Shown: one piece after another, positions 1 to 64,000 of the stretch | How the letters are laid out: the number at the start of each line of letters is the position of its first letter | Numbering within the stretch: position 1 is the first letter of the stretch | NCBI GenBank assembly: GCA_051748045.1 | Contig: JBNJGY010000001.1 | Span: 32,001 to 96,000 of the forward strand | From: Thermotogota bacterium | GTDB lineage: Bacteria > Thermotogota > Thermotogae > Petrotogales > Petrotogaceae | DNA: 64,000 bases | Direction of reading: 5' to 3' | Notes under the pieces: generated by a model | The model's database searches: none | Told to the model about the DNA's origin: nothing | The model's input: only the letters and a program-made list of their open reading frames with translations | Program-made: the position numbers and the translations under genes

Positions 1-572
1 GATGATAAAGTAGTGTCATAAAAGGGTATTTCAGATTCATCTACTATACTTTTAAAAACATTAACAAGTAATGCAAACGAATTTTCTGTTACCCACACAA
101 TATTCAAAGCTGTCGATAAAGACCTTTGCGCAAAAAAAGAGATTGGATTTCTTACACTTTTATCATCTATTATAAATTTCATGAAATTAGAATCCAATAT
201 TAATTTGCTATCGTCTTGATATTTGCTAATTATATTTGTTTTAATTTTATTTAGATCACTTTCTTTTATTTCAGTTTTTTGCCCGTATTCAACAGTAAAA
301 TTTTCTTGTGTTATGTATAATGAATTTGTTGAATAACCTACAACTATATCAATTCCTTTAACTTTCTTGGGAAGGCTTTGTTGTAATCTGTTTATTACTT
401 TTTCTATAGTTTTTCTAATAGTTTCTACATCTTGTATTTCACCATTTATAATTCCATCTGTTTTTATTTTTTCATATGCCAAGGGTTTAAATTTATCAAA
501 TTCTTCTTCGAATAATACTCCCTTGGTAAAATAGCTTCCTATATCAAGTCCAATAACGTAATTCTTAGGCAT
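1..572 (-). CDS. ftsA: Cell division protein FtsA, 5' part (runs off the window start)
   Basis: Not in the ORF track. Manual translation from ATG at 572 (G-rich RBS upstream) gives MPKNYVIGLDIGSYFTKGVLFEEE...GIINGEIQDVETIRKTIEKVI, matching the FtsA N-terminal GLDIGS motif and GxIxD segment. Confidence 0.85.
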   Translation of the reverse strand, partial: MPKNYVIGLDIGSYFTKGVLFEEEFDKFKPLAYEKIKTDGIINGEIQDVETIRKTIEKVINRLQQSLPKKVKGIDIVVGYSTNSLYITQENFTVEYGQKTEIKESDLNKIKTNIISKYQDDSKLILDSNFMKFIIDDKSVRNPISFFAQRSLSTALNIVWVTENSFALLVNVFKSIVDESEIPFYDTTLS

Positions 573-582
573 TATACCCCCC

Positions 583-1053
583 CTAATAATCTTCTTCTAT
601 CAGTACTTTATTTATTAACAAATAATCCCCTGATTTAAATTTGCTTATATCAGGGTTCGACTTAAAGAATTCTTTCAATTCTTCTTTATCATAGTATTTT
701 ATTCTAACTTTATTATAACAAATAATTTCATTTTTCTGAAAATCAATTTTAATTATATTGTGTATGCCTTCCATTTCTCTGATTATTTTTAATTCTTTAA
801 TAAAGTCATTTGAGTAATTAACTATTGGTATTGAAGGATATTTTATATCATCTACATAAAGCATTTCTCCAAAAAAATCATGATAGAAGTATCTATTTTT
901 ATATTCTACTGTATATAGAGGATTTGACTTTTTGATTGGATTACCATATAAATTATTCCCCCTATTTTTAAGGGGGAATAATATCAATATAATACTTGTA
1001 ACAAACATTATTAATAAAATAAGCTTAGCCATAAAAAATGACAGCTTCATCAA
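583..1053 (-). CDS. Hypothetical bitopic membrane protein (positional FtsQ/DivIB candidate)
   Basis: 156 aa with one N-terminal hydrophobic segment; overlaps the gyrB stop and lies immediately upstream of ftsA. Confidence 0.6.
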   Translation of the reverse strand: MMKLSFFMAKLILLIMFVTSIILILFPLKNRGNNLYGNPIKKSNPLYTVEYKNRYFYHDFFGEMLYVDDIKYPSIPIVNYSNDFIKELKIIREMEGIHNIIKIDFQKNEIICYNKVRIKYYDKEELKEFFKSNPDISKFKSGDYLLINKVLIEEDY

Positions 1054-2975
1054 ACATCTAATTCCTTTACTTTATATGCATTGTCTTCAATAAATGTTCT
1101 TCTAAGAGATGGGTCATCTCCCATCAAAATATTTATAGTTTCATCAGCTAACTCAAGGTCTTCTATCTTAACTTTTAATAGTTTTCTGTGATCAACATCC
1201 ATTGTTGTGTCCCATAATTGGTCAGGATTCATTTCCCCTAAACCTTTATAACGTTGTAATTTCCATTTTTTACCTTTGTATTTTTCTTTCATTGCTTCTA
1301 ATTCTTCTTCTGTAAAAAGATAAATTTGTTGTTTGTCTACTTCTATTCTATATAGTGGTGGAACTGCTATATAAATATTTCCATTTTCAATTAATTGTCT
1401 CATGTATCTATAGAATAAAGTTAATAATAATGTTCTGATATGTGCACCATCAACGTCAGCATCTGTCATTATTATAATTTTACCATATCTCAGCTTTGAA
1501 ATGTCGAATTCTTCTCCTATACTTGTACCCAACGCGGTTGTTATATTTACAATTGTTTCACTTTTTAATAATCTTAATAAGTCTTTCTTTTCAGCATTAA
1601 TAATTTTCCCTCTCAATGGTAATATTGCTTGGAAATATCTATCTCTAGCTTGTTTTGCGTTACCTCCAGCTGAATCCCCTTCGACTATAAAAATTTCTGA
1701 TTCACTCAAATCTTTAGATAAACAATCAGCAAGTTTTCCTGGAAGTGTTGAATTTTCAAATATTGATTTTCTTTTAACGCTATCTCTAGCTCTTTTAGCA
1801 GCTAGTCTTCTTTTTGTTGCTATTTTAATTCTTTCAAAAATTTGTTTTGATTCTTTTTGATGAGAATCAAAATATATAGTAAGATATTCATTAACAATTT
1901 GATTTACAGCTTCTCTAGCAGCTTTTGAACCTAGTTTTCCTTTGGTTTGCCCTTCAAATATAGGTTCGGCCATTTTTATGTGTAAAATAGCTACAAGACC
2001 CTCTCTGACATCATCACCAGTAAAATTATCATCTTTTTCTTTTAAAACATTATACTTTCGTGCATAGTCATTACATAATCTTGTTAGAGCGGCTTTAAAA
2101 CCCGATTCATGTTCTCCACCATCTATAGTTCTTATATTATTTACAAAAGATATGATACTTGTTTCATCTGAATTTGTATAAACCATTTCAAGATCAAGTT
2201 GCATATCCGGTTCATCTTTTTTCACTTGATAAGAACCATTAATGCTTATTGATTCTGATATTGGGTTTTTCTTTTTCTTTTTTAGATTAAATTCTAAAAA
2301 CTCTTTTAATCCACCAGAAAAATGAAATTTTAATTTCTTATCTTTTTTTCTATCTTCAAATTCTATTGTCAATTCAGGATTTAAAAAAGCTATTTCTCTC
2401 AATCTAGTTTCAATTGAATGTGTATCAACAGCAATATCTCCATCTTCAAATATTTCCTGATCTGGTCTGAATTTTATATAGGTTCCATTTTGATCTGTTT
2501 CTCCAATTACCTGTACTGGCTCTTCTGGTACACCTCTAACATATTTTTGATAATGAATTTTTCCTTTTTGAAAAACTTTAACTATCATATATTCAGATAG
2601 AGCATTAACTACAGAAGCTCCTACACCATGAAGACCTCCTGAAACTTTATATGCTTTTTTATCAAATTTACCTCCAGCATGAAGTACTGTCATAACTACT
2701 TCAAGGGTAGATCTTTTCTCTGAAGGATGCATGTCTACAGGAATACCTCTACCATCATCTGTAACTTCTACACTATCATCAGCATTTAGAATTACTTTCA
2801 AATTTTTAGCATATCCATTTATATGCTCATCTATACCGTTATCTACTATTTCATAAACCATATGATTTAAACCAGCTTGAGAAGTAGAACCAATATACAT
2901 ACCAGGTCTCATCCTAACTGGTTCTAATCCCTTTAATACCTTAATCTGCTCACCAGAATACTCATTGTTCAACAT
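1050..2975 (-). CDS. gyrB: DNA gyrase subunit B
   Basis: LEPVRMRPGMYIG, EIVDNGIDE, GGLHGVGASVVNALS, TOPRIM EGDSAGG, MTDADVDG and RYKGLGEM motifs; GGAGGTG RBS. Confidence 0.96.
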   Translation of the reverse strand: MLNNEYSGEQIKVLKGLEPVRMRPGMYIGSTSQAGLNHMVYEIVDNGIDEHINGYAKNLKVILNADDSVEVTDDGRGIPVDMHPSEKRSTLEVVMTVLHAGGKFDKKAYKVSGGLHGVGASVVNALSEYMIVKVFQKGKIHYQKYVRGVPEEPVQVIGETDQNGTYIKFRPDQEIFEDGDIAVDTHSIETRLREIAFLNPELTIEFEDRKKDKKLKFHFSGGLKEFLEFNLKKKKKNPISESISINGSYQVKKDEPDMQLDLEMVYTNSDETSIISFVNNIRTIDGGEHESGFKAALTRLCNDYARKYNVLKEKDDNFTGDDVREGLVAILHIKMAEPIFEGQTKGKLGSKAAREAVNQIVNEYLTIYFDSHQKESKQIFERIKIATKRRLAAKRARDSVKRKSIFENSTLPGKLADCLSKDLSESEIFIVEGDSAGGNAKQARDRYFQAILPLRGKIINAEKKDLLRLLKSETIVNITTALGTSIGEEFDISKLRYGKIIIMTDADVDGAHIRTLLLTLFYRYMRQLIENGNIYIAVPPLYRIEVDKQQIYLFTEEELEAMKEKYKGKKWKLQRYKGLGEMNPDQLWDTTMDVDHRKLLKVKIEDLELADETINILMGDDPSLRRTFIEDNAYKVKELDV

Positions 2976-3282
2976 CAGTGCACCTCCGTATTACTTTAAT
3001 TTCTTTTACAATTTCTTCATCTAATTTTTTATTGATCTTTTCTATCAAATCGTTTGAGCTGAAAAGAATTTCTTGCATCACGACATTATCTTTGCAAGAA
3101 ACAATGAGTAATTTATCTCTACTGAAGTAGTTGTTTATTTCAGTATCTTCTTTCAAATTTTCATCAATTATTTCTTTCCAGATTTTTTTGATTTCATTTA
3201 TAGAATAAGATTTTTTTATTATCGGGTTTTTTTTAGATAATCTCTTTAAAAAATCACCTATTTTTTCTTCCAAATCATACAC
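2962..3282 (-). CDS. DUF721/DciA-family protein
   Basis: 106 aa with a W-x-x-I-I pattern and a C-terminal 'LIEKINKKL...VKEIKVI' segment typical of the family; directly upstream of gyrB. Confidence 0.7.
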   Translation of the reverse strand: MYDLEEKIGDFLKRLSKKNPIIKKSYSINEIKKIWKEIIDENLKEDTEINNYFSRDKLLIVSCKDNVVMQEILFSSNDLIEKINKKLDEEIVKEIKVIRRCTDVEQ

Positions 3283-4102
3283 CTTCCCAATTTGTTTGAT
3301 CTTCTAAAATGAATTCTTTCCAATTGTCCATTAGTGTTTCTGTCACTAGTCCTGGAACGGCAAAAGTAAAATCAGGAAAAATCCTTCTAACAGGTACTAC
3401 TCCCATTGAAGTGTGGGTTAAGAAAATTTCATCAGCTGATAACAATTCCCATGCTTCAACATTTTGTTTTTCTTCAACTTCCATACTCAAGCTTTTTGCC
3501 AAAGATATTATATTACTTCTTGTTATTCCTGGTAGAACTCCAGAAGAAATATGTGGAGTGATTAAAACGTTTGAATTCACATAAAAAATGTTAGAATAAG
3601 TACACTCAGTTACATAACCGTATTCATTTAACAAAATAGATTCATAAAAATAATCGTATTTATTATGAATGTATTTTATAAATCCGTTTAATGGAGTTTT
3701 TACATAATAAGGTATCACTGGAGAAAATGGTTTTCTTTCTCTAGCAATATTTATAACAACACCATCTTCAAATACTTCATTTTTAAACTCTAATCTTTCC
3801 ACAAAACAATAAAATGTATTTTTTAAAGAAGTTTGAGGAGTTATATATATTCTAAACCTATATTCAGGGTAGTCATGAATTCTAATAGCCTGGTTTATAA
3901 TTTCTAAGAAATTTTTAAATTCAGGTATTTCAAAATTCATAAAATCAGCTGATCTTTTGAGTCTTTTATAATGTTTTTTCATAGCAAATGGTACTTTTGA
4001 GTAGGTTCTAAATACTTCATATACTGAATTTCCGTTCATAAAACCTTGATCATCTGCGTTAATAAGTGGATATTCTATCCATTCTTTTCCATTAAAAAAC
4101 AT
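3275..4102 (-). CDS. Class IV PLP aminotransferase (branched-chain/D-amino-acid aminotransferase or ADC lyase family)
   Basis: G-x-S-V-Y-E-V-F-R-T-Y, HYKRL, TECTYSNIF, LPGITR and ADEIFLT motifs; start moved to ATG 4102 (MFFNG). Confidence 0.88.
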   Translation of the reverse strand: MFFNGKEWIEYPLINADDQGFMNGNSVYEVFRTYSKVPFAMKKHYKRLKRSADFMNFEIPEFKNFLEIINQAIRIHDYPEYRFRIYITPQTSLKNTFYCFVERLEFKNEVFEDGVVINIARERKPFSPVIPYYVKTPLNGFIKYIHNKYDYFYESILLNEYGYVTECTYSNIFYVNSNVLITPHISSGVLPGITRSNIISLAKSLSMEVEEKQNVEAWELLSADEIFLTHTSMGVVPVRRIFPDFTFAVPGLVTETLMDNWKEFILEDQTNWEGV

Positions 4103-5372
4103 CTGAGACCACCCCTTCATTTATAACTTTTTTAATTTTGACTTCTTTAAAAATATTTTCTTCAAATTGTTTATTTTCTACGATATGATTTATATAGTAC
4201 TCATCATACCCTCTATTTTTTTCTTCAAGTAAAATCTTAACTTTTTTATCTATCATTTTAAAAAGATATTTTTCTGTAGATTTTTTTGATATTTCACTTA
4301 ATTTTTTATTTCTATCTTTTTTGATATTTCCAGGAACTTGTGGTTTTAGTCTTTCTGCTTTTGTATTTGGTCTAGCGGAAAATCGAAACCCATGAACTTT
4401 TAATAATCTATTATCTTTAATAAATTTTAATAATTCAGAAAAATCTTCTTCTGTTTCTCCAGGGAAACCCACAATGATATCTGCTGTTATTGAAAAATCT
4501 TCGTCATATTTCCTTAAATGGTTAAAAGCTTCTATAATATCCTTCTTTGTGTATTTTCTACCCATTTTTTCTAAAACATTGTTAGAAACATGTTGTAAAG
4601 AGAGATGTACATGATTTTCAAAAATTTCTGATTGATTTATTATTTTTGAAAACTCCTCATCAATCATGTCTGGATATAATGAACTAATTCTAATCCTGAT
4701 TTCTTTTTCTTTAAATTTAATTGCTATATCATTTATCAATTGTTTAAAATCGTAATCAGTTCCATATCCATAATAACCAAGATTTATACCTGTCAATACA
4801 ATTTCTTTAATACCTTTGTTTATAAAGTTGGATATTTTACTTAATATTATATTTTTTTCTACGCTTCTTATTTTTGTCCCTCTGGCAAAAATAATTCTAC
4901 AATAACTACAAGCGTTATAACAACCTTCTTCAATAGGCAAAAAAACTCTTGTCCTTTCTCCAAGAGGGTTATCTGGTATTTCTATTTTATCTTCTTTTCT
5001 TAACCAATAAGCCTTATCTACTATTATTCCTTCTTCATCTATTTTTTCATCAATATATTTTTTTTCCAAATTACCTAAAACTAAATCTGCGCCAATTTCT
5101 TTTATTTTTTTTGCATCTGTATGAGAATAACAACCAGTTGCAATTATTTTTATTTTAGGATTTTTTCTTTTTAATCGTCTTATTGTCTGTCTAATCTTTC
5201 TTTCAGCTTCAGAAGTAACTGTACAAGTATTTAATATATATAAATCACTGTCTCCATTTTTTTCATCAAAAATAATATCATAATTATTATTCCTTAATTT
5301 TTCAGCCATTTTTTCTGTTTCTGCTTGGTTTAACTTACAACCATATGTTATAAAAGATATTTTTTTATTCAT
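4092..5372 (-). CDS. mtaB: tRNA t6A37 methylthiotransferase MtaB (radical SAM)
   Basis: TYGCKLNQAE, NTCTVT and TGCY (UPF0004 domain); CYNACSYC; IVGFPGETEEDF. Confidence 0.9.
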   Translation of the reverse strand: MNKKISFITYGCKLNQAETEKMAEKLRNNNYDIIFDEKNGDSDLYILNTCTVTSEAERKIRQTIRRLKRKNPKIKIIATGCYSHTDAKKIKEIGADLVLGNLEKKYIDEKIDEEGIIVDKAYWLRKEDKIEIPDNPLGERTRVFLPIEEGCYNACSYCRIIFARGTKIRSVEKNIILSKISNFINKGIKEIVLTGINLGYYGYGTDYDFKQLINDIAIKFKEKEIRIRISSLYPDMIDEEFSKIINQSEIFENHVHLSLQHVSNNVLEKMGRKYTKKDIIEAFNHLRKYDEDFSITADIIVGFPGETEEDFSELLKFIKDNRLLKVHGFRFSARPNTKAERLKPQVPGNIKKDRNKKLSEISKKSTEKYLFKMIDKKVKILLEEKNRGYDEYYINHIVENKQFEENIFKEVKIKKVINEGVVSDVF

Positions 5373-5826
5373 TTTCTTGTATTAATTCACCTCTTGCAGC
5401 TTGACTTAATAAGCCTATTCTTCTAATAATTCCTACAAGTCTATTTTCATCATCAACTACAGGAATAATTTTAAGTTTGTTTTTTATAATAACATCAGCG
5501 ACATGTAATACTGTATCATTAACATTAACTTTGAAAGGCTTACTCACCATGAATTCTGATACAGGTTTGTATAAAATCTTATTCAAACCTCTAAAAAATT
5601 GGTGAGAATCTGGAATAAAAGCACTACTTTCCATTAAACTTAAATATCCAGGAAGGGACGAACTTATAACTCCACTTTCACTAAGATATCCTAACAATTT
5701 AAAATTATCGTCTACAACAGGTAGAGCAGATAATCCATGTCTTTTACATATCATAATAAATCTTTCAATTGTTTCGTCTTCCATAATAGCAGTTAAATCT
5801 CTTTGCATGATATCTGAAGCTCTCAC
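5365..5826 (-). CDS. CBS-domain pair protein
   Basis: Two CBS repeats (SALPVVDD...LLG and IIPVVDDENRLVGII); GTG start with AGGAGG RBS. Confidence 0.9.
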   Translation of the reverse strand: MRASDIMQRDLTAIMEDETIERFIMICKRHGLSALPVVDDNFKLLGYLSESGVISSSLPGYLSLMESSAFIPDSHQFFRGLNKILYKPVSEFMVSKPFKVNVNDTVLHVADVIIKNKLKIIPVVDDENRLVGIIRRIGLLSQAARGELIQENE

Positions 5827-5839
5827 TAGAGTCCCTCCT

Positions 5840-6802
5840 TTATTTAAGTCTTTCTATTTTAAATTTACTTTTACAAATTTCTATTTCTTCTTCAGCTCCT
5901 AATATTTTCCCTATATAATTAGTAGAAGATATTGCAGCAGCCATTCCAAATTTTGCAGCTTCTAAATAATCATAACCTTTTTTTATTAAATATGTTACTA
6001 TTCCTGACATAAAAGCATCACCAGCGCCAAATAAATGAGATCTTTCTATTTCGTCAGTAGCAGTGAATAACCATGCACCGTCTTTAGTGAATACCATATC
6101 TCCTACAACATGATAACTCATTATAACAAGTCTTGCTCCATAATCTATAATACTTTGACCTACTTCTAAATAATCTTCTAATGATTCTAAATTATGACCT
6201 AATACTCTGGTACTTTTTCTCAAGTCTGGTTTAACTACCATAGGGCAATTATTTCTAATAGCTTCTTCAAAATGTGGCCCATTAGCTTCCATATAAGTTG
6301 TTTTGCCTTGTTTTTTAGCATAAGAAAATAAATCTGAATATATTGTTATCGGTAACCCTGGTGGAATTGACCCTGAAACTAATACATGATCAACCAAACT
6401 AGTTACAGATTTATATCTTTTCATAAAATGAGATAAATCGTCTTCATTAATAAAAGGCCCCATAGAATTGATTTCAGAAATTGTATTTTTTACAGGATCA
6501 ATTATTTCAATATTTTCTCTAGTTTCTTCTGTACAATATACAAAATTTGTTGTTATATTTTTTACTATAGATAATTTTGTTTGTAAAACATTTCCAATGA
6601 ATCCTCCAAGGAATCCCATATTTATAGAAGAAACCCCTAAATCTGCTGTCATTAACGATACATTAATTCCTTTACCCCCTGGTTCCATATCTGAATTTGA
6701 AGGGTTATTTATTCTAAATAGATTTCCACTTTCAAAATTTTCTATAACAAATTCTCTATCTAACGAAGGATTTAATGTTACAGCCAACAAATCGTATTCC
6801 AA
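5840..6802 (-). CDS. PfkB-family (1-phosphofructokinase-like) sugar-phosphate kinase
   Basis: TLNPSLD, PGGKGINVS, SGSIPPG and GAGDAF motifs. Confidence 0.9.
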   Translation of the reverse strand: MEYDLLAVTLNPSLDREFVIENFESGNLFRINNPSNSDMEPGGKGINVSLMTADLGVSSINMGFLGGFIGNVLQTKLSIVKNITTNFVYCTEETRENIEIIDPVKNTISEINSMGPFINEDDLSHFMKRYKSVTSLVDHVLVSGSIPPGLPITIYSDLFSYAKKQGKTTYMEANGPHFEEAIRNNCPMVVKPDLRKSTRVLGHNLESLEDYLEVGQSIIDYGARLVIMSYHVVGDMVFTKDGAWLFTATDEIERSHLFGAGDAFMSGIVTYLIKKGYDYLEAAKFGMAAAISSTNYIGKILGAEEEIEICKSKFKIERLK

Positions 6803-6868
6803 TTTAAAAACCCCCTAAAGTTTTCTTTTATAAATTATATCATATGTAGATTAACATATATATAATAT

Positions 6869-6904
6869 AACCAAAAGAAGCCGCTAACGCGGCTTCTTTT
6901 GGTT
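6869..6904. terminator. Intrinsic terminator after the radical SAM gene
   Basis: Perfect inverted repeat AACCAAAAGAAGCCGC-TAAC-GCGGCTTCTTTTGGTT. Confidence 0.85.
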
Positions 6905-6909
6905 GTTTA

Positions 6910-8352
6910 TTATTTTTTATCTAAAGCTAATTTATCTTCATTTTTTTCATATCTTCTCATTCTTGTTTCGTAATTGTATACCCCTCTTTTTGATGGCCAT
7001 TTTTCAGAATATCCTTCATCTTCCCATAATTGATCTGCATATACTTTCCATTCTGCAGCTAATTCATCTAATTCTGGACCTAACTCATTTACTACTCTTT
7101 CTGAACCTGGATGCTGAGGTATAGCGTTGAATTTTTTAACCATTGATCTGAAAACTTTTGGATTATCTATTATAGGACATGGTCTAAATAAATTGTCTGA
7201 GTATGGAATTGTTCTTTTATATGCTTCAAAAAACGGTGATTTAAGAATTTCCAATATAGATTTTTCTCTAATATTATCAACAGCAAATTGTTGGAAAACA
7301 CACGGTTCTGCATAACCTTTTGCATTAATATGTAAATATTTTGCACCTGCTGCTAAACAACCATGAGTTAAGAATCCATGATTCCAGAAGTCAGCAACAA
7401 AAGAGAATTTACCTCCAAGTCTTAGTTCTTCAGTTTTTCTAAATCTTTCCAATCTCTGTTCAGGTGTGGGAACTAATTCTAGTGAAGCGTCCGCTCCAAC
7501 TGGCATAAATTGGAATACCCAAGCAAAAGCAACACCTTGTTCTTTTAAGTAATCCCAGAATTCATCATCCATAATCATATCATGATTTTTTCTTGTTGCA
7601 GTAATTGAAGAACCAAAAATAACTCCATGTTTGTTTAAAACCTTCCAAGCACTTTGTATTTTTTCGTAAACACCTTTACCTCTTCTCCAATCTGTCATTT
7701 CACCGTCACCTTCAACAGATATTGCAAGAGTAGCGTTACCCAATTCTGCTAGTCTTTGAGCATTTTTATCATCTATTAATGTTGCATTTGTATAGATCAT
7801 GAAGTATGAATCATTGAATTCTTCTAATACTTCAAATAAATGAGGATAAACAAACGGTTCTCCTCCAGTTAATATGAAGAAATAAATACCTAAATCGTTA
7901 AATTGTTTTATTGTGCTTCTCATTTCTTCTTTTGATAGTTGATATTTATGGCCATAAAGAGCTGCATAACAACCAACACATCTTAGATTACAAGCATATG
8001 TAGGTGAAATTACTGCTAATTTTGGTAAAACTACTTTATGTTCATGCATTTTTTCTTGTCTGACTTTTTCCCCAATTGCAAATTCATTTACTATTAAATT
8101 ATTAATTACCTTTTCAACCACATTTGGATGTGCTCTTTTAAAGAGTTCTGACCAATTTTGAATCATTGGATCTCCTCTATCAGCACCTTCTGCTAAATGT
8201 CTTAATCCACTTTTAGCTGGTTCTTTTGCGAATTTTGATAACGTCCAAAATAATTTACCTAATTGTTCAACATCAGCATTTCTTACAACATTAGATACTA
8301 ACTTTGATGCTTGTTTCATCATCATGGTTTTCATAGAATCTAAAATACCCAT
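6910..8352 (-). CDS. Radical SAM protein with C-terminal SPASM/twitch-like region
   Basis: CNLRCVGC, TGGEP and YTNAT motifs; C-terminal GCLAAG...EPCVF...RPCP. Confidence 0.88.
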   Translation of the reverse strand: MGILDSMKTMMMKQASKLVSNVVRNADVEQLGKLFWTLSKFAKEPAKSGLRHLAEGADRGDPMIQNWSELFKRAHPNVVEKVINNLIVNEFAIGEKVRQEKMHEHKVVLPKLAVISPTYACNLRCVGCYAALYGHKYQLSKEEMRSTIKQFNDLGIYFFILTGGEPFVYPHLFEVLEEFNDSYFMIYTNATLIDDKNAQRLAELGNATLAISVEGDGEMTDWRRGKGVYEKIQSAWKVLNKHGVIFGSSITATRKNHDMIMDDEFWDYLKEQGVAFAWVFQFMPVGADASLELVPTPEQRLERFRKTEELRLGGKFSFVADFWNHGFLTHGCLAAGAKYLHINAKGYAEPCVFQQFAVDNIREKSILEILKSPFFEAYKRTIPYSDNLFRPCPIIDNPKVFRSMVKKFNAIPQHPGSERVVNELGPELDELAAEWKVYADQLWEDEGYSEKWPSKRGVYNYETRMRRYEKNEDKLALDKK

Positions 8353-8372
8353 TTTTACACCTCCACAATAAT

Positions 8373-8939
8373 TTATTTACTTAATTTTAGAATGATTTCT
8401 TTTAATTCTTTTGTTAGTGTTTCTTCTTCAAAATCAACTCCAAAAACTTTATATAATTGTAATCCAACTAACATAGCTTGAACCATTAAAGCTTTGTTCT
8501 TTGACTCAAAAACATCTTCAAATTTATCTAATACAACAGTAAAATAATTTTCAAATGTATTTTTTAAGGGAGAAAAATTCTTCTTGTTATTAACAGAATC
8601 AAGAATTATTTCGAAAGTTCTCAATATTTCATGAGTAGTCAATGATGTAAATAATTTAGAATATATTTTTGAATAAAACTCTGCCTTATCCTCTAAACTT
8701 TCATTATCTTTGACTTCTATATCTTCTATTCTATAAGTAAACTTATTTATTAATTTTATAAAAGCAGAAACTATAAGATTGTCTTTGTTAGAATAATAAT
8801 TATATAAAGTTCCTTTAGAGTAATCACAGGCTTTCGCAACTTCATCCATTGTTAATTTAGATAAACCTCTATTTATTATAATATCTATTGCCTTTTCAGC
8901 TATAATATCTTTTTTATTTGTTGACTTGGAAATATCCAT
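8373..8939 (-). CDS. TetR/AcrR-family transcriptional regulator
   Basis: HTH 'TMDEVAKACDYSKGTLYNYYSNKDNL'; start placed at ATG 8939 after a GAGGTG RBS. Confidence 0.92.
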   Translation of the reverse strand: MDISKSTNKKDIIAEKAIDIIINRGLSKLTMDEVAKACDYSKGTLYNYYSNKDNLIVSAFIKLINKFTYRIEDIEVKDNESLEDKAEFYSKIYSKLFTSLTTHEILRTFEIILDSVNNKKNFSPLKNTFENYFTVVLDKFEDVFESKNKALMVQAMLVGLQLYKVFGVDFEEETLTKELKEIILKLSK

Positions 8940-8959
8940 TATTAACACCTCGCGTCAAT

Positions 8960-9011
8960 TGACTGAACAGTCACTTACCAAAATTATACTTTTTTTATAA
9001 TTTTTAGTCAA
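8960..9011 (-). promoter_or_regulatory. Sigma70 promoter and palindromic operator of the tetR-rSAM operon
   Basis: Minus strand TTGACT (9011-9006), 17 bp spacer, TATAAT (8988-8983), then dyad TGACTG-NN-CAGTCA (8960-8973) just after the expected start site. Confidence 0.75.
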
Positions 9012-9245
9012 TATTGATATTTTTTATCGTATTTAACATAGTTCATTTCAATAGATATTCTATAACTCTTTATTAATTGATGTTTTAGGACTTATTAAAT
9101 TTTTTAATAAAAAAAGTACATCTGTAATAATATATTTACTTAAATGTTTGTATGCATTTACAATAATATTGTGGGGCATTTTTTATATATTAATTTTATC
9201 TTCTATGTTATAATTTTAATGAATAATATATTGGAGGTAACTAAA

Positions 9246-10475
9246 TTGGATTTTATATTAGTAAGAACGAATGAAATAGCCCTTAAAAATAAAAATAAAG
9301 GGATCTTTATGAACCAATTAAAGGAAAATATTGAAAAAATGCTACTAGGAAAAGTTAAAATTAAAAGAATTAACAATAGATTTTATATAAATATTAGTAA
9401 TGAAATAAATAGCTATGAAAAGGATATATTAGATAATAGTCTAAAGAAAATATATGGAATTCATTCAATATCTTATGTACACATGGTTAATAAAAGTATT
9501 AAAGATATAGAAAAAAAATCATTTCAATTGGTAGAAGAATATCTTATTAAAAATAAACCTAAAAGTTTTAAAGTAGAAGTTAATAGGGCCGACAAAACCT
9601 TTGAACATAAAAGTATTGAATTTGCTTCCATGATGGGAGAAAAAATATTAAATAATTTTAATGAGTTAAAGGTAGATGTTAAAAAACCTGATTTTATTCT
9701 TTATATAGATATAAGACAAGAGGGAGCTTATCTATATTCAGAAAAGATAATTTGTGCTGGAGGGCTTCCTGTAGGTGTTTCTTCAAAAGGTTCTTTATTA
9801 TTATCTGGGGGAATTGATAGTCCTGTAGCTGGAACACTGATGCAAAAAAGAGGCATGATTATAAATGCAATTAGTTTTCATAGCCCGCCATTTACCGGGA
9901 GAAAATCTGTTGAAAAAATAATAGAACTAACAAAAAAATTATCTTATTATAACTCAAACCCTATTCATTTATACATGATTCCTCTAACTAAAGTTCAGAA
10001 GGCTTACAAAGAAACTGGAGGCAAGAATATTGTTGTTTTACAAAGAAGATCTATGATGAGAATAGCATCAAAAATTTCTGATATAACAGGCACCAAACTT
10101 TTAATTACAGGTGAAAGTTTAGGTCAAGTAGCGTCTCAGACAGTAGAAAACCTTACTTCAATTTCAGAAGTTACAGACAAACTTATAATAAGACCTTTAA
10201 TTGGATATGATAAACAAGATACCATAAAGCTCTCAAAACATTATGGGTTTTATGATACATCTATCAAACCACAAACTGATTCTTGTACAATTTTTTTACC
10301 TTCAAAACCTGTTACTAAATCCAAATTAGACATATTGAAAAAAATAGAAAATAAAACTGAAAATTTATTTTCACTAGAAGATGAAGTTTTATCTGAATGC
10401 AAAAAATACTATATTTTTAAAGATGAAGTAAAAGATATAAATAACTTCCAAAATATAACAGGAGGCTCGTTATGA
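9246..10475 (+). CDS. thiI: tRNA 4-thiouridine(8) synthase ThiI
   Basis: EIALK N-terminus, THUMP domain, PP-loop LLSGGIDSPVA, TGESLGQVASQT; likely TTG start at 9246 after GGAGG. Confidence 0.93.
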   Translation: MDFILVRTNEIALKNKNKGIFMNQLKENIEKMLLGKVKIKRINNRFYINISNEINSYEKDILDNSLKKIYGIHSISYVHMVNKSIKDIEKKSFQLVEEYLIKNKPKSFKVEVNRADKTFEHKSIEFASMMGEKILNNFNELKVDVKKPDFILYIDIRQEGAYLYSEKIICAGGLPVGVSSKGSLLLSGGIDSPVAGTLMQKRGMIINAISFHSPPFTGRKSVEKIIELTKKLSYYNSNPIHLYMIPLTKVQKAYKETGGKNIVVLQRRSMMRIASKISDITGTKLLITGESLGQVASQTVENLTSISEVTDKLIIRPLIGYDKQDTIKLSKHYGFYDTSIKPQTDSCTIFLPSKPVTKSKLDILKKIENKTENLFSLEDEVLSECKKYYIFKDEVKDINNFQNITGGSL

Positions 10476-11212
10476 ATTTATTAAAAAACATAGGATTATT
10501 CTTTCTGAATATATATTTCTATTTAGTTATTTTTGTTTTAGTTTTTATATACGGTTCATACGGTTTAATTAAAGCAAAAATTTTAAAAAGAAAATCTGAA
10601 GAAAAGTCCAAAGCATATGTTAGAAAAACTGTAGAAAAATTCGGAAGAATAATATTAAGATCTTTGTTTTGTAAAGTTATAGTTGATGGAAAAGAAAACA
10701 TACCAGAAAAAGGTCCTTATGTTATTGTCAGTAATCATCAGAGTTATTTTGATATTCCTCTGATTTTTGGTTATATTTATCCTAGTGGTTTTGTAGCTAA
10801 AATTGAATTAGCAAAAATGCCCATTGTTGGTAAATATATAACTGCTTTAGATAGTGTTCTAATAAACAGAAAAGACCCAAAATCTGGAGCTGCTTCTTTA
10901 AGAAGATTTGCAAAAAATTTAAAAAAAGGTTCTATTATTACAGTATTTCCAGAAGGCACAAGAACAAAAACTGGAAAAATAGATGAGTTCAAAAAAGGTA
11001 CTTTAATGGTCCCTTTTAGATATGGAATTAGCCTTTTACCTTTAGCAATTGATGGTTCATTCAATGTGAGTAAAAAAGGATCTTTTTTGTTTAAACCTAC
11101 CACTATTAAAGTGAAAATATTTAAGCCAATTGATCCAAAAACTTTTGCAAGTGAAGGAGAGTTGAGAGAACATATAAAAAATGAGATCACAAAAAGCCTT
11201 CAGGAGGGATAG
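10472..11212 (+). CDS. plsC: 1-acyl-sn-glycerol-3-phosphate acyltransferase
   Basis: NHQSYFD (HxxxxD) and FPEGTR motifs. Confidence 0.92.
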   Translation: MNLLKNIGLFFLNIYFYLVIFVLVFIYGSYGLIKAKILKRKSEEKSKAYVRKTVEKFGRIILRSLFCKVIVDGKENIPEKGPYVIVSNHQSYFDIPLIFGYIYPSGFVAKIELAKMPIVGKYITALDSVLINRKDPKSGAASLRRFAKNLKKGSIITVFPEGTRTKTGKIDEFKKGTLMVPFRYGISLLPLAIDGSFNVSKKGSFLFKPTTIKVKIFKPIDPKTFASEGELREHIKNEITKSLQEG

Positions 11213-11215
11213 ACT

Positions 11216-11719
11216 ATGAAAAGAATAAGTAAGATCACAATGGGCTTAGATAAAGTTTCTAATACTCCAGTAATTTTTTTATTGTTGGAAAAAACTCATC
11301 TAGCTTTACCAATTTGGATAGGCCCATGCGAAGCTGGGGTTATGGCAATGGCATTAAAAAAAGAAATATTTGAAAGGCCATTAACACATGATTTATATTT
11401 AAATTCTATAGAAAAACTAAACTATAAAATTAATAAAATAATTATTACAAAAATAGAAAATAATATTTATCATTCTACAATATCTTTAACTGATAAAAAT
11501 GAAAATACTATAGAAATAGACTCTAGACCTTCAGATGCTATTATATTAGGAGTTAAAAGTGAAATACCAATTTACTTAGATGATGATATAGCTATAAATA
11601 ATACTGTAGAGGTTGATTTCTTAGGGGATGACGACAAGGAAAGAAATGATCTAAAGAAAATATTAGATGAGTTTAATATTGACAACATGAAAGATTATTT
11701 TAATAAAGACGATGAATAA
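11216..11719 (+). CDS. Bifunctional nuclease family protein (DUF151)
   Basis: LPIWIG, RPLTHDL and DSRPSDAI motifs. Confidence 0.9.
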   Translation: MKRISKITMGLDKVSNTPVIFLLLEKTHLALPIWIGPCEAGVMAMALKKEIFERPLTHDLYLNSIEKLNYKINKIIITKIENNIYHSTISLTDKNENTIEIDSRPSDAIILGVKSEIPIYLDDDIAINNTVEVDFLGDDDKERNDLKKILDEFNIDNMKDYFNKDDE

Positions 11720-11746
11720 TTATATGGTATGATTTAGGGGGTTTTT

Positions 11747-12610
11747 ATGGATTTTTTATTTGATTTTAAGAAAGTATTCGAGAAAAAACTCGATTCATTC
11801 ATAACCAACTCTGAAATAAATGAAGATATTAAAAAATCATTAAAGTATAGCTTGATGAATGGAGGAAAGAGACTAAGACCTTGGATAATCAATAGAATTT
11901 CTGAACTTTTAGATATAAATGATTCTCTTGCAATTGAAACCCTATCTTTTTTAGTTGAAATAACACACACAACATCTCTTATACACGATGATATGCCTGA
12001 AATAGATAATTCTTCTTTAAGAAGAGGCAAAAAAACAAATCACATTGTTTTTGGAGACTATCTTTCTCTTCTTGCTGGTGATTATGGATTTGTTTTACCT
12101 TTAAAAATTATTTCTGAATTGAAAATTGACTCTCTTAAAATAAAAAATAGATTATTTTCACATTTTTCAACTTCAACTTTGAAATTAATTGAAGGTGAAA
12201 CAGAAGATGTTCTTTTTGAGAAATTAGGAAAATCACCATCAAAAGAGGAAATAATAAATATGTATAGAAAAAAGACAGGTGAATTGTTTGGTTTGTGCTT
12301 TTCACTTCCTTTTATTTTAAAAGATAAAACAAACAATATTGATGAAATTTATAGCTCTGGATTAAAATTCGGAATTTCATTCCAAATTTATGATGATTTG
12401 AAAGATGTTTTTTCAACAGAAGAAGAGTTAGGGAAAAACGTTAATACTGATGAAAATAAATTAACCCTTCTAAAACTCGTTGGTCATGAGCAGGCAAAAA
12501 AATATGCTGATAATCTATTTGAAGAAATTGGTACTATACTCAAAAAAAACGATTTAGAAGATTTTTATTATGATTTAATTAAAATTAAAAGTTATATTGA
12601 AAAAAAATAG
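11747..12610 (+). CDS. ispA: Polyprenyl (farnesyl/geranylgeranyl) diphosphate synthase
   Basis: GGKRLRP, SLIHDDMP, RRG, KTG and FQIYDD motifs. Confidence 0.88.
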   Translation: MDFLFDFKKVFEKKLDSFITNSEINEDIKKSLKYSLMNGGKRLRPWIINRISELLDINDSLAIETLSFLVEITHTTSLIHDDMPEIDNSSLRRGKKTNHIVFGDYLSLLAGDYGFVLPLKIISELKIDSLKIKNRLFSHFSTSTLKLIEGETEDVLFEKLGKSPSKEEIINMYRKKTGELFGLCFSLPFILKDKTNNIDEIYSSGLKFGISFQIYDDLKDVFSTEEELGKNVNTDENKLTLLKLVGHEQAKKYADNLFEEIGTILKKNDLEDFYYDLIKIKSYIEKK

Positions 12611-12621
12611 GGTGGTTACTA

Positions 12622-15084
12622 ATGGCTGAAGAAAATAACAACGAAAATAAACAAAACAAATTAAAGAATTTAATTTCTAAATTATTATTATCTTTAAAAA
12701 GGATTCGATATAAAATTAACAAAAAAATACTCTTGATTATTTCTGGAGTTGTTGTTTTAATTATTGCTTCATTTATTTTTATTCCAATGATTTTTGACTC
12801 TCAAGAAGCCCCTGATCAAAAAAGAACAAAAGAACTAGAAGTTATTATTCCAGAAAACGCTTATAATGGAGATAAAAGATTTGATATCGAGGAGGTACCG
12901 AATGATTCAATAGAATATCAAAATCTTAGTTCAATGGCTAATTTCCATGGAAAAATATTTTCCATTGAACCTGTTGATGGTGTGGAAGAATCTTCTCTTT
13001 TACCTATGAAAATAAGATATAAAATTCCTGATGATCTTTATTTTGGAGATAATTTCACTAATTTTTCTTTAGCATATGCATCTAACTCAGAACCTCCTGT
13101 AATAAGTGAATTTTCAGGAGCTAAAATTATAGAAGTTGATAATTCTTATTATATTGAAGCTGATACATTTCATTTTTCTAAAATAGGTTTGATTGTTAAA
13201 TCGCCTAAAGAATCAGATTATGGGCTAAAAACATTAACAGAAAAACCTTCAACTTTTAAACCTGATGTTTTGCTAGTTCCTGGTACAGATATTAATTTTA
13301 TAGGTTATTTATCTAACACAAATACTTCTGATAATCCATACGGTAGCAATTTTTGGTCTGTACTCTTTGAAGAAAGAACACTTTGGCAATATAATTATCC
13401 AATCGTTAATACAAGAAGTAAGACTTATTACGATTCTTATCAAGGATTTTTAATGAGAACAGGATCAAAATCATATATAGAATTTGAAGCTAAAAGATTA
13501 GCACAAGAATTAAAAAGACTTCCAAACAGAGAATTTGATATAATTGCACATGGTGTAGGAGGGTTGATAGCAAGATACGCAATTGAGTCTGATGAGAATA
13601 TAAATAATGTAAAAAACATTGTTTTAATTTCAACACCAAATAAAGGAACTAATTTAGCAAATCCTTTATTTTTTAATCTTATCTACGGAAAGCCAACTGA
13701 TATATTAATTGAAAATTTAAATGTTAATGAGGAAGCCTCTTTTAATATCAAATATAACACCAATTTTTTCCTTGAACAAATAAATAATTACTATTCTGAT
13801 TTAATTCCTAATTCTGAGTTTTTAAACAAATTGAATAGTTTTGGACTTAGAGAAGATATAAATTATATAACTATAGCCGGTGAAAATTCTGGTATTAATA
13901 TGGATCTAAGTGAATCCTCCATTTCAAGATTGTATCCTGAATTCATTAACGGCAAAGCAGATGGAATAGTTACAGTTAATAGCTCATTAATGAATGAGGC
14001 AAATACAAAACTTTTGTACGATTATAAATTTTATGACATTTATTCAAAACCTGAAGTTTTAGACAATATTAAGAAAATACTTGAGGATACTCTTGAATTC
14101 CCAGAAATAAGAGAGTTTGAAGATGATGATTTCATTGAAACATATGAACAATTAAGATCTTCTCAAGAAAAAAATGATTCTACGCAAAGTCAAACTGATT
14201 CAGATGTTGATACGGAAAGCAATGATTTTAATTTACCTATTAACTACTCAGAATTTTCTTTAATTGAGGATATTTCTACAGTGAAAGACTTAGAATATAA
14301 TAATCCTAAATTAGATTCCTTTGATGGTAAATTACTAATAAAAAATGACTCAGGTATTTATGATATTAATGGAAATATTTTATTGAATACTGATATAATC
14401 AATTCTTATAAATATAAAGATAGATACATTGTCACAGCGAAAGATGGAATATATGTCTTAGATGAAGATTCAAATAATTTTATTAAAGTTGAAGATGGTC
14501 TAATTGAAAGTGATGAGGCTTATTATTTATCAGAATATGGTATTTTAAGAGTTTTTCACAATAATGATTATTCTTCTGTTTATTTGGATAAAGAAATATT
14601 ATCTAATAATTCAAGAATGGTAGAAATAGAAGAAAATAATGGGATAAATTATGTTGTCTTAGAGAACAGAATATCTGTGTTAAGCGAGAACACGCTTAAT
14701 GATTATATTTTAAAAGATGATATTATTAATGCAACAGGTATTAGTTTTGATTCCATTAGGGACGTGGAGATTATAAACAATGATTTTTATATTTCTACTA
14801 CTGATTATAAACTAATCTATGTTAAAGGAAATAGATCATTTTATCAAGTTATAGGTAATGGTGACGTTGGTAAGAAAACACTTATAAATAAAAATGGTAT
14901 TTTATATGTGTTTGGCGAAGACACTATAACATATATTGATATAGAAAATAAAAATTTCCCTGGGAACTATCAAAGATTTGATGAAGAAAACATTGATTAT
15001 ATTATTAATAATGAAACTATTTATGGTATTCAACAAACATTAAGGGGCTTTAAATTATGGGAAGGAAATCTAACAAACTTTTAA
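12622..15084 (+). CDS. Membrane-anchored protein with a PGAP1-like alpha/beta-hydrolase domain (degenerate nucleophile) and a beta-rich C-terminal region
   Basis: N-terminal TM; DIIAHGVGGLIARY, ISTPNKGT and DGIVTVNS are hallmarks of the lipase/PGAP1-like fold. Confidence 0.65.
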   Translation: MAEENNNENKQNKLKNLISKLLLSLKRIRYKINKKILLIISGVVVLIIASFIFIPMIFDSQEAPDQKRTKELEVIIPENAYNGDKRFDIEEVPNDSIEYQNLSSMANFHGKIFSIEPVDGVEESSLLPMKIRYKIPDDLYFGDNFTNFSLAYASNSEPPVISEFSGAKIIEVDNSYYIEADTFHFSKIGLIVKSPKESDYGLKTLTEKPSTFKPDVLLVPGTDINFIGYLSNTNTSDNPYGSNFWSVLFEERTLWQYNYPIVNTRSKTYYDSYQGFLMRTGSKSYIEFEAKRLAQELKRLPNREFDIIAHGVGGLIARYAIESDENINNVKNIVLISTPNKGTNLANPLFFNLIYGKPTDILIENLNVNEEASFNIKYNTNFFLEQINNYYSDLIPNSEFLNKLNSFGLREDINYITIAGENSGINMDLSESSISRLYPEFINGKADGIVTVNSSLMNEANTKLLYDYKFYDIYSKPEVLDNIKKILEDTLEFPEIREFEDDDFIETYEQLRSSQEKNDSTQSQTDSDVDTESNDFNLPINYSEFSLIEDISTVKDLEYNNPKLDSFDGKLLIKNDSGIYDINGNILLNTDIINSYKYKDRYIVTAKDGIYVLDEDSNNFIKVEDGLIESDEAYYLSEYGILRVFHNNDYSSVYLDKEILSNNSRMVEIEENNGINYVVLENRISVLSENTLNDYILKDDIINATGISFDSIRDVEIINNDFYISTTDYKLIYVKGNRSFYQVIGNGDVGKKTLINKNGILYVFGEDTITYIDIENKNFPGNYQRFDEENIDYIINNETIYGIQQTLRGFKLWEGNLTNF

Positions 15085-16292
15085 TTATTATTTCTATATT
15101 TTTATTGTTTTTTAACATGATTTACGCTTCAAATTACGATGAAGCGTATAATTTGTATTTATCTGGATTAAAGGCTTACAGATCTGGAGAATATGAGAAT
15201 GCCCAAAACTTTTTAGAATCCGCTTTGGAAAAGTCTCCAAGAATTGAAGATGAAATACCAGAAATAAAATTATATTTGGGTCTTTCTGCTTTTCAAAATC
15301 GTGATTATGAATTATCTCTCCAATTTTTAAACCTTTTTCCAAATAACGCATTAGCAAATGAATCTGTAAGAAATATTCAAGAAAAACTTCTAACACAAGA
15401 TGTTGATGTAGGGGACTTAGTTATTAAGAATCCAACTAATGGTTCAACAACTACAGAGAAAAATAATATCAATACAGGTAGTTTCCTAACTATTACATTT
15501 ATTATTTTTATTATATCTATTCTAAGCGCTTTTGCAGTTTGGTTTTTATTGAAAAAATATTCAACAGTTGATTTTGGGAAACAAACTAAAAAAATAACAA
15601 CAGGTGAAACTGAAGATTTCGAAGAGCCAGAAGAGGTTATACAACCAATTATCCTTGAAGAAGTAATTAATTTGAAACTAGACAATTTAGAAACTATTTG
15701 GCAAAAATCTAAAGCTTTAAAAAGACTACTTGGTGAAATCGATGAAGACTTCTCTCATGAAGAATCTGATGATATGGAAGAAGAAGATGTAAAAACCAAT
15801 AAATTGAAAAAAATGATAGATGATTCAATGAAAGATGTTGATTTAGATGAATTAGAAAATATTTTAGATGATTATGATTCAGAAGAAGATGAAACTGAAG
15901 AAACCAAAGATTCTACCGAAGAAGTAGAAAAAATAAAAAATGATGATGACTCTAACACTTCAGAAGAAGATTTAGAAATTAATGAAGATGAAATAGAAAA
16001 AGATACTCAAAATCTTGATCAAGTTTCTTTAGAAGATGTTAAAAATGATTGGGAAGAATCCGCTGATACTATCAAGCCTGATCAAAATGCAAAAAATACT
16101 TACAACAAAATTATGAACGAAAAAGAAGCCGAAATAATAAGAGAAGCGGAGAGTTTTAATGATTTAAATTCTTTAATAGAAGATATAGAAGCAAGTAATA
16201 AAGATAAAGGAAGAAAAGAATATACACAAGCTCAATTAGATTCCATCTTTAAAACCAATTTTTTTGAAATAAACGATGAAAAAATAAATTAA
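15057..16292 (+). CDS. TPR-containing membrane protein with long acidic C-terminal tail
   Basis: Signal-like N-terminus, TPR-like helices (YLSGLKAYRSGEYENA; LYLGLSAFQNRDY), a TM near aa 145-167 and a D/E-rich tail. Confidence 0.65.
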   Translation: MGRKSNKLLIIISIFLLFFNMIYASNYDEAYNLYLSGLKAYRSGEYENAQNFLESALEKSPRIEDEIPEIKLYLGLSAFQNRDYELSLQFLNLFPNNALANESVRNIQEKLLTQDVDVGDLVIKNPTNGSTTTEKNNINTGSFLTITFIIFIISILSAFAVWFLLKKYSTVDFGKQTKKITTGETEDFEEPEEVIQPIILEEVINLKLDNLETIWQKSKALKRLLGEIDEDFSHEESDDMEEEDVKTNKLKKMIDDSMKDVDLDELENILDDYDSEEDETEETKDSTEEVEKIKNDDDSNTSEEDLEINEDEIEKDTQNLDQVSLEDVKNDWEESADTIKPDQNAKNTYNKIMNEKEAEIIREAESFNDLNSLIEDIEASNKDKGRKEYTQAQLDSIFKTNFFEINDEKIN

Positions 16293-16320
16293 AATGCCCT
16301 TTAAAAGGGCATTTTAATTT
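16286..16320. terminator. Bidirectional terminator between the TPR gene and tRNA-Gly
   Basis: AAATTAAAATGCCCTT-TAA-AAGGGCATTTTAATTT inverted repeat. Confidence 0.85.
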
Positions 16321-16321
16321 A

Positions 16322-16397
16322 TGGAGCGGATAACGAGACTCGAACCCGCGACCCTCAGCTTGGGAAGCTGATGCTCTACCAACTGAGCTATATCCGC
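16322..16397 (-). tRNA. tRNA-Gly (anticodon CCC)
   Basis: Reverse complement GCGGATATAGCTCAGTTGGTAGAGCATCAGCTTCCCAAGCTGAGGGTCGCGGGTTCGAGTCTCGTTATCCGCTCCA: 76 nt cloverleaf, anticodon loop TTCCCAA, encoded CCA. Confidence 0.96.
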
Positions 16398-16403
16398 TTA
16401 TTA

Positions 16404-16439
16404 TGATATAATTATATCAGAAAAAACAATAATAGTAAA
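16404..16439. promoter_or_regulatory. Overlapping divergent promoters for tRNA-Gly (-) and lgt (+)
   Basis: 16-bp palindrome TGATATAATTATATCA (16404-16419) gives TGnTATAAT on both strands; minus-strand -35 TTTACT (16439-16434) at 17 bp spacing. Confidence 0.6.
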
Positions 16440-16458
16440 TTATTTAGAGGAGGTATAT

Positions 16459-17334
16459 ATGTCTAAAAAATCTTATTTAATGTATGTTTTTACTGTTTTA
16501 ATTTCTTTTTCTATATTAGGAATATTTTTACTACCAAAAGCTTTTTCTGGTGATTTATATGTATCTCCTATAATGATAACTATAGGTTCCTTGGAAATAA
16601 GATGGTATGGGTTTTTAATAGCATTATCAATACTGATAGTAACTTTAATCGCAGAGAAAAGAGCTAAAAAAGAAGATGTTTCTCAAGATGATTTTTATTC
16701 AGCAGTAATTTTTGGAATAATTTTAGGGGTTATAGGAGCAAGGTTATATTATGTTGCTTTTAATCTTGATTATTTTTCTAATAATCCTTTAGAAATAATA
16801 ATGATAAATCATGGAGGAATGGCTATACATGGAGGTATTTTAGGAGCTATTTTATCTATTTACATATACACTAAATTTAGAAAAAAATCATCTCTTAATT
16901 TTCTGCAAGCATTAGATATTTTAACTTTTGTTTTACCTTTAGCTCAATCTATTGGTAGATGGGGTAATTTTTTCAACCATGAAGCATATGGTTCTCCAAC
17001 TGATTTACCTTGGAAAATGTTTGTCGCTTTTCAGCATAGAATGCCAGGATATGAAAATTATGAGTTTTTTCATCCTACTTTTTTATATGAATCATTAGGT
17101 AATTCATTGATTTTCTTATTTTTGCTTTATTATATAAATTTCAAAAGAAAAATAAAAGGGGAAATAACAGCTTTGTATTTAATGTTATATTCAATTTTAA
17201 GGGGTTTTGTAGAAATCCTGAGAACAGATAGCCTTTATTTTCTCGGACTTAAAACTAATGTTTTGATAAGTGTGATTTTATTTTTTGTCGGATTATTTAT
17301 GATGATTTATTTGAAAAGGAGAAATAATGAATAA
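16459..17334 (+). CDS. lgt: Prolipoprotein diacylglyceryl transferase
   Basis: IRWYG, GARLYYV, GGMAIHGG, GRWGNFFNHEAYG and HPTFLYES motifs. Confidence 0.96.
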   Translation: MSKKSYLMYVFTVLISFSILGIFLLPKAFSGDLYVSPIMITIGSLEIRWYGFLIALSILIVTLIAEKRAKKEDVSQDDFYSAVIFGIILGVIGARLYYVAFNLDYFSNNPLEIIMINHGGMAIHGGILGAILSIYIYTKFRKKSSLNFLQALDILTFVLPLAQSIGRWGNFFNHEAYGSPTDLPWKMFVAFQHRMPGYENYEFFHPTFLYESLGNSLIFLFLLYYINFKRKIKGEITALYLMLYSILRGFVEILRTDSLYFLGLKTNVLISVILFFVGLFMMIYLKRRNNE

Positions 17335-18148
17335 AAAGATAGTTATCTTAATAAATGTTATAGTACTATTATTTATCTTTTTACCGATTAATGTGGTAAT
17401 TGAAGATGAAAATAATAATATAAACATATTTTCTACAGGTTTCAATATTTTATTTTATAAATCTAATTCTGATAGTGATTTTGTTGAGAAAAGATTTTTA
17501 TTTTATAATAAAATTAGTTATTCTGAATATCTAATTTTAAATTATTCTAATTTCTCTTTCAGATTTACTTTTTCAGATAATAAAATTCAAGATCAATTTA
17601 ACAAAGAACAAGCTTATTTCTTTATAGATGATCAATATAAATTATACAATACTAATAAACTTTATTATTCTGATGAATGGTTAAAACATCCATTAACCAA
17701 TTCTGTGAAATTTATAGAAAAATATCTTGAGAATTTTATTTTTGAACAAAAATATTTTTTATTTTCTGAATATTTTCGTTCTTTTCATGTAAAACCAAAT
17801 ATTTTCTTTATTAACAACAAAAAAGATTTTGTACATGAAATCACTCACTCTTTAATTGACGATTCTACAGATCATGAAAGGGTTGATATATGGCCAGAAA
17901 TTTTATGTGAAGCTAATTCTTTACTTTATTTAAAAGAAACTAATAAATTAAAATATGAGAATGAAATTGAACTAAAACAATTAAATTATTATATGTATCC
18001 TTATGGAATAGAAGTATTATCTTTTGTAAAAAAATTTAACTTTAATTCCAAAGAAATTTTTGAATTTGAGAATTATATTTTGAAAAATTATAAAAAATTA
18101 AATGATGAACAATTTTTTAATTTAATAGAATCTTATAAGGGGGAATAA
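17327..18148 (+). CDS. Hypothetical membrane-anchored protein with HExxH motif (possible zinc metallopeptidase)
   Basis: N-terminal hydrophobic segment; FVHEITHSL followed by ILCEANS. Confidence 0.5.
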   Translation: MNKKIVILINVIVLLFIFLPINVVIEDENNNINIFSTGFNILFYKSNSDSDFVEKRFLFYNKISYSEYLILNYSNFSFRFTFSDNKIQDQFNKEQAYFFIDDQYKLYNTNKLYYSDEWLKHPLTNSVKFIEKYLENFIFEQKYFLFSEYFRSFHVKPNIFFINNKKDFVHEITHSLIDDSTDHERVDIWPEILCEANSLLYLKETNKLKYENEIELKQLNYYMYPYGIEVLSFVKKFNFNSKEIFEFENYILKNYKKLNDEQFFNLIESYKGE

Positions 18149-18835
18149 ATGATGATTATCAAATTTTTAGGTCATTCTTGTTTTAAAATTGAAGCAGAAT
18201 ATAACTTTATTATTGATCCTTTCTTAGAGTCCAACCCTATTGCAAAATATAAAGAAGATGAATTAAAAAACTTAGATTATATTTTAGTAACCCATGGGCA
18301 CGGAGATCATTTAGGAGATACTTTAAATATTTCAAAAAAATACGGAGCTACGGTTGTTAGTAATTTTGAAATAATAAATTACTTAATAATGAAAGGTTTA
18401 GAAAAAGGCCATCCTATGCATGTTGGCGGTAGAACTTCTTTTGATTTTGGTAAACTAAAAATGACAAATGCAATTCATGGATCTGGAATAATAGAAGATA
18501 ACACCATCATAGATGGAGGTAACCCAGGTGGCTTTATAATATACACTGAAGGAAAAAGGATTTATCACGCTGGAGATACTGGTTTGACTAAAGATATGGA
18601 GCTTCTAAAAAGAGAAAATATAGATGTTGCTATGATCCCTATTGGTGGAAATTTTGTAATGGACGTTGAAGATGCAATTTTAGCAGTTAAAATGATTCAA
18701 CCTAAGATAGTGATTCCTATGCATTACAATACTTGGGACATAATAAAAGCAGATGTAAATTCATTTAAAACAAAAGTTAAATCATTAAAAATAGAATGTG
18801 AAGTAATGAATCCAGGGGATTCTTTGGATATTTAA
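18149..18835 (+). CDS. Metallo-beta-lactamase-fold metal-dependent hydrolase (UPF0173)
   Basis: FLGHSCF, IDPF, THGHGDH, YHAGDT, PIGG and PMHYNT motifs. Confidence 0.92.
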
Positions 18836-18852
18836 AACTGGAGTTGATAAAA

Positions 18853-20052
18853 ATGAAAAAATTTTTAATTTTTATTTTATTATTGTTTTCAATCAGTATT
18901 TTTTCTTCTAAATATATTTTCTTTTTTCTTGGAGACGGAATGGGATTAAATCACTTGAAGCTAGCAAATGAATATTCAATAAATCAATATGGAAAAGATT
19001 TGAATTATTTAAAATTAGACAATTTTTCATTATTGGATACTCAATCACTAAGTGGTGTTACTGATTCATCAGCAGCTATTACAGCTATTATGAGCTTAGA
19101 AAAAACTCATAATGATAAAATTAATATAGATAAAAATGGGAATAAACTTAATCCAATTTCATATTATTTTAAAGACATTGGCTATAATATTGCTGTTATA
19201 ACCTCAAATTCAATTGTTGATGCATCTCCTGCAGGAATATACGCCAAAAGTAATAGTAGACAACAATATTCTTCTTTAGCTAATCAACTTTTAGATAGCC
19301 AATTTGACTTATTTATTGGTGGAGGTAGAGCATTTTTATCTGAAGAAGATATTGAAAAAAAAGGATATGATTATAAAACGAAAATTGACATCGCTTCTAT
19401 TTCGGAAAAACCAGAAGTAATTTTAACAGCATATTCTAATAATAAATTGATTAAAGATTCTGGAAATAACTCTTTCTATAAAGATACAGTTGATTATGGA
19501 ATTCAAAAATTTAACGGTGGAAATTTTTTTATTTTTATCGAAGGAGGCAGAATAGATCATGCATCTCATGCGCATGATAGCCTTTCTGTAATTAAAGAGA
19601 CTATTGCTTTTGATGAAAGTTTAGAGCCTGCTTTGAATTTCTATGAACAAAATCCAGAAGAAACTATCATTTTATTTTTAGCAGATCATGAAACTGGAGG
19701 CTTATCTCTTGGAGATGGTTTTATAAACATTAATAACCTTAACTCACAAAAATATTCATATGAATATTTAATAAATATAATAAATAAAAGCGATAATTAT
19801 GAAGATTTTATTAAAAAAACTAACTTATCTTTTTTAACTGAAACTGACTATAACTCTTCCAAGAAAGAAAATAACGTTTCTTATTTTGATGATATAATTC
19901 AAAATTATTTCCGAAAATATAATAATGCCTCAGGTATTAAATGGTCTTCATTTGGTCATACTATTAATAATGTACCTTTGTTTAGCAACGGTATAGATTA
20001 TGATAACTATTTAAAACTAAAAGATATTTTTTGGAAAATAATAAAAAAATGA
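18853..20052 (+). CDS. Secreted alkaline phosphatase
   Basis: Signal peptide; GDGMG, TDSSAA (phosphoserine site), EGGRIDHASH, ADHETGG and GHT motifs. Confidence 0.9.
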   Translation: MKKFLIFILLLFSISIFSSKYIFFFLGDGMGLNHLKLANEYSINQYGKDLNYLKLDNFSLLDTQSLSGVTDSSAAITAIMSLEKTHNDKINIDKNGNKLNPISYYFKDIGYNIAVITSNSIVDASPAGIYAKSNSRQQYSSLANQLLDSQFDLFIGGGRAFLSEEDIEKKGYDYKTKIDIASISEKPEVILTAYSNNKLIKDSGNNSFYKDTVDYGIQKFNGGNFFIFIEGGRIDHASHAHDSLSVIKETIAFDESLEPALNFYEQNPEETIILFLADHETGGLSLGDGFININNLNSQKYSYEYLINIINKSDNYEDFIKKTNLSFLTETDYNSSKKENNVSYFDDIIQNYFRKYNNASGIKWSSFGHTINNVPLFSNGIDYDNYLKLKDIFWKIIKK

Positions 20053-20187
20053 TATCTTTTTCATATTTTTAATAAACATGAAATTTTTTTCATTAAACGG
20101 GCATAAGTATTGTTTGTTACTTTAAATCAATCACAAACAAAGCTAACGGTATTTTGCATCTAAATATCTATAGTATATAATTTTATT

Positions 20188-20296
20188 GCAGAACACATGG
20201 AAGGTTACCCTCCCTCCTTAAGTGTTTCTGTCCCCGGAAAATTTTTAGTGAATTATTTTTATTCACTTAATTAAAGGCCTTTTTAGGCCTTTTTTT
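20188..20296 (+). ncRNA. Candidate small RNA with C-rich anti-SD segment
   Basis: Upstream TTGCAT (20154-20159), 16 bp, TATAAT (20176-20181). 5' stem GCAGAACAC/GTGTTTCTGT encloses CCCTCCCTCCTT; second hairpin AGTGAAT/ATTCACT; terminator AAAGGCCT-TTTT-AGGCCTTT plus T-run. No ORF. Confidence 0.6.
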
Positions 20297-20360
20297 ATTG
20301 TTTTTTTAGGCAAAATATGATAATATATAAAGGTGTTAAATGACTTTAGGAGGGATTATT

Positions 20361-22970
20361 TTGAAAGCAAAAAAGTTTCCTGGTGATATACTATATTTAT
20401 TTTTAATTTTCTTACTATTACCGTTTGTAATGATACCAAATTGGGTTTATGAATATTCTACACAAAAACATTTAGTTTTCTCTTTTTTAATTACTGGATT
20501 GATGTTTTTTTATTTGTTTAAAAAAGATTATTTAAAAAATTTATCTCTAAAAATACCTCATATTATTTTTGCTCTTTTTGGAGGTACTGTATTTTTATCA
20601 TTAATTTCAGTACAAATAGAAAACCCATATTATCTGAGGTTTTCATTAGAAGTAGCTTTATATACTGTGATTTTGATATTCTTTTCAATTTTAATTAGTA
20701 ATAGATTTGGAAAAGATTTTAGTTTCATAGAAAATGGATTTTTAATCTTTCTAATTACTGGTACTATCATCGCTTTTGATGGTTTGTTGAATAAGTTTTT
20801 AGGTTTCGATCTTTTTTTTGGAAACATTGGTGATCCCTCAGCAAGGATAACTTTAAGAACAACTATAGGAAACCCAAATTTTGTTTCAGATTATTTAGCA
20901 CAAATAATACCAGTCTCAATATATTTTATAATTAAGCCAAAAAATTCTCTTTTTATAAAAATTTACTCTTATATAACTTTATTCATGAGCATATGGGTTG
21001 TTCTTTTTGCTCAGACTCGTTCTGTTTATTTAGGTACTGTTGTAGGAATGGTTTTTGCTTTAGTAGCCTTTTTAATAGCTAAAAAAGATAAAAAAGAACT
21101 AATTTATTTTAAATCAAAGCAATTTATAACATGGTTGCTTTTAATTATTTTCGCTTTTTTATTTTTATTTATGATGTTTAATTTTGATACTCCATTCAAT
21201 AAAGGGGGAGAAGTCGTAGCTACTGATAGATTTGCAGCAATGAACTCTATTTCTTCATGGGATGAAAGATCTTTATCTTGGAATTCTGCAATAAAACAAT
21301 TCGCAGATCCAGATCATCCAAATCATAAATTTATCGGTTCAGGTATAGGGACTTATCCTTTATATGCAATAGAATATATGGCTGAATTACAACATTCAGA
21401 ACCACAAAGGTATTTATACGCATGGAATAATTTTAAAAGAGCACATAATGATTATTTACAGGTTTTAGGAGAAATGGGTATATTAGGTTTTATAACTATT
21501 TCTTTATTAATAATATATTTACTTTATTATTTCTTTAAAACTTTAAGGTCTAAATTACCTCTTGAAAAACTAATTCTCTTTGTTCTTTTAGGTTGGAGTG
21601 TCACTGTAACTGCTGCTCATGCAGGAACAGAATTTGCATTACATATGCACCCTAATCTTTTAATAGCATTATTTATTTTATCAGTTGCCGTATCAGATCA
21701 ATTCAATTCAAAAACAAAAAAATTAAAAATAAAATTTAATCTAAATTATCTTTTAATACCACTTATTATAATTGGAGTAATCACTACTTTCTTAAAAGTG
21801 CAAAGTACTATGTCAGAAGCTTACTTTAAAAAAGCTCAATATCAGTATTCGAAATTTAATGAAATTGATAATGCTTTAAAGAATCAATTCCCTAATATCA
21901 TTGGTAATCTAGAAAATCAATATAACCAATATAAAAACCAGTTAAATAATTATGCACCTGGTTCTAGAGAATTCAATCAAATAACTAACACTTTAAAAGA
22001 AATAGAACAAAAAGTAAAAGAAATAGAACAAGCTCATACTGAATACACTAATGAAGTTAATGATGCTTTTAATAAATCTTTTGACTTATTTTTAAAATCT
22101 TTAGATTCAAATCATACATTCGGTAAATCCATGTTTTATTTAGCTCAATTATTTGTAGAAACACCTTATAGATATAATCAAATAAGTTATGAAGATTTAC
22201 CAGAAATATTCAATTTAAGTAGAGAAGAGTATAGACATGTTGTAGATAATTATGAAGGAAGTTTAGATTTAATGCCTTTTGAAAATAAGGAATTGAGAGA
22301 AAATCTAAGCTCTATTTATGACATAAATATTGAAAGCAATTCTACAAGATCTAAAATTATGCTTATACAAGGAATTTTAGATGAAATATCTTATTTGAAG
22401 ACTTCTTTTATTTACTTTACAGAGAAAAATTCTTATAAATTAATAGCCAAATTGTATTATAATGTTGTGATTCAACTTGAAAAAATGAAAGAGGAATTAC
22501 CAAATAAAACAACTGAGATCAATAATTTGATTAATAAATATTATAATTCTTTTGACCACTGGAATAGAGAAACCGTTAAAGTGCTTCCAGGGGGTTGGAA
22601 TAGATTTCCTGAATGGGAAAACACCTATTCAGAAATCATAGGTATGAATATCAATTTGTTAAAATATTTTGATAATCAAAAAATAATGAACAATATATTT
22701 TATTTTATTGAGCAAGATGGTTGGGCAAATTTTCATATGGCAAATTTAAACAGAGGTATCCCAGATGAATCTTTATCTACTTTACAAGAATTATACTTTA
22801 ACTTAGAAAACACCCAAGTCAAAAAAGATTTAGTAAAACATATAGTCACTTCTTATGAAGATGTTTATGAATACTACAAAAATCTAGATAAAAATTCCAA
22901 TATATATATTAGATATGAAAAAAGAATAAAAGAATTCTTAGACAGTTATAGATATTTCCAAAGAAGATAA
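20361..22970 (+). CDS. O-antigen ligase (Wzy_C/WaaL/PglL)-family polytopic membrane protein with long helical C-terminal domain
   Basis: Multiple TMs; TIGNPNF, QTRS, GSGIGTY and RAHNDYLQVLGEMGILG motifs; likely TTG start at 20361 after AGGAGG. Confidence 0.85.
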   Translation: MKAKKFPGDILYLFLIFLLLPFVMIPNWVYEYSTQKHLVFSFLITGLMFFYLFKKDYLKNLSLKIPHIIFALFGGTVFLSLISVQIENPYYLRFSLEVALYTVILIFFSILISNRFGKDFSFIENGFLIFLITGTIIAFDGLLNKFLGFDLFFGNIGDPSARITLRTTIGNPNFVSDYLAQIIPVSIYFIIKPKNSLFIKIYSYITLFMSIWVVLFAQTRSVYLGTVVGMVFALVAFLIAKKDKKELIYFKSKQFITWLLLIIFAFLFLFMMFNFDTPFNKGGEVVATDRFAAMNSISSWDERSLSWNSAIKQFADPDHPNHKFIGSGIGTYPLYAIEYMAELQHSEPQRYLYAWNNFKRAHNDYLQVLGEMGILGFITISLLIIYLLYYFFKTLRSKLPLEKLILFVLLGWSVTVTAAHAGTEFALHMHPNLLIALFILSVAVSDQFNSKTKKLKIKFNLNYLLIPLIIIGVITTFLKVQSTMSEAYFKKAQYQYSKFNEIDNALKNQFPNIIGNLENQYNQYKNQLNNYAPGSREFNQITNTLKEIEQKVKEIEQAHTEYTNEVNDAFNKSFDLFLKSLDSNHTFGKSMFYLAQLFVETPYRYNQISYEDLPEIFNLSREEYRHVVDNYEGSLDLMPFENKELRENLSSIYDINIESNSTRSKIMLIQGILDEISYLKTSFIYFTEKNSYKLIAKLYYNVVIQLEKMKEELPNKTTEINNLINKYYNSFDHWNRETVKVLPGGWNRFPEWENTYSEIIGMNINLLKYFDNQKIMNNIFYFIEQDGWANFHMANLNRGIPDESLSTLQELYFNLENTQVKKDLVKHIVTSYEDVYEYYKNLDKNSNIYIRYEKRIKEFLDSYRYFQRR

Positions 22971-22972
22971 CT

Positions 22973-23212
22973 ATGTACAAAATTATAGTATTTTTAATGG
23001 CTATTGTAATATCTTTGTTTTTAATTACTTTTACAATTTATAAAAATATTAAGATATGGCAAGACGATTCTGATCTTCTTGATTTTTATGTTGAATACAA
23101 TAGTATTTCCAAAATATTACCTTATATTGAGTCTGAGGAACTTAATGGTATAATAGACTTGAATGGTTTTAAAATATACAAAATAAACAATATCATAAAA
23201 ATAGAAAAATAA
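22973..23212 (+). CDS. Small hypothetical membrane-anchored protein
   Basis: 79 aa with an N-terminal TM; tightly packed within the operon. Confidence 0.55.
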   Translation: MYKIIVFLMAIVISLFLITFTIYKNIKIWQDDSDLLDFYVEYNSISKILPYIESEELNGIIDLNGFKIYKINNIIKIEK

Positions 23213-23222
23213 TAAAGGGGGT

Positions 23223-24116
23223 ATGAATCGAGTGAATAAAACGAAAATAATTGCTGATACTGGTTGTTCTCTTACTGAAGACTTGATTAATGAATTTGAT
23301 CTTGATGTTATGGGTATGAAAATTGTTTTAGATGGGAAAAATTATACTGATCATGAAGATATAACTCGAGAAGAATTTTATAATAAAATAGAAAATATTA
23401 ATGATTTTTATACATCACAACCTTCAATTGGAGAGATACAAAAACATTATGAGAAGATTTTTGAAGAAGGTTATGAAGAAATAATTGATATTCACTTTTC
23501 ATCAAAGATGTCTGGACTAATAAACTCTTGTAGAATGGTTAAAAATTCTATGAATAAAGAAAATATAAAGATCATAGACACAGAAAATATTTCTATTGGT
23601 TCTTATATGATTTTAAAAAGAATATTAGAGTTGTTGAATTCTGGAAAAACTATTGAAGAAATAGAAAATGTACTTCAAAAAATCAAAGATTCAGCTTTTA
23701 TACAATTCAGTGTTCCTACACTAAAATATTTAGTTAAAAATGGTAGAGTTGGTAAAGCCGAAGGTTTAGCAGGTACTTTGCTCAATATAAAACCTATTCT
23801 TGGGGTTGATGAAGGTCAAATTTATCCAATTTCAAAAATAAGAGGTATGAAAAAGGTTTATTCAACAATGGCAAAAAACGCAGTTGATTTTCTTAATGAT
23901 AAACCTAATAATGTGAAAATATATAAAACCTATGGGTTGAATCATAATAAAGAACAAATGAATATGATGTTCGATATTTTTATGAGAGAGTTTAAAAATT
24001 TAGGTATAGATAATTATGAAGTGATTGAAGATCAATTACCTCCTACAATCATATGTCATAGTGGCCCAGAAGTAATAGGTCTATCAGTTTATGGGGAAAA
24101 AGAAGAGATAAAATGA
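23223..24116 (+). CDS. DegV-family fatty-acid-binding protein
   Basis: IIADTGCSL, TSQPS, SSKMSG, YLVKNGRVG, LLNIKPIL and HSGP motifs. Confidence 0.93.
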   Translation: MNRVNKTKIIADTGCSLTEDLINEFDLDVMGMKIVLDGKNYTDHEDITREEFYNKIENINDFYTSQPSIGEIQKHYEKIFEEGYEEIIDIHFSSKMSGLINSCRMVKNSMNKENIKIIDTENISIGSYMILKRILELLNSGKTIEEIENVLQKIKDSAFIQFSVPTLKYLVKNGRVGKAEGLAGTLLNIKPILGVDEGQIYPISKIRGMKKVYSTMAKNAVDFLNDKPNNVKIYKTYGLNHNKEQMNMMFDIFMREFKNLGIDNYEVIEDQLPPTIICHSGPEVIGLSVYGEKEEIK

Positions 24117-26455
24117 ATCTTGACTTAGAATCTTATATTAAACAAATTGAAACTATAATTAAACAAAAAGAGAAAAATATTAAAAACTGGGATGACTTTT
24201 ATCCCAGTTTTCTTTCATTAAGTAAAAATAACTTAGACTTAATCAAAAAAAATAGCATGGAAGAAGATATAAAAAAATTACTATCTTTTATAAAACCTTT
24301 AGGTGTTTTAGACAATGAAAGAAGAATAAAAAGATTAAGTTCTTTTAAAAAAGCCTTAATAAAATTAAAGGAAAAGTATTTAATAGATGAATTTGACCTT
24401 TCTGAATCCAATTATTCTTTGTTTACAGACATTAAGTATGTTAAAACAGTTGGTAGTAAAAGGGCAAATTATTTGAATAAAATTAATATCTTTAATATTT
24501 ATGATGCTTTATATTACACTCCTAGAGATTATGAAGATAGAAGAAAATTAACAAAAATAATTTCATTAGAAGATTCTTATAAATATTTTGTTTTAGGAAA
24601 TATCGTGAATTTTCAAGAAAACAAAATTAATAAAGGGCTTACAATTTATAGTTATTCTGTTGAAGATGATACTGGAGTTATGGAAGTTGCTTTTTTTAAT
24701 CAAAATTATATCAAATCTTATTTAAAACCTGGATTAAAGGTAGCTTTTTATGGAAAAGTTGAAAATAATTTTGGAAAAAAACAAATGAAAGCCCCTGAGT
24801 TTCAAATTATAAATAACCTAGATGAAATTGAAGCTGAAATTTTACCTGTTTATCCCTTAACTTATGGCTTATCTCAACAAAATCTAAGAAAAATAAATAA
24901 AAATATATTGCAACATGATATAGGTTACAAAGAATACTTACCTAATTCTTTTAAAAATAATTATAATATTTTGAATCTTAATAAGAGATTAAAAGGTATT
25001 CATTTCCCTAAATCTTTTTTTCATCAAAAAAGAGCTGAATCATCATTGAAATATGATGAAGCTTTTCTTTTTGAAACAGCTGTTCTTTCTTCTAAAAAAA
25101 ACTTTGAGGAAAATGTTAAAGGATATTCTAAAAAGTTCACTGGAGACATTTCAGACCAATTTAAAAATAATTTAGAGTTTACTCTAACAGATTCTCAGAA
25201 AAATTGTTATGAAGAAATTAAAAATGATATGAAGAAAAATAAGCCAATGAATAGGCTTCTTCAAGGTGATGTTGGTTCAGGTAAAACCATAGTTTCTGAA
25301 TTATCAATTATAGATAATTATGAATCTGGTTATCAATCATCAATTATGGTACCTACAAGTGTTTTAGCAAAACAACAATTCAAAAAAATTAAAACACATT
25401 TAGAACCACTTGGAATAACTGTTGAAATTTTACTAGGTGAAACAAAAGCAAAAGAAAAAGCAGTTATTAAAGAAAAACTCTCAAATGGAGATATTGATAT
25501 CATTATTGGTACTCATGCGATAATTCAAGAAGACGTTGAGTTTAGAAAACTCGGATTTGTAGTTATTGATGAACAACACAGATTCGGTGTAAATCAAAGA
25601 TTAAATTTAATTTCTAAAGGATTTTCTCCAGACATTTTAGTTATGACTGCTACCCCAATACCACGTACTCTTGCTCTCACTCTTTATGGAGACCTAGATG
25701 TAAGTACAATTAGAGAAATGCCAAAAGGAAGAAAATCTATTAAAACTGTATTAACAACTGATGGAAAAAGTAAAAAAATATATAAGTTCATTGAAAAAGA
25801 ATTATCAAAAAATAACCAAGCTTTTTTTATTTATCCACTAGTAGAAGAATCTGAAAAGGTTGATTTAAAAAATGCCACAGATATGTACGAAGGTTTAAAA
25901 TCCATTTTTTCTGATTATAATATAGGTCTATTACATGGTAAGATGAAACCTGAAGAAAAAACTGAAATAATGGACAAATTTGCTAACAAAGAATTCCATG
26001 TGCTCGTTTCAACTACAGTTGTAGAAGTTGGAGTGGATATTCCAGATGCCACTGTGATGGTTATAGAACACCCAGATAGATTTGGACTTTCTCAACTTCA
26101 CCAACTAAGAGGTAGAGTTGGCCGTTCTAAAAAACAAGCTTATTGTTTTTTAATTGTTAATGGTAATTTGAACCAAGAAACAAAAGACAGACTTCTTGAT
26201 TTTTCTAATACGCTAGATGGGTTCGAAGTTTCAAATATAGATTTAAAATGGAGGGGACCTGGAAAGTTTTTCGGGACTTTGCAACATGGTTTACCAGATT
26301 TTAAATTTTTAGATCTTATAAATGACCTTGAAATTATAGATAAGGTCAAATCTGATGTGGATGATTTATTGGAATCAAATTTGGATTTAGAACTAATAAA
26401 AAAAGAAATAAAAAGAAGATATAAAGATAATTTAGATCTTATTAAAGCATTTTGA
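24113..26455 (+). CDS. recG: ATP-dependent DNA helicase RecG with N-terminal extension
   Basis: RLLQGDVGSGKT, DEQHRFG, MTATPIPRTL and QLRGRVGR motifs; ~100-aa extra N-terminal region as in Thermotoga RecG. Confidence 0.96.
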   Translation: MNLDLESYIKQIETIIKQKEKNIKNWDDFYPSFLSLSKNNLDLIKKNSMEEDIKKLLSFIKPLGVLDNERRIKRLSSFKKALIKLKEKYLIDEFDLSESNYSLFTDIKYVKTVGSKRANYLNKINIFNIYDALYYTPRDYEDRRKLTKIISLEDSYKYFVLGNIVNFQENKINKGLTIYSYSVEDDTGVMEVAFFNQNYIKSYLKPGLKVAFYGKVENNFGKKQMKAPEFQIINNLDEIEAEILPVYPLTYGLSQQNLRKINKNILQHDIGYKEYLPNSFKNNYNILNLNKRLKGIHFPKSFFHQKRAESSLKYDEAFLFETAVLSSKKNFEENVKGYSKKFTGDISDQFKNNLEFTLTDSQKNCYEEIKNDMKKNKPMNRLLQGDVGSGKTIVSELSIIDNYESGYQSSIMVPTSVLAKQQFKKIKTHLEPLGITVEILLGETKAKEKAVIKEKLSNGDIDIIIGTHAIIQEDVEFRKLGFVVIDEQHRFGVNQRLNLISKGFSPDILVMTATPIPRTLALTLYGDLDVSTIREMPKGRKSIKTVLTTDGKSKKIYKFIEKELSKNNQAFFIYPLVEESEKVDLKNATDMYEGLKSIFSDYNIGLLHGKMKPEEKTEIMDKFANKEFHVLVSTTVVEVGVDIPDATVMVIEHPDRFGLSQLHQLRGRVGRSKKQAYCFLIVNGNLNQETKDRLLDFSNTLDGFEVSNIDLKWRGPGKFFGTLQHGLPDFKFLDLINDLEIIDKVKSDVDDLLESNLDLELIKKEIKRRYKDNLDLIKAF

Positions 26456-26464
26456 GGTGGTATT

Positions 26465-27019
26465 ATGTCTTTGAAGATAGAAACAGGGACAATGAAAGGA
26501 TTGAATTTTGATACTGTAAAAAGTAGTAAAACTAGGTATACTCCTGGTCAATTGAGAAGAACTCTAACTAATATTTTTGACTTTAATGGAGCAAATATGC
26601 TAGAAATTTTTTCTGGTAGTGGCGCGGTAAGTTTTGAATTTATAAGCAATGGGCTTAAAAATTCTTATCTCATAGATGTGAATGGTAAATCAATTTCTGT
26701 AATTAAAAAAAATGCTAAAAAATTAAAAATTGAAGATAAAATTAATCCTATAAAAGGGGATTTTAGAACTGTTATTCCATCATTAATTGAAAATGACTTA
26801 AGTTTTAATTATATTTTCGCCGATCCTCCTTTTAACTTAGGTTTTTGTGATGAATTGATAAGATTTATGGACACTAACAATGGAATACTCAAAGATGGTG
26901 GATATTTTATATTGGAAAGATCTAAACATGAAAAGTATAATATTGACAATTTAAAAGTTTTGAAGTTAGATGAATCAAGAAATTATGGAGATATTGATAT
27001 TGATATATATTATAAATAA
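26465..27019 (+). CDS. rsmD: 16S rRNA m2G966 methyltransferase RsmD
   Basis: LEIFSGSGAVSFE, FADPPF and RNYGD motifs; follows recG. Confidence 0.85.
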   Translation: MSLKIETGTMKGLNFDTVKSSKTRYTPGQLRRTLTNIFDFNGANMLEIFSGSGAVSFEFISNGLKNSYLIDVNGKSISVIKKNAKKLKIEDKINPIKGDFRTVIPSLIENDLSFNYIFADPPFNLGFCDELIRFMDTNNGILKDGGYFILERSKHEKYNIDNLKVLKLDESRNYGDIDIDIYYK

Positions 27020-27043
27020 GCCAAGATAAAATCTTGGCTTATT
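27015..27043. terminator. Bidirectional terminator between convergent rsmD and amidase genes
   Basis: AATAAGCCAAGAT-AAA-ATCTTGGCTTATT. Confidence 0.85.
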
Positions 27044-27044
27044 A

Positions 27045-28400
27045 TTATTTTATATCAAAATACTCAATTATAGCATCTTTCATAATTTCAGCGAATTTTT
27101 CTACATAATCACCATTATTAAAACTATTTTCTACTTCTTTATTACTCAAAAAGTCCAATTCAAATAATACAGCAGGACTTCTTGTGTATCTCAATACAGC
27201 AAATTCTGCTGGTTCGATTCTTCTGTTTCTAAAACCATCTTCTTCAACTTGTTTTTCTAGTACTTCTGCAAAAGAATAACTTTCTTTTATTGAGGATTCC
27301 TTTATGTTAGTCCAACTATCTAATAATTCTTTATCTTTATTAAAATCCAAATTTTCTTTCCAAGCAATCATCCTCGCGTATGTAGAGCGAGAAAAATCAA
27401 AATAATATACTTCCGAACCTCTTGTAGATGGATAACTAGGGAAAGAATTTAAATGAATACTTATAAACAAATCAGCATTCTTATCATTAGAAAATTTGGC
27501 TCTTCCATAAAGATCTATATATTCATCTGTACTTCTAGTCAAATATGTTTCTAAAGAATAATTTGATAATAATTCTTTTGTTCTTTGAGCAACTTTTAGA
27601 GTCAAATCTTTTTCTAATGTTCTACCTAAGCCAACAGCTCCAGGTTCCCAACCACCATGTCCAGGATCTAATACAACTACAGGGAATTCAGATTCTTCAA
27701 AAACAAAATCTAAGATTAATCTCGATGATTCAAATGTTTTTTTTACAGAATGGTTCACATCTATTTTTATCTTTACCCAAACTATAGTTGATGTTTGATG
27801 ATATGCAGTAATATAATCAATTTTGTTATCATAATTTTTTTCAATAAAATTTCCTGGTATTTGTGCATTTTCTATGATAACTAAATATCCTGTATTATTT
27901 GTCAAAGGATATATTTTTGGTGTTACTTCATTTGAAAATTCTATAATTGTTCTTGCAGATTCTTTTTTTATATAGGTATTTATACTTTCAACCTTTGCGA
28001 GAGGTACATTGAAAAAAGTTCCTGCTGAGGATTTGATCAATTCTAAATTCAATGCTTTAGAAATAATTTCATCTTTTAAATATAATTTATCACCCTGAAA
28101 CAATTTATCTTCTTCCGAAAAAGCATATGATTCTGCTGAATTAATTATCATCATATTATTTTTTGGAAAAATAAATACTTTCCATTTTCCATTTGATATA
28201 TAAAATAAGGTGTTATTATGTACAGTTAGTGTTTTGTTGGCTTTATGAGTCATTAACTCTAAATCATAATAATATTCCCCATCTTTTTCTATATAATAAT
28301 TTTCATCCAGTTTCCTCCACTGAAAGAAAACTCCTTCAGAAAAGCTTGTTATAAAAATGAAAACTATAAAAAATATCAATACATATGATTTTTTTGACAT
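27045..28400 (-). CDS. N-acetylmuramoyl-L-alanine amidase (Amidase_3)
   Basis: VVLDPGHGG, EKDLTL, FISIHLN and PAVLFELDFLSN motifs; signal peptide from ATG 28400. Confidence 0.92.
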   Translation of the reverse strand: MSKKSYVLIFFIVFIFITSFSEGVFFQWRKLDENYYIEKDGEYYYDLELMTHKANKTLTVHNNTLFYISNGKWKVFIFPKNNMMIINSAESYAFSEEDKLFQGDKLYLKDEIISKALNLELIKSSAGTFFNVPLAKVESINTYIKKESARTIIEFSNEVTPKIYPLTNNTGYLVIIENAQIPGNFIEKNYDNKIDYITAYHQTSTIVWVKIKIDVNHSVKKTFESSRLILDFVFEESEFPVVVLDPGHGGWEPGAVGLGRTLEKDLTLKVAQRTKELLSNYSLETYLTRSTDEYIDLYGRAKFSNDKNADLFISIHLNSFPSYPSTRGSEVYYFDFSRSTYARMIAWKENLDFNKDKELLDSWTNIKESSIKESYSFAEVLEKQVEEDGFRNRRIEPAEFAVLRYTRSPAVLFELDFLSNKEVENSFNNGDYVEKFAEIMKDAIIEYFDIK

Positions 28401-28401
28401 A

Positions 28402-29235
28402 TTATTCTCCACCCATCGCAGAAAAATCATTTGGATAAATATAAGCGTACCTCATATCTCCCAAATAATATCTAGGATTTAGTGATGACTTCAAGTTGTC
28501 ATTGATTTGAAAATGCAAATGAGGCCCTGTTGATAATCCAGTATTTCCTACTTTTCCTATAAGATGGCCTTTTTTTACTAATACTCCCGGAACAACATTG
28601 AACTCACTTAAATGAGCATATATGTATTCTTCGTTTGTTCCTTTAACAACAATATGTTTACCATAACCACTATCTTCTTCTACTTCAACAACAATTCCAT
28701 CGCTAGCTGAGAAAATAGGTGTTCCTGTTGGTGCAGCAATATCTATTCCATGATGAAATTTTCTTACGTTATAGATAGGATGAATTCTATATCCATATTC
28801 AGAAGTCACATATCCTGTTATTGGCCAACTAATACTAGTATCCTTATTAAAACAAGATCCCATTTTATCAAAAGGAATTTTTAACTTTTGTCCAATATAA
28901 ATATTATTCGCATTTTTTATGTTGTTTTCTTTTATAATATTTTCAGGTCTAATAAAAAATATTTTAGAAATATCATAAATATTATCCCCAGATTTAATTT
29001 CGTATATGAAAACATTTTCATCTGGAATTTTAATCTTTTGGTTTAATTTAAGATATTTCTGTTCAGTTAAAAATTGATTAGCTTCAATTATTAGTTGAAC
29101 AGAAACTCCTGTTTTTTTAGATATTTTAGTCAAATTATCCCCTGGTTTTACCGTGTATTCAATTCCAAATGAATATAAAGAAAATAATATCATTGTTAGT
29201 ATAATGAATACTTTTTTACTTTTAAAATAATGCAT
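28402..29235 (-). CDS. LysM x2 + M23 metallopeptidase
   Basis: Two LysM repeats (YTVKPGDNL, YEIKSGDNI); HHGIDI, YAHL and STGPHLHF motifs. Confidence 0.93.
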   Translation of the reverse strand: MHYFKSKKVFIILTMILFSLYSFGIEYTVKPGDNLTKISKKTGVSVQLIIEANQFLTEQKYLKLNQKIKIPDENVFIYEIKSGDNIYDISKIFFIRPENIIKENNIKNANNIYIGQKLKIPFDKMGSCFNKDTSISWPITGYVTSEYGYRIHPIYNVRKFHHGIDIAAPTGTPIFSASDGIVVEVEEDSGYGKHIVVKGTNEEYIYAHLSEFNVVPGVLVKKGHLIGKVGNTGLSTGPHLHFQINDNLKSSLNPRYYLGDMRYAYIYPNDFSAMGGE

Positions 29236-30281
29236 TATTTTTCCTCCAACACCTCAATTATTTTTTCAGCTATTTTATGATTAGGTAGTATATGATCTGC
29301 ATAACCATCTTCTACCACTGCTTTAGGCATTCCATAAACTACACATGTATCTTTAGCTTCTGCTATAATTTTTCCCCCATAATGCTTTATTTTAAAAGCA
29401 CCTTTAGCTCCATCTCTTCCCATTCCAGTCAATACAACCCCAACACAACCAGAATTGAATATTTCAGCGGCTTGATCAAAAGTAAAATCAGCAGCGGGTC
29501 TGACATTATTTATCTTATCAGAAGAATCTAGAAATAATTTTATTTTTCCTGAACTATTTTTTTTAAGACCCATATGATAATTACCAGGAGCAACATATAC
29601 ATGATTTTTTTCTAGTATGTCTCCTTCTTCTGCTTCTTTTACAGTAAGTTCTGATATTCTATTCATTCTCTCAGCTAAAGATTTTGTAAATCCAGCTGGC
29701 ATATGTTGAACTACTAAAACTGGAACATTTAATTCTCCAGGTAACTTTGGTATTACTTTATCTAAAGAACGAGGTCCTCCTGTAGAGCTTGCAATTAATA
29801 AAACTTTATCTCCTGCTAGTCTTAATGGTTTTCTAACTTTTTTACTATCAGTTTTTTTAGATATTAAAGTTTTTACATCTATTGTAGAAATTTCATTAAT
29901 CTTTTTGATTAAATCATCTTGAACTTGTCTAAAAGTCCAAGAAGTGCTTCCTGCTGGTTTTTGTATAAAATCAACAGCACCATGTTCTAACGATTCGATA
30001 GTAATAGAAGCGCCTTCAGAGGTTAAACTACTTACCATAAGTACCTTTGATGGTGTTTTTTTCATTATTATTTTTAGAGCTTCTAAACCATTTAATTTAG
30101 GCATTTCAACATCAAGAGTTATTACATCAGGCTTTAAATTAGAAGCTTTTTCTACTGCTTCTAAACCATCCCTGGCCAGCCCTATAACTTTCATATTAGG
30201 CTGCTTGTCTATAATGTCTTTTAATACCATTCTCATAAAAGCTGAATCATCAACTATTAATACTTTAATTTTCTTTTCCAC
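29235..30281 (-). CDS. cheB: Chemotaxis protein-glutamate methylesterase CheB
   Basis: REC domain (VDDSAFMR, LDVEMP) plus ASSTGGP, VQHMP and LTGMGRDGA motifs; GTG start. Confidence 0.96.
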   Translation of the reverse strand: MEKKIKVLIVDDSAFMRMVLKDIIDKQPNMKVIGLARDGLEAVEKASNLKPDVITLDVEMPKLNGLEALKIIMKKTPSKVLMVSSLTSEGASITIESLEHGAVDFIQKPAGSTSWTFRQVQDDLIKKINEISTIDVKTLISKKTDSKKVRKPLRLAGDKVLLIASSTGGPRSLDKVIPKLPGELNVPVLVVQHMPAGFTKSLAERMNRISELTVKEAEEGDILEKNHVYVAPGNYHMGLKKNSSGKIKLFLDSSDKINNVRPAADFTFDQAAEIFNSGCVGVVLTGMGRDGAKGAFKIKHYGGKIIAEAKDTCVVYGMPKAVVEDGYADHILPNHKIAEKIIEVLEEK

Positions 30282-30714
30282 TACCTTTCCCTCCCTTTTT
30301 CTTAGAAAGTAGCTTTATTGAGGCCAGGAAAATAATCGCTATAATTATACCATATCTAGAACTTAAACCGAAAATTGCATTTCCAAATATTACTACTCCT
30401 ATCACTACGGAAAAAACGGCTGCTATTAAAACCATCGCAGCCGATATATCTTTGATAATCCCTACTATAGGGTTATAATCAGGGTTTATAAAATCCATTA
30501 TTTTTTCTATTGTTGTATTTAATCCTTCCATAACTAAGACAATCATAGTTGCAAAACTTAACCATAATATGTCAGTACCCGGTAAATCTAATAAAAAAGC
30601 TATAATCATTACAAAAAGCCCTATATTGGATTGTATTCTAAAATTCCTTTGAGATGAATAAATTTCTTTAAGTCCTTTCAGAGCATACTTGAATGAACTA
30701 TAAAACCTTTTCAA
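30265..30714 (-). CDS. dgkA: Diacylglycerol/undecaprenol kinase
   Basis: SFKYALKGL...QRNFRI, EGLNTTIE and KDISAAMV motifs. Confidence 0.9.
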   Translation of the reverse strand: MKRFYSSFKYALKGLKEIYSSQRNFRIQSNIGLFVMIIAFLLDLPGTDILWLSFATMIVLVMEGLNTTIEKIMDFINPDYNPIVGIIKDISAAMVLIAAVFSVVIGVVIFGNAIFGLSSRYGIIIAIIFLASIKLLSKKKGGKGSGKEN

Positions 30715-31326
30715 TTATTCATAGCCTTTTCCTAGTTTAGTAATTATATTGTCTGTTTTAATTTTATATTTTTTATCAATTGATTCATAACCTAATTTTA
30801 AAGCTTTTTCGTCAATTTCATGAAAGCTAGCTTTTACATTTTCTTTCATAGTTTCTATTAGAGTATCTAAAGTAACTATGTTTGTGACTTTAGATAAGAT
30901 TCCTAAGCCAACCATGTTAGCTACATTTAAACTGCCTACATCTTTATAAGCAATTTTAGATGCTGAAACCTTTAATATTTTTTTTGTAATTCTATTAACA
31001 GTTTGAGGCATTTTATTTACGAACTCATCATCATAAAAAACTATTCCATTTTTCTTTAAAAATTCTATGTGATCTAGCCCTAAATTATGCATGATATACA
31101 TTATATTAAATGTATCAGCTTTTGGATAGTCAATTGGTTCTTCATCATATAGTACATCACAATATGATAAACCGCCTCTAACTTGGGCACCATAATGTTG
31201 AGTTTGAACAACCCAAAAACCTTCTTTTACTAAAGCTTGAGCTAAGACCATACCCATTAAAATATTTCCTTGTCCTGCTTCACCTGAGATTCTAATTGCC
31301 CTTGGCTTAGATATAGATAAATTCAT
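30715..31326 (-). CDS. 2-oxoacid:ferredoxin oxidoreductase gamma subunit
   Basis: ISGEAGQG, YGAQVRGG and ANMVGLG motifs. Confidence 0.9.
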   Translation of the reverse strand: MNLSISKPRAIRISGEAGQGNILMGMVLAQALVKEGFWVVQTQHYGAQVRGGLSYCDVLYDEEPIDYPKADTFNIMYIMHNLGLDHIEFLKKNGIVFYDDEFVNKMPQTVNRITKKILKVSASKIAYKDVGSLNVANMVGLGILSKVTNIVTLDTLIETMKENVKASFHEIDEKALKLGYESIDKKYKIKTDNIITKLGKGYE

Positions 31327-32153
31327 TCTGCATCTCCTCCTTCAGAAAATCTTTTCTGAAGTTTTTGATATTCAGATAAGTAGTCTTTTGTTTCTTTATT
31401 TACGAATTCACCAATAACTATTTTGTCTTCTAATTCTTCTTCTGTCATTTCTTTTGCTTTATTTAATGTAACACTGTTATTTTTATAAAATTCTTGCATT
31501 TGGAAAGGTTTTGGCATTTGATTATATCTACCAAAATAAGTATGACAATTTGTAGCTATTTCAACAACAGACATACCTTTATGTTTTAATGCTTTTTCAA
31601 TGTATTTTGCTGATTGCATAAAATGATAAACTGTTGATCTCGCTACATAAGTTGCTCCTGATGTAATCGCAAGTTCTACAGGATCAAACTGATTTTCTAA
31701 GTTTCCATATGGAGCTGTTGAAGCTAATGAATCAGTTGGAGTCATTGGAGAATATTGACCGCCTGTCATTCCGTAAATTGAATTATTAAATAGTATTACT
31801 GTAATATCCATGTTTCTCCTACAAGCATGAATAAAGTGGTTTCCTCCAATAGCTAGCATATCTCCATCTCCACCCATTACTACGACATCGAAATCTGGTC
31901 TTGCTAATTTAACTCCAGTCGCAAAAGCAATAGCTCTTCCATGTAATGTGTGCATAGTGTTAAAATCTAAATAACCAGTTACCCTTGATGAACAACCTAT
32001 TCCTGATACAACAGCGACTTTATTTTTATCGAGTTGTAGTTTGTTAGCTGCTTCTATAAAAGACTTCATTATAATTCCATTTCCACAGCCTGGGCACCAT
32101 ACATGCGACATTCTATCTTTTCTTAGATAGTTAAAATATTTTGCTGATGGCAT
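31323..32153 (-). CDS. 2-oxoacid:ferredoxin oxidoreductase beta (TPP-binding) subunit
   Basis: WCPGCG, SGIGCS, HTLHGRA and GGDGD...NNSIYGMTGGQYSP motifs; ATG 32153 after GGAGG. Confidence 0.93.
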   Translation of the reverse strand: MPSAKYFNYLRKDRMSHVWCPGCGNGIIMKSFIEAANKLQLDKNKVAVVSGIGCSSRVTGYLDFNTMHTLHGRAIAFATGVKLARPDFDVVVMGGDGDMLAIGGNHFIHACRRNMDITVILFNNSIYGMTGGQYSPMTPTDSLASTAPYGNLENQFDPVELAITSGATYVARSTVYHFMQSAKYIEKALKHKGMSVVEIATNCHTYFGRYNQMPKPFQMQEFYKNNSVTLNKAKEMTEEELEDKIVIGEFVNKETKDYLSEYQKLQKRFSEGGDAE

Positions 32154-32181
32154 TAACTGCACCTCCGTAATTTATTGAAAG

Positions 32182-32688
32182 TTATTCCATAATTGAAGTT
32201 TCAATCTGAGATTTTTCAAAAAACAATTTAGTAAGTGAATCTGGATAAGGATTTCTGTAGATGACTTTTTTTATCCCAGCATTTATAACTAATCTAGCAC
32301 AAACAGAACAGGGTTGATGCGTTACGTAAATAGAAGAATTTTCAGTTCTAATACCAAATCTTGCTGCTTGCATTAGAGCATTCTGTTCAGCATGTAAACC
32401 ATAACACACTTCTTGGTGTTCACCACTTAAAATTTCTAAGTCATCTCTGATACATCCTATTTCATCGCAATGAGGAAATCCACTGGGAGGTTGGTTGTAT
32501 CCTGTCGCTAAAATTCTTTTATCTTTTACAATAATTGCACCAACTTTTCTATGAGTACAAGAAGATCTTTGACTTACTAAAAAAGCAACTTCCATAAAAT
32601 ATTCATCCCAAGTTTGATGTTTATCTTGGTTAATTTTATTTATTTTTAATTCTTTTATATGGTTTTTTACTCTATCAGACATTTTCAT
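32182..32688 (-). CDS. dCMP deaminase family protein
   Basis: WDEYFM, ATGYN, HAEQNA and PCSVC motifs. Confidence 0.92.
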   Translation of the reverse strand: MKMSDRVKNHIKELKINKINQDKHQTWDEYFMEVAFLVSQRSSCTHRKVGAIIVKDKRILATGYNQPPSGFPHCDEIGCIRDDLEILSGEHQEVCYGLHAEQNALMQAARFGIRTENSSIYVTHQPCSVCARLVINAGIKKVIYRNPYPDSLTKLFFEKSQIETSIME

Positions 32689-33824
32689 GGCAATTCATCC
32701 CCCATTTCCAATATTTTTTCAAATGCTCTTGAAGAATAATCTATCCCTTTTTTACTAAGTCTTATATTTTCTTTTATTTCAAAATATTCATTATTTTTTA
32801 AAAAATAATATATTTTTTCAAAATATTCTGGATAATCATTTTTAATTTTTTTAATAGGGATTCCTTTCATTAATCTCAAACCCATGAAAAAAGTCTCAAT
32901 TAAATTTTCTTTATAACTGTTTATTTTATAGTATTCATAAGGCTTTTCACTATTTTTTATTTTTTTTATGTAGTATGAAAAATTTTTCGTGTTTACATAT
33001 CTAGTACTATTATAATACCCACCAGCTGAAACACCAAACCCGATATACTCCGAATTTTCCCAATAAATCTTATTATGAAGCGACTCTTTGTCAAAAATTG
33101 CCCAGCTCGAAATCTCATAACGTTTGTACTCATTTTTCTCAAAGTAATCATATATTAAATCAGCATATTCTTCAACCCTTTCTTGATTTGGCATAACAAT
33201 TTTCTTATTATTTATCATTCTATTCAAAACAGATTCATGATTATTATCGTATATGTAATACGATACATGGGGTGGTTTATATTTTGTTATAAATTTCAAA
33301 TTTTCTATAACTGTTGATTTTGTTTCTCCAGGTAGACCAAGTATAAAATCAATATTATAATTCTCAAAATACTTTTCTACACACTCAACAGCACTTAGTA
33401 AAGTTTTTTTATCATTATTTCTGTTAACTGTTTTAAGAATATTATCATTTGTATTCTGAACACCTAAAGATATTCTATTTATACCTAATAATTTATATTT
33501 TTTAAGCAGATTTTCTTCAACATTTTCTGGGTTCATTTCTATTGTAAATTCTTCTAAATTGGAAATATCATAATTAAATGATATTTTTTTTATTATTTTT
33601 TCTATATATCTAAAATCTACATAACTAGGTGTTCCGCCTCCAATATATATTGTCTTGATCTTATTATCATGCATATCATATAAATCTATTTCTTTATTTA
33701 AAGCTTCAAAATAGTTCTCAATTATCGTATTGTTCTTTGTAATTATTGAGGAATAATCACAATAAAAACATTTGTTAGAACAAAAAGGAATATGAATATA
33801 AATTCCAATATTTTTAGAACTCAA
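32685..33824 (-). CDS. hemW: Radical SAM heme chaperone HemW (HemN-like)
   Basis: YIHIPFCSNKCFYCD, GGGTPS, YEISSWA and HNKIYW motifs; likely TTG start at 33824 after GGAGG. Confidence 0.88.
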   Translation of the reverse strand: MSSKNIGIYIHIPFCSNKCFYCDYSSIITKNNTIIENYFEALNKEIDLYDMHDNKIKTIYIGGGTPSYVDFRYIEKIIKKISFNYDISNLEEFTIEMNPENVEENLLKKYKLLGINRISLGVQNTNDNILKTVNRNNDKKTLLSAVECVEKYFENYNIDFILGLPGETKSTVIENLKFITKYKPPHVSYYIYDNNHESVLNRMINNKKIVMPNQERVEEYADLIYDYFEKNEYKRYEISSWAIFDKESLHNKIYWENSEYIGFGVSAGGYYNSTRYVNTKNFSYYIKKIKNSEKPYEYYKINSYKENLIETFFMGLRLMKGIPIKKIKNDYPEYFEKIYYFLKNNEYFEIKENIRLSKKGIDYSSRAFEKILEMGDELP

Positions 33825-34617
33825 AGAAAATACCTCCAGAGTCTTCATCCATCATAAAGATCATAGGTATGTTTAAATTTTTATTAACTAAATATATTTC
33901 ATATCCAAAATCATTTTTCAGTTCTGCTTTTAAGCCAATAAGTAAATCTTGATCAAATAAAGATAAAGGAAAATCTGTAAAAAATATCGGGAAAAAACCA
34001 TCTTCATATGATATCCCAATACCCATTCCTTCGTTATTGTATTTATCAAAATTAACTATTTTCAATGATAAACTATAATCATCAGAAATATCTATCCTCA
34101 TTGGTATTTTAAACCACCTTTGTAGTTGTACATTTAATTTCATAAAATTATTAGTATCATTATTGACTCCAAAAGCAGCGCCTTTAACATATGTTGGAAT
34201 AAAAAATTCATAGAGATTATAATTTAGTTTGCTATAACCTCCTGTAAATACTTCTGTTCTTGAAAATTTTAATGTATTTAATACCCCAAATAATGAATCT
34301 TTTTTTCTTTCTTCATACCCCATTCCAAATTGAGAATTGTTTAATGGTATATTTATAAAAAAATCAAAATATCTAAAGCCTTTTTTTACTTTTATTGTTC
34401 TACCAAATATTTTATTTTCTGTATATAATAAATCATTATCAAAAATATTTATTTGAAATTTATATAAACTTTCTGTTGTTTTATTATAGTCAAATTGAAT
34501 AGCAGGGCTTAAAGTTAAAGATGCGTCTTCTGTTACATCATCTTTTATATTGAAAATAATCTGAGCATTAAGTACTAAAGACATAATCAATAAAATAAAG
34601 ACTAATGATTTTTTCAT
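33814..34617 (-). CDS. Hypothetical secreted beta-strand-rich protein ending in Phe (possible outer-sheath beta-barrel)
   Basis: Signal peptide MKKSLVFILLIMSLVLNA; C-terminus GGIFFEF. Confidence 0.55.
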   Translation of the reverse strand: MKKSLVFILLIMSLVLNAQIIFNIKDDVTEDASLTLSPAIQFDYNKTTESLYKFQINIFDNDLLYTENKIFGRTIKVKKGFRYFDFFINIPLNNSQFGMGYEERKKDSLFGVLNTLKFSRTEVFTGGYSKLNYNLYEFFIPTYVKGAAFGVNNDTNNFMKLNVQLQRWFKIPMRIDISDDYSLSLKIVNFDKYNNEGMGIGISYEDGFFPIFFTDFPLSLFDQDLLIGLKAELKNDFGYEIYLVNKNLNIPMIFMMDEDSGGIFFEF

Positions 34618-34649
34618 ATTTATCACTCCGTTCATAGTTTTATAAGTTA

Positions 34650-34673
34650 AAACCGGGTTTCATACCCGGCTTT
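34650..34673 (-). terminator. Probable terminator/hairpin after gatB
   Basis: CCGGGT-TTCAT-ACCCGG stem with a T-run on the minus strand. Confidence 0.6.
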
Positions 34674-36099
34674 ATTCATTTAAAAGTTTCGCAAATATTT
34701 TATTTACTTTAGCTGGATTTGCTTTACCTTTTGTTTTTTTCATTACTTGACCAACAAAAAAACCTAACAAATTTGTTTTTCCATTTTTATATTTTTCCAC
34801 ATTTTGTTGATTATTATCAAGTATTTCTCTTGCCATTTCTTCAAGCATTTCATCATCATCTATTTGCTCAAGTCCCTTTTCTTTTACAATATCTTCTGGA
34901 TCTTTTCCATCATATACTTCTTCAAAAATATCTTTTGCTATTTTTGTAGATATTTTTCCATCATTTATTAAATTGTATAATTTTTTGAAATATTCAGGAG
35001 TTAGTTTTAAATCTTCTACTTCATCTTCTCTTTCTTTCATTATCCTAGTCATATCACCCATGAACCAATTACTTAAAAATTTACCATCTGATACCAATTC
35101 TGCACATTTTTCATAAAAATCTGCCATATCTTTTGATGAAGCCAATACTCCAGCATCGTATTCTGGTATCCCATATTGTTTTACAAATCTTTCTTGTTTT
35201 TCTTCTGGCAATTCAGGAAGATCTTTTTTTACTTTTTCTATAAACTCATCATCTATTTCTAATATTGGTAAATCAGGTTCTGGGAAATATCTATAATCTG
35301 CTTCTTCTTCTTTTGTTCTCATTGAAAAAGTTTTCTTATTATTTGCATCCCACCTTCTAGTTTCTTGAACCATTGGTTCTTTGTTTTCCATAATTTCAAC
35401 TAATCTTTCTCTTTCATATTCGAGAGCTTTTTCAACAAATTTGAAAGAATTGATGTTTTTTACTTCTACTCTTTTACTAGAATCACCTGTTTCTTCGTTT
35501 ACCACGGATATATTTGCATCACATCTCAAAGCACCCTTTTCCATATCACCACTTGAAATATTAGCATATCTAAGAATATTTCTAAGTCTTTCCATAAATT
35601 CTCTTGCTTCCGCTGCAGACTTTATATCAGGTTCTGTAACTATCTCAATAAGTGGAATACCTGCTCTATTATAGTCTATTAAGCTCTCTTTTGAAGAAGA
35701 AATTTCCTCTCCTTCATGTATCATTTTAGCAGTATCTTCTTCCATATGAATTCTATTTATTCTTATTTTATTATTATTTACTTCAATAAATGCATCTTCT
35801 ATTATTGGTGTGAAATACTGAGTGATTTGATATCCTTTTGGGAGGTCTGGGTAAAAATAATTTTTTCTGTCAAATTTTGATATCTTATTTATTTTTCCAT
35901 TTAATGCAATACCAGCCATCACAGCTAATTTAACAGCATTTTCATTTAAAACCGGTAGCGCTCCAGGTTGCCCTGAACATACTGGACATATGTTTTTATT
36001 TATTTCATTTTCAAAATGATCAGCTGAACAATTACAAAAAGCTTTTGTATCGGTCAATAATTGTGTGTGAATCTCTAGTCCTATTACTGTTCTATACAT
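34672..36099 (-). CDS. gatB: Asp-tRNA(Asn)/Glu-tRNA(Gln) amidotransferase subunit B
   Basis: IGLEIH, RKNYFYPDLPKGYQITQ, HMEED, LRCDANIS, EVKNINS and YRYFPEPD motifs. Confidence 0.97.
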   Translation of the reverse strand: MYRTVIGLEIHTQLLTDTKAFCNCSADHFENEINKNICPVCSGQPGALPVLNENAVKLAVMAGIALNGKINKISKFDRKNYFYPDLPKGYQITQYFTPIIEDAFIEVNNNKIRINRIHMEEDTAKMIHEGEEISSSKESLIDYNRAGIPLIEIVTEPDIKSAAEAREFMERLRNILRYANISSGDMEKGALRCDANISVVNEETGDSSKRVEVKNINSFKFVEKALEYERERLVEIMENKEPMVQETRRWDANNKKTFSMRTKEEEADYRYFPEPDLPILEIDDEFIEKVKKDLPELPEEKQERFVKQYGIPEYDAGVLASSKDMADFYEKCAELVSDGKFLSNWFMGDMTRIMKEREDEVEDLKLTPEYFKKLYNLINDGKISTKIAKDIFEEVYDGKDPEDIVKEKGLEQIDDDEMLEEMAREILDNNQQNVEKYKNGKTNLLGFFVGQVMKKTKGKANPAKVNKIFAKLLNE

Positions 36100-36101
36100 T
36101 A

Positions 36102-37454
36102 TTATTTCACCTCTCCTTGGATTTCTTTTTCAAAGGCATTAGCAATTGCAAGAATTTTATCATCATCATATCTTTTCCCAATAAATTGAAATCCAAAAGG
36201 TAAATCATCTATATTTCCAGCAGGTACGCTAATTGCAGGCAACCCAGCTAAATTTGCAGGAATAGTGAACATATCCATCATATAATAATCTAAAGGTGTT
36301 AATTTTTCAGTGAATTTTGGTGGTAAAACCGGAGCTGTCGGCAAAATAAAAGAATCATATTTTTCTAAGAAATTATCCATTTTAGTTTCGATTATTTTTC
36401 TAACTTTAGAAGCCTTTGAAAAATATTCATCGTAATATGCAGACGATAGATTGAATGTCCCCATCATTATTCTTCTTTTTACTTCTATACCAAAACCATT
36501 ATCTCTTGTTTTTTGATATGTTTCAGTTAACCCTTCTGCTTCTGTTCTTGAACCATATCTAGCTCCATCAAATCTTGATAAATTTGATGAGGCTTCTGAT
36601 GTAGCTACTATATAATATACAGATACAGAATACTCTAATTCTTCAAGATTAACAAGATCCACTTGAGCACCCTTAGATTTAAGAATGTCTACTATATTAT
36701 TAAAATGTTCTGTTATCTTTTTATCAGCATTTTCATTATAGACAATTTTTGGTATTGCAAATTTTTTCCCTTTGATACTTTCTGAATTTATATTTTTTGT
36801 AAGACTCTTTTTATAATCTATTGTTGTTGAATCATTTTCATCTTTACCCTTCATCAATTCTGTTATCAATGCTGTATCTTCTATATTTTCACTAAAGACC
36901 CCAATTTGATCTAATGAAGATGCAAAAGCTGTTAATCCAAACCTAGATAATATCCCATAAGAAGGTTTATATCCTACTACCCCACAAAAAGAAGCAGGTT
37001 GTCTAACTGATCCCCCAGTATCAGAGCCCAATGAAAAAGGAACCATCCCCGCAGCAACAGAAGCTGCGGATCCACCAGAACTTCCTCCTGGAACCCTTTC
37101 AGTATCTACCGGGTTTTTAACAGGTCCAAATGCAGAATATTCATTTGAGCTACCCATAGCAAATTCATCAAGATTTGTTTTCCCTATAATAGAAAACCCT
37201 TTATCGAGAAGCCTTTTTATCACTGTTGCGGTATATACTGAGTTATAATCTTTCAATATTTTTGATGCACAAGTAGTTTTAGTACCCTCTACATTCATAT
37301 TATCTTTAACAGCAAAGGGAATTCCATAAAATTCACCTTCTTTTTTACCCTCTATAAAATCATTACTTATAAAAGCATTTAGATCCTTATTTTTTTCTTC
37401 TAAAATCTTTTGATATTTTTCTATATTATTAGAACCTTTTAACTCATTAATCAT
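36102..37454 (-). CDS. gatA: Asp-tRNA(Asn)/Glu-tRNA(Gln) amidotransferase subunit A
   Basis: GKTNLDEFAMGSS, PGGSSGGS, GSDTGGSVRQPA and SSNLSRFDG motifs. Confidence 0.97.
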   Translation of the reverse strand: MINELKGSNNIEKYQKILEEKNKDLNAFISNDFIEGKKEGEFYGIPFAVKDNMNVEGTKTTCASKILKDYNSVYTATVIKRLLDKGFSIIGKTNLDEFAMGSSNEYSAFGPVKNPVDTERVPGGSSGGSAASVAAGMVPFSLGSDTGGSVRQPASFCGVVGYKPSYGILSRFGLTAFASSLDQIGVFSENIEDTALITELMKGKDENDSTTIDYKKSLTKNINSESIKGKKFAIPKIVYNENADKKITEHFNNIVDILKSKGAQVDLVNLEELEYSVSVYYIVATSEASSNLSRFDGARYGSRTEAEGLTETYQKTRDNGFGIEVKRRIMMGTFNLSSAYYDEYFSKASKVRKIIETKMDNFLEKYDSFILPTAPVLPPKFTEKLTPLDYYMMDMFTIPANLAGLPAISVPAGNIDDLPFGFQFIGKRYDDDKILAIANAFEKEIQGEVK

Positions 37455-37456
37455 TT

Positions 37457-38320
37457 CTATTTCCCCTTCCCTTCGATTATTTCATCTATATCTTTTTCAT
37501 CAATTGTATATTTTTTAGAGCACCATTCACATTTAACTTCAACTTTTCCTTCTTTTTTCATATCTTCTAAATCTTCAATATCAAAATTTACCATTGAATT
37601 TTTTACTTTTGTATAATTACAATCGCATTTATACTGTGCTGTTTTTTCTTCTATATAATCTGCTTCTCCGAAAATATTAATTATATCTCTGATATCATTT
37701 TCTTCATCTAAATAATTAGAGATTGAAGGTAAGCTCATAAATCTCTTTTCAAAATTTATCAATTCTTCTTCTGACATAGATTGATCTAAAACTTGAAGCA
37801 TTACCCCTCCAGATGCTCTCACGCCATCTTTATCCAGTAATACCCCCAATGACACAGCGGAGGGTATTTGTTCAGCTTGGTTCATATAATAAGCTATATC
37901 TTCAGCTATTTCTCCAGAAATTATTTCGACATTTGAAGTAACTGGAGACTTTAATTCCATATCCCTAATTACATGTAGTTCTCCTTTTCCTATTGCTTTT
38001 TGAACATCAAAATGACCATTTTCTTTTATCATTGATTCTATTTTTTTGTTTTTTATATAAGCTTTCACATTTAATTTATTATCAGCTCTAGCAACAATTT
38101 CACCTGCAGGCCCTTCTCCTTCAAAAAATATAGAGACTTTTTCTTTTTCGCTCATCCAATTACCAAGTAAAACAGATGCAGTAGCCACTCTCCCTATGAT
38201 CACAGTAGACATAGGATATAAATCATGTATTTTTTGTATATGAGCTGTCATTTCAGTTGAATCAATTGCTACAACTCTAACTCTATTATTTGCAAAACCA
38301 GCTTGAATTACTCTATTCAC
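37457..38320 (-). CDS. hslO: Redox-regulated chaperone Hsp33
   Basis: SGEIAED, EQIPS and the zinc site CDC...CEWC. Confidence 0.92.
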   Translation of the reverse strand: MNRVIQAGFANNRVRVVAIDSTEMTAHIQKIHDLYPMSTVIIGRVATASVLLGNWMSEKEKVSIFFEGEGPAGEIVARADNKLNVKAYIKNKKIESMIKENGHFDVQKAIGKGELHVIRDMELKSPVTSNVEIISGEIAEDIAYYMNQAEQIPSAVSLGVLLDKDGVRASGGVMLQVLDQSMSEEELINFEKRFMSLPSISNYLDEENDIRDIINIFGEADYIEEKTAQYKCDCNYTKVKNSMVNFDIEDLEDMKKEGKVEVKCEWCSKKYTIDEKDIDEIIEGKGK

Positions 38321-38321
38321 T

Positions 38322-39818
38322 TTACCACCTCGTTGTGACCTTTGTCCCTTTATTTCCAGGGATTAATTTATACTTTTTCAATATTTCTCTTTTATCTTCT
38401 TTCATATATATTCTAACTATTTGAAGTAAATTACTTTGAATAAATTTATAAGCAGGATATTTTGTATACACTTCCTCAAAATCTAATATTTCATTTGACA
38501 AATCTTTGATAAAAACATCAGACGAGAGAAACTCATCAGGGTGTACCAAAGATAATTTATAAGGTGTATCTATTTTAAAAATCTCATCAAAATTTTCTGT
38601 AATATAATATAGTTGTTCTTTATCAATTTTATCAATTTCTGTATTTAAAATATTCTTTATGTTTTTCTTTAAATTATTCAAAAAGTCTTGAGCAACAGAG
38701 ATACTAACAACTGAAGGATCTACTCCTGTTGTGGAAAACGGAAGCTCTTTTATCATTTTCCAAAGATCTCTTTTTCTCAATTTCTCAATCATTTTATGAG
38801 CATACTCCAGTTTTTCTATATTTTGCATTGATTCAGTCTTTAGACTAAACCTCGCATTCTTACCATATATAGAGTCATAAAGAACTTCTAATTCATCTAC
38901 TATTCTTTGATCAGTCAACTTTGAAAATTCATCTAAATCTTCAACTCTACTTGGGAGATCTAATATGTCATAAGCTGATTTTAATACTTCTTGTAGCATT
39001 TGATCCGCAGCTCTAGATGTTTTATGAAAATAAACATTTTTATACATCATAAATCTTGCGAATAAAGATGTATAAATGTCGTCTATAACTTTTATCGAAT
39101 AACATATCTTGCCATCATCAAATAATTCAGCATTCCTTATAATTCTGTCCACAGCACCTGTACCAAAATGTCTAGTACCAGCAAAATAAGAATCCCTAAG
39201 TACAAAATCCATTCTATCTGCTCCAAGCGGGCCTTGAACTATGTTAAAGTCAATGTCTCCTTTCAATTCACCGCTAAAAACATTTTTTATTTTATTTAAT
39301 AATTCTTTGAAATGTTCATCTAAATTGTTTTCGTCAATTTCTTTGTCTAAAGTCAGAGATAAGTCTTTTAGAATATCTTTTTTGAGCCTTGAATCATTCA
39401 AATTTTTATAAACTTTTATAATTTCATCTATCATTTTTGTTGAAATAATTTTTTCTCTAAACTCATCATGTCCATCTTCGTAACCCATACCCTTATAAAC
39501 AATATCATCAAACTGATGGGAATAAGGCCCATGCCCTATATCATGGACAAAACCTGCTAATCTCAATATTCTAAATTTAGAATGGTTTTCTGGATAGATT
39601 TTTTTTGAATATAATCCAGATATATGCATAACACCTAAAGAATGAGAGAATCTAGTATGTGTAGCACTCGGATAAACATACTCAGCTCCTGCTAATTGAG
39701 ATAAATATCTAAGTCGTTGCATATAGCTTGTATCTGAAAATATTATTTCTAATGGATATAAAAATATTTCAGAATGTACAGGATCTCTTGAAACTTTATA
39801 GTATAACGTTTCTGACAT
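38322..39818 (-). CDS. HD-domain phosphohydrolase (SAMHD1/dGTPase-like)
   Basis: RDPVH, QRLRYLSQL, HTRFSHSLG, HDIGHGPYSH, ADRMD and VYFHK motifs. Confidence 0.9.
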   Translation of the reverse strand: MSETLYYKVSRDPVHSEIFLYPLEIIFSDTSYMQRLRYLSQLAGAEYVYPSATHTRFSHSLGVMHISGLYSKKIYPENHSKFRILRLAGFVHDIGHGPYSHQFDDIVYKGMGYEDGHDEFREKIISTKMIDEIIKVYKNLNDSRLKKDILKDLSLTLDKEIDENNLDEHFKELLNKIKNVFSGELKGDIDFNIVQGPLGADRMDFVLRDSYFAGTRHFGTGAVDRIIRNAELFDDGKICYSIKVIDDIYTSLFARFMMYKNVYFHKTSRAADQMLQEVLKSAYDILDLPSRVEDLDEFSKLTDQRIVDELEVLYDSIYGKNARFSLKTESMQNIEKLEYAHKMIEKLRKRDLWKMIKELPFSTTGVDPSVVSISVAQDFLNNLKKNIKNILNTEIDKIDKEQLYYITENFDEIFKIDTPYKLSLVHPDEFLSSDVFIKDLSNEILDFEEVYTKYPAYKFIQSNLLQIVRIYMKEDKREILKKYKLIPGNKGTKVTTRW

Positions 39819-39834
39819 TTTTAATCATCCCCCA

Positions 39835-40506
39835 TTAAAATGAAATTATATCAAATATAACTAAAGCAATAAAACTTGCAGCCCCGACACCTATTAATAA
39901 ATAATAAATGTATTTCCATAGTTTCCAAGAAGATGTTGAAAATCTAATTGGGGTTAACCATCCAAAAGTAAATCCAGCAGCTAAACCTCCTAAATGAGCA
40001 AAGTTATTAATACTTTGAGCGGTAAATCCAAAAATAACATTTATAAGGATTATAGGTAAAAGGGCAGTTCCTGTCATTCCTTGTAAAATTCTTGGAGTAT
40101 CATCTCTAAATCCTGCTCCAAATAAGAGTCCTACTAAACCAAATATAGCACCAGAAGCCCCAACAGAAAAACTTCCTGGTATAATTAAATGTGTCAAAAT
40201 ATTTCCAACTATTCCAGATATCATGAAAACCGAAAAATATTTGTAAGGTCCATATACTTTTTCAACAACATTTCCAAAGTAGAATAAAGCAAACATATTT
40301 AAAAGAATATGGAAAAATCCACCGTGAACGAACATACTTGTTATAAGCCTAATCCATTGACCTTCAGCTACCAAAGGACCATATTGAGCACCAAAAATCA
40401 ATAATATTCTAGGATTATTAAAAGCTGAAAATCCTCCAAAAATAAACATCATTATAAAGATCAAGGCATTTATACCAATAAGATAATTTGTAATTGTTTT
40501 TCGCAT
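39835..40506 (-). CDS. Rhomboid intramembrane serine protease
   Basis: WIRL, HILLNM, GASGAIFG and AHLGG motifs. Confidence 0.94.
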   Translation of the reverse strand: MRKTITNYLIGINALIFIMMFIFGGFSAFNNPRILLIFGAQYGPLVAEGQWIRLITSMFVHGGFFHILLNMFALFYFGNVVEKVYGPYKYFSVFMISGIVGNILTHLIIPGSFSVGASGAIFGLVGLLFGAGFRDDTPRILQGMTGTALLPIILINVIFGFTAQSINNFAHLGGLAAGFTFGWLTPIRFSTSSWKLWKYIYYLLIGVGAASFIALVIFDIISF

Positions 40507-41456
40507 TATTTCTCCTCCCTTATTTGGAAAATTGCTGCAGAAGCTGCTCCTAATATTCCTGCATTTTCTACTAAGTTTGATTGTTCTATTTTATATGTGT
40601 TTATGAAACTCTTCATGATGTATTTCTTCACCCTTTCTCTCAATGGCTCAAACAAAGTTTTTCCAGCTTTTGACATACCTCCACCAACTACTATCATTTC
40701 TGGATTAAAGATATGTATATAAGCCCCAAAAGCTCTTGCCATTGCATCGATAGTATCTTGCACAACGGTTTTCGCAAGATAATCATTTTCTTCAAAAGCC
40801 ATAAAAACATGTTTAGATTCTATGTCTTCAATTGATTTTGCCATTTGTAAAACTTTTGAATCTGGGTATCTAATTGCTAATTCTTTTGCATGTCTTGCAA
40901 CTGACTTTGCAGATGCTATTGATTCTAAACATCCTCTATTTCCACAACCACAAAGTGGTCCATTAGGGGTTACTACTATATGACCAAGTTCTGCACCAAT
41001 TCCATCATTTCCAGTCATAAATACTCCATGTGTAACCACCCCTGATCCAACCCCTGTTCCCAAAGTTACTGCAACAAAATTTTGCATTCCTTTTGCCTTA
41101 CCAAAATACCATTCACCAAGAGTAAATGAATTGGCATCGTTTTCAACAAACACTTCTTTATTGGTTAGTTTGTTTAATTTTTTTGCTAGCTTAAAATCAT
41201 GCCATTCAGGGAAGTTTGGAGAAAATCTTACAATCCCTTTTTTCCTATCTATAGAGCCAGGTGATCCTATGCCAATAGCATCTATTTTCATTTCAGGATC
41301 AAGTTCTCTTACAGCATCATTTATATTTTCAACTATTTTATCTGGTCCTTTATAAACTTCTGTAGCTCTGTTTGTTTTCTTTAAAAGACCTTCTTTTTCA
41401 TCTACTAAACCAGCTTTTATTTCTGTGCCACCTAAATCAACACCGATTATTTTCAT
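40506..41456 (-). CDS. glk: ROK-family glucokinase
   Basis: GVDLGGT, ENDAN, GTGVGSG, AELGH and CGCGNRGCLE motifs. Confidence 0.88.
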   Translation of the reverse strand: MKIIGVDLGGTEIKAGLVDEKEGLLKKTNRATEVYKGPDKIVENINDAVRELDPEMKIDAIGIGSPGSIDRKKGIVRFSPNFPEWHDFKLAKKLNKLTNKEVFVENDANSFTLGEWYFGKAKGMQNFVAVTLGTGVGSGVVTHGVFMTGNDGIGAELGHIVVTPNGPLCGCGNRGCLESIASAKSVARHAKELAIRYPDSKVLQMAKSIEDIESKHVFMAFEENDYLAKTVVQDTIDAMARAFGAYIHIFNPEMIVVGGGMSKAGKTLFEPLRERVKKYIMKSFINTYKIEQSNLVENAGILGAASAAIFQIREEK

Positions 41457-41472
41457 CTATATCACCATCCAA

Positions 41473-41745
41473 TTATTTATTTTTTTTTAAATCTTTTACA
41501 AAAGCTATAATAATAGATATAATTGAGGAAAGAAAGTACAATACAGTTTGGATAAAATATTGAAAAACTAAATCAGATGTTGTATTTTGCATTTTAAAAT
41601 AAAAATATGCCATAAAGGAAAAGCCTATCAATGAAGGAATATATTTAAAAAAAGAAGCGACATCCTCTATTTGTGAAATTTTAAGTGTCGCTATTATAAT
41701 AAAAGATACAACTAATATATTTAATGCCAATATTGCAATTATCAT
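41473..41745 (-). CDS. Small three-TM hypothetical membrane protein
   Basis: 90 aa, hydrophobic; GAGGTG RBS; first gene of the long minus-strand run. Confidence 0.6.
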   Translation of the reverse strand: MIIAILALNILVVSFIIIATLKISQIEDVASFFKYIPSLIGFSFMAYFYFKMQNTTSDLVFQYFIQTVLYFLSSIISIIIAFVKDLKKNK

Positions 41746-41834
41746 TTTTTCACCTCAATTGATATAATTATCATATACATTATAATATATTTTTATTAAT
41801 TATAAAAAACTTTTTTTAAAAGGAGGTATTAAGG

Positions 41835-42515
41835 ATGAACATAGGTTTAATAATGTCAGCAGGAAAAGGAAATCGTTCAGGACTAAAATATCCAAAACAA
41901 TTTTATAGAATAAAACATAAATCTATATTAAAAATATCTGTTGAAAAACTTTTTTATCATAAAAATATTGATGAAGTGGTAGTAATTACTAGCGAAGAGT
42001 TTTTCGAAAAAACTGAAGAAGAATTAAAAACCATGGGAGATATAAAAATTGTAAAAGGTGGAGATTCTAGGCAAGAAAGTGTTTTAAACGGTTTGAAATT
42101 TATAAATGAAAATTATTCTAATGTAAATTATGTTTTCATTCATGATTCTGCAAGACCTTTCATCACCGACCACTTGATAGAAGACATCTATAAATGTGCT
42201 AAAAAAAATAATTCAGCAATACCTGTAATAGATTCAAAAGATACTATTTCTTTTGTTGAAAACGGAATTATTGAAAAAATGCTCGATAGAAAAAAAGTAA
42301 AAATACATCAAACGCCTCAAGTTTTTAACTTTGAAAAATTGTATAAAGCATATTCAAATATTGACACTCATTTAAACAGATTTACAGATGATGCATCAAT
42401 ATATTTGAATGAATATGGAAAAGTTTTTACAGTAGAGGGAGATAAGATGAATATAAAATTAACTACTCCAGAGGATTTTGCAATAGGCGAAGTAATAGTA
42501 GACAAAAGAATTTAA
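41835..42515 (+). CDS. ispD: 2-C-methyl-D-erythritol 4-phosphate cytidylyltransferase (IspD/TarI family)
   Basis: AGKGNR..PKQF, GGDSRQESV, IHDSARP, QTPQ, TDDAS and NIKLTTPED motifs. Confidence 0.88.
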   Translation: MNIGLIMSAGKGNRSGLKYPKQFYRIKHKSILKISVEKLFYHKNIDEVVVITSEEFFEKTEEELKTMGDIKIVKGGDSRQESVLNGLKFINENYSNVNYVFIHDSARPFITDHLIEDIYKCAKKNNSAIPVIDSKDTISFVENGIIEKMLDRKKVKIHQTPQVFNFEKLYKAYSNIDTHLNRFTDDASIYLNEYGKVFTVEGDKMNIKLTTPEDFAIGEVIVDKRI

Positions 42516-42528
42516 AGGGAGATTTTTT

Positions 42529-43371
42529 ATGTTATTATCAGAAATCTTAAAAATAAGAAATATCAATGATAAAAAAATAAAAATTATTAGGAATACAATT
42601 AATAGATCCTACATCAAAGAACTTTTTAACAAAGGTCTTTTTGAAGAATACCAAAGCTTTCAAAAGAGTGATATTTTCAAAAATTTTGATTATATACTTT
42701 CATTTACAGAATACAAAGGAAGTCAGTCTTTATTATATGGATTTTATAAGATAACTAATATGAAAATATTAAATGATTTTCCAGAAAATATAAAAATCAT
42801 AAAAGAAAATGAAAATTGGAATGAAGGTCCTTACTATAAATACGAATTTGAAAAAGTAGACTCATTATACGATTTAGAGGGTAGATTGATTATTGATTGG
42901 GGAAAATCAACTTTATCTTGGCACCAAAAATTATTAAACAAAGAGGTTGTTCAAATATTTCCAAAAGGGTATTTAAAAGAATTTCCTGGATACCAAAATG
43001 TCATACTCTCTTTTGATGAATTGAAAAAAATAACCAACAATCCAGATGCCAACAAACAATGGAAAAACATGTTATCAAAAATATTTGGAGTATATTTGAT
43101 ATTAGATAAAACTGATGGTAAACAATATATAGGATCAGCATATGGAAAGAATGGTATTTGGGAAAGATGGAGCCAATATGCAAAAACAAAACATGGCAAC
43201 AATAAATTGCTGATCGAATTGCTAAATAATTACCCAGAGAGATACAGAAATTTCCAATATAGTATTTTAAATGTTTTACCAAATAGTTTAATGAAAGAAG
43301 AAGTTATAGAAAAAGAAAATATTGCTAAAGATAAATTGGGATCAAAAGTTTTTGGGTTTAATGGAAATTAA
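42529..43371 (+). CDS. GIY-YIG nuclease family protein
   Basis: C-terminal GVYLILDKTDGKQYIGSAYG...RW..Y, with conserved E and terminal N. Confidence 0.85.
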   Translation: MLLSEILKIRNINDKKIKIIRNTINRSYIKELFNKGLFEEYQSFQKSDIFKNFDYILSFTEYKGSQSLLYGFYKITNMKILNDFPENIKIIKENENWNEGPYYKYEFEKVDSLYDLEGRLIIDWGKSTLSWHQKLLNKEVVQIFPKGYLKEFPGYQNVILSFDELKKITNNPDANKQWKNMLSKIFGVYLILDKTDGKQYIGSAYGKNGIWERWSQYAKTKHGNNKLLIELLNNYPERYRNFQYSILNVLPNSLMKEEVIEKENIAKDKLGSKVFGFNGN

Positions 43372-43383
43372 AAGGAGAATAAA

Positions 43384-44124
43384 ATGGAGAATTTTTTTGA
43401 AATTCACAAAGATATTCCAAGAGAAGGACCTGGTGATAACGTTTCTACAAATAAAGCATTAAAAATGGTTGAAAGTTTATCTGAAAATTCCAAAATTTTA
43501 GATATTGGTTGTGGCCCTGGCATGCAAACTATTGAATTAGCTAAAAATACAAACTCTAAAATAAAAGCTTTGGATATTTTTGAGCATTTTTTATCTAATT
43601 TAAAACAAAAAGCAAAAGAAAATAATTTAGAAAACAATATACAAACTATAAAAGGTTCTATGTTTGAACTTGATAAGCATTTCCAAAAAGAGGAGTTGGA
43701 TTTAATTTGGTCTGAAGGTGCTATTTATATTATGGGATTTGAAAAGGCTTTAAAAGATTGGAAAAAATATATAAAGCCTGGAGGATTTCTTGTTGTAAGT
43801 GAAATTACATGGTTGAAAGATGATTTACCAAAAGAGATAGAAGAATTCTGGGAAAAAGAATATCCAGATATGAAAAATTTAGATGAAAATTTAAATGTAA
43901 TAAAAAAAGAGGGGTACAATTTTGTAGATTCTTTTATCATACCAAAAACAAGTTGGTGGGATAATTACTATAATCCACTTCTAGAGAGAATACAATTTTT
44001 AGAAAAAGAGCATAAAGATAATGAAGAATGGCAAGAAGTTTTATCTGCCAATAAAAAAGAAACAGATATGTACAGAAAATATAACGATTACTATGGTTAT
44101 GTTTTTTATATTATGAAAAAATAA
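43384..44124 (+). CDS. Class I SAM-dependent methyltransferase
   Basis: PREGPG, ILDIGCGPG, DLIWSEGAIY and YGYVFY motifs. Confidence 0.9.
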   Translation: MENFFEIHKDIPREGPGDNVSTNKALKMVESLSENSKILDIGCGPGMQTIELAKNTNSKIKALDIFEHFLSNLKQKAKENNLENNIQTIKGSMFELDKHFQKEELDLIWSEGAIYIMGFEKALKDWKKYIKPGGFLVVSEITWLKDDLPKEIEEFWEKEYPDMKNLDENLNVIKKEGYNFVDSFIIPKTSWWDNYYNPLLERIQFLEKEHKDNEEWQEVLSANKKETDMYRKYNDYYGYVFYIMKK

Positions 44125-44158
44125 AATAATCTCGCATTAAATGCGAGATTATTTTATT
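44120..44158. terminator. Bidirectional terminator
   Basis: AATAAAATAATCTCGCAT-TAA-ATGCGAGATTATTTTATT. Confidence 0.87.
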
Positions 44159-44966
44159 AAAAAGCAACACCTATATTGACGTCTAATTTTAAGCCTGTTA
44201 TTGTTTTTGGTATTACTGCAGTTGGTTCAGCAACCCAGTTCAAATGATATTCTAAACCACCATTTAATAAAAATCTATTGTTTAAAAGATAAGAATATGA
44301 AACTCCGGGTTTTAAAGAAAAAACAATATGTTGAGAGTCTGGATCTATACTTGTTCTTTCTTCATCCAAAGCTACCACGTTAACTCCACCCATGCCAACA
44401 AGAGTTTTTATAATTATTCCTTCAAAAATATTTTCAAAACTATAAAATATTCCAACTCTATAAAATGCATGTTTAACATGATAAGAATTAAGCTCATCAT
44501 CATATGCCTCAAATTCATTTATCCAGCCTCCATTGTTTTGTCTACTAAAAAACGTCAGCAAATCTATCTTGACATGCTTGTTTAGTAAAAAGGCAACTGG
44601 ATCTACTGCAAAGGCATTTGTCCTTCTTTCCCACTCTCTTTTTTTATATCTATCAATAACTTCTTGAGGAATAGGTTGTGGTTCAATTTTTGTTTTTGTT
44701 TCGGGCTTGTCTTTTTCGACTTCTTTTGGTTCAGGTGGATTCAAAAGATTATTAACCTCTTCCTCTGTCAAATCTTCTTCTGATATTTTAAAAATATTGT
44801 CTTTACTAAATTGATATCGAAACCCATCTTTTATTATAACAACATTCTCATCAGTTTCTTCTTCTATTTCTCCGATAAAAAACATTCCATTGTCCAATAT
44901 TATTGTTGCAGAAATACCAAATACTGCTAGTATTAGTATGGATAAAAAAAGTAATATCTTTTTCAT
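44157..44966 (-). CDS. Hypothetical exported protein: small N-domain, Pro/Glu/Lys linker, C-terminal beta-barrel-like region ending in Phe
   Basis: Signal peptide; PPEPKEVEKDKPETKTKIEPQP linker; amphipathic strands; terminal LDVNIGVAF. Confidence 0.6.
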   Translation of the reverse strand: MKKILLFLSILILAVFGISATIILDNGMFFIGEIEEETDENVVIIKDGFRYQFSKDNIFKISEEDLTEEEVNNLLNPPEPKEVEKDKPETKTKIEPQPIPQEVIDRYKKREWERRTNAFAVDPVAFLLNKHVKIDLLTFFSRQNNGGWINEFEAYDDELNSYHVKHAFYRVGIFYSFENIFEGIIIKTLVGMGGVNVVALDEERTSIDPDSQHIVFSLKPGVSYSYLLNNRFLLNGGLEYHLNWVAEPTAVIPKTITGLKLDVNIGVAF

Positions 44967-45035
44967 TTATCCCCCTCCTTTTTTTATCACATTATATCAT
45001 AATTTTAACTTGAGTTTAACTTGATTTTATTAATC

Positions 45036-45078
45036 AAAAAAAAAAACGAAGCATCTCTTTAAAAGATCGCTTCGTTTT
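45036..45078 (-). terminator. Terminator of the dap/lys operon
   Basis: AAAACGAAGC...GCTTCGTTTT imperfect stem followed by an 11-T run on the minus strand. Confidence 0.8.
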
Positions 45079-45083
45079 AATTA

Positions 45084-46199
45084 TTAAATATTGTTTATTA
45101 TTCTTTTATAAATATCAATACCAATATCAATAACTTTCGAAGAAGGCAAAAATTTTGGATTGTGCAATCCATATTGTTTTCCTTCATTAGTTCCTAGCCA
45201 AAACATATAAGAAGGATACTTTTTTGTAAAAAAACCAAAATCTTCTCCTGTGAATTTAAATCCAACATCAGTTATTGTATATTGATCTTTCAAAATATTT
45301 TCTATCCTATCAAATAATTCTGCATCAACTGTAACTTCTTTATAGAATGAACCCATTTTAAATGATGTTTCTACTCCTGTTATAACCTCTATTCCTTTTA
45401 ATATATTTTTCATATCTTCTCTGTACTTTTCACAAGATTTTGAATCGATGCTTCTTAAAGTTCCTTCAATCTTCGCGGTAGGCGCTACTATATTTCTCAC
45501 ATTTCCAGCTTGCATTTTCCCAATACCAATAACCAATGGAATTTCTGGGTTTTTTGGCATTTTTTCAATCTCATCCAAAAAAACTCTCGCAGCATTCAGA
45601 GCATCTTTTCCTTTGTCTGGTCTAGCACAATGTGCAGCTTCTCCTTTAAAATCTATATCAAATTCCATTGCTGAAGCAAAAAGAGTCCCTTTCGTAGAAG
45701 AGACTGTTCCTATATCATACTCATCTGTTACATGTAAAGCAAAAGCATTATTTATTTTATATTTGTCTAAAAATCCTGTTTCTAATATTTTTTCAGCACC
45801 ACCACCATGCTCTTCTGCTGGCTGGAAAACAAAAATGAAATTTTTATCTATATTATTTTTTATAGTTTCTAGAATTGTTCCATATAATATTGCTGAATGA
45901 ACGTCATGACCACAAGCGTGCATATTAGAATTTTTTGACTTATAAGAAACACCGGTTTCTTCTTTTATTGGCAAAGCATCTATATCTGCTCTAAAAAGAG
46001 TATAACCTTTGTTTTTATCTTTTGTATAGACACAAATCAATCCAGTTTCTAAAACTCTAAAAAGTTCAATATTTGAATCATATTTATCTTTAACTTTTCT
46101 TATGTTGTCAACAATGAACTGAGTAGTTTTGTATTCATTGAAAGCTACTTCTGGAATTGAATGCATTTTTTCTCTAAATTCTTCTGGAGTTAATATCAT
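45084..46199 (-). CDS. M20 amidohydrolase, probable N-acetyl-L,L-diaminopimelate deacetylase
   Basis: RADIDALP, MHACGHD, FQPAEE, GEDF and LHNP motifs; last gene of the dap operon. Confidence 0.85.
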   Translation of the reverse strand: MILTPEEFREKMHSIPEVAFNEYKTTQFIVDNIRKVKDKYDSNIELFRVLETGLICVYTKDKNKGYTLFRADIDALPIKEETGVSYKSKNSNMHACGHDVHSAILYGTILETIKNNIDKNFIFVFQPAEEHGGGAEKILETGFLDKYKINNAFALHVTDEYDIGTVSSTKGTLFASAMEFDIDFKGEAAHCARPDKGKDALNAARVFLDEIEKMPKNPEIPLVIGIGKMQAGNVRNIVAPTAKIEGTLRSIDSKSCEKYREDMKNILKGIEVITGVETSFKMGSFYKEVTVDAELFDRIENILKDQYTITDVGFKFTGEDFGFFTKKYPSYMFWLGTNEGKQYGLHNPKFLPSSKVIDIGIDIYKRIINNI

Positions 46200-47314
46200 A
46201 ATAAACACCTCAATTTTTCTATAATTTTATCTATTTCATCATAGGTTATATTCAAAGCTGGTAATAACCTTATTATTTTATTTCTCAAAACATTTAATAA
46301 AATTCCATTTTCTATACCTTTTTCTATAATTTTTTCGTCAGCTTCTTTTAATTCTATTCCAATCATTAATCCCTGATTTCTGATTTCTTTTATTTTTTCT
46401 GTATTTAGTTCTTTTAATTTTTTTATAAAGTAAAAAGACTTTTCATTTATTTCAAATTTAATGTTTTCAAGGTTTTCTAAAACTACTTTAGATGCTGCTA
46501 AAGCTAAAGGATTCGGAGCAAATGTTGAGCCATGGTCTCCTATTTCTAGGTGCTGAGCAACTGAATTTTTCATTATTACAGCTCCAAGTGGTAAACCTCC
46601 TCCTAATGCTTTTGCAACTGTTATAACATCTGGTTCAATGTCATATTTTTCAAAAGCAAATTTTTCACCTGTTCTATATAAGCCAGATTGTATTTCATCT
46701 GCAACCAATAAAATCTCTTTTCTCATTGAATATTCTTTAATATAATTTATGAATTCTTCATTTATGGGAACAACTCCGCCTGAACCTTGAATTAATTCAA
46801 AGAAAACTGCCTTTATGTCAGAATGCTCTTTAAAAGTCTTTTTGAGATCATCTATATTATTAAACTCACATTCAATGGTATTAGCTAATAAAGGTCTATA
46901 TGGCTTTGTTAAATTTTCAAATCCATTGACAGACAAAGCTCCTAAAGTTCTTCCATGAAATGAATCTGAAAAGTAAAGAATTTTTGAATCACCAATTATC
47001 TTTTTTATTATTTTTAAAGCAAATTCTGTGGATTCAGTGCCTGAATTTGTGAAGAAAACTTTTTGTTTTTTGTTAGCTAATAAATCAGAAACTTTTTCTG
47101 TATTTTCATCAATAAAAAAATTTGATATATGAGTGTGTTTGTCTAATTTTTCTTTTATTGCGTTAATAACTTCTTTGTTAGAATGCCCAAGAGCCATTAC
47201 TCCAATTCCAGAAAATGTGTCTATATACTTATTTTCATCTTTGTCATAAATATATATCCCTTTAGCTTTATCTATTTTTATATTGTATGGTTTATACATT
47301 TCTAAATATTTCAT
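46196..47314 (-). CDS. Class III PLP aminotransferase (ArgD-like), probable N-acetyl-DAP aminotransferase
   Basis: NSGTES, FHGRT, DEIQSGLYRTG, AKALGGG and HGSTF motifs; embedded in the dap operon. Confidence 0.85.
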   Translation of the reverse strand: MKYLEMYKPYNIKIDKAKGIYIYDKDENKYIDTFSGIGVMALGHSNKEVINAIKEKLDKHTHISNFFIDENTEKVSDLLANKKQKVFFTNSGTESTEFALKIIKKIIGDSKILYFSDSFHGRTLGALSVNGFENLTKPYRPLLANTIECEFNNIDDLKKTFKEHSDIKAVFFELIQGSGGVVPINEEFINYIKEYSMRKEILLVADEIQSGLYRTGEKFAFEKYDIEPDVITVAKALGGGLPLGAVIMKNSVAQHLEIGDHGSTFAPNPLALAASKVVLENLENIKFEINEKSFYFIKKLKELNTEKIKEIRNQGLMIGIELKEADEKIIEKGIENGILLNVLRNKIIRLLPALNITYDEIDKIIEKLRCLL

Positions 47315-48501
47315 AATTCAAATTCCTCAGTAAGCTCTTTAACTGCATTTTCTTTATATTTTTCTTCAATTAAACAGGAAATCTTTATTTCCGATGTTGT
47401 TACTAATTTAATGGGTATAGAATTTAACCTATTGAAAAATCTATATGCAACACCTTTTTCTTTTTTCATACCTAAACCAACTATGGATAATTTGGTTAAT
47501 TTATCTTTATACTCTACTTTTATTCTTTCATGTTCTGATGTATATTTATCTAAATAATTTTTTACTTCTTCTATATTTTCATCTACTACTGAAAATGACA
47601 TATCTATACTTTTTTCATGATAAATAATACCAATCATATCTATATTTATATTATATTTCGATGCAGATTCAAAAATATCATTCACAAAAGAGTGATCATT
47701 AGGTAAATTTAGAACATTAACTTGTATCTGATTATCATCTAAACTTAATCCTGTTACCACTGGTGATTCAAATCCTACGTCCATAATAACACTTCCTTTT
47801 TCATCGCTAAAAGATGCTCCACAATATATTTTTGTGTTATATTTTTTAGCTAATTCAACTGCTCTAGAATGTAAAACATTTGCTCCTAATTTAGACATTT
47901 CCAACATCTCATCATAAGAAATATGAGATATTTTTTTTGCATTAGGATAAACCTTTGGATCTACAGTATAAATCCCAGGGAAATCTGAATATATTTCACA
48001 TTCAGAATTGAAGATTGATGCTACAGCTACAGCTGAAGTATCTGATCCACCTCTACCTAGAGTAGTGTAATCGCCTTCATCAGTTATACCTTGAAAACCT
48101 GTTAAAACTAATATCTCATTATTTTCTAGATGTTTTTCAATTTTATTTTTATCAAATTCCTGTATTATTGCTTTTGTATAAGATTCGTTCGTTGTAATCC
48201 CCGCATGATGTGCGTTTATAGATTTTGATTTTATCCCTATATCATTCAAAGCTATTGACATCAAGGAAGCTGTTATTTGTTCTCCCGTGGTCAAAAGCAT
48301 GTCCATTTCTCTAGGATTTTTTGTTTTTGAAATTTCACTAGCTAATTTAGTCAACTCATCAGTTGTTTTTCCCATCGCAGAAACTACTATAATCATTTTG
48401 TCATAATTTACAAACTTTTGAATTATTTTTTCTGCTATTATTTTTATTTTATCTGAAGAAGATAGAGAACTCCCACCATATTTTTGAACTAATATTTTCA
48501 A
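47311..48501 (-). CDS. lysC: Aspartate kinase
   Basis: VQKYGGSS, VVSAMG and TLGRGGSD motifs, ACT domains, TSEIKIS; likely TTG start at 48501. Confidence 0.94.
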   Translation of the reverse strand: MKILVQKYGGSSLSSSDKIKIIAEKIIQKFVNYDKMIIVVSAMGKTTDELTKLASEISKTKNPREMDMLLTTGEQITASLMSIALNDIGIKSKSINAHHAGITTNESYTKAIIQEFDKNKIEKHLENNEILVLTGFQGITDEGDYTTLGRGGSDTSAVAVASIFNSECEIYSDFPGIYTVDPKVYPNAKKISHISYDEMLEMSKLGANVLHSRAVELAKKYNTKIYCGASFSDEKGSVIMDVGFESPVVTGLSLDDNQIQVNVLNLPNDHSFVNDIFESASKYNINIDMIGIIYHEKSIDMSFSVVDENIEEVKNYLDKYTSEHERIKVEYKDKLTKLSIVGLGMKKEKGVAYRFFNRLNSIPIKLVTTSEIKISCLIEEKYKENAVKELTEEFEL

Positions 48502-48513
48502 AGTGAACACTTC

Positions 48514-49212
48514 CTATAATTGTCTTAAACTTGAAATCATCTGTGTTTTAGCTTTTGTTTTTAAATCAATTTTTTTAATTTCTTTTGCTGGAATCCCTGC
48601 AACTAGTGTATTTTCTGGGACATCATTTACAACTACTGAACCAGCAGCTATTACTGAACTTTTACCTACCCTTACTCCTTCAAGGACAACAACATTAGCA
48701 CCAACTAAAACATCGTCTTCAATTATAACGGGATCTGCACTTGGTGGTTCTATAACTCCAGCCAGAACTGTCCCTGCTCCAATATGACAATTTTCTCCCA
48801 CTGTCGCTCTCCCACCTAAAACTACATTCATATCTATCATTGTATTTCTACCGATTTGAGAGCCAATGTTTATAACAGCGCCCATCATTAAAACACACCC
48901 ATCACCTATTTCTACCATATCTCTTATATGAACTCCGGGTTCAATTCTTGCATTATATTTAGAATAATCAGCAAGAGGAATAGCTGAATTTAATCTATCC
49001 ATTTCTATTCTATATTGTTCTAAACTTTCTCCCAATTTATTTTTAATTTCTTCAATTTGCTTATAATCACAAAAAATCACACCTGATTTTTCGTTTCCAT
49101 AATATTCATAATCTTTTAAACCTCTATCTAAATTTACTCCTCTTAAATATAATTTCACAGGAGTTTTTTTCTCTGAATTTGATATAAAATCTATAATTTC
49201 ATTTGAATTCAT
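48514..49212 (-). CDS. dapH: Tetrahydrodipicolinate N-acetyltransferase
   Basis: KKTPVK, ARIEPG and [10 protein letters not shown] motifs plus hexapeptide repeats; ATG 49212 after AGGAG. Confidence 0.93.
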
Positions 49213-49237
49213 TTTTTCTCTCCTTTTAAAAATTAAA

Positions 49238-49891
49238 TTATTTTTTATTAAGTATTTGTTTAAATGTATAAAAACCATTTTCTAAATTAAAAATTTTTTT
49301 TGCACTTAATAATACTCCTTTGGTAAAAGCCTCTCTTGAATATGCTCTGTGAGATATTTTAATTATTTCACCTGTATTTGCAAATTCAATTTCATGTTCT
49401 CCAAATTCTGATCCTAATCTTTTTGAATGTACTTCTTCAATCTTACTATTTAATATTTTCTCCAACAAAATAGCAGTTCCAGAAGGTTTATCTTTTTTAA
49501 ACCTATGATGAGTTTCTGTTATTTCAATATCGTATGTTTCATCAATATAATCATTCATTTTTGCTAATAATTCAGTCATTATGTTAATACCAATAGAGAA
49601 ATTAAAACTTTGAATAATTGGTACTTTTTTAGAAATTTCTTTCATTTTTTCGAAATCTGCATCCTCTAAACCTGTTGTTCCTGTTATGAGTGGAACTTCT
49701 TTTTCTTTAATAATCTTTAATGTCTCTGAAAAAGCCTCTTTTAAAGAAAAATCAATTATTACCTCAGGCTTTTCTATTAGTTCTTCTATTTCAGAATCTT
49801 TTTTATATACCAGTTCATGTCCTTCTTTTGAAAAAAGATCTTGGATCGCTTTTCCCATTTTCCCCGAATATCCAATTAATCCATATTTCAT
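49238..49891 (-). CDS. dapB: 4-hydroxy-tetrahydrodipicolinate reductase
   Basis: GYSGKMG, IDFS, GTTG and [15 protein letters not shown] motifs. Confidence 0.95.
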
Positions 49892-50763
49892 ATAAGTTCC
49901 AACTTTTTCATTTCATTTGCAATTTTTTCTTCTTTTTCTTTTGATAATTTGAATAAAGGTTTTCTTAAATTATTGTTTGATAATCCTATTTGAGACATGG
50001 CATATTTTATTGGAATAGGGTTTACATCAATAAACATCAAGTTCATTAGATCTAAATATTTATAAAATAAATTTTTTGCTTCATTTATTTTACCTTCTAA
50101 AATATTTAAAGTTATTTTTTTCATAGTCTTTGGGGCTAAATTAGAAAAAACTGATATAACTCCATTTCCACCAGATAACATTAATGGTAGAACTTGATCA
50201 TCATTTCCCGATAAAACCTTCATATTTGAACTACATTTATTAATAGTATTAAGAATTTGGCTCATATCTCCGCTTGCTTCTTTAATAGCCTTTATATTTT
50301 CTATTTGAGATAGTTTTTCTGCTGTTTCTGTTTGAATATTAACTCCTGTTCTTGATGGAACATTATATAAAATTATCGGTAAATTAGTTTTACCTGCAAT
50401 ATATTCATAGTTCTTTACTAATCCATCTTGATTTGTTTTATTATAATAAGGAGTAACAATCAACAATCCATTTGCACCGTCTTTTTCAGCTAATTCATTT
50501 AGTTTTAAAATTTTTTCGGTATCATTAGATCCTGTACCTACTATTACAGGTATTTTTTTATTCGCTTTTTCTACTGCTATTTTTGTCAAATCAGTTCTTT
50601 CTTCGAGACTAATAGTTGGAGACTCCCCTGTTGTTCCTAGAACTATCAGAGCGTCTATTCCATTATTTATTTGATATTCTAACAAAGCTTCATATTTAAC
50701 ATAATCTATCTCTCCATTTTCTTTAAATGGAGTTATTAAAGCTGTTCCAACACCATTAAACAT
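49888..50763 (-). CDS. dapA: 4-hydroxy-tetrahydrodipicolinate synthase
   Basis: GTTGE, TPYYNK, LYNVPSRT and IKEASG motifs. Confidence 0.96.
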   Translation of the reverse strand: MFNGVGTALITPFKENGEIDYVKYEALLEYQINNGIDALIVLGTTGESPTISLEERTDLTKIAVEKANKKIPVIVGTGSNDTEKILKLNELAEKDGANGLLIVTPYYNKTNQDGLVKNYEYIAGKTNLPIILYNVPSRTGVNIQTETAEKLSQIENIKAIKEASGDMSQILNTINKCSSNMKVLSGNDDQVLPLMLSGGNGVISVFSNLAPKTMKKITLNILEGKINEAKNLFYKYLDLMNLMFIDVNPIPIKYAMSQIGLSNNNLRKPLFKLSKEKEEKIANEMKKLELI

Positions 50764-50764
50764 A

Positions 50765-51982
50765 TCAAAAACCTCCTAAAATTGTTTTTGTATAATCATT
50801 ATATGTTTCATCTCTTCTGATTTTTCTTATTTTTTTATCTTTGGTATAGAGATATTCAGCATGTCTTAGCTTCCCATTATAATTGAACCCCATTGAATGT
50901 GCATGAGCACCTGTATCATGAATCGCTAATATATCTCCTTCAGTCGTTAATGGTAATTTCCTATTTATTGCAAATTTATCATTATTCTCACAAAGTGAGC
51001 CAACTACATCGTATTCCTCTTTTTCATTAGACTGGAAAGATAAATTAGTAATATGGTGATAGCTTCCATACATTCCAGGTCTCATTAGATCTGACATTGC
51101 TGCATCAACACCTAAATAATTCTTAAATGTCAGTTTTTTCTTTATAACTTTAGTTATTAAATAACCTGATTGTGCAGTTATGTATCTTCCTGATTCTGTA
51201 AATATTTTAGGTTTTTTATCATTAAAAATATTCTTATAATTAGCTTCAATGCTTTTTGCTATATTAGATATATCAACTTTTTGTTCTGGTTTATATGGAA
51301 TACCTATTCCTCCGCCAATATTTATAAAATCAATAATAATTTTAAATTTATTTTGTAAATTTTTTGCAAATTCAAAAATTTCTTTTGTATATGCAGAAAA
51401 TATTTTCGGATCTTTTTCATTTGATACAACCATAGTATGCAAACCAATATTTTTTTTACCTTTTTTAGAAACAAATTCTACAGCCTTTTCGATTTGTTCT
51501 TTAGTTGAGCCAAATTTGGATTCTCTTGAATCTCCTATAATGTCATTTTTTATTCCCCCAGGATTTAAACGAAAACATAATTTATCTGGGATGATATTGT
51601 TTTTACTTAACAAATAAATATCTTCATACCAGTCAATATTTATTACACAATTTTTTTCAATAGCATACTTGTATTCTTTTAATGTTGTTAGATTAGAAGT
51701 GAACATAATATCTTCACCATTAAACCCTGAGTCAAGGGCCAACTGTATTTCGTTAACGCTTGCTGCATCAACACCACAATCATTTTCTTTCATTATTTTT
51801 AGAATATTTGGGTTAGGATTTGCTTTTATGGCAAAATACTGCTTATAATCAACCCATTTAAAGCTTTTTTTTAAACTATTTATTTTTCTTACTATAACTG
51901 ACTCATCATAAATATGAAAAGGAGTACCTTCATTTTCTGAAATCTCAAATATTTTTTGTTCTGGAATAGTTATCCTCTTCAT
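50765..51982 (-). CDS. lysA: Diaminopimelate decarboxylase
   Basis: FAIKAN, SKFG, NIGGG, ESGRY, GSLCENND and MGFNYN motifs. Confidence 0.93.
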   Translation of the reverse strand: MKRITIPEQKIFEISENEGTPFHIYDESVIVRKINSLKKSFKWVDYKQYFAIKANPNPNILKIMKENDCGVDAASVNEIQLALDSGFNGEDIMFTSNLTTLKEYKYAIEKNCVINIDWYEDIYLLSKNNIIPDKLCFRLNPGGIKNDIIGDSRESKFGSTKEQIEKAVEFVSKKGKKNIGLHTMVVSNEKDPKIFSAYTKEIFEFAKNLQNKFKIIIDFINIGGGIGIPYKPEQKVDISNIAKSIEANYKNIFNDKKPKIFTESGRYITAQSGYLITKVIKKKLTFKNYLGVDAAMSDLMRPGMYGSYHHITNLSFQSNEKEEYDVVGSLCENNDKFAINRKLPLTTEGDILAIHDTGAHAHSMGFNYNGKLRHAEYLYTKDKKIRKIRRDETYNDYTKTILGGF

Positions 51983-52950
51983 GAATTATCTCTATTTAGT
52001 TCTATGTGTTTTTTCATAATTCTTACTGCGTTTGTGGCTGCACCAACTCTAACATTATTTGCCATTACCCAAATTAAAAATGTTTTATCGTTTAATTGTC
52101 TTAACCTTGATACATAAGTCATTTTATCATCTTGAATTTCTAAAGGTGTAATTATTTCATCATCGTAAACTACATTTTCTGAATTTGCTATTAAATCACT
52201 TATTAATTGCAAGTTAGTACTTTTTGAAATTTTAAAAGTTATAGATTCAGAATGACCATAAACAACAGGTACCCTTACTGCTGTAGGAATAACTATTATT
52301 TCTTTATCTTCAAAGATTTTTGTTGTTTCATTCACCATTTTCATTTCTTCTGTAGTGAACCCATTTTCTTCGTAATCACCAATTTTTGGAATTATATTTC
52401 TATGAATTATCTTTTCAAAATGCTCTGGTTGATTACTTTCTTTTTCTTGATTAATCAATTCTTGAATACCTTTGTTTCCTGCTCCAGATACAGCTTGATA
52501 TGTAGAGACATTTATCTCTTCTATCTTTATCTGTTTTTGTACATTATTCAAAGCTAAAAGCATTTGAATAGTTGAACAATTAGGATTTGCTATTATTCCT
52601 TTATAACCTTTTATTTTATGACTGTTTATTTCAGGGATAATTAAAGGAATATCATTATCCATTCTAAAAGCAGAAGAATTATCAATAACAACACTTCCCG
52701 CCTTGGCTGCTATTTGTGCAAATTCTTTTGAAACATCTCCCCCAGCAGAAAATAATACATAATCATATTGGTCTTTTAATGATTCTTGTTTTAATTCTTC
52801 AACTTCAATTTCTTTATTCTGAAAGCTTATTAATTCACCTACACTTTTTTTACCTGCATAAAGATCTAAATGATCTATATCTAGTGAAGAAAGTTCATCT
52901 ATAATTTTTCTACCAACTTCTCCTGTTGCTCCTACCACTGCTACTTTCAT
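51979..52950 (-). CDS. asd: Aspartate-semialdehyde dehydrogenase
   Basis: GATGEVG, IDNSSAFRM, NPNCST, TYQAVSGAG, RVPV..GHSE and GAATNA motifs. Confidence 0.96.
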   Translation of the reverse strand: MKVAVVGATGEVGRKIIDELSSLDIDHLDLYAGKKSVGELISFQNKEIEVEELKQESLKDQYDYVLFSAGGDVSKEFAQIAAKAGSVVIDNSSAFRMDNDIPLIIPEINSHKIKGYKGIIANPNCSTIQMLLALNNVQKQIKIEEINVSTYQAVSGAGNKGIQELINQEKESNQPEHFEKIIHRNIIPKIGDYEENGFTTEEMKMVNETTKIFEDKEIIVIPTAVRVPVVYGHSESITFKISKSTNLQLISDLIANSENVVYDDEIITPLEIQDDKMTYVSRLRQLNDKTFLIWVMANNVRVGAATNAVRIMKKHIELNRDNS

Positions 52951-52967
52951 ATTTACACCTCCGGAAA

Positions 52968-52997
52968 ATAAAAAAACTCTCCCAAAAAGGAGAGTTT
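52968..52997 (-). terminator. Expression-platform terminator of the lysine riboswitch
   Basis: Minus strand AAACTCTCC-TTTTTG-GGAGAGTTTTTT lies between the aptamer and the asd RBS. Confidence 0.8.
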
Positions 52998-53021
52998 ATA
53001 ATAAATTCATTTATTATTATT

Positions 53022-53184
53022 TTGACGGCTCTCCACGTTAAACGTGACAGTAGTATAGATATTCACTATACTCCCGGAAAAGAGTTTTGAGTTTCTCTTT
53101 CCCTCGGCAACTTTACCTTTCACATATCTTCATAGCTTTCTCGAGCTCAAATATGTTACTCTTATCAGTCGCGCCTCCGTTCGT
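53022..53184 (-). promoter_or_regulatory. Lysine riboswitch (L-box) aptamer
   Basis: Minus strand ACGGAGGCGCG...AGAGTA...TGAAG...GAAAGG...TGCCGA...ACTGTCAC..GTGGAGAGCCGT matches L-box conserved segments; upstream of asd-lysA-dapA-dapB-dapH-lysC. Confidence 0.93.
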
Positions 53185-53254
53185 TACACTAACTATTTAC
53201 TTATATTCAAAATAACATTTCAAAATTAACTGATGATAAACTTTTTGTTAACAT

Positions 53255-55237
53255 TTAATCTTCAGGGATTATGAAAACTTGATTTGGATATATTAAATTT
53301 GGATTTTCTATATTATTTTTTTCAGCTATATCATTATAATTAACTCCATATATTCTTGATATTTTTAATAACCAATCACCAGATTTTACTGTATATTTTA
53401 AAATTATTTTTTCTGCAAGTTCCTTTATTTCTTCATATGTTAAAGGTACTCTGTTATCTATGGATAAATTCCCTTCTTTAAATATTTTTTCAGCTTTTAT
53501 TCTGTGAATTTTATTCCAGTTATTCCCAGTTATTTTCCAATTTTCATCTGTTTCGCTTTTTATTATTCCATTTTTATAATCAACAATATACTCTTCTATA
53601 AAATCTGTAATGTAGTAATCTTTAAATTTTTCTATGTCTTTTGAACTAGCTAAAAGATTTGGTAATTTGTCTGAAAAAATTTCACCTGAATTTGAAAATT
53701 CATTTTCTGCTCTTGCTGAATTAGTTGCCAATAAATATTTTTTATCATCTAAAATATTATTACTAGCTGAATCTGTTAAATTTTCTATTCTGTTACCAAA
53801 GTCTTTACTAATATTAATTTCAAAATTTAAACCCTTAAAAATATCATATAGTTTATGCGATTTATTAGTTCGGGTAATCGTTAAATGTTCTTTTTCGAAT
53901 TTGTTGTAAAATTCTACAGACCATTCAAGATACTCTTTTAATTGCTTACCCGTTAATTCAACTATGGATAAACTATTCTTTTCTGGATAAAATCTGTTTA
54001 TATATCTTTTTGAAATTTGGTTAGATAATTTGAGATTTTCTACATAAATAGGCGTTGAAGATATTTTCACTTCAGAATCAAATATTTTATTTGCATAATG
54101 AAGTTGAACTTCATTTATCAGGTCAGAAATTTTTGTTGGTTTTAAATGATATGAATCTATTTGGTCTATTTTTTTCTCTTCAAAAAAATCCCCATTAACT
54201 ACTTCTGCAATAATTGATTCTAATTCTTCTATAGATTCTTGATGGTATTCTCTAAATATATTCTCTATACTGTGAAGAGGGAGAATAACTCTATCATCAT
54301 TTTTTACTGGAATCTTTGTAAGTGTTGAATCATCAGTAATATTTGAACCTTCTTTTGTTAATTTATAATCAATTTGATATAAACTTTCAGTAGAATTATT
54401 TATTAAAAACTCTTTTTTAGAATCGTTAAATTTATTAGATATTATAAGTTTATTTTTTTGTTCTTCTTTATTTAATGAGATTAAGATGTCATTCTCTAAA
54501 TTATCTTTTGGATCTAATTTATTATAGAAAGTAATATTATTTAATGTTTCACTTGATCCTGGAGTTAAGAATTTTTCGCTATTTAGATTCAAATCATCTA
54601 TTTTTAAAACATCATTTTCTGATAATAACCATAAATCATATTTTAAATAGTCAAAAGCTTCAAGGAAAGAATCAACTGTTTTATTATTTTGTTTATCTAG
54701 AAAAGTATCTCCAATATTTAATAATATATCCACCTCATTAACTTTATCATCTATTATTTTAGCTAATTGAGAAAAACTACCATCATAATCTTTTTTATCA
54801 TAATCATAATCATATGTTGTGAAATCACCATTAATGTTAGAAGTAATATATAATTTAAAAGAAACATCTATTTCTTCTATTTCTTTATGTGTGTTTTTAT
54901 CTATTTTTTCATTACTTGTGCTATTTTTAGTAATTAGAATATCGGCATTTGTTTCTATCAAATCAATATTTTCTTCATCAGTAGAATTATTCTCTTGATT
55001 TTCATTTTGACCATCACTTTCACTTAAAAGCAAATTTGAAGTTGAATCAGGAGTTATTTCAATTGAATCACCTGGAACAAAATCATCTTCATATATTGTT
55101 TGGGAATTATTTGAATCTTCAATATTATAATTCTGATCAACTTTTTCATCATTATTACCTAAAAATATAAATATCAGGGAAATAATGAGCATCAAAATTA
55201 TAATAAATACTCCCCATATAATATTTTTTTTATTCAT
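53255..55237 (-). CDS. Membrane-anchored 5'-nucleotidase/CpdB-like protein (degenerate metal site) with C-terminal LysM
   Basis: N-terminal TM and N/S/E-rich linker; LYITSNING and IGDTF; C-domain ELTGKQLKEYLEWS and NRIENL; LysM YTVKSGDWLLKIS...NPNLIYPNQ. Confidence 0.75.
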   Translation of the reverse strand: MNKKNIIWGVFIIILMLIISLIFIFLGNNDEKVDQNYNIEDSNNSQTIYEDDFVPGDSIEITPDSTSNLLLSESDGQNENQENNSTDEENIDLIETNADILITKNSTSNEKIDKNTHKEIEEIDVSFKLYITSNINGDFTTYDYDYDKKDYDGSFSQLAKIIDDKVNEVDILLNIGDTFLDKQNNKTVDSFLEAFDYLKYDLWLLSENDVLKIDDLNLNSEKFLTPGSSETLNNITFYNKLDPKDNLENDILISLNKEEQKNKLIISNKFNDSKKEFLINNSTESLYQIDYKLTKEGSNITDDSTLTKIPVKNDDRVILPLHSIENIFREYHQESIEELESIIAEVVNGDFFEEKKIDQIDSYHLKPTKISDLINEVQLHYANKIFDSEVKISSTPIYVENLKLSNQISKRYINRFYPEKNSLSIVELTGKQLKEYLEWSVEFYNKFEKEHLTITRTNKSHKLYDIFKGLNFEINISKDFGNRIENLTDSASNNILDDKKYLLATNSARAENEFSNSGEIFSDKLPNLLASSKDIEKFKDYYITDFIEEYIVDYKNGIIKSETDENWKITGNNWNKIHRIKAEKIFKEGNLSIDNRVPLTYEEIKELAEKIILKYTVKSGDWLLKISRIYGVNYNDIAEKNNIENPNLIYPNQVFIIPED

Positions 55238-55377
55238 AATACACCTCCTGATTTCTTATAATAATTTCATATAATATTTGACTAAAATAAATTATACATT
55301 ATAATAGTAACGTAAATCTTTATTCTATAAAATTATACCATATATGAAAAATGATTTTATACAGGAGGAATAAAAAA

Positions 55378-56025
55378 ATGAATAGTTTTTTGGATGAAAG
55401 GCTAGAATTAACAAACGCTTGTAAAAAAATAGCAAATGATAATTTAGTAAAAGGTACTTGGGGTAATTTTTCAATAAAAGTTAAAGATAAAATAATAATA
55501 ACACCATCTGGTTATTCTTATGAACTGATGACTCCAAACGACCTAGTTATAATTAATATGAAAGGTAATATAATCGAAGGTGACAGAGTTCCTTCTTCTG
55601 AATGGATGATGCATTCAGAAATTTACCAAAAAAGACAAGATGTAAATATTATTCTACATACACATCCAACATATTCTTCAATCGCTTCTGTGTCTTTAAA
55701 TGAAATACCTTCTTTGATAGAGGACAGTGCTATGATTTTAGGACCAAAAATTAATGTAACTGAATATAAGTTACCTGGTTCAAAAGATTTAGCTGAGGAA
55801 ACAGCAAAAAAATTAGGAGAAAATAACGCTGTTATTATGAGAAATCACGGGTTAGTCACTGTAGGTAATTCTTTAAATGAAGTAATATCAGCAGCTCATA
55901 TTGTTGAAAAAAACGTTATGATTTATATCGAAGCAACAAAATTAGGTGGGAAAATTCATTATATCTCTGATAACGACCTAAAAATGCTTAGAGAAAAATA
56001 TTTTAAATCATATAGACAAAAATAA
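55378..56025 (+). CDS. Class II aldolase/adducin family protein (FucA/MtnB-like)
   Basis: GNFS, TPSG, PSSE..MH, HTHP and NHG motifs; ATG 55378 after AGGAGG; upstream TTGACT-16-TATAAT (55278-55305). Confidence 0.9.
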   Translation: MNSFLDERLELTNACKKIANDNLVKGTWGNFSIKVKDKIIITPSGYSYELMTPNDLVIINMKGNIIEGDRVPSSEWMMHSEIYQKRQDVNIILHTHPTYSSIASVSLNEIPSLIEDSAMILGPKINVTEYKLPGSKDLAEETAKKLGENNAVIMRNHGLVTVGNSLNEVISAAHIVEKNVMIYIEATKLGGKIHYISDNDLKMLREKYFKSYRQK

Positions 56026-56048
56026 CAAGGGGTATTAAGCCCCTTGTT
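56024..56048. terminator. Terminator hairpin between the convergent aldolase and ABC genes
   Basis: AACAAGGGG-TATTAAG-CCCCTTGTT. Confidence 0.75.
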
Positions 56049-57825
56049 TTATAAATTTGAATTGAGATAAGTATAAATCGTAATAATCGTTTCTCATTTC
56101 AATTAGTTCTTCATGAGTTCCCATTTCGCTAATTTTTCCATCTTTAATATAAATAATTCTGTCTACATCTCTAATGGTTGATAGTCTATGTGCAATTACA
56201 AAACTAGTTCTATTTTTTAGTAGTTTTTCGATTCCTAATTGTACCAATCTTTCAGTTTTTGTATCAATATTTGATGTAGCCTCATCTAAAATTAATATTT
56301 TGGGATCAGCTAATAATGCTCTTGCTAAAGATATTAACTGTCTTTGCCCAACAGACAACCTTGAGCCTCTTTCGTTTACTTCAGTCTCATAACCTTTTTC
56401 TAAACTCATCACGAAATCATGTAATCCTACGGTTTTAGAAGCTTTTATTATTTCTTCTTTTGTGGCATCTAATTTGCCGTATTTAATATTTTCATAAATA
56501 GTTGTAGAAAATAAAAATGTATCTTGTAGCATAATTCCCATATGGGTTCTCAAATTTTCCAAATCTATATCTCTTAAATCGTGACCATCTAAGAATATAC
56601 TACCTTGTGTGGGGTCATAAAACCTGGATATCAAATTTACCATAGTAGTCTTTCCAGCTCCTGTAGGACCTACAAATGCTATAGATTCACCTGGTTTAAC
56701 CTTCAAATTTATATTTTTTAGAACTTGAGTATCTTTATCATAACTAAAGCTAACATTTCTAAAATCTAATTCTCCATCTATGTTGTCTAATCTTTGTACA
56801 CCATTTTTGTTGTTTTCAACAACAGGTTTTATATCTAATATTTCAAATATTCTATCTGTAGCTGCAAAACTGGTTATTAAAACATTATAAAAGTTTGCTA
56901 TGTTCCAAATAGGTCTCCAAAATTTTGTTATATACCAAGTAAAAGCGAATATTTCTCCTATTGTAATTAAATTTTGACCTACAAGTCCAAAACTATACCA
57001 ATATATGGCTATTAACCCCAAACCATAGGATAGTTCAATAAGAGGTCCAAATTTATATTGTAGTCTTGCTGCATGAATAAAGGAATCGACAGCATTACCA
57101 ACATAACCTCTAAAATTATTTTTTGTAAAACTCTCTGCTGTAAAAGATTGTACTACTTTTATACCTGAGAACGTTTCATGGGTATAGGCATTTAAATTAG
57201 ATCTCTTTTTTCTATAGTTCTCCCATCGTTTTCTCCCTATTATCTGTATTACAAAAAGTGCCAAAAAAAGTGGGGGCATAACCATCATTGTTATACCAGT
57301 TAGTTGTGCGTTCATTGAAACCATAATAATTACAACAGATATAACTGTAATCACTTCAGGAATTAAACTTGTAACTAAAGAGTTAAAAAATTGCTGTAAA
57401 GAGTTGATATCTCCCATAATCCTTGCTAAAATTTTTCCTACAGGTCTTTCATCAAAAAAATTGAAAGATAATTTTTGAATATGATTGTAAAGATCATGCC
57501 TTATGTTTACAACTATATCGTTACTAATCTCTCCCATTTTGATCATTCTCATTTTTGAGACCCACATAGCAAATAAATTAACCAGTAACATCCCTATACT
57601 CAACCAAACTAATCCTATAACATTTTCTTGGACTATATAATTATCTATTGCCAATTTCAACATAAAAGGATTTAAAAGTTCAACACCAATAACAAAAAGC
57701 ATCATCATGGATACCAAAAATGTTTTTAATTTATATGGTTTTAAATAAGATATCAATATTTTAATTATCTCAATATTTGATTTTCTCTTTGTATTTTCAT
57801 CTTGTTTTGTAGCGTTTAGACTCAT
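56035..57825 (-). CDS. Heterodimeric ABC exporter, half-transporter 2 (canonical Walker B, degenerate signature)
   Basis: TMD plus NBD with GPTGAGKT, LSVGQRQ, ILDEAT and AHR. Confidence 0.93.
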   Translation of the reverse strand: MSLNATKQDENTKRKSNIEIIKILISYLKPYKLKTFLVSMMMLFVIGVELLNPFMLKLAIDNYIVQENVIGLVWLSIGMLLVNLFAMWVSKMRMIKMGEISNDIVVNIRHDLYNHIQKLSFNFFDERPVGKILARIMGDINSLQQFFNSLVTSLIPEVITVISVVIIMVSMNAQLTGITMMVMPPLFLALFVIQIIGRKRWENYRKKRSNLNAYTHETFSGIKVVQSFTAESFTKNNFRGYVGNAVDSFIHAARLQYKFGPLIELSYGLGLIAIYWYSFGLVGQNLITIGEIFAFTWYITKFWRPIWNIANFYNVLITSFAATDRIFEILDIKPVVENNKNGVQRLDNIDGELDFRNVSFSYDKDTQVLKNINLKVKPGESIAFVGPTGAGKTTMVNLISRFYDPTQGSIFLDGHDLRDIDLENLRTHMGIMLQDTFLFSTTIYENIKYGKLDATKEEIIKASKTVGLHDFVMSLEKGYETEVNERGSRLSVGQRQLISLARALLADPKILILDEATSNIDTKTERLVQLGIEKLLKNRTSFVIAHRLSTIRDVDRIIYIKDGKISEMGTHEELIEMRNDYYDLYLSQFKFIKQGA

Positions 57826-57826
57826 A

Positions 57827-59563
57827 TTAGATCACCTCGTTTGCAAAAAAGCTAATATCTTCAAAATCTTTGAATTGATCTTTGTAAATTTTATAATATT
57901 CTCCTTTTTTGTCTACTAATTCATCATGTGTTCCCATTTCAAAAATTTCCCCATCTTTTAAATATATTATTTTATCTGCATTTTTAACTGCTGAAATTCT
58001 GTGTGCTATTATAAAAGTTGTTATATTTTTGTTGCTATCTTTAATATTTTTTAGTAGTTCATATTCTGTATCCATATCCAATGCACTTGTAGCATCATCC
58101 AAGACAATCATTCTCGATTTTTTGGCTAAGGCCCTTGCTATTGTCATTCTTTGTTTTTGACCACCAGATAACCCAACGCCTCTTTCTCCAATTAAAGTGT
58201 TGTATTTTTTATTCATTTTTTCTACAAACTCTTCCACACAGGAAATTTTTGCAACTTCTACTAATTCTTTTTGGCTTAATTCATTATTTCCCATCTTTAT
58301 ATTTTCCTCTACAGTTTCTGAGAAAAGAAAGCTGTCTTGAAAAATGTATGAAATATTATCTCTAAGGTTTTTTAAATTGATTGATCTTATATCATTTCCG
58401 TCAATTAATATATTCCCTTTTGTAACGTCATAAAATCTACCAATTAAATTAACTAATGATGTTTTACCTGAACCTGTTTCTCCCATTATGGCGACTGTTT
58501 CACCAGGGTTAATTTCTAAATTAATCTTTTTTAAAACATAATCTTCATCATATTTTAGGTAAACATCATGAAAAATAATTTTCCCTTTTTCTATTTTTTC
58601 ACCTAAGTCATTTAATATTTCTGGTTTATTCGACATTATTCTATCAATTTTTTTTGCTGATGTTGTTCCAAGAGATATCATATTTGTTAATAACCCCATC
58701 ATTCTCATTGGCCAAATCAACATCCATACGTATTGAGTAAAAGCTACTAAAACACCTAAAGATATTTGTTCATTAATGACAAAAGCCCCGCCAAAAACAA
58801 CTAACAAAACTATTGTCATATTACCCAGAAATTCCATCACCGAGAATAATGATCCAAATATTTTTGTCCTTTCTATGTTCAGTTCATAATTTTTTTTATT
58901 CATATCTAAAAATTTTAATGTTTCATGTTTTTCTCTTGCAAAAGCTTTCACCAATCTAACTCCAGCTATATTTTCTTGAGCTGTAGTATTTAACTTTGCA
59001 GCATGATCACTTATTTTATCGTAAACTTTAGATACTTTTTGTCTTAATTTCACTGCAACATAAGCTATTAAAGGCATTCCAGCCAGTGTTATCAAAGCTA
59101 ACTTCCAGTTTAATGAAAATAATATAAAAGAAGCCACAGAAAAATATATGATATTTTCAACAAAAACAGCTAATGCAAATCCGAGCATATCCCAAACATT
59201 TTCCGCATCTTGTCCTATTCTAGACATTAATTCTCCAGTATTTTGTTTGTCAAAGAATTTAAAATCCATCTTATGTATATGTTTAAACAAATCATTTCTA
59301 ATATCTCCTAAAATTTGAGTAGCTATATAGTCATAAGTAAATTCTTTAAAATATCCAGAAAAAACTCTAACTACTGTCATTATAGCTATACCTATTAACA
59401 CAGTTTTTAAAGATTCTACACTATTATTACCAAGAGCTTCATCTATAAACATTTTACTCAACATTGGCCAAAACATATCTGAAATGATAAAGGCCATCAT
59501 AGATAAAACAGCGACAAATAACAACAATTTATAATTTTTATAATATTTTAGTATTTTTAACAC
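57827..59563 (-). CDS. Heterodimeric ABC exporter, half-transporter 1 (canonical signature, Walker B E-to-D)
   Basis: TMD plus NBD with GETGSGKT, LSGGQKQ, IVLDDAT and AHR; GTG start with GGGGTG RBS 7 nt upstream. Confidence 0.93.
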   Translation of the reverse strand: MLKILKYYKNYKLLLFVAVLSMMAFIISDMFWPMLSKMFIDEALGNNSVESLKTVLIGIAIMTVVRVFSGYFKEFTYDYIATQILGDIRNDLFKHIHKMDFKFFDKQNTGELMSRIGQDAENVWDMLGFALAVFVENIIYFSVASFILFSLNWKLALITLAGMPLIAYVAVKLRQKVSKVYDKISDHAAKLNTTAQENIAGVRLVKAFAREKHETLKFLDMNKKNYELNIERTKIFGSLFSVMEFLGNMTIVLLVVFGGAFVINEQISLGVLVAFTQYVWMLIWPMRMMGLLTNMISLGTTSAKKIDRIMSNKPEILNDLGEKIEKGKIIFHDVYLKYDEDYVLKKINLEINPGETVAIMGETGSGKTSLVNLIGRFYDVTKGNILIDGNDIRSINLKNLRDNISYIFQDSFLFSETVEENIKMGNNELSQKELVEVAKISCVEEFVEKMNKKYNTLIGERGVGLSGGQKQRMTIARALAKKSRMIVLDDATSALDMDTEYELLKNIKDSNKNITTFIIAHRISAVKNADKIIYLKDGEIFEMGTHDELVDKKGEYYKIYKDQFKDFEDISFFANEVI

Positions 59564-59607
59564 TTTCCATCACCCCGATTTTTCTCTTCTATTTTTTATC
59601 CACCAAT

Positions 59608-59685
59608 CTATATTAAAGATATGATTTCGTAATACTCTTTTTTATTTTTTACCTTCATATTATTATTTTTTTGATTATTTTTCAT
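59608..59685 (-). CDS. Micro-ORF C, 25 aa: MKNNQKNNNMKVKNKKEYYEIISLI
   Basis: Manual translation; RBS GGGGTGG precedes ATG; C-terminus paralogous to micro-ORF B. Confidence 0.7.
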   Translation of the reverse strand: MKNNQKNNNMKVKNKKEYYEIISLI

Positions 59686-59725
59686 AATTACCACCCCATG
59701 TTTTAGCTTCGTCTGATAGTTTGGA

Positions 59726-59806
59726 TTAAATTAAAGAAACAACTTCAAAATATGATTTTTTCTCTTCTTGTTTAGCTTGATTGTTTTGTATGTTTTTCTT
59801 TTTCAT
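59726..59806 (-). CDS. Micro-ORF B, 26 aa: MKKKNIQNNQAKQEEKKSYFEVVSLI
   Basis: Manual translation; RBS AAAGGGGGTGA precedes ATG; C-terminus paralogous to micro-ORF C. Confidence 0.72.
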   Translation of the reverse strand: MKKKNIQNNQAKQEEKKSYFEVVSLI

Positions 59807-59832
59807 GATTTCACCCCCTTTGTGACATAATT

Positions 59833-59868
59833 CTAACTAACAAAACTCATCTCTAATTTTTTTGACAT
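59833..59868 (-). CDS. Micro-ORF A, 11 aa: MSKKLEMSFVS
   Basis: Manual translation; RBS GGAGGTG 7 nt upstream; first ORF after terminator 2. Confidence 0.55.
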   Translation of the reverse strand: MSKKLEMSFVS

Positions 59869-59888
59869 TTTATTACACCTCCAATTTA

Positions 59889-59922
59889 TAAAAATAAAGC
59901 CATGGCTTTATTAGCCATGGCT
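59889..59922 (-). terminator. Leader terminator 2
   Basis: Minus strand AGCCATGGCT-AATAA-AGCCATGGCT-TTATTTTT (arms at 59913-59922 and 59898-59907). Confidence 0.75.
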
Positions 59923-59993
59923 GATTTAGTTTGTTTTATCATTCGATACTATTATCCTACCTTTATAAAACATAGAAAATAATAATAATCTAT

Positions 59994-60025
59994 AAAACAA
60001 AAGCCATGGCTGGATAGCCATGGCT
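59994..60025 (-). terminator. Leader terminator 1
   Basis: Minus strand AGCCATGGCT-ATCC-AGCCATGGCT-TTTGTTTT (arms at 60016-60025 and 60002-60011). Confidence 0.78.
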
Positions 60026-60042
60026 CGAATATATAGAAATAA

Positions 60043-60159
60043 CTAGATTATTTCTTTTCTACTTCGAGGCAAAGCTATCCCATGATTTGATTTTAATATA
60101 CCGCACATATTAAAACTAACTCTTAATTTGCCGGTGTTTACAACTGCTAAATTAATCAT
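60043..60159 (-). CDS. Leader peptide, 38 aa: MINLAVVNTGKLRVSFNMCGILKSNHGIALPRSRKEII
   Basis: Manual translation; AAAGGAGG RBS 8 nt upstream; the 3' end is complementary to terminator 1. Confidence 0.72.
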   Translation of the reverse strand: MINLAVVNTGKLRVSFNMCGILKSNHGIALPRSRKEII

Positions 60160-60219
60160 GATATTGCCTCCTTTTTTAAAATATTTTATCACTTACAATT
60201 TACACTGTTTATATTTCTT

Positions 60220-60258
60220 GTTTTATACGTTATAGTTACTATAGAGTAAAGTATAACG
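60220..60258 (-). promoter_or_regulatory. Candidate MerR-type promoter/operator for the leader-ABC transcript
   Basis: Minus strand TTTACT (60250-60245), then dyad TATAGT-N-ACTATA (60231-60243) in the spacer, then TAAAAC at 19 bp (or TATAAA at 17 bp). Confidence 0.5.
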
Positions 60259-60274
60259 GATAATTTTTATCTAT

Positions 60275-61009
60275 TTAAACTTCATTGTAATATTCGAAAT
60301 ATTTTATTTCTAAATCAAAGTTATTTTTAATATAATCTCCAAGTTTTTTAATTCCAAAAGTTTCTGTTGCATAATGCCCAGCATGGATAAAGTTCACACC
60401 CATATCTTTTGCTATATCTCTAGTATGTTCTTCTACAGACCCTGTTATATAAGTATCTATTTCTGGGTCTAATTTTTCAATGAAATTAGCCCCTCCTCCT
60501 GAAACAATTGCTATATTTTCGGCGTATTCTCTATTTTGATAGCATAATAAGCTTTGGTTTTTTTGCAATATTTCTTTTAAGTTTTTTGTTAATTTTTGAA
60601 ATGGAACTTTTTTAGGCATTCTACCTTTAAAACCAAATGAAAATTTATCTACTATTTCTATACCTAGTTTCCTCAATAATTCTGAGTTATTTCCATATTC
60701 CAAACTCGCATCTAATGGCAAATGATATCCCATTAAAGATATATCATTTTTTATGAGGTTTTCAATTCTTATTTTTTTATAACCAGTTATATCTATTACA
60801 CCTTTTCCAAAAAGACCATGATGAACCAATATAACGTCTGGATTCCACTCTTTTATTTTTTCAAAAAAAGTGTTATTATAAGATACTCCTAAAGCAATCT
60901 TTTTTATTTCATGTTTTCCTTCTACCTGAATACCATTTTTACAAAAATCCTCAAAATCTTCTACATTTAATATTTCATTTAAATGTGATTCTAATTGAAA
61001 TAAATTCAC
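60275..61009 (-). CDS. Nif3-like dinuclear metal center hexameric protein (YbgI/DUF34)
   Basis: DFCKNGIQVEG, LVHHG, YHLPLD, GNN, VSGGG and AGHYATE motifs. Confidence 0.93.
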   Translation of the reverse strand: MNLFQLESHLNEILNVEDFEDFCKNGIQVEGKHEIKKIALGVSYNNTFFEKIKEWNPDVILVHHGLFGKGVIDITGYKKIRIENLIKNDISLMGYHLPLDASLEYGNNSELLRKLGIEIVDKFSFGFKGRMPKKVPFQKLTKNLKEILQKNQSLLCYQNREYAENIAIVSGGGANFIEKLDPEIDTYITGSVEEHTRDIAKDMGVNFIHAGHYATETFGIKKLGDYIKNNFDLEIKYFEYYNEV

Positions 61010-61013
61010 TTAA

Positions 61014-61505
61014 TCACCTCTTATATCCTGTAATATTTCTCAGGAATTCATATCTTTTCTTTTTATCCTCTTCTTCTTCCACACCTTTTGGAGAATAACC
61101 ATCAACAACTCCCATAATTCCCCGTCCTTGCTCGGTTTCAGCTACTATTATCTGTAAAGGGTTGGCTGTGGCTGCAAAGATATTGACAATTTCTTGTACA
61201 TTCATTAGTTGATTTTTAATACTTATTGGAAAACCATTTTTAATTATCAGTACAAAAATATGCCCTGCTCCAATTTTTTTTGCATTATCAATTGCGGTTT
61301 CAACCAAGTTATCGTTATTCCCCTCATATCTTATTAAACATGGTCCTGATGCTTCATTAAATGCGAATCCAAACTCAAGATTTGGATTAACTGTAGAAAT
61401 AACTTCATATACATCTTCAACTGTTTTTATGAAATGTGATTGTCCAACTATGACATTTGTATCTTCTGGAATTTTTAAATCAACAACATCAAAATTTATG
61501 TTCAT
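61014..61505 (-). CDS. Adenosine-specific kinase family protein (DUF355)
   Basis: [26 protein letters not shown] and [10 protein letters not shown] motifs; ATG 61505 after GGGAGG. Confidence 0.88.
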
Positions 61506-61660
61506 TAATATCCCTCCCATAAAATTCTTCTTATATATATTTTAATTAATAATAATATAAAAATCAAGAAAGATTAATATTTAACATAAGATATTATTTT
61601 TTATTTAATTATTTGATGTTATAATTTAGATGAGTTTGTTAACCCAACAGGGGGTGGAGT

Positions 61661-62890
61661 ATGAAGATAGGTAAGTTTGCAAAAAAAAATAATTTAACTG
61701 TTGACACTATAAGATATTATGTAGAACTAGGACTTCTATTACCTGAAAAGGTTAATAATCAATTTTCTTTTGATGAGAAATGCCAAAATGATTTAGAAGA
61801 AATAATCAATTTAAAAAATATGAGGTTTTCAATTTCTCAAATTCAAAGTATTTTTTCAACAAGAAGATTTACTAAATTAATAAATGATGAGGAACTAAAT
61901 TATTATATATCTTTTTTTGAAAATAAAAAAAATGAACTTATAAAAGAAAAAAAAGAAATCGATAAATCAATTGATAAAATTGACAAAAAGATTGAAGATA
62001 TTAAAAATAGTTATGAAAAAAGAAACGTAGATTTGGGTATTCCTGTTTCTTTTTTAAGTAATTTATCTTGTCCTAAATGTAATAAATCTTTGAATTTAGT
62101 TAAAGGAAATATAGAAAATAATCAAATTTTTAATGGAGAACTCAAATGTAAGTGCGGATATGAAGCAAAAATTGAAGATGGAATTTTAATCACAGAGAAC
62201 GCAGAAACATATATGCCTGAAAACTTAGAAAAAGATAACCCAGGAAATATTTTTGTCAAAAAAACTAATATGTCTTTTGCGAATTTAATATATAAAGGTA
62301 TGTCTTGGATTTATAAAAGATTAAACCAAATAGATTTAAAAAATATAAATATTCTAGAAATTGGAACTGGTTCAGGTTTTTTCTTAAAAAAATTGATTGA
62401 GTCATTAGATGATACTTCTGTTTACATAGCAGTTGATAACAACCTAGAGTTTTTAAAATCTGCAAAAAAGTATTTACAAGCTATCGGTAAAGAAGCCAAC
62501 ATAGTGTTCATAGCTTGTGACTTTAAAGAAATCCCTTTACAAAATGATACTTGTGATATTTTACTAGATGTATATGGGACAGCTGACGACTCTTTGAATA
62601 AAGATTTTTACCCTATAAGAGATACTAAACACCTTTTAAAAAACAAAGGCTTTTGGTATGGAACATATATACATTTCAATGACAATTCAAAAACCTTGAC
62701 TACAATAAGCAGAGAAGCTAGAGAAAAATATAAGTCAGATTTCATAAGAAAATCTTTCGCAAGCAATGGATTTGAAGAAATAGAATCTAGTTTTTTAGGG
62801 AAAGCTACAAAATATGGAGAATCAGAGCCTTTTATTGTTGATGGAGACATAGTTAATCATTGGGGATTTGTTTGTAGAAAATATATATAA
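61661..62890 (+). CDS. MerR-family regulator fused to a Cys4 zinc ribbon and a class I SAM-methyltransferase-like domain
   Basis: MKIGKFAK...DTIRYYVELGLL HTH, coiled coil, CPKC...CKC and ILEIGTGSG. Confidence 0.85.
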   Translation: MKIGKFAKKNNLTVDTIRYYVELGLLLPEKVNNQFSFDEKCQNDLEEIINLKNMRFSISQIQSIFSTRRFTKLINDEELNYYISFFENKKNELIKEKKEIDKSIDKIDKKIEDIKNSYEKRNVDLGIPVSFLSNLSCPKCNKSLNLVKGNIENNQIFNGELKCKCGYEAKIEDGILITENAETYMPENLEKDNPGNIFVKKTNMSFANLIYKGMSWIYKRLNQIDLKNINILEIGTGSGFFLKKLIESLDDTSVYIAVDNNLEFLKSAKKYLQAIGKEANIVFIACDFKEIPLQNDTCDILLDVYGTADDSLNKDFYPIRDTKHLLKNKGFWYGTYIHFNDNSKTLTTISREAREKYKSDFIRKSFASNGFEEIESSFLGKATKYGESEPFIVDGDIVNHWGFVCRKYI

Positions 62891-62918
62891 TATTCTTTTA
62901 ATATGAGGAGTAATAATT

Positions 62919-63617
62919 ATGTATGATAATAATGATGAGTTTAAAAATATGATACGTAAAATCTTGAAAGAAAATCCAGAGCTAAAAAATTTTAACTTAG
63001 ATTTTATAAAGGATGTCAATCCAGAAGATATTGATGAAATTATAGAAAAATTAAAAGTAGCCTCTCAAAAATTTACAGAAGCAGAATATTCTGTAAAAGA
63101 TGATGTCGATAAAACTTTATCTTTTGAGGCGAAGGATCTTTCAATCAATTATGAAACCTATTTGAAAACTATTATGATCTTTCCCTTTGCTTTAGCAGTA
63201 GGAGAAGATATTTTAGAAGACGTTCCAACAGAAGGAGAATTACATGGTGAGTTTTTTGGTAAAAAAGTTGATTTTGAATATGATAATATTTATGAATTAA
63301 TATCTATAAAGAAAAATGTGGCAATGAAAATTGGCAAACTTATACGTAAAAATTATCCTGATTTTTTGGAGTTCAGAGAAGATATAAAATCTTATTTAGA
63401 AAAAATAACTAATTCATATTTAAAAGCATTTGGTTTTGAAGACAGTTTTGAAATATCTGATATTAGAGAGTTTAATATGTTAGTTAGATTAAAGCCTAAA
63501 GATTATGAAAAAATAGAAGATTTTTATGAGAATCATTTGGATTCTGAAGAAATTGAAAAATTTAAAATATTCAAAGCCTATTTAATCACTGAATTTTCTA
63601 TAGCTGTAATTGATTGA
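62919..63617 (+). CDS. Hypothetical acidic soluble protein
   Basis: 232 aa ORF with GAGGAG RBS; no motif recognised. Confidence 0.7.
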   Translation: MYDNNDEFKNMIRKILKENPELKNFNLDFIKDVNPEDIDEIIEKLKVASQKFTEAEYSVKDDVDKTLSFEAKDLSINYETYLKTIMIFPFALAVGEDILEDVPTEGELHGEFFGKKVDFEYDNIYELISIKKNVAMKIGKLIRKNYPDFLEFREDIKSYLEKITNSYLKAFGFEDSFEISDIREFNMLVRLKPKDYEKIEDFYENHLDSEEIEKFKIFKAYLITEFSIAVID

Positions 63618-63660
63618 TACAAATAAAACACAATATTCATAAAATTTAAATATTTACCAC

Positions 63661-63689
63661 TTGATTTCTACTTTTATATTTGCTATAAT
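63661..63689 (+). promoter_or_regulatory. Sigma70 promoter of the csp gene
   Basis: TTGATT (63661-63666), 17 bp, TATAAT (63684-63689) with extended TG. Confidence 0.7.
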
Positions 63690-63753
63690 ATAAATAAGTA
63701 ACTAACTGCATGCTACATTTGGTAGCGCGGTTGTAAAAAATGGAGGTATTCAC

Positions 63754-63951
63754 GTGAAAGGTACAGTTAAATGGTTTGACGCAAAAAAAGGTTATGGTTT
63801 CATCACAGGAGAAGACGGTAAAGATGTATTTGTTCATTTCTCAGCAGTAGACATGGACGGATATAAAAAATTAGAAGAAAACCAAGAAGTAGATTTTGAA
63901 ATTGTTGAAGGCGAAAAAGGACCACAAGCTTCAAACGTAACAGTTAGATAA
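63754..63951 (+). CDS. csp: Cold-shock protein (CSD)
   Basis: KGTVKWF, RNP1 KGYGFI, RNP2 VFVHFS and GPQA motifs; GTG start with GGAGG RBS. Confidence 0.97.
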
Positions 63952-64000
63952 ATCTAACCATAATCCGCCTATTAAGGCTTAAATAAGAGTTGCTGTTTTT

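Follow-up and report, generated by a model that had tools for sequence, protein, structure and literature searches.

A candidate leader-peptide attenuator with two identical-stem terminators upstream of a TM287/288-type ABC exporter operon

The exporter operon and the hairpins in its leader

The 64,000-nucleotide stretch of DNA analysed here, hereafter called the window, carries on its minus strand two consecutive genes for ABC half-transporters. The first, ABC1 (57827..59563), codes for a 578-aa TM287/BmrC (YheI)-like protein with Pfam ABC_membrane and ABC_tran domains, and the second, ABC2 (56035..57825), for a 596-aa TM288/BmrD (YheH)-like protein, assigned from its Pfam and PDB matches. 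Double-length eukaryotic ABCB transporters outscore half-size chains overall for both proteins; among the half-size PDB chains, ABC1 is best matched by TM287 chain 3qf4_A (2e-95, vs 5e-87 for YheI) and ABC2 by TM_0288 chain 3qf4_B (3e-119, vs 6e-96 for YheH). Judged by homology, the pair encodes a heterodimeric, drug-pump-like ABC exporter of the TM287/288 or BmrCD type. An orthologue scan of genome contigs yielded one close locus (L001), used for comparison throughout, and four distant ones (L002-L005).

Three small ORFs precede ABC1 on the same strand. Small ORF 1 (59833..59868; 11 codons, MSKKLEMSFVS, with the RBS GGAGGTG) is present in L001 with two residue changes. Small ORF 2 (59726..59806; 26 codons, ending in SYFEVVSLI) shares 25 of its 26 residues with L001, the two copies being separated by three synonymous changes and one replacement. 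Small ORF 3 (59608..59685; 25 codons from its ATG) ends in EYYEIISLI, a motif that is the same in L001 except for a Y to F change, and has undergone an in-frame 3-nt indel there. Upstream of these ORFs is a 129-nt element with two hairpins, described below, and, further upstream on the same strand, an adenosine-kinase-like/NIF3 operon. A search of the element against Rfam 15 gave as its sole match a microRNA model at chance level (24.7 bits vs 83), and the whole window at Rfam gathering scores contains a lysine riboswitch and one tRNA, both located elsewhere.

The element is built from a 10-bp palindrome, AGCCATGGCT, which the first-pass annotation had placed at 59898-59907, 59913-59922, 60002-60011 and 60016-60025. 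All four copies are exact, and they are the only ones in 64,000 bases, where 0.02 would be expected and none of 100 shuffles gave four or more. No copies with one mismatch were found in the same 64,000 bases, and the eight further matches with two mismatches are at chance level (12 in total vs 9.6 expected). Read on the minus strand, the copies do form two hairpins followed by U tracts, as had been proposed. Terminator 1 (T1; 60002..60025) consists of arm 1a (60025-60016), the loop AUCC (60015-60012) and arm 1b (60011-60002), with 10-11 pairs, six of them G-C, and is followed by the U tract TTTGTTTTAT (60001-59992). Terminator 2 (T2; 59898..59922) consists of arm 2a (59922-59913), the loop AAUAA (59912-59908) and arm 2b (59907-59898), with 10 pairs, again including six G-C, and is followed by the U tract TTATTTTTAT (59897-59888). 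Both hairpins and the T1 U tract are identical in L001. The first five bases of the T2 U tract are complementary to the T2 loop, and a small 2b hairpin that uses this pairing is present in the MFE fold. In each unit a G+C-rich stem-loop passes directly into a U-rich tract, which is the criterion for an intrinsic terminator, and T1 and T2 rank at the top of the terminator-like sites in 44001-64000 (13 found vs 5.1 expected; three vs 0.5 expected in 2.2 kb). Both hairpins look like real intrinsic (Rho-independent) terminators, and transcripts would be expected to be released at each of them. The element as a whole is a long imperfect inverted repeat. By eye, its 17-nt outer flanks are alike at 14 positions.

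These last two properties might be expected of a dispersed palindromic repeat or a miniature mobile element (REP/BIME- or MITE-like) that came to lie here by chance. The first-pass annotation had itself considered that the motif might be a common repeat; within the window, however, all four copies lie at this one locus with no near-copies, in L001 the palindrome again occurs four times at the corresponding place and nowhere else in its 8.5 kb, and L002-L005 have none. The element found no match in a phage collection, and a plasmid collection gave only five chance-level AT-rich matches, all outside it. We therefore regard an origin as a stray repeat as hardly credible.

It had also been suggested that the palindromes are protein-binding sites. 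Taken as two pairs with spacings of 14 and 15 bp, they would be operators of a dimeric regulator acting as a roadblock or as a loop-forming repressor. Self-complementarity of each arm, which a hairpin does not need and a dimeric DNA-binding protein would lead one to expect, speaks for this view, and a MerR-domain protein is encoded about 1.7 kb from the element; however, no regulator could be linked to the sites, which lie downstream of the promoter-like site and leader ORF described below, and operators would predict neither a U tract after each pair in the direction of transcription nor an upstream segment complementary to an arm together with its flank and loop. The suggestion thus received no support, and we consider it very improbable.

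The leader ORF and its antiterminator

We then considered the region between the NIF3 gene and T1 as a potential leader. A consensus scan places a promoter-like site, TAAACA-17 nt-TAAAAT, at 60183..60211 on the minus strand (9/12, with a TG one base before the second hexamer), and it is kept in L001 except for one base of the first hexamer. It is followed by a Shine-Dalgarno (SD) region (60164..60173), in which AAGGAGG lies 7 nt before an ATG, and by a leader ORF of 38 codons plus stop (60043..60159; MINLAVV...RKEII). The L001 copy of this ORF agrees with it in length, frame, start and stop, and 29 of the 38 residues are identical. The ORF is probably translated. Comparison of the peptide with NCBIfam found no Pfam-type family, both candidates from a word-based protein search were the copies of the window and of L001, and no run of one regulatory codon was seen in it.

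Codons 27-33 of the leader ORF contain an 18-nt segment (60063..60080, minus strand), identical at 18 of 18 positions in L001, which forms an inverted repeat with the 5′ flank UUCG, arm 1a and T1 loop AUCC (60012..60029). Antiparallel alignment of 60080-60063 with 60029-60012 gives 15 Watson-Crick pairs out of 18 and one G-U pair, and 15 pairs were reached by none of 20,000 shuffles and none of 1260 window pieces. The capture of arm 1a by a leader antiterminator (AT), which had been assumed in the first-pass annotation, is thus backed by a statistically solid pairing. The free energies of the T1 and AT folds lie within about 1 kcal/mol of each other. In addition, GAGGCAA in the SD region (60170-60164) can pair with UUGCCUC inside the AT to form an anti-antiterminator, and for the window as for L001 this SD:AT pairing is part of the MFE structure of the transcript that stops at arm 1b. 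Between the AT and T1 there is a predicted 9-bp hairpin (60035..60055), identical in L001, with the leader stop codon (60045-60043) in its loop region; T1 begins at 60026.

In the 3′ part of the ORF, codon 25 up to the stop, 13 codons have an unchanged residue in L001, and none of them carries a synonymous change, while third-position differences in unchanged codons amount to 0.28-0.30 in ABC1 and NIF3 and 0.12 in ABC2; a hand binomial calculation using 0.29 gives approximately 0.01. When the start (SD) region is masked, the predicted fold of the window leader flips to the antiterminator form, with P(AT:1a) of 0.90; for L001 a value of 0.89 is reached only with a longer mask, and one initiating ribosome leaves T1 as the favoured fold there (P(T1) of 0.89).

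A similar organization is seen in more distant loci. L002-L004, homologous ABC loci in Clostridiaceae with 47-48% identity, have an RBS, a short ORF and a terminator directly upstream. In L003 and L004 the short ORF pairs through its 3′ end with the SD region. Two strong hairpins, each with its U tract, stand in tandem in L002; their arms, by inspection, are not mutually complementary, so that a second terminator is possible in this leader family in the absence of coupling.

Tandem terminators are common at operon ends, and T1 and T2 could also be viewed as plain terminators of the adenosine-kinase-like/NIF3 operon, the ABC genes being read from a separate promoter and neither the leader ORF nor the AT having a function. 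NIF3 does lie upstream of the hairpins on their strand, and no terminator separates it from them. Against this stand an AT match that is far beyond chance and fully conserved, the preservation of the frame, start and stop of the leader ORF in L001, and the leader ORFs and terminators of the homologous Clostridiaceae loci. Moreover, no minus-strand promoter-like site was found between T1 and the ABC start codon (59563) at the threshold of the scan, which is consensus-based and could miss a weak promoter inside small ORF 1; the next two such sites (59569-59540 and 59524-59496) overlap or follow the start codon. We consider this explanation unlikely. The locus has an RBS-bearing short ORF, a mutually exclusive terminator and antiterminator overlapping that ORF, and BmrC/BmrD-type genes downstream, as do leader-peptide attenuators of the Bacillus subtilis bmrB kind, and it probably represents an attenuator of this kind equipped with two terminators.

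Possible coupling between the two terminators

The first-pass annotation went further, proposing that once the AT captures arm 1a, the freed arm 1b and its U tract pair with arm 2a, so that a single trigger opens both terminators. Any hairpin duplicated in direct orientation would show the complementarity seen between 1b and 2a, which by itself provides no evidence. Although the arms are indeed self-palindromic, as emphasized in that proposal, the scheme has no need of self-palindromy, and a coupled attenuator gives no explanation for it.

Evidence of another kind comes from the 69-nt spacer. As had been noticed, the T1 U tract is the perfect 10-nt complement of the A tract ATAAAACAAA (59939-59930), situated 7 nt before arm 2a; a 10-nt complement arose by chance in 0.13% of 100,000 shuffles of the spacer and was present in 18 of 9133 window pieces of 69 nt. 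The A tract is kept in L001 at 9 of 10 positions, with the single change at the end of the helix adjoining arm 1b, and the 7-nt stretch CTAAATC (59923..59929), which would be bulged out in the 1b:2a pairing, is kept at 6 of 7. The remaining 52-nt interior (59940..59991), which can form a hairpin, is identical at 28 of 52 positions, and its 24 differences match the 4-fold-site rate (0.48-0.53), indicating that it drifts at the neutral level. Two differences in 17 nt beside 24 in the neighbouring 52 nt correspond to a hand binomial value of about 0.002.

The G-U-containing pairing within this interior, also reported earlier, holds in part: the hairpin is predicted in the window (-9.5 kcal/mol, z of -2.2, reached by 2.9% of shuffles) but not in L001, where it is no better than shuffles (z of -0.5). 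Compensatory changes in it found no support, the window and L001 pairing in different registers. Several other readings were also rejected. An inverton-like inversion is not indicated, as the L001 interior matches directly at 28 of 52 positions and as reverse complement at 19 of 52 (16.5 by chance). The promoter scan found no minus-strand site in the spacer and only one weak plus-strand site, and a -10-like hexamer at the A tract has, by eye, lost its preceding TG in L001. Two small ORFs that cross the hairpins, one of 31 codons that begins in arm 1a and one of 18 codons, read by eye, that runs through T2, are not kept in L001 either.

Structure prediction separates two stages of transcription. 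As long as the RNA ends at arm 2a, P(1b:2a) reaches 0.96-0.98 at 37 and 60 C, for the window and L001 alike. Once arm 2b is present, T2 is favoured by 0.6-1.8 kcal/mol (P(T2) of 0.68-0.86) and, given the AT:1a pairing, the 1b:2a zipper accounts for 6-26% (20-26% in the window and 6-15% in L001, over 37-70 C); the zipper is weakened by its 7-nt bulge. Minimum-energy folding yields the ON register for the 421-nt leader and the extended 1b:2a stem for the 166-nt element. Because T2 wins at equilibrium as soon as 2b exists, coupling would have to be kinetic. Refolding barriers, computed with findpath and converted with an assumed rate prefactor, are about 10 kcal/mol from zipper to T2 at 37 C (approximately 8.7 kcal/mol at 60 C) and 10-13 kcal/mol from T1 to zipper; with barriers of this height the state of T1 could be remembered for about one second, and the zipper may persist while the polymerase passes.

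The earlier proposal therefore stands in that the antiterminator holds 1a, the U:A helix exists and 1b:2a is the equilibrium state before 2b is made, but not in its equilibrium form, as T2 prevails thereafter and only a kinetic trap could work. Conservation of the 1b:2a pairing was checked in one relative, L001. It keeps all four arms, the AT, the U tract and 9/10 of the A tract, and the arms, U tract and AT are invariant between these two sequences, so that there is no covariation either way.

The most substantial competing view retains the same leader-peptide attenuator and makes T2 an uncoupled back-up, which stops a fixed fraction of T1 read-through and lowers basal and induced expression alike, with the U:A helix serving another role or none. 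It agrees with the equilibrium folding, in which T2 forms in 68-86% of transcripts even with the AT holding 1a, with the L002 tandem terminators, which lack cross-complementarity, and with the occurrence of stacked independent layers in this type of operon: in B. subtilis, according to PMC10351889, Rae1 cleavage in the small ORF bmrX constitutes a separate leak-suppressing layer. What it leaves unexplained is the perfect complement of the T1 U tract, expected in 0.13% of shuffles, and the preservation of the A tract and the next 7 nt beside 52 nt that have drifted neutrally; in addition, if T2 were a strong constitutive terminator ahead of conserved genes, with no promoter-like site downstream, most induced transcripts would be lost. 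We regard an uncoupled T2 as possible, though somewhat doubtful. Opening of T1 and T2 together as one switch is plausible, and to the full statement, a two-terminator leader-peptide attenuator with kinetic coupling between T1 and T2, we would assign a probability of roughly 0.45. Among the papers listed in literature searches on tandem terminators with attenuators, and on TM287 with leader peptides, none describes two coupled terminators. Among the matches listed for AGCCATGGCT as text, the topics were unrelated and mostly eukaryotic.

A model for the leader and its relation to known systems

The coupled attenuator can be described in terms of six segments: the SD/start region (1), the AT (2), arm 1a (3), arm 1b with the U tract (4), the A tract with arm 2a (5), and arm 2b (6). 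The leader would act as a ribosome-sensed attenuator with two registers. In the OFF register (1:2, 3:4, 5:6), the AT would be held by the SD region or covered by a smoothly translating ribosome, T1 would fold, and most transcripts would end there; any leak through a folded T1 leaves no free 1b, and T2 would then form and stop the leaked transcripts. In the ON register (2:3, 4:5), a ribosome stalled at or near the leader start would uncover the AT, which would take arm 1a with its flank and loop and thereby prevent T1, and the freed 1b and U tract would zip onto the A tract and 2a before 2b is transcribed, so that T2 is delayed until the polymerase has moved past it. If bmrB is a guide, a translation-blocking drug could hold the ribosome at the leader start, and such arrest would be a likelier inducing signal than amino-acid shortage.

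Sequence and computation show the elements themselves, which are complementary to a degree beyond chance and conserved in one relative, as well as the succession in which the folds become favourable; translation of the leader ORF, the inducing signal, termination itself and, most of all, the kinetic persistence of the 4:5 pairing are inferred. Its fullest version, a shift-register attenuator in which one ribosome-sensed antiterminator opens two identical serial terminators, each 3′ arm, once freed, capturing the 5′ arm that follows it via the conserved zipper helix, and which controls a Thermotogae-type counterpart of TM287/288, is put forward still more tentatively. On that version, a single 10-nt palindromic module, duplicated again and again, would have given rise to the device, and its copies number five if the antiterminator is taken to contain a degenerate one.

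If the coupling is real, serial terminators would multiply the tightness of the OFF state at no cost to induced expression, providing a simple natural design with low leak and a large dynamic range that designers of RNA switches could copy. If it is not, the leader would be an ordinary attenuator with a duplicated back-up terminator. If leader-peptide control does operate here, control of this kind over BmrCD-type exporters would extend from Bacillus to a lineage labelled Thermotogaceae, with a simpler form in Clostridiaceae as well, and would offer a handle on what induces the TM287/288 family, and perhaps on what it carries. The family is known mainly from solved structures, and we know of no natural substrate of TM287/288.

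Among known systems, the closest in gene content is bmrB-bmrX-bmrCD of B. subtilis, in which ribosome-mediated transcription attenuation has been experimentally demonstrated (PMC4191407). In both loci a short leader ORF precedes the genes of a heterodimeric ABC exporter, and the exporters belong to one family. Both also have an intrinsic terminator that can give way to an antiterminator fold and an anti-antiterminator fold, both of these predicted in the present leader, and at least one small ORF between the attenuator and the first ABC gene, together with an extra layer against leak. They differ in that the B. subtilis terminator is single and, as described in PMC4191407, lies inside the bmrB coding region, whereas here there are two, with identical stems, both after the stop codon; in the number of small ORFs (bmrX alone vs three of 11, 26 and 25 codons); and in the host, which here is an apparent relative of Thermotogae rather than Bacillus.

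The published mechanism closest to the coupling is the zipper-type attenuator cATT of plasmid pLS20 and related conjugative plasmids (PMC13401043); in pLS20, attenuation by this topology has been experimentally demonstrated. A first stem-loop is followed by a central one and then by a terminator. The 5′ arm of the terminator can pair with the 3′ arm of the first hairpin, the central stem, when extended in this way, prevents both of these hairpins, and the two conformations are of similar free energy, all in common with the present element. The pLS20 upstream hairpin is weak (-6.4 kcal/mol) and not a terminator, whereas here it is a strong terminator set by a leader ORF; the pLS20 antiterminator forms by default, whereas here T2 is favoured at equilibrium with 2b present and kinetic estimates allow either outcome; the four identical palindromic arms appear peculiar to the present element; and cATT precedes conjugation genes (before conAn1) rather than small ORFs and an ABC exporter. 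The two show no sequence relationship.

With four-segment attenuators of the Escherichia coli trp type, the element would share the principle of successive segments pairing in one of two registers according to ribosome position; it differs in having six segments and two terminators, and in the absence of any visible regulatory-codon run. Classical leader-peptide attenuators are also discussed in PMC4191407. Finally, like the tandem intrinsic terminators at gene ends, T1 and T2 are two hairpin and U-tract units placed in series about 100 nt apart; unlike those, they belong to a 5′ leader, their arms are identical and self-palindromic, and a conserved U tract:A tract helix connects them.

Gene order and the two predicted terminators

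All elements of the locus, from the adenosine-kinase-like gene through the ABC genes, lie on the minus strand. The adenosine-kinase-like and NIF3 genes come first, followed by a predicted promoter-like site from the promoter scan (60211-60183), a leader ORF of 38 codons with a strong ribosome-binding site (60159-60043), two hairpins with U tracts, here T1 and T2, separated by a 79-nt spacer, three small ORFs of 11, 26 and 25 codons with strong ribosome-binding sites (59868-59833, 59806-59726 and 59685-59608), and two ABC half-transporters, ABC1 and ABC2 (578 and 596 residues). The best half-size matches of the latter among solved structures are TM287 and TM288 of Thermotoga maritima, and YheI and YheH (BmrC and BmrD of Bacillus subtilis) also match among half-size chains, double-length eukaryotic ABCB transporters outscoring these overall. 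At its threshold, the scan found no minus-strand promoter-like site in the interval from T1 to the ABC start codon; no Rfam family matched the leader, and no NCBIfam family the small ORFs. Transcribed divergently from the adenosine-kinase-like and NIF3 genes, 61661-62890 (plus strand) encodes a 409-residue protein with an N-terminal MerR-type DNA-binding domain and a methyltransferase domain, and a lysine riboswitch (53018-53187, minus strand, 104.7 bits) precedes an operon of aspartate-semialdehyde dehydrogenase, diaminopimelate-decarboxylase-like, DapA, DapB and DapH-like genes.

The 64000-base window contains four copies of the palindrome AGCCATGGCT (starts 59898, 59913, 60002 and 60016), versus 0.02 expected, and at least four copies were reached in 0 of 100 shuffles. 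The first-pass annotation had correctly assigned these copies to two hairpins with U tracts on the minus strand: T1, with arms 1a and 1b (60025-60016 and 60011-60002), loop AUCC and then TTTGTTTTAT, and T2, with arms 2a and 2b (59922-59913 and 59907-59898), loop AAUAA and then TTATTTTTAT. They are the top-ranked terminator-like sites within 44001-64000. Compared with its shuffles, the 166-nt element folds better by 6.2 standard deviations, with a fully nested minimum-energy fold in which 1a pairs with 2b, and 1b plus the T1 U tract with the A tract at 59939-59930 plus 2a, around an inner hairpin. Simple terminators at an operon end, operator sites for a protein, and a dispersed repeat are, even taken jointly, an improbable account of this element; the last is opposed by the placement of all four copies at this locus, with no one-mismatch copies in the window and eight further two-mismatch matches at chance level (12 in total versus 9.6 expected). 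We favor a leader-peptide attenuator with two duplicated terminators preceding an exporter of the BmrCD/TM287-288 type, at a probability of about 0.8.

The leader and its predicted antiterminator

A species-genome scan found five related loci. The close relative L001, from a metagenome-assembled genome labelled uncultured Thermotogaceae, has an ABC1 93% identical to that of the window and is collinear across 8.5 kb at 85.7% nucleotide identity. At four-fold degenerate sites the two loci disagree in 76 of 159 cases in ABC1 and 33 of 62 in NIF3, which puts neutral divergence at about one half. Against this background, L001 retains the four arms, the two loops, the antiterminator and the first U tract without a change, and two bases differ over the 89 nt of 60080-59992. 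In the leader ORF from codon 25 to its stop, the 13 codons that keep their residue show no synonymous change (about 0.01 by hand binomial at 0.29), against third-position differences of 0.28-0.30 among unchanged codons of ABC1 and NIF3 and 0.12 among those of ABC2; judged by these counts, the constraint on this part is on the RNA. Codons 1-24 have eight replacements and two synonymous changes with no frame shift or stop, a pattern that would suit a leader whose peptide sequence matters little, and a search of the protein collection with the leader peptide gave two candidates, the window's and L001's own.

From about 58070 to 56670, a stretch that takes in the ABC1 3′ end and most of ABC2, blocks of 100 columns are 88-100% identical to L001 in nucleotides, the majority at 95% or more, and the four-fold-site difference in ABC2 is just 0.20, versus 0.48-0.53 in ABC1 and NIF3; this high identity and low divergence suggest recent recombination between the two lineages inside the transporter genes. 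The parts of the locus that diverge most from L001 are the N-terminal part of a 660-residue 5′-nucleotidase/LysM protein and the preceding intergenic stretch (55237-54900, minus strand), at 61-70% identity per 100 columns, with an insertion.

The antiterminator segment, AT (60080-60063, codons 27-33 of the leader ORF), is complementary to 60029-60012, which comprises the four bases 5′ of arm 1a, the arm itself and the T1 loop, at 15 of 18 positions by Watson-Crick pairing plus one G-U. Shuffling the upstream 246 nt 20000 times never gave fifteen pairs, nor did any of 1260 other 246-nt window pieces, none of which exceeded 13. By these statistics the predicted antiterminator is real, bearing out the proposal that a leader segment can capture arm 1a. 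By eye, the 17 nt 5′ of arm 1a and the 17 nt 3′ of arm 2b (region 60029-59881) are alike at 14 of 17 positions; the AT core resembles the palindrome at 7 of 10, with flanks that are reverse-complementary to those of arm 1a. One short palindromic module, duplicated several times over, may have given rise to the entire switch.

The leader Shine-Dalgarno region (GAGGCAA) is complementary to UUGCCUC within AT, and this pairing is present in the minimum-energy fold of the transcript ending at arm 1b. In equilibrium folding with ribosomes represented by masked stretches, T1 forms at 0.96 in the naked leader and at 0.91-0.97 for ribosome positions from codon 8 to codon 39 (window, 37 C); when the start region is masked, the antiterminator reaches 0.90 at 37 C and 0.74 at 60 C. 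In L001 it forms (0.89) only with about 60 nt masked, T1 still standing at 0.89 under a single initiating ribosome. The modeled logic therefore resembles that of a classical attenuator with three alternative folds.

Proposed coupling of T2 to T1

The T1 U tract is, as initially noted, the perfect complement of the A tract; a complement of that length arises in 0.13% of 100000 spacer shuffles and in 18 of 9133 window pieces. L001 keeps nine of the ten A-tract bases, and over the A tract and the adjoining 7 nt together two of 17 positions differ (about 0.002 by hand binomial at 0.48), whereas the 52-nt spacer interior differs at 24 positions, the neutral level. The putative U:A helix joining 1b and 2a is thus beyond chance and conserved beside neutral sequence, and the case for coupling is made mainly by this helix, since 1b:2a complementarity is automatic in any directly duplicated hairpin and by itself proves nothing. 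That pairing is conserved as far as one close relative with invariant arms extends. The self-complementarity on which the first-pass annotation had founded the coupling is unnecessary for the model, which leaves it unexplained.

Freed 1b and its U tract would pair with the A tract and 2a before 2b is transcribed, delaying T2. When transcription has reached only arm 2a, the predicted occupancy of 1b:2a is 96-98%, in the window and in L001 and at 37 as well as 60 C, and the minimum fold of the 421-nt leader combines AT:1a, this zipper and a small 2b hairpin. Direct-path barriers at 37 C come to 10-13 kcal/mol for refolding T1 into the zipper and about 10 kcal/mol for the zipper giving way to T2, and drop to about 8.7 kcal/mol at 60 C. 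If the prefactor is taken as 1e6-1e7 per second, the 37 C values correspond to lifetimes of at least about a second, enough time for T1 to set the fate of T2. Once 2b is present, T2 is favored by 0.6-1.8 kcal/mol (P(T2) 0.68-0.86), differences that lie inside the error of loop parameters, and the zipper, weakened by a 7-nt bulge, holds a share of 6-26% given AT:1a. The computations thus point both ways on the idea that one trigger opens both terminators: the fold before 2b is made agrees with it, the equilibrium fold afterwards does not. The latter would suit T2 as an uncoupled back-up terminator, a minority possibility to be taken seriously, which the conserved U:A helix speaks against; the whole model, with T1 and T2 coupled by zipper or domino, we hold tentatively, at slightly under even odds.

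Distant loci and known attenuators

In three Clostridiaceae loci (L002-L004; ABC1 identity 47-48%; leader regions at 3140-3345, 3310-3470 and 3330-3475, respectively), the ABC gene comes immediately after a ribosome-binding site, a short ORF (24-34 codons) and a hairpin followed by a U tract. L003 and L004 have one terminator, and their Shine-Dalgarno region pairs with the leader ORF 3′ end in an 11-13-bp helix. L002 has a tandem pair of strong hairpins with U tracts, missed by the terminator scan because its rule picks the longest stem; inspection revealed no cross-complementarity between their arms. Control by a leader peptide may be common in this exporter family.

The bmrB-bmrCD operon is under ribosome-mediated attenuation with terminator, antiterminator and anti-antiterminator folds, and is induced by lincomycin, erythromycin and chloramphenicol (PMC4191407). 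Relative to that operon, the present locus has the same parts list and differs in having its terminators after the leader stop codon, two terminators, and three small ORFs. Between bmrB and bmrC lies bmrX, a 26-codon cryptic ORF whose cleavage by Rae1 shuts off leak (PMC10351889). Possible roles for the small ORFs here are as counterparts of bmrX, as additional stalling sensors or as exported peptides. In ORFs 2 and 3 the N-terminal parts are rich in lysine and asparagine, and the C-terminal ends have a motif in common (SYFEVVSLI, EYYEIISLI); in L001, where the small ORFs span 3198-3459, ORF 2 has three synonymous changes and one replacement and ORF 3 an in-frame indel, so that both look like real coding sequences. 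The pLS20 zipper-type attenuator (PMC13401043) consists of a weak upstream hairpin and a terminator with complementary arms extending a central stem. T1, the central stem and T2 have this same topology, with the difference that the upstream hairpin here is itself a regulated terminator. Given these two precedents, the T1/T2 element is a variation on known kinds, not a separate kind.

Follow-up and report, generated by a model that had tools for sequence, protein, structure and literature searches.

On the minus strand of the window, by which we mean the whole 64,000-nucleotide stretch of Thermotogota DNA that was analyzed, a ribosome-dependent (leader-peptide) transcription attenuator probably governs a heterodimeric ABC exporter together with three small ORFs; we put the probability of this reading at roughly 0.7. 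Most likely it is a familiar type of regulation in a widely conserved form that is as yet undescribed. The evidence is computational, and it covers the RNA segments, their complementarity, conservation and covariation, and the geometry of a short leader ORF. A first-pass annotation had read the locus as a bmrB-like attenuator with one antiterminator and one terminator. Most of that reading holds up; what it left out were the anti-antiterminator, the second terminator with its possible relay, and the unannotated family to which the cassette belongs.

The Leader ORF

The leader ORF has 38 codons followed by TAG (MINLAVVNTGKLRVSFNMCGILKSNHGIALPRSRKEII; 60043..60159, minus strand). Its ATG is at 60159-60157, preceded by a GGAGG at 60171-60167 with a spacer of 7 nt, and its stop codon is at 60045-60043. 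Further upstream, at 60183..60211 on the minus strand, a consensus scan marked a candidate promoter from which the leader could be transcribed: TAAACA and TAAAAT, 17 nt apart, the latter with a TG in front of it. The congener G002 keeps this site. The cassettes studied in full include 10 from five genera of the window's family and 28 from Clostridiaceae genomes, and all 38 carry an equivalent SD-preceded ORF that ends between a conserved box and the first terminator, T1. The +1 and +2 frames are open across the leader span in none of the 38. The annotation was thus probably right to take the 38-aa ORF for a leader. In every cassette this ORF runs from its own SD and start region (segment 1 of the six RNA segments described below) into the antiterminator, and its stop codon lies upstream of T1 in 38/38, at a distance of 16 nt in the window.

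The frame in which the box is read varies from genome to genome (HGIALPRS versus SWDS; SPIS versus ALSL), so the box appears to be an RNA element that needs to be translated through and not a conserved peptide. Conservation of HGIALPRS at the peptide level had been considered, since a Y-U-R pattern in the box first resembled silent Leu changes. That reading was dropped on two grounds: two genera use another frame over the box, and the Y-U-R positions covary with the SD spacer. A Pfam search with the leader peptide gave no match.

The annotation had also remarked that the leader has no run of one amino acid, and this is true of all 38: neither single-amino-acid runs nor shared codon clusters were found in these leader peptides, which are highly diverse. 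The observation bears directly on the idea of a classical amino-acid attenuator, in which stalling at the codons of a scarce amino acid induces the operon. Such a device would share its six-segment logic with the his and trp leaders, but the peptides show no such run or cluster, and the genes downstream code for exporters and small proteins, not for biosynthetic functions. We regard it as very improbable.

The Antiterminator

The box, or segment 2 (AAUCAUGGGAUAGCUUUGCCUCGAAG; 60062..60087, minus strand), was delineated by pattern search and covariation, and its partner is either segment 1 or segment 3. Segment 3 consists of UUCGAG together with the 5' arm and loop of T1 (GCCAUGGCUAUCC; 60012..60029, minus strand; from folding and covariation) and serves as the 3' strand of the antiterminator. 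Between the two lies an apical hairpin, AGAAAUAA / UUAUUUCU (60035..60055, minus strand), found by folding, an arrangement that recurs in other cassettes with a different sequence. The three nested complementary blocks that the annotation had drawn are all there: the helices 60080-60074/60018-60012, 60068-60063/60029-60024 and 60055-60048/60042-60035 contain 21 proposed pairs, 21 of them Watson-Crick, and the structure as drawn has an energy of -22.4 kcal/mol. The leader stop codon does sit in the 5-nt apical loop, UCUAG (60047-60043). Since T1 spans 60026-60001 plus its U tract, the 3' strand of the antiterminator covers the 5' arm and loop of T1, and the hairpin would sequester these elements, as the annotation had proposed.

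Wherever between 60012 and 59992 a transcript ends, its minimum free energy (MFE) structure is this antiterminator with a few added pairs (-26.7 to -31.1 kcal/mol). Over 60090-59985, the antiterminator fold (-31.1 kcal/mol) is not far less stable than the T1-containing fold (-32.7 kcal/mol), a point on which the annotation had let its scheme depend. The antiterminator region folds better than 200 of 200 shuffled sequences (z = -4.76). Fold energies were computed at 37 °C; the lineage may be thermophilic, and the same folds stay the minimum in a check at 50-70 °C.

Comparison among genomes supports the same structure. The interval 60087-59992 differs by 2 bases from that of a congener 87% identical overall, and the T1-T2 spacer has diverged. 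The antiterminator encloses the leader stop codon in 38/38 cassettes, with the stop in the hairpin loop in 20 of them. Covariation across the 10 cassettes of the window's family finds 86.8% of cells paired and four pairs with double changes, against 27-43% for the slid controls; in the clostridial cassettes 85.0% of cells in the antiterminator helix are paired, with compensatory change in 4/8 pairs. (Slid controls across all of the helix covariation tests reached 18-53% paired.) When segments 2 and 3 are exchanged among loci, near-identical loci having been merged before the permutation tests, pairing within a locus (-16.27 kcal/mol) exceeds pairing between loci (-12.23 kcal/mol) and beats 10,000/10,000 permutations. 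Folding and covariation are consistent, then, with two further proposals of the annotation, namely that the last leader codons would form the 5' strand of an antiterminator competing with T1, and that a ribosome at the stop codon would cover that strand.

Pairing of the Box with the Leader's Ribosome-Binding Site

Segment 1 comprises the SD, spacer and start codon of the leader (GGAGGCAAUAUCAUGAUU; 60154..60171, minus strand) and, judged by duplex energy and folding, is the 5' strand of an anti-antiterminator. Its duplex with the box has an energy of -18.2 kcal/mol, which places it in the best 0.15% of 3992 background 30-mers, and segment 1 is paired with the box in the MFE structure of 10/10 cassettes of the window's family. 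The pairing is lineage-specific: across 36 non-redundant cassettes, segment 1 binds its own box at -18.10 kcal/mol and the boxes of others at -13.72 kcal/mol, a difference matched by 0/10,000 permutations.

In the ribosome-free fold of the window, segment 1 holds the box and T1 forms, with P(T1) = 1.00; with segment 1 free, the anti-antiterminator and T1 form in 33/33 cassettes. Because the SD/start region pairs with the 5' strand of the antiterminator, a lack of translation should give termination and not read-through, and the annotation's statement that no translation allows read-through is not supported. Its companion statement, that stalling before about codon 24 allows read-through, survives in part. 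In an equilibrium model of the window, the antiterminator appears only with a ribosome at codons 1-2, where P(antiterminator) = 0.95; stalls farther along would act in this way only if the SD/start remained occupied. In two other cassettes (G003-ABC and G020), the antiterminator is not favored at any of the ribosome positions listed.

It is worth noting that thermodynamics alone does not reproduce the switch, since T1 wins in most cassettes once it is complete. When segment 1 is blocked, a completed T1 persists in the MFE structure of 27/33 cassettes, and the antiterminator stands alone in only 6/33, the window included. A switch in which T1 mostly wins at equilibrium would depend on kinetic trapping of the antiterminator.

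The same helix bears on whether translation is involved at all. One could imagine a protein, a small RNA, a ligand or temperature acting on the box, with the ORF incidental; the box is, after all, conserved as RNA and not as peptide, and the SD-box helix would also gate the leader's own translation. Yet an SD-preceded ORF with its start in segment 1 and its stop in the antiterminator is kept in 38 cassettes from two phyla, and the other frames are closed in all of them. Rfam searches of window positions 59300-60400, where the best matches fell far below the gathering score, and of eight related loci, with 0 matches at the gathering score, found no riboswitch or protein-binding leader, and in the loci inspected the cassette has no accompanying regulator gene. 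A translation-independent switch seems quite unlikely.

Two Terminators and a Possible Relay

A terminator scan returned three terminator-like sites where 0.1 were expected. T1 (59992..60026, minus strand; terminator scan and covariation) has the stem GAGCCAUGGCU / AGCCAUGGCUU, the loop AUCC and the tail UUUUGUUUUAU; its 3' arm, 60011-60001 on the minus strand, is segment 4. T2, found by the same scan at 59888..59922 (minus strand), has a stem of AGCCAUGGCU and AGCCAUGGCU around the loop AAUAA and the tail UUUAUUUUUAU, its 3' arm being segment 6. MFE folds define segment 5 (59913..59939, minus strand) as AUAAAACAAA plus the T2 5' arm AGCCAUGGCU, and this segment is complementary to the T1 3' arm and its U tract. 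Within the otherwise diverged T1-T2 spacer, GAUAAAACAA is a conserved island; of the 6 copies of AGCCATGGCT in the whole genome, 4 are at this locus.

Since the T1 3' arm can pair with the T2 5' arm, one antiterminator could disarm both terminators. This relay helix has 88.2% of its cells paired and compensatory changes in 8/11 pairs, compared with 94.5% and 8/11 for the T1 stem and 96.1% and 9/11 for the T2 stem. Segments 4 and 5 pair better within a locus (-12.40 kcal/mol) than between loci (-8.51 kcal/mol) and beat 10,000/10,000 permutations, a shuffle statistic that relatedness among the lineages inflates. With segment 1 blocked, and before the 3' arm of T2 exists, the antiterminator and the relay form together in 29/33 cassettes; in G009 and three clostridial cassettes a fold other than the relay has the lowest energy. 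The resemblance of T1 and T2 could, on the other hand, stem from duplication or gene conversion rather than from selection for a relay. The two terminators of G041 and of G015 resemble each other down to their loops, and the stem core is partly common to all lineages (CCAUGG-like), so that independent changes are few.

T2 also helps to weigh the simplest scheme, the one given in the annotation. There the antiterminator and T1 act alone, a ribosome at the stop codon melts the antiterminator, a stall before about codon 24 or a lack of translation gives read-through, and T2 would be an independent back-up. Its central competition between antiterminator and T1 is real, and 5/39 cassettes are without T2, which indicates that one terminator can suffice. 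A scheme of this kind, however, has no place for the segment 1:box pairing, universal in the window's family and lineage-specific across the 36 non-redundant cassettes, or for the ribosome-free folds, all of which give the anti-antiterminator with T1. Induction would moreover be capped if T2, downstream of a regulated T1, were itself unregulated, yet T2 keeps the T1 stem sequence in 4/5 genera. The scheme leaves T2 out; T2 would need an escape route of its own, and the relay helix offers one. We consider this two-hairpin scheme unlikely.

Proposed Mechanism

The ribosome-dependent attenuator that we favor would switch six RNA segments between two registers. In the OFF register, segments 1:2, 3:4 (T1) and 5:6 (T2) would pair; in the ON register, the pairs would be 2:3 (the antiterminator) and 4:5 (the T1 3' arm with the T2 5' arm). 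If no ribosome loads, segment 1 would take the box and T1 would form. If the leader is translated smoothly, the ribosome would pass over the box and reach the stop codon that the antiterminator encloses; T1 would again form, with T2 catching what leaks through T1. A ribosome held on or near the start codon, or ribosomes queued back onto it, would keep segment 1 covered and leave the box free to pair with the 5' arm and loop of T1 immediately on their emergence. The orphaned T1 3' arm could then pair with the T2 5' arm, neither terminator would form, and RNA polymerase would enter the operon. The inducing signal is likely to be impaired translation, such as that caused by ribosome-targeting antibiotics.

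The Downstream Genes

Two adjacent genes (56035..59563, minus strand), for half-transporters of 578 and 596 aa, encode the heterodimeric pair, and both products contain PF00664 (ABC_membrane) and PF00005 (ABC_tran), the membrane domain of a type IV exporter and the nucleotide-binding domain. Their best bacterial relatives of solved structure are TM287/TM288, TmrAB and BmrC/BmrD (YheI/YheH). Relatedness to YheI/YheH is readily detectable (E = 5e-87 and 6e-96), and TM287/TM288 score better; searches of NCBIfam with the exporter proteins reached no model or equivalog cut-off. By sequence, the regulated genes would encode a BmrCD-like heterodimeric ABC exporter.

Three small ORFs separate the attenuator from the first ABC gene. 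Small ORF a (MSKKLEMSFVS, 11 codons; 59833..59868, minus strand) has the SD GGAGGUG directly after T2 and is kept in G002, and ORFs of 11-12 codons occupy its position in three g9 genomes. Small ORFs b (26 aa, ending in KKSYFEVVSLI; 59726..59806, minus strand) and c (25 aa, ending in KKEYYEIISLI; 59608..59685, minus strand) are ORF calls with strong SDs; b differs from its G002 counterpart by one amino acid, with three further silent differences. Related cassettes have one to six small ORFs with strong SDs. Pfam searches gave no match for b or c and, among eight small proteins from related loci, none for six and only sub-cut-off matches for two (E 0.008-0.07). A homology search with a 40-aa relative from G020 gave two clusters only, named hypothetical protein.

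Contigs assembled from three public RNA runs cover 59330-59832, 59600-59690 and 60183-60393. The first of these spans takes in small ORFs b and c along with the beginning of the first ABC gene, and none reaches the leader, T1 or T2; transcript ends and levels are not readable from contigs.

Distribution of the Cassette

In the window's family, the cassette is present in 12 of 25 other genomes as well as in the window's own genome; among sampled clostridial genomes it is present in 47 of 150. The box core pattern gives six sites in 5/26 family genomes, all of them at cassettes, and a reversed control gives none. The pattern is too short for a metagenome collection, where it returned at least 118 stretches; after filtering, one true cassette remained among the matches listed, a truncated copy of a cassette that in G003 precedes a GNAT-domain protein. 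The script used to call leaders left 3/32 clostridial loci without one; by eye, two of them (L202 and L208) have the same elements and the third (L200) does not. One further locus (L210), whose called leader looked spurious, was left out of the stop-codon, permutation, frame and segment-1 folding counts, and another (L206), with a mis-assigned T1, out of the counts with segment 1 free or blocked.

Downstream of the cassette there is in most cases one orthologous heterodimeric ABC exporter; now and then other genes or small proteins take its place, as with the GNAT-domain protein of G003 and the small proteins or 103-aa ORF of some Clostridiaceae. What lies upstream varies by locus, and the cassette stays with the downstream gene. 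This distribution speaks to the possibility that there is no regulation here, and that T1 and T2 simply end transcription of the upstream NIF3-like gene as a double terminator, the ORF and complementary blocks being fortuitous. The two terminators do follow a convergently unencumbered gene. The cassette nevertheless accompanies the ABC operon behind differing upstream genes, covariation supports the alternative helices, and covariance-model matches lie directly upstream of an exporter orthologue in nearly all 47 clostridial genomes. The comparative data already contradict such a reading, which is extremely improbable.

Relation to Known Attenuators

In the his leader, hairpins A:B, C:D and E:F alternate with B:C and D:E. 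In the his and trp leaders, the position of the ribosome on the first segment sets the register, a lack of translation leads to termination, and a single terminator is combined with a run of regulatory codons. The present cassette shares with them the chain of hairpins, the predicted ribosome-set register and the predicted termination without translation. It differs in that two of its three OFF hairpins are terminators, that segment 1 is the ribosome-binding site itself, and that there is no codon run.

The closest likeness is to the B. subtilis bmrBCD operon. In published accounts (PMC4191407; PMC13689557), the bmrB/bmrCD and vmlR leaders respond to antibiotics that stall the ribosome, and their switch is made up of anti-antiterminator, antiterminator and terminator hairpins; in the bmrB model smooth translation leads to termination and slowed ribosomes to read-through. 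The annotation's analogy to bmrB fits the model as presented there (PMC4191407). Both loci have a short SD-preceded ORF upstream of a heterodimeric ABC exporter pair, and in both an anti-antiterminator, an antiterminator and an intrinsic terminator are predicted. As far as those accounts describe bmrB, its terminator is inside the coding region, whereas here the stop codon lies within the antiterminator, ahead of T1; the 5' strand of the anti-antiterminator is here the leader's own SD/start; and here a second terminator matches the first in its stem, with a possible relay between them. The hosts here are Thermotogota and Clostridiaceae, and the comparison of the leaders is one of architecture.

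The small ORFs recall bmrX, described as a cryptic, Rae1-cleaved ORF of 26 aa that separates bmrB from bmrC (PMC10351889): those of the window (11, 26 and 25 codons) likewise follow the attenuator and precede the first ABC gene. Compared with bmrX as described there, they are without an EKIEGG-like context, number one to six per locus and have strong SDs. A role as Rae1-cleaved ORFs of the bmrX and S1025 kind was rejected, as a search for the Rae1/YacP NYN domain (PF05991) gave 0 matches in the window's 99.65%-complete genome (G000), with positive controls in B. subtilis and Synechococcus. Finally, ermC-type leaders and, as described in PMC13689557, those of vmlR and tlrB also sense stalled ribosomes through a uORF and have SD-sequestering hairpins. 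In that group, as so described, it is the SD of the resistance gene that is sequestered, or pauses depend on NusG; here it is the leader's own SD, and the output is purely transcriptional as far as can be told from the sequence.

Significance

Ribosome-sensing leaders switch on intrinsic drug-efflux and ribosome-protection genes in several Gram-positive bacteria, and the present cassettes suggest that the same attenuator logic is conserved far outside Bacillus, in a form without an Rfam family. The sequence supports no claim on resistance to any particular drug. More tentatively, at somewhat less than even odds, we suggest a six-segment "domino" attenuator, in which the decision is made at the leader's ribosome-binding site and a relay disarms two terminators, belonging to an unannotated RNA family shared by Clostridiaceae and Petrotogaceae, probably through horizontal transfer. 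Such a cassette would be a portable sensor of translation stress that drives an ABC exporter or, in several genomes, only small Lys-rich proteins. If true, it would illustrate a design principle in which stem-sharing terminators opened by one upstream antiterminator combine low leak with high induction. Where the cassette is attached only to small basic proteins, it suggests when these unannotated proteins might be expressed.

Layout of the locus

The leader locus is transcribed from the minus strand. Its 5'-most feature is a NIF3-family gene (60275-61009), followed by a promoter-like site whose -10 element is extended (60211-60183), a Shine-Dalgarno (SD) sequence GGAGG (60171-60167), a leader ORF of 38 codons (60159-60043), and two intrinsic terminators, T1 (60026-60001 plus UUUUGUUUUAU) and T2 (59922-59898 plus UUUAUUUUUAU), separated by a 78-nt spacer. 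The promoter-like site and both terminators come from scans, in which three terminator-like sites were seen against 0.1 expected. Downstream of T2 are three small ORFs, each with its own SD (11, 26 and 25 codons; within 59608-59868), and 3' of these two half-transporter ABC exporter genes (578 and 596 aa), whose best bacterial relatives with solved structure are TM287/288, TmrAB and BmrC/BmrD. Contigs from RNA libraries end at 59832, one base beyond where small ORF a stops, and at 60183, at the predicted -10 element; such ends alone prove nothing. About 1.5 kb from the leader, a 409-aa fusion of a MerR-type HTH with a class I methyltransferase is encoded divergently (61661-62890, plus strand).

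The antiterminator and the stop codon

The first-pass annotation had proposed that three nested blocks at the end of the leader fold into an antiterminator that sequesters the 5' arm and loop of T1, with the TAG stop in its apical loop. All 21 of the 21 base pairs are Watson-Crick, the stop does lie inside the loop UCUAG (60047-60043), and the hairpin exactly as drawn has an energy of -22.4 kcal/mol, to which RNAfold adds a few extra pairs. It is the minimum-energy fold of nascent transcripts with 3' ends from 60012 to 59992 (-26.7 to -31.1 kcal/mol). For 60090-59985, the antiterminator fold (-31.1) comes within 1.6 kcal/mol of the T1-containing fold (-32.7). These stabilities show no large energy deficit of the antiterminator relative to T1, which the annotation had named as damaging to its proposal. 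Against 200 dinucleotide shuffles, the leader region is the more stable in all 200 cases (z = -4.76).

The same arrangement recurs in related loci, here called cassettes: a leader ORF, a conserved box (60087-60062 in the window), T1 and usually T2. The proposed sequestration is predicted in 38/38 cassettes, where pairing of the last ORF codons with the T1 5' arm and loop is the minimum-energy fold of nascent RNA extending to the T1 loop. The stop codon is enclosed by the antiterminator in all 38 and sits in a hairpin loop in 20, so the stop-in-loop is a recurrent trait and not a quirk of the window's genome.

In a MAFFT alignment of ten Petrotogaceae-type cassettes, 86.8% of antiterminator cells are paired (slid controls, 27-43%) and four pairs are double-changed, among them G-C to U-A and G-C to A-U when the GGGAUAGC:GCUAUCC type is compared with the GUGAUAACC:GGUUAUCAC type; for the T1 stem the corresponding values are 94.5% (controls, 24-48%) and 8 of 11 pairs. 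Across 19 clostridial cassettes, 85.0% of cells in the outer antiterminator helix (AUAGCCC:GGGCUAU) are paired, and 4/8 pairs carry double changes. These covariation figures speak for consistency rather than proof, the sequences being related and the lineages few. Among 36 non-redundant cassettes from both phyla, a box pairs better with its own T1 (-16.27) than with those of others (-12.23; 0/10,000 permutations).

A competing helix at the leader ribosome-binding site

The leader SD, spacer and start codon can themselves base-pair with the box. The window has GGAGGCAAUAUCAUGAUU opposite AAUCAUGG...UUGCCUC (-18.2 kcal/mol); in genus g9, AGGUUAUCAC-AUG is complementary to GUGAUAACCU, in the related genome G006 GAGGUAAAG to CUUUACCUC, and the variable Y-U-R box positions track the SD spacer. 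This anti-antiterminator is closed in the minimum-energy fold of the transcript to the box in 10/10 cassettes, and as an SD partner the box ranks among the best 0.15-1.3% of all 30-mers at each locus. Over the 36 non-redundant cassettes, the SD region pairs with its own box at -18.10 and with others at -13.72 (0/10,000 permutations).

The first-pass annotation missed both this helix and the possible coupling of the two terminators described below, and its expectation that a lack of translation gives read-through is not supported by the folds. Equilibrium folding of the window transcript through T1 with no ribosome gives the anti-antiterminator plus T1, with P(T1) = 1.00; given the SD-box helix and this fold, no translation should give termination. 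Lack of translation leads to termination in the trp and his leaders. The same is true of bmrCD and vmlR as drawn in PMC13689557. The further claim that stalling before about codon 24 gives read-through survives only at the very start of the leader: equilibrium folding of the window transcript yields the antiterminator (P = 0.95) only when the footprint covers codons 1-2, and T1 returns from codon 4 on. For the ABC-exporter cassette of G003 and the cassette of G020, none of the footprint positions listed gave the antiterminator in this model.

In every cassette, the SD-preceded ORF starts at a constant place and stops past the box but ahead of T1, and the +1 and +2 frames over the leader span are open in 0/38 cassettes. 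In the leader frame, the box reads HGIALPRS in the window's genome, its congener G002 and both G003 copies, SWDS(F/S)(T/A)SK in G006 and G009, and SPIS or ALSL in clostridial relatives. On these comparisons, we read the box as an RNA element and the ORF as a ruler. Many leaders carry, by eye, a basic residue and then Phe or Tyr near positions 5-8, which may be a candidate stalling motif.

Matched terminators and a possible relay helix

Within each genome, the T1 and T2 stems carry the same sequence: GCCAUGGCU in genus g1, G(G)UCGUGG in g2, CCGUGAC in g8 and GGCUAUGG(U) in g9, with only GGGC in common in g5. The 2.4-Mb genome contains six copies of the 10-mer AGCCATGGCT, and four of these lie at the leader locus. 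Because the arms match, the T1 3' arm is complementary to the T2 5' arm. In this relay helix, 88.2% of cells are paired and 8/11 pairs double-changed, nearly equal to the T2 stem itself (96.1%; 9/11), and in the window the helix runs on through the T1 U tract to AUAAAACAAA (59939-59930), a conserved island in a diverged spacer. Duplication or gene conversion could also have made T1 and T2 alike; the loops match too in G041 and G015, and the stem core is partly common to all lineages, which implies few independent events. As for pairing, relay energy over 27 non-redundant cassettes is -12.40 within a locus against -8.51 between loci (0/10,000 permutations). When the transcript is cut just before the T2 3' arm, the antiterminator and relay form together in 8/9 Petrotogaceae-type cassettes and, with the leader SD and start blocked, in 29 of the 33 cassettes bearing T2. 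These folds stay minima at 50-70 °C.

The proposed switch

The best reading of the cassette, as a folding model, is a six-segment attenuator. The segments would be the leader SD and start (1; 60171-60154), the box (2), UUCGAG with the T1 5' arm and loop (3; 60029-60012), the T1 3' arm (4), the T2 5' arm with its preceding island (5; 59939-59913) and the T2 3' arm (6). The OFF register would pair 1:2, 3:4 and 5:6, and the ON register 2:3 and 4:5. A ribosome on segment 1 would set ON; one at the box or stop, or none at all, would set OFF. With segment 1 blocked and T1 complete, T1 is in the minimum-energy fold in 27/33 cassettes and the antiterminator alone in 6/33, including the window, so the switch must require the antiterminator to form first and then to persist by kinetic trapping, as is likewise assumed for bmrB in PMC4191407. 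For a stall deeper in the leader to work, the SD would have to be kept covered by queued or initiating ribosomes.

The analogy with bmrB drawn at first pass fits the published model: the attenuation logic is shared with bmrB-bmrCD, as is the type of gene under control (PMC4191407). Unlike bmrB, the cassette has its terminator outside the ORF, uses the leader's own ribosome-binding site as segment 1, has two matched terminators with a possible relay, and is hosted by Thermotogota and Clostridiaceae. In lying between attenuator and exporter, the small ORFs resemble bmrX (PMC10351889); however, a search of the window's genome found no Rae1 homologue. No such design was described among the titles and abstracts listed by full-text searches on tandem-terminator attenuators or clostridial ABC-exporter leaders, which lay mostly outside subscription journals.

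Distribution and associated genes

Full-length leader DNA was found in only one of 40 relatives, G002 (87% identity). Between these two genomes there are just two base differences in 60087-59992, whereas the 5' half of the leader and the T1-T2 spacer have diverged. Orthologues of the first ABC protein (at least 50% identity) occur in 12/25 other family genomes, and wherever the contig reaches, the upstream order is kept: SD-ATG leader, box (CATGGGATAGCTYTRCCTCGAAG; GTGATAACCTYGCTCA in g9), T1, T2, small ORFs and the ABC pair. Genes farther upstream vary between loci. A protein encoded at the G020 locus exactly matches a database entry that bears the name of Marinitoga aeolica, which makes the window's family Petrotogaceae. 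The box pattern has six sites in 5/26 family genomes and none in the reversed control; the sixth is a second complete leader-T1-T2 cassette in G003 (contig 22; L056/L219). It precedes the gene for a protein of 1041 aa, in which a GNAT acetyltransferase domain at the N-terminus is followed by ~900 residues with no Pfam match above cut-off. A covariance model of the Petrotogaceae-type cassette, run with Infernal's stricter filters, matched 13 of the 151 genomes of the class, all in the window's family (the window's genome and 12/25 others), and 0/125 genomes of ten other families. At L264 (G010, contig 11), a leader and T1 stand with no T2 or downstream gene, a tRNA-like gene (by eye) lying beyond on the other strand; this orphan appears to be a remnant after operon loss.

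An exporter orthologue is also present in 76/146 scored genomes of Clostridiaceae, the family holding Inconstantimicrobium porci. Leader, box and T1 were called by script in 29/32 clostridial loci; L210 was left out as its called leader looked spurious, and inspection by eye found the elements in L202 and L208 but not in L200. The clostridial form has the SD AAAGGAGGUAGGA, the box AGCCCUAUCUCU, T1 GGUCAUGGGCUAU... and, in most cases, a T2 whose stem is similar; over both phyla, T2 is present in 34/39 cassettes. A clostridial covariance model matched 47/150 genomes, almost always at one site directly upstream of the exporter. The seven matches with no paired exporter were read: one was an exporter locus and one a false positive. 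In L250 the cassette is followed by two SD-preceded small ORFs (61 and 59 aa), in L251-253 only by small ORFs (31 and ~50 aa), all with no exporter, and in L255 by a 103-aa ORF. With such different downstream genes, the cassette is portable.

Between T2 and the ABC gene, every Petrotogaceae-type exporter cassette carries from one to six small ORFs of 8-41 aa, each with its own SD (window 59608-59868, minus strand; L028, L029, L030, L032, L034, L265, L267); none of this kind was found in the GNAT cassette. They have Lys/Asn-rich N-termini and C-terminal motifs such as KSYFEVVSLI, KEYYEIISLI and SYYEGF..LKD(I/L)L(I/L)ELKR, and neither those of the window nor those of related loci match a Pfam family; a 40-aa one in G020 carries no annotation beyond hypothetical protein. 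Small ORF b differs from its G002 counterpart at one residue, three further changes being silent. The C-termini of the L250-L253 small proteins (LYYHLVLKKYL, LYYLLTLNKHI, LEYFTNLIYSVLKK) loosely recall those of the window's small ORFs. The switch may control such small proteins as an independent second output.
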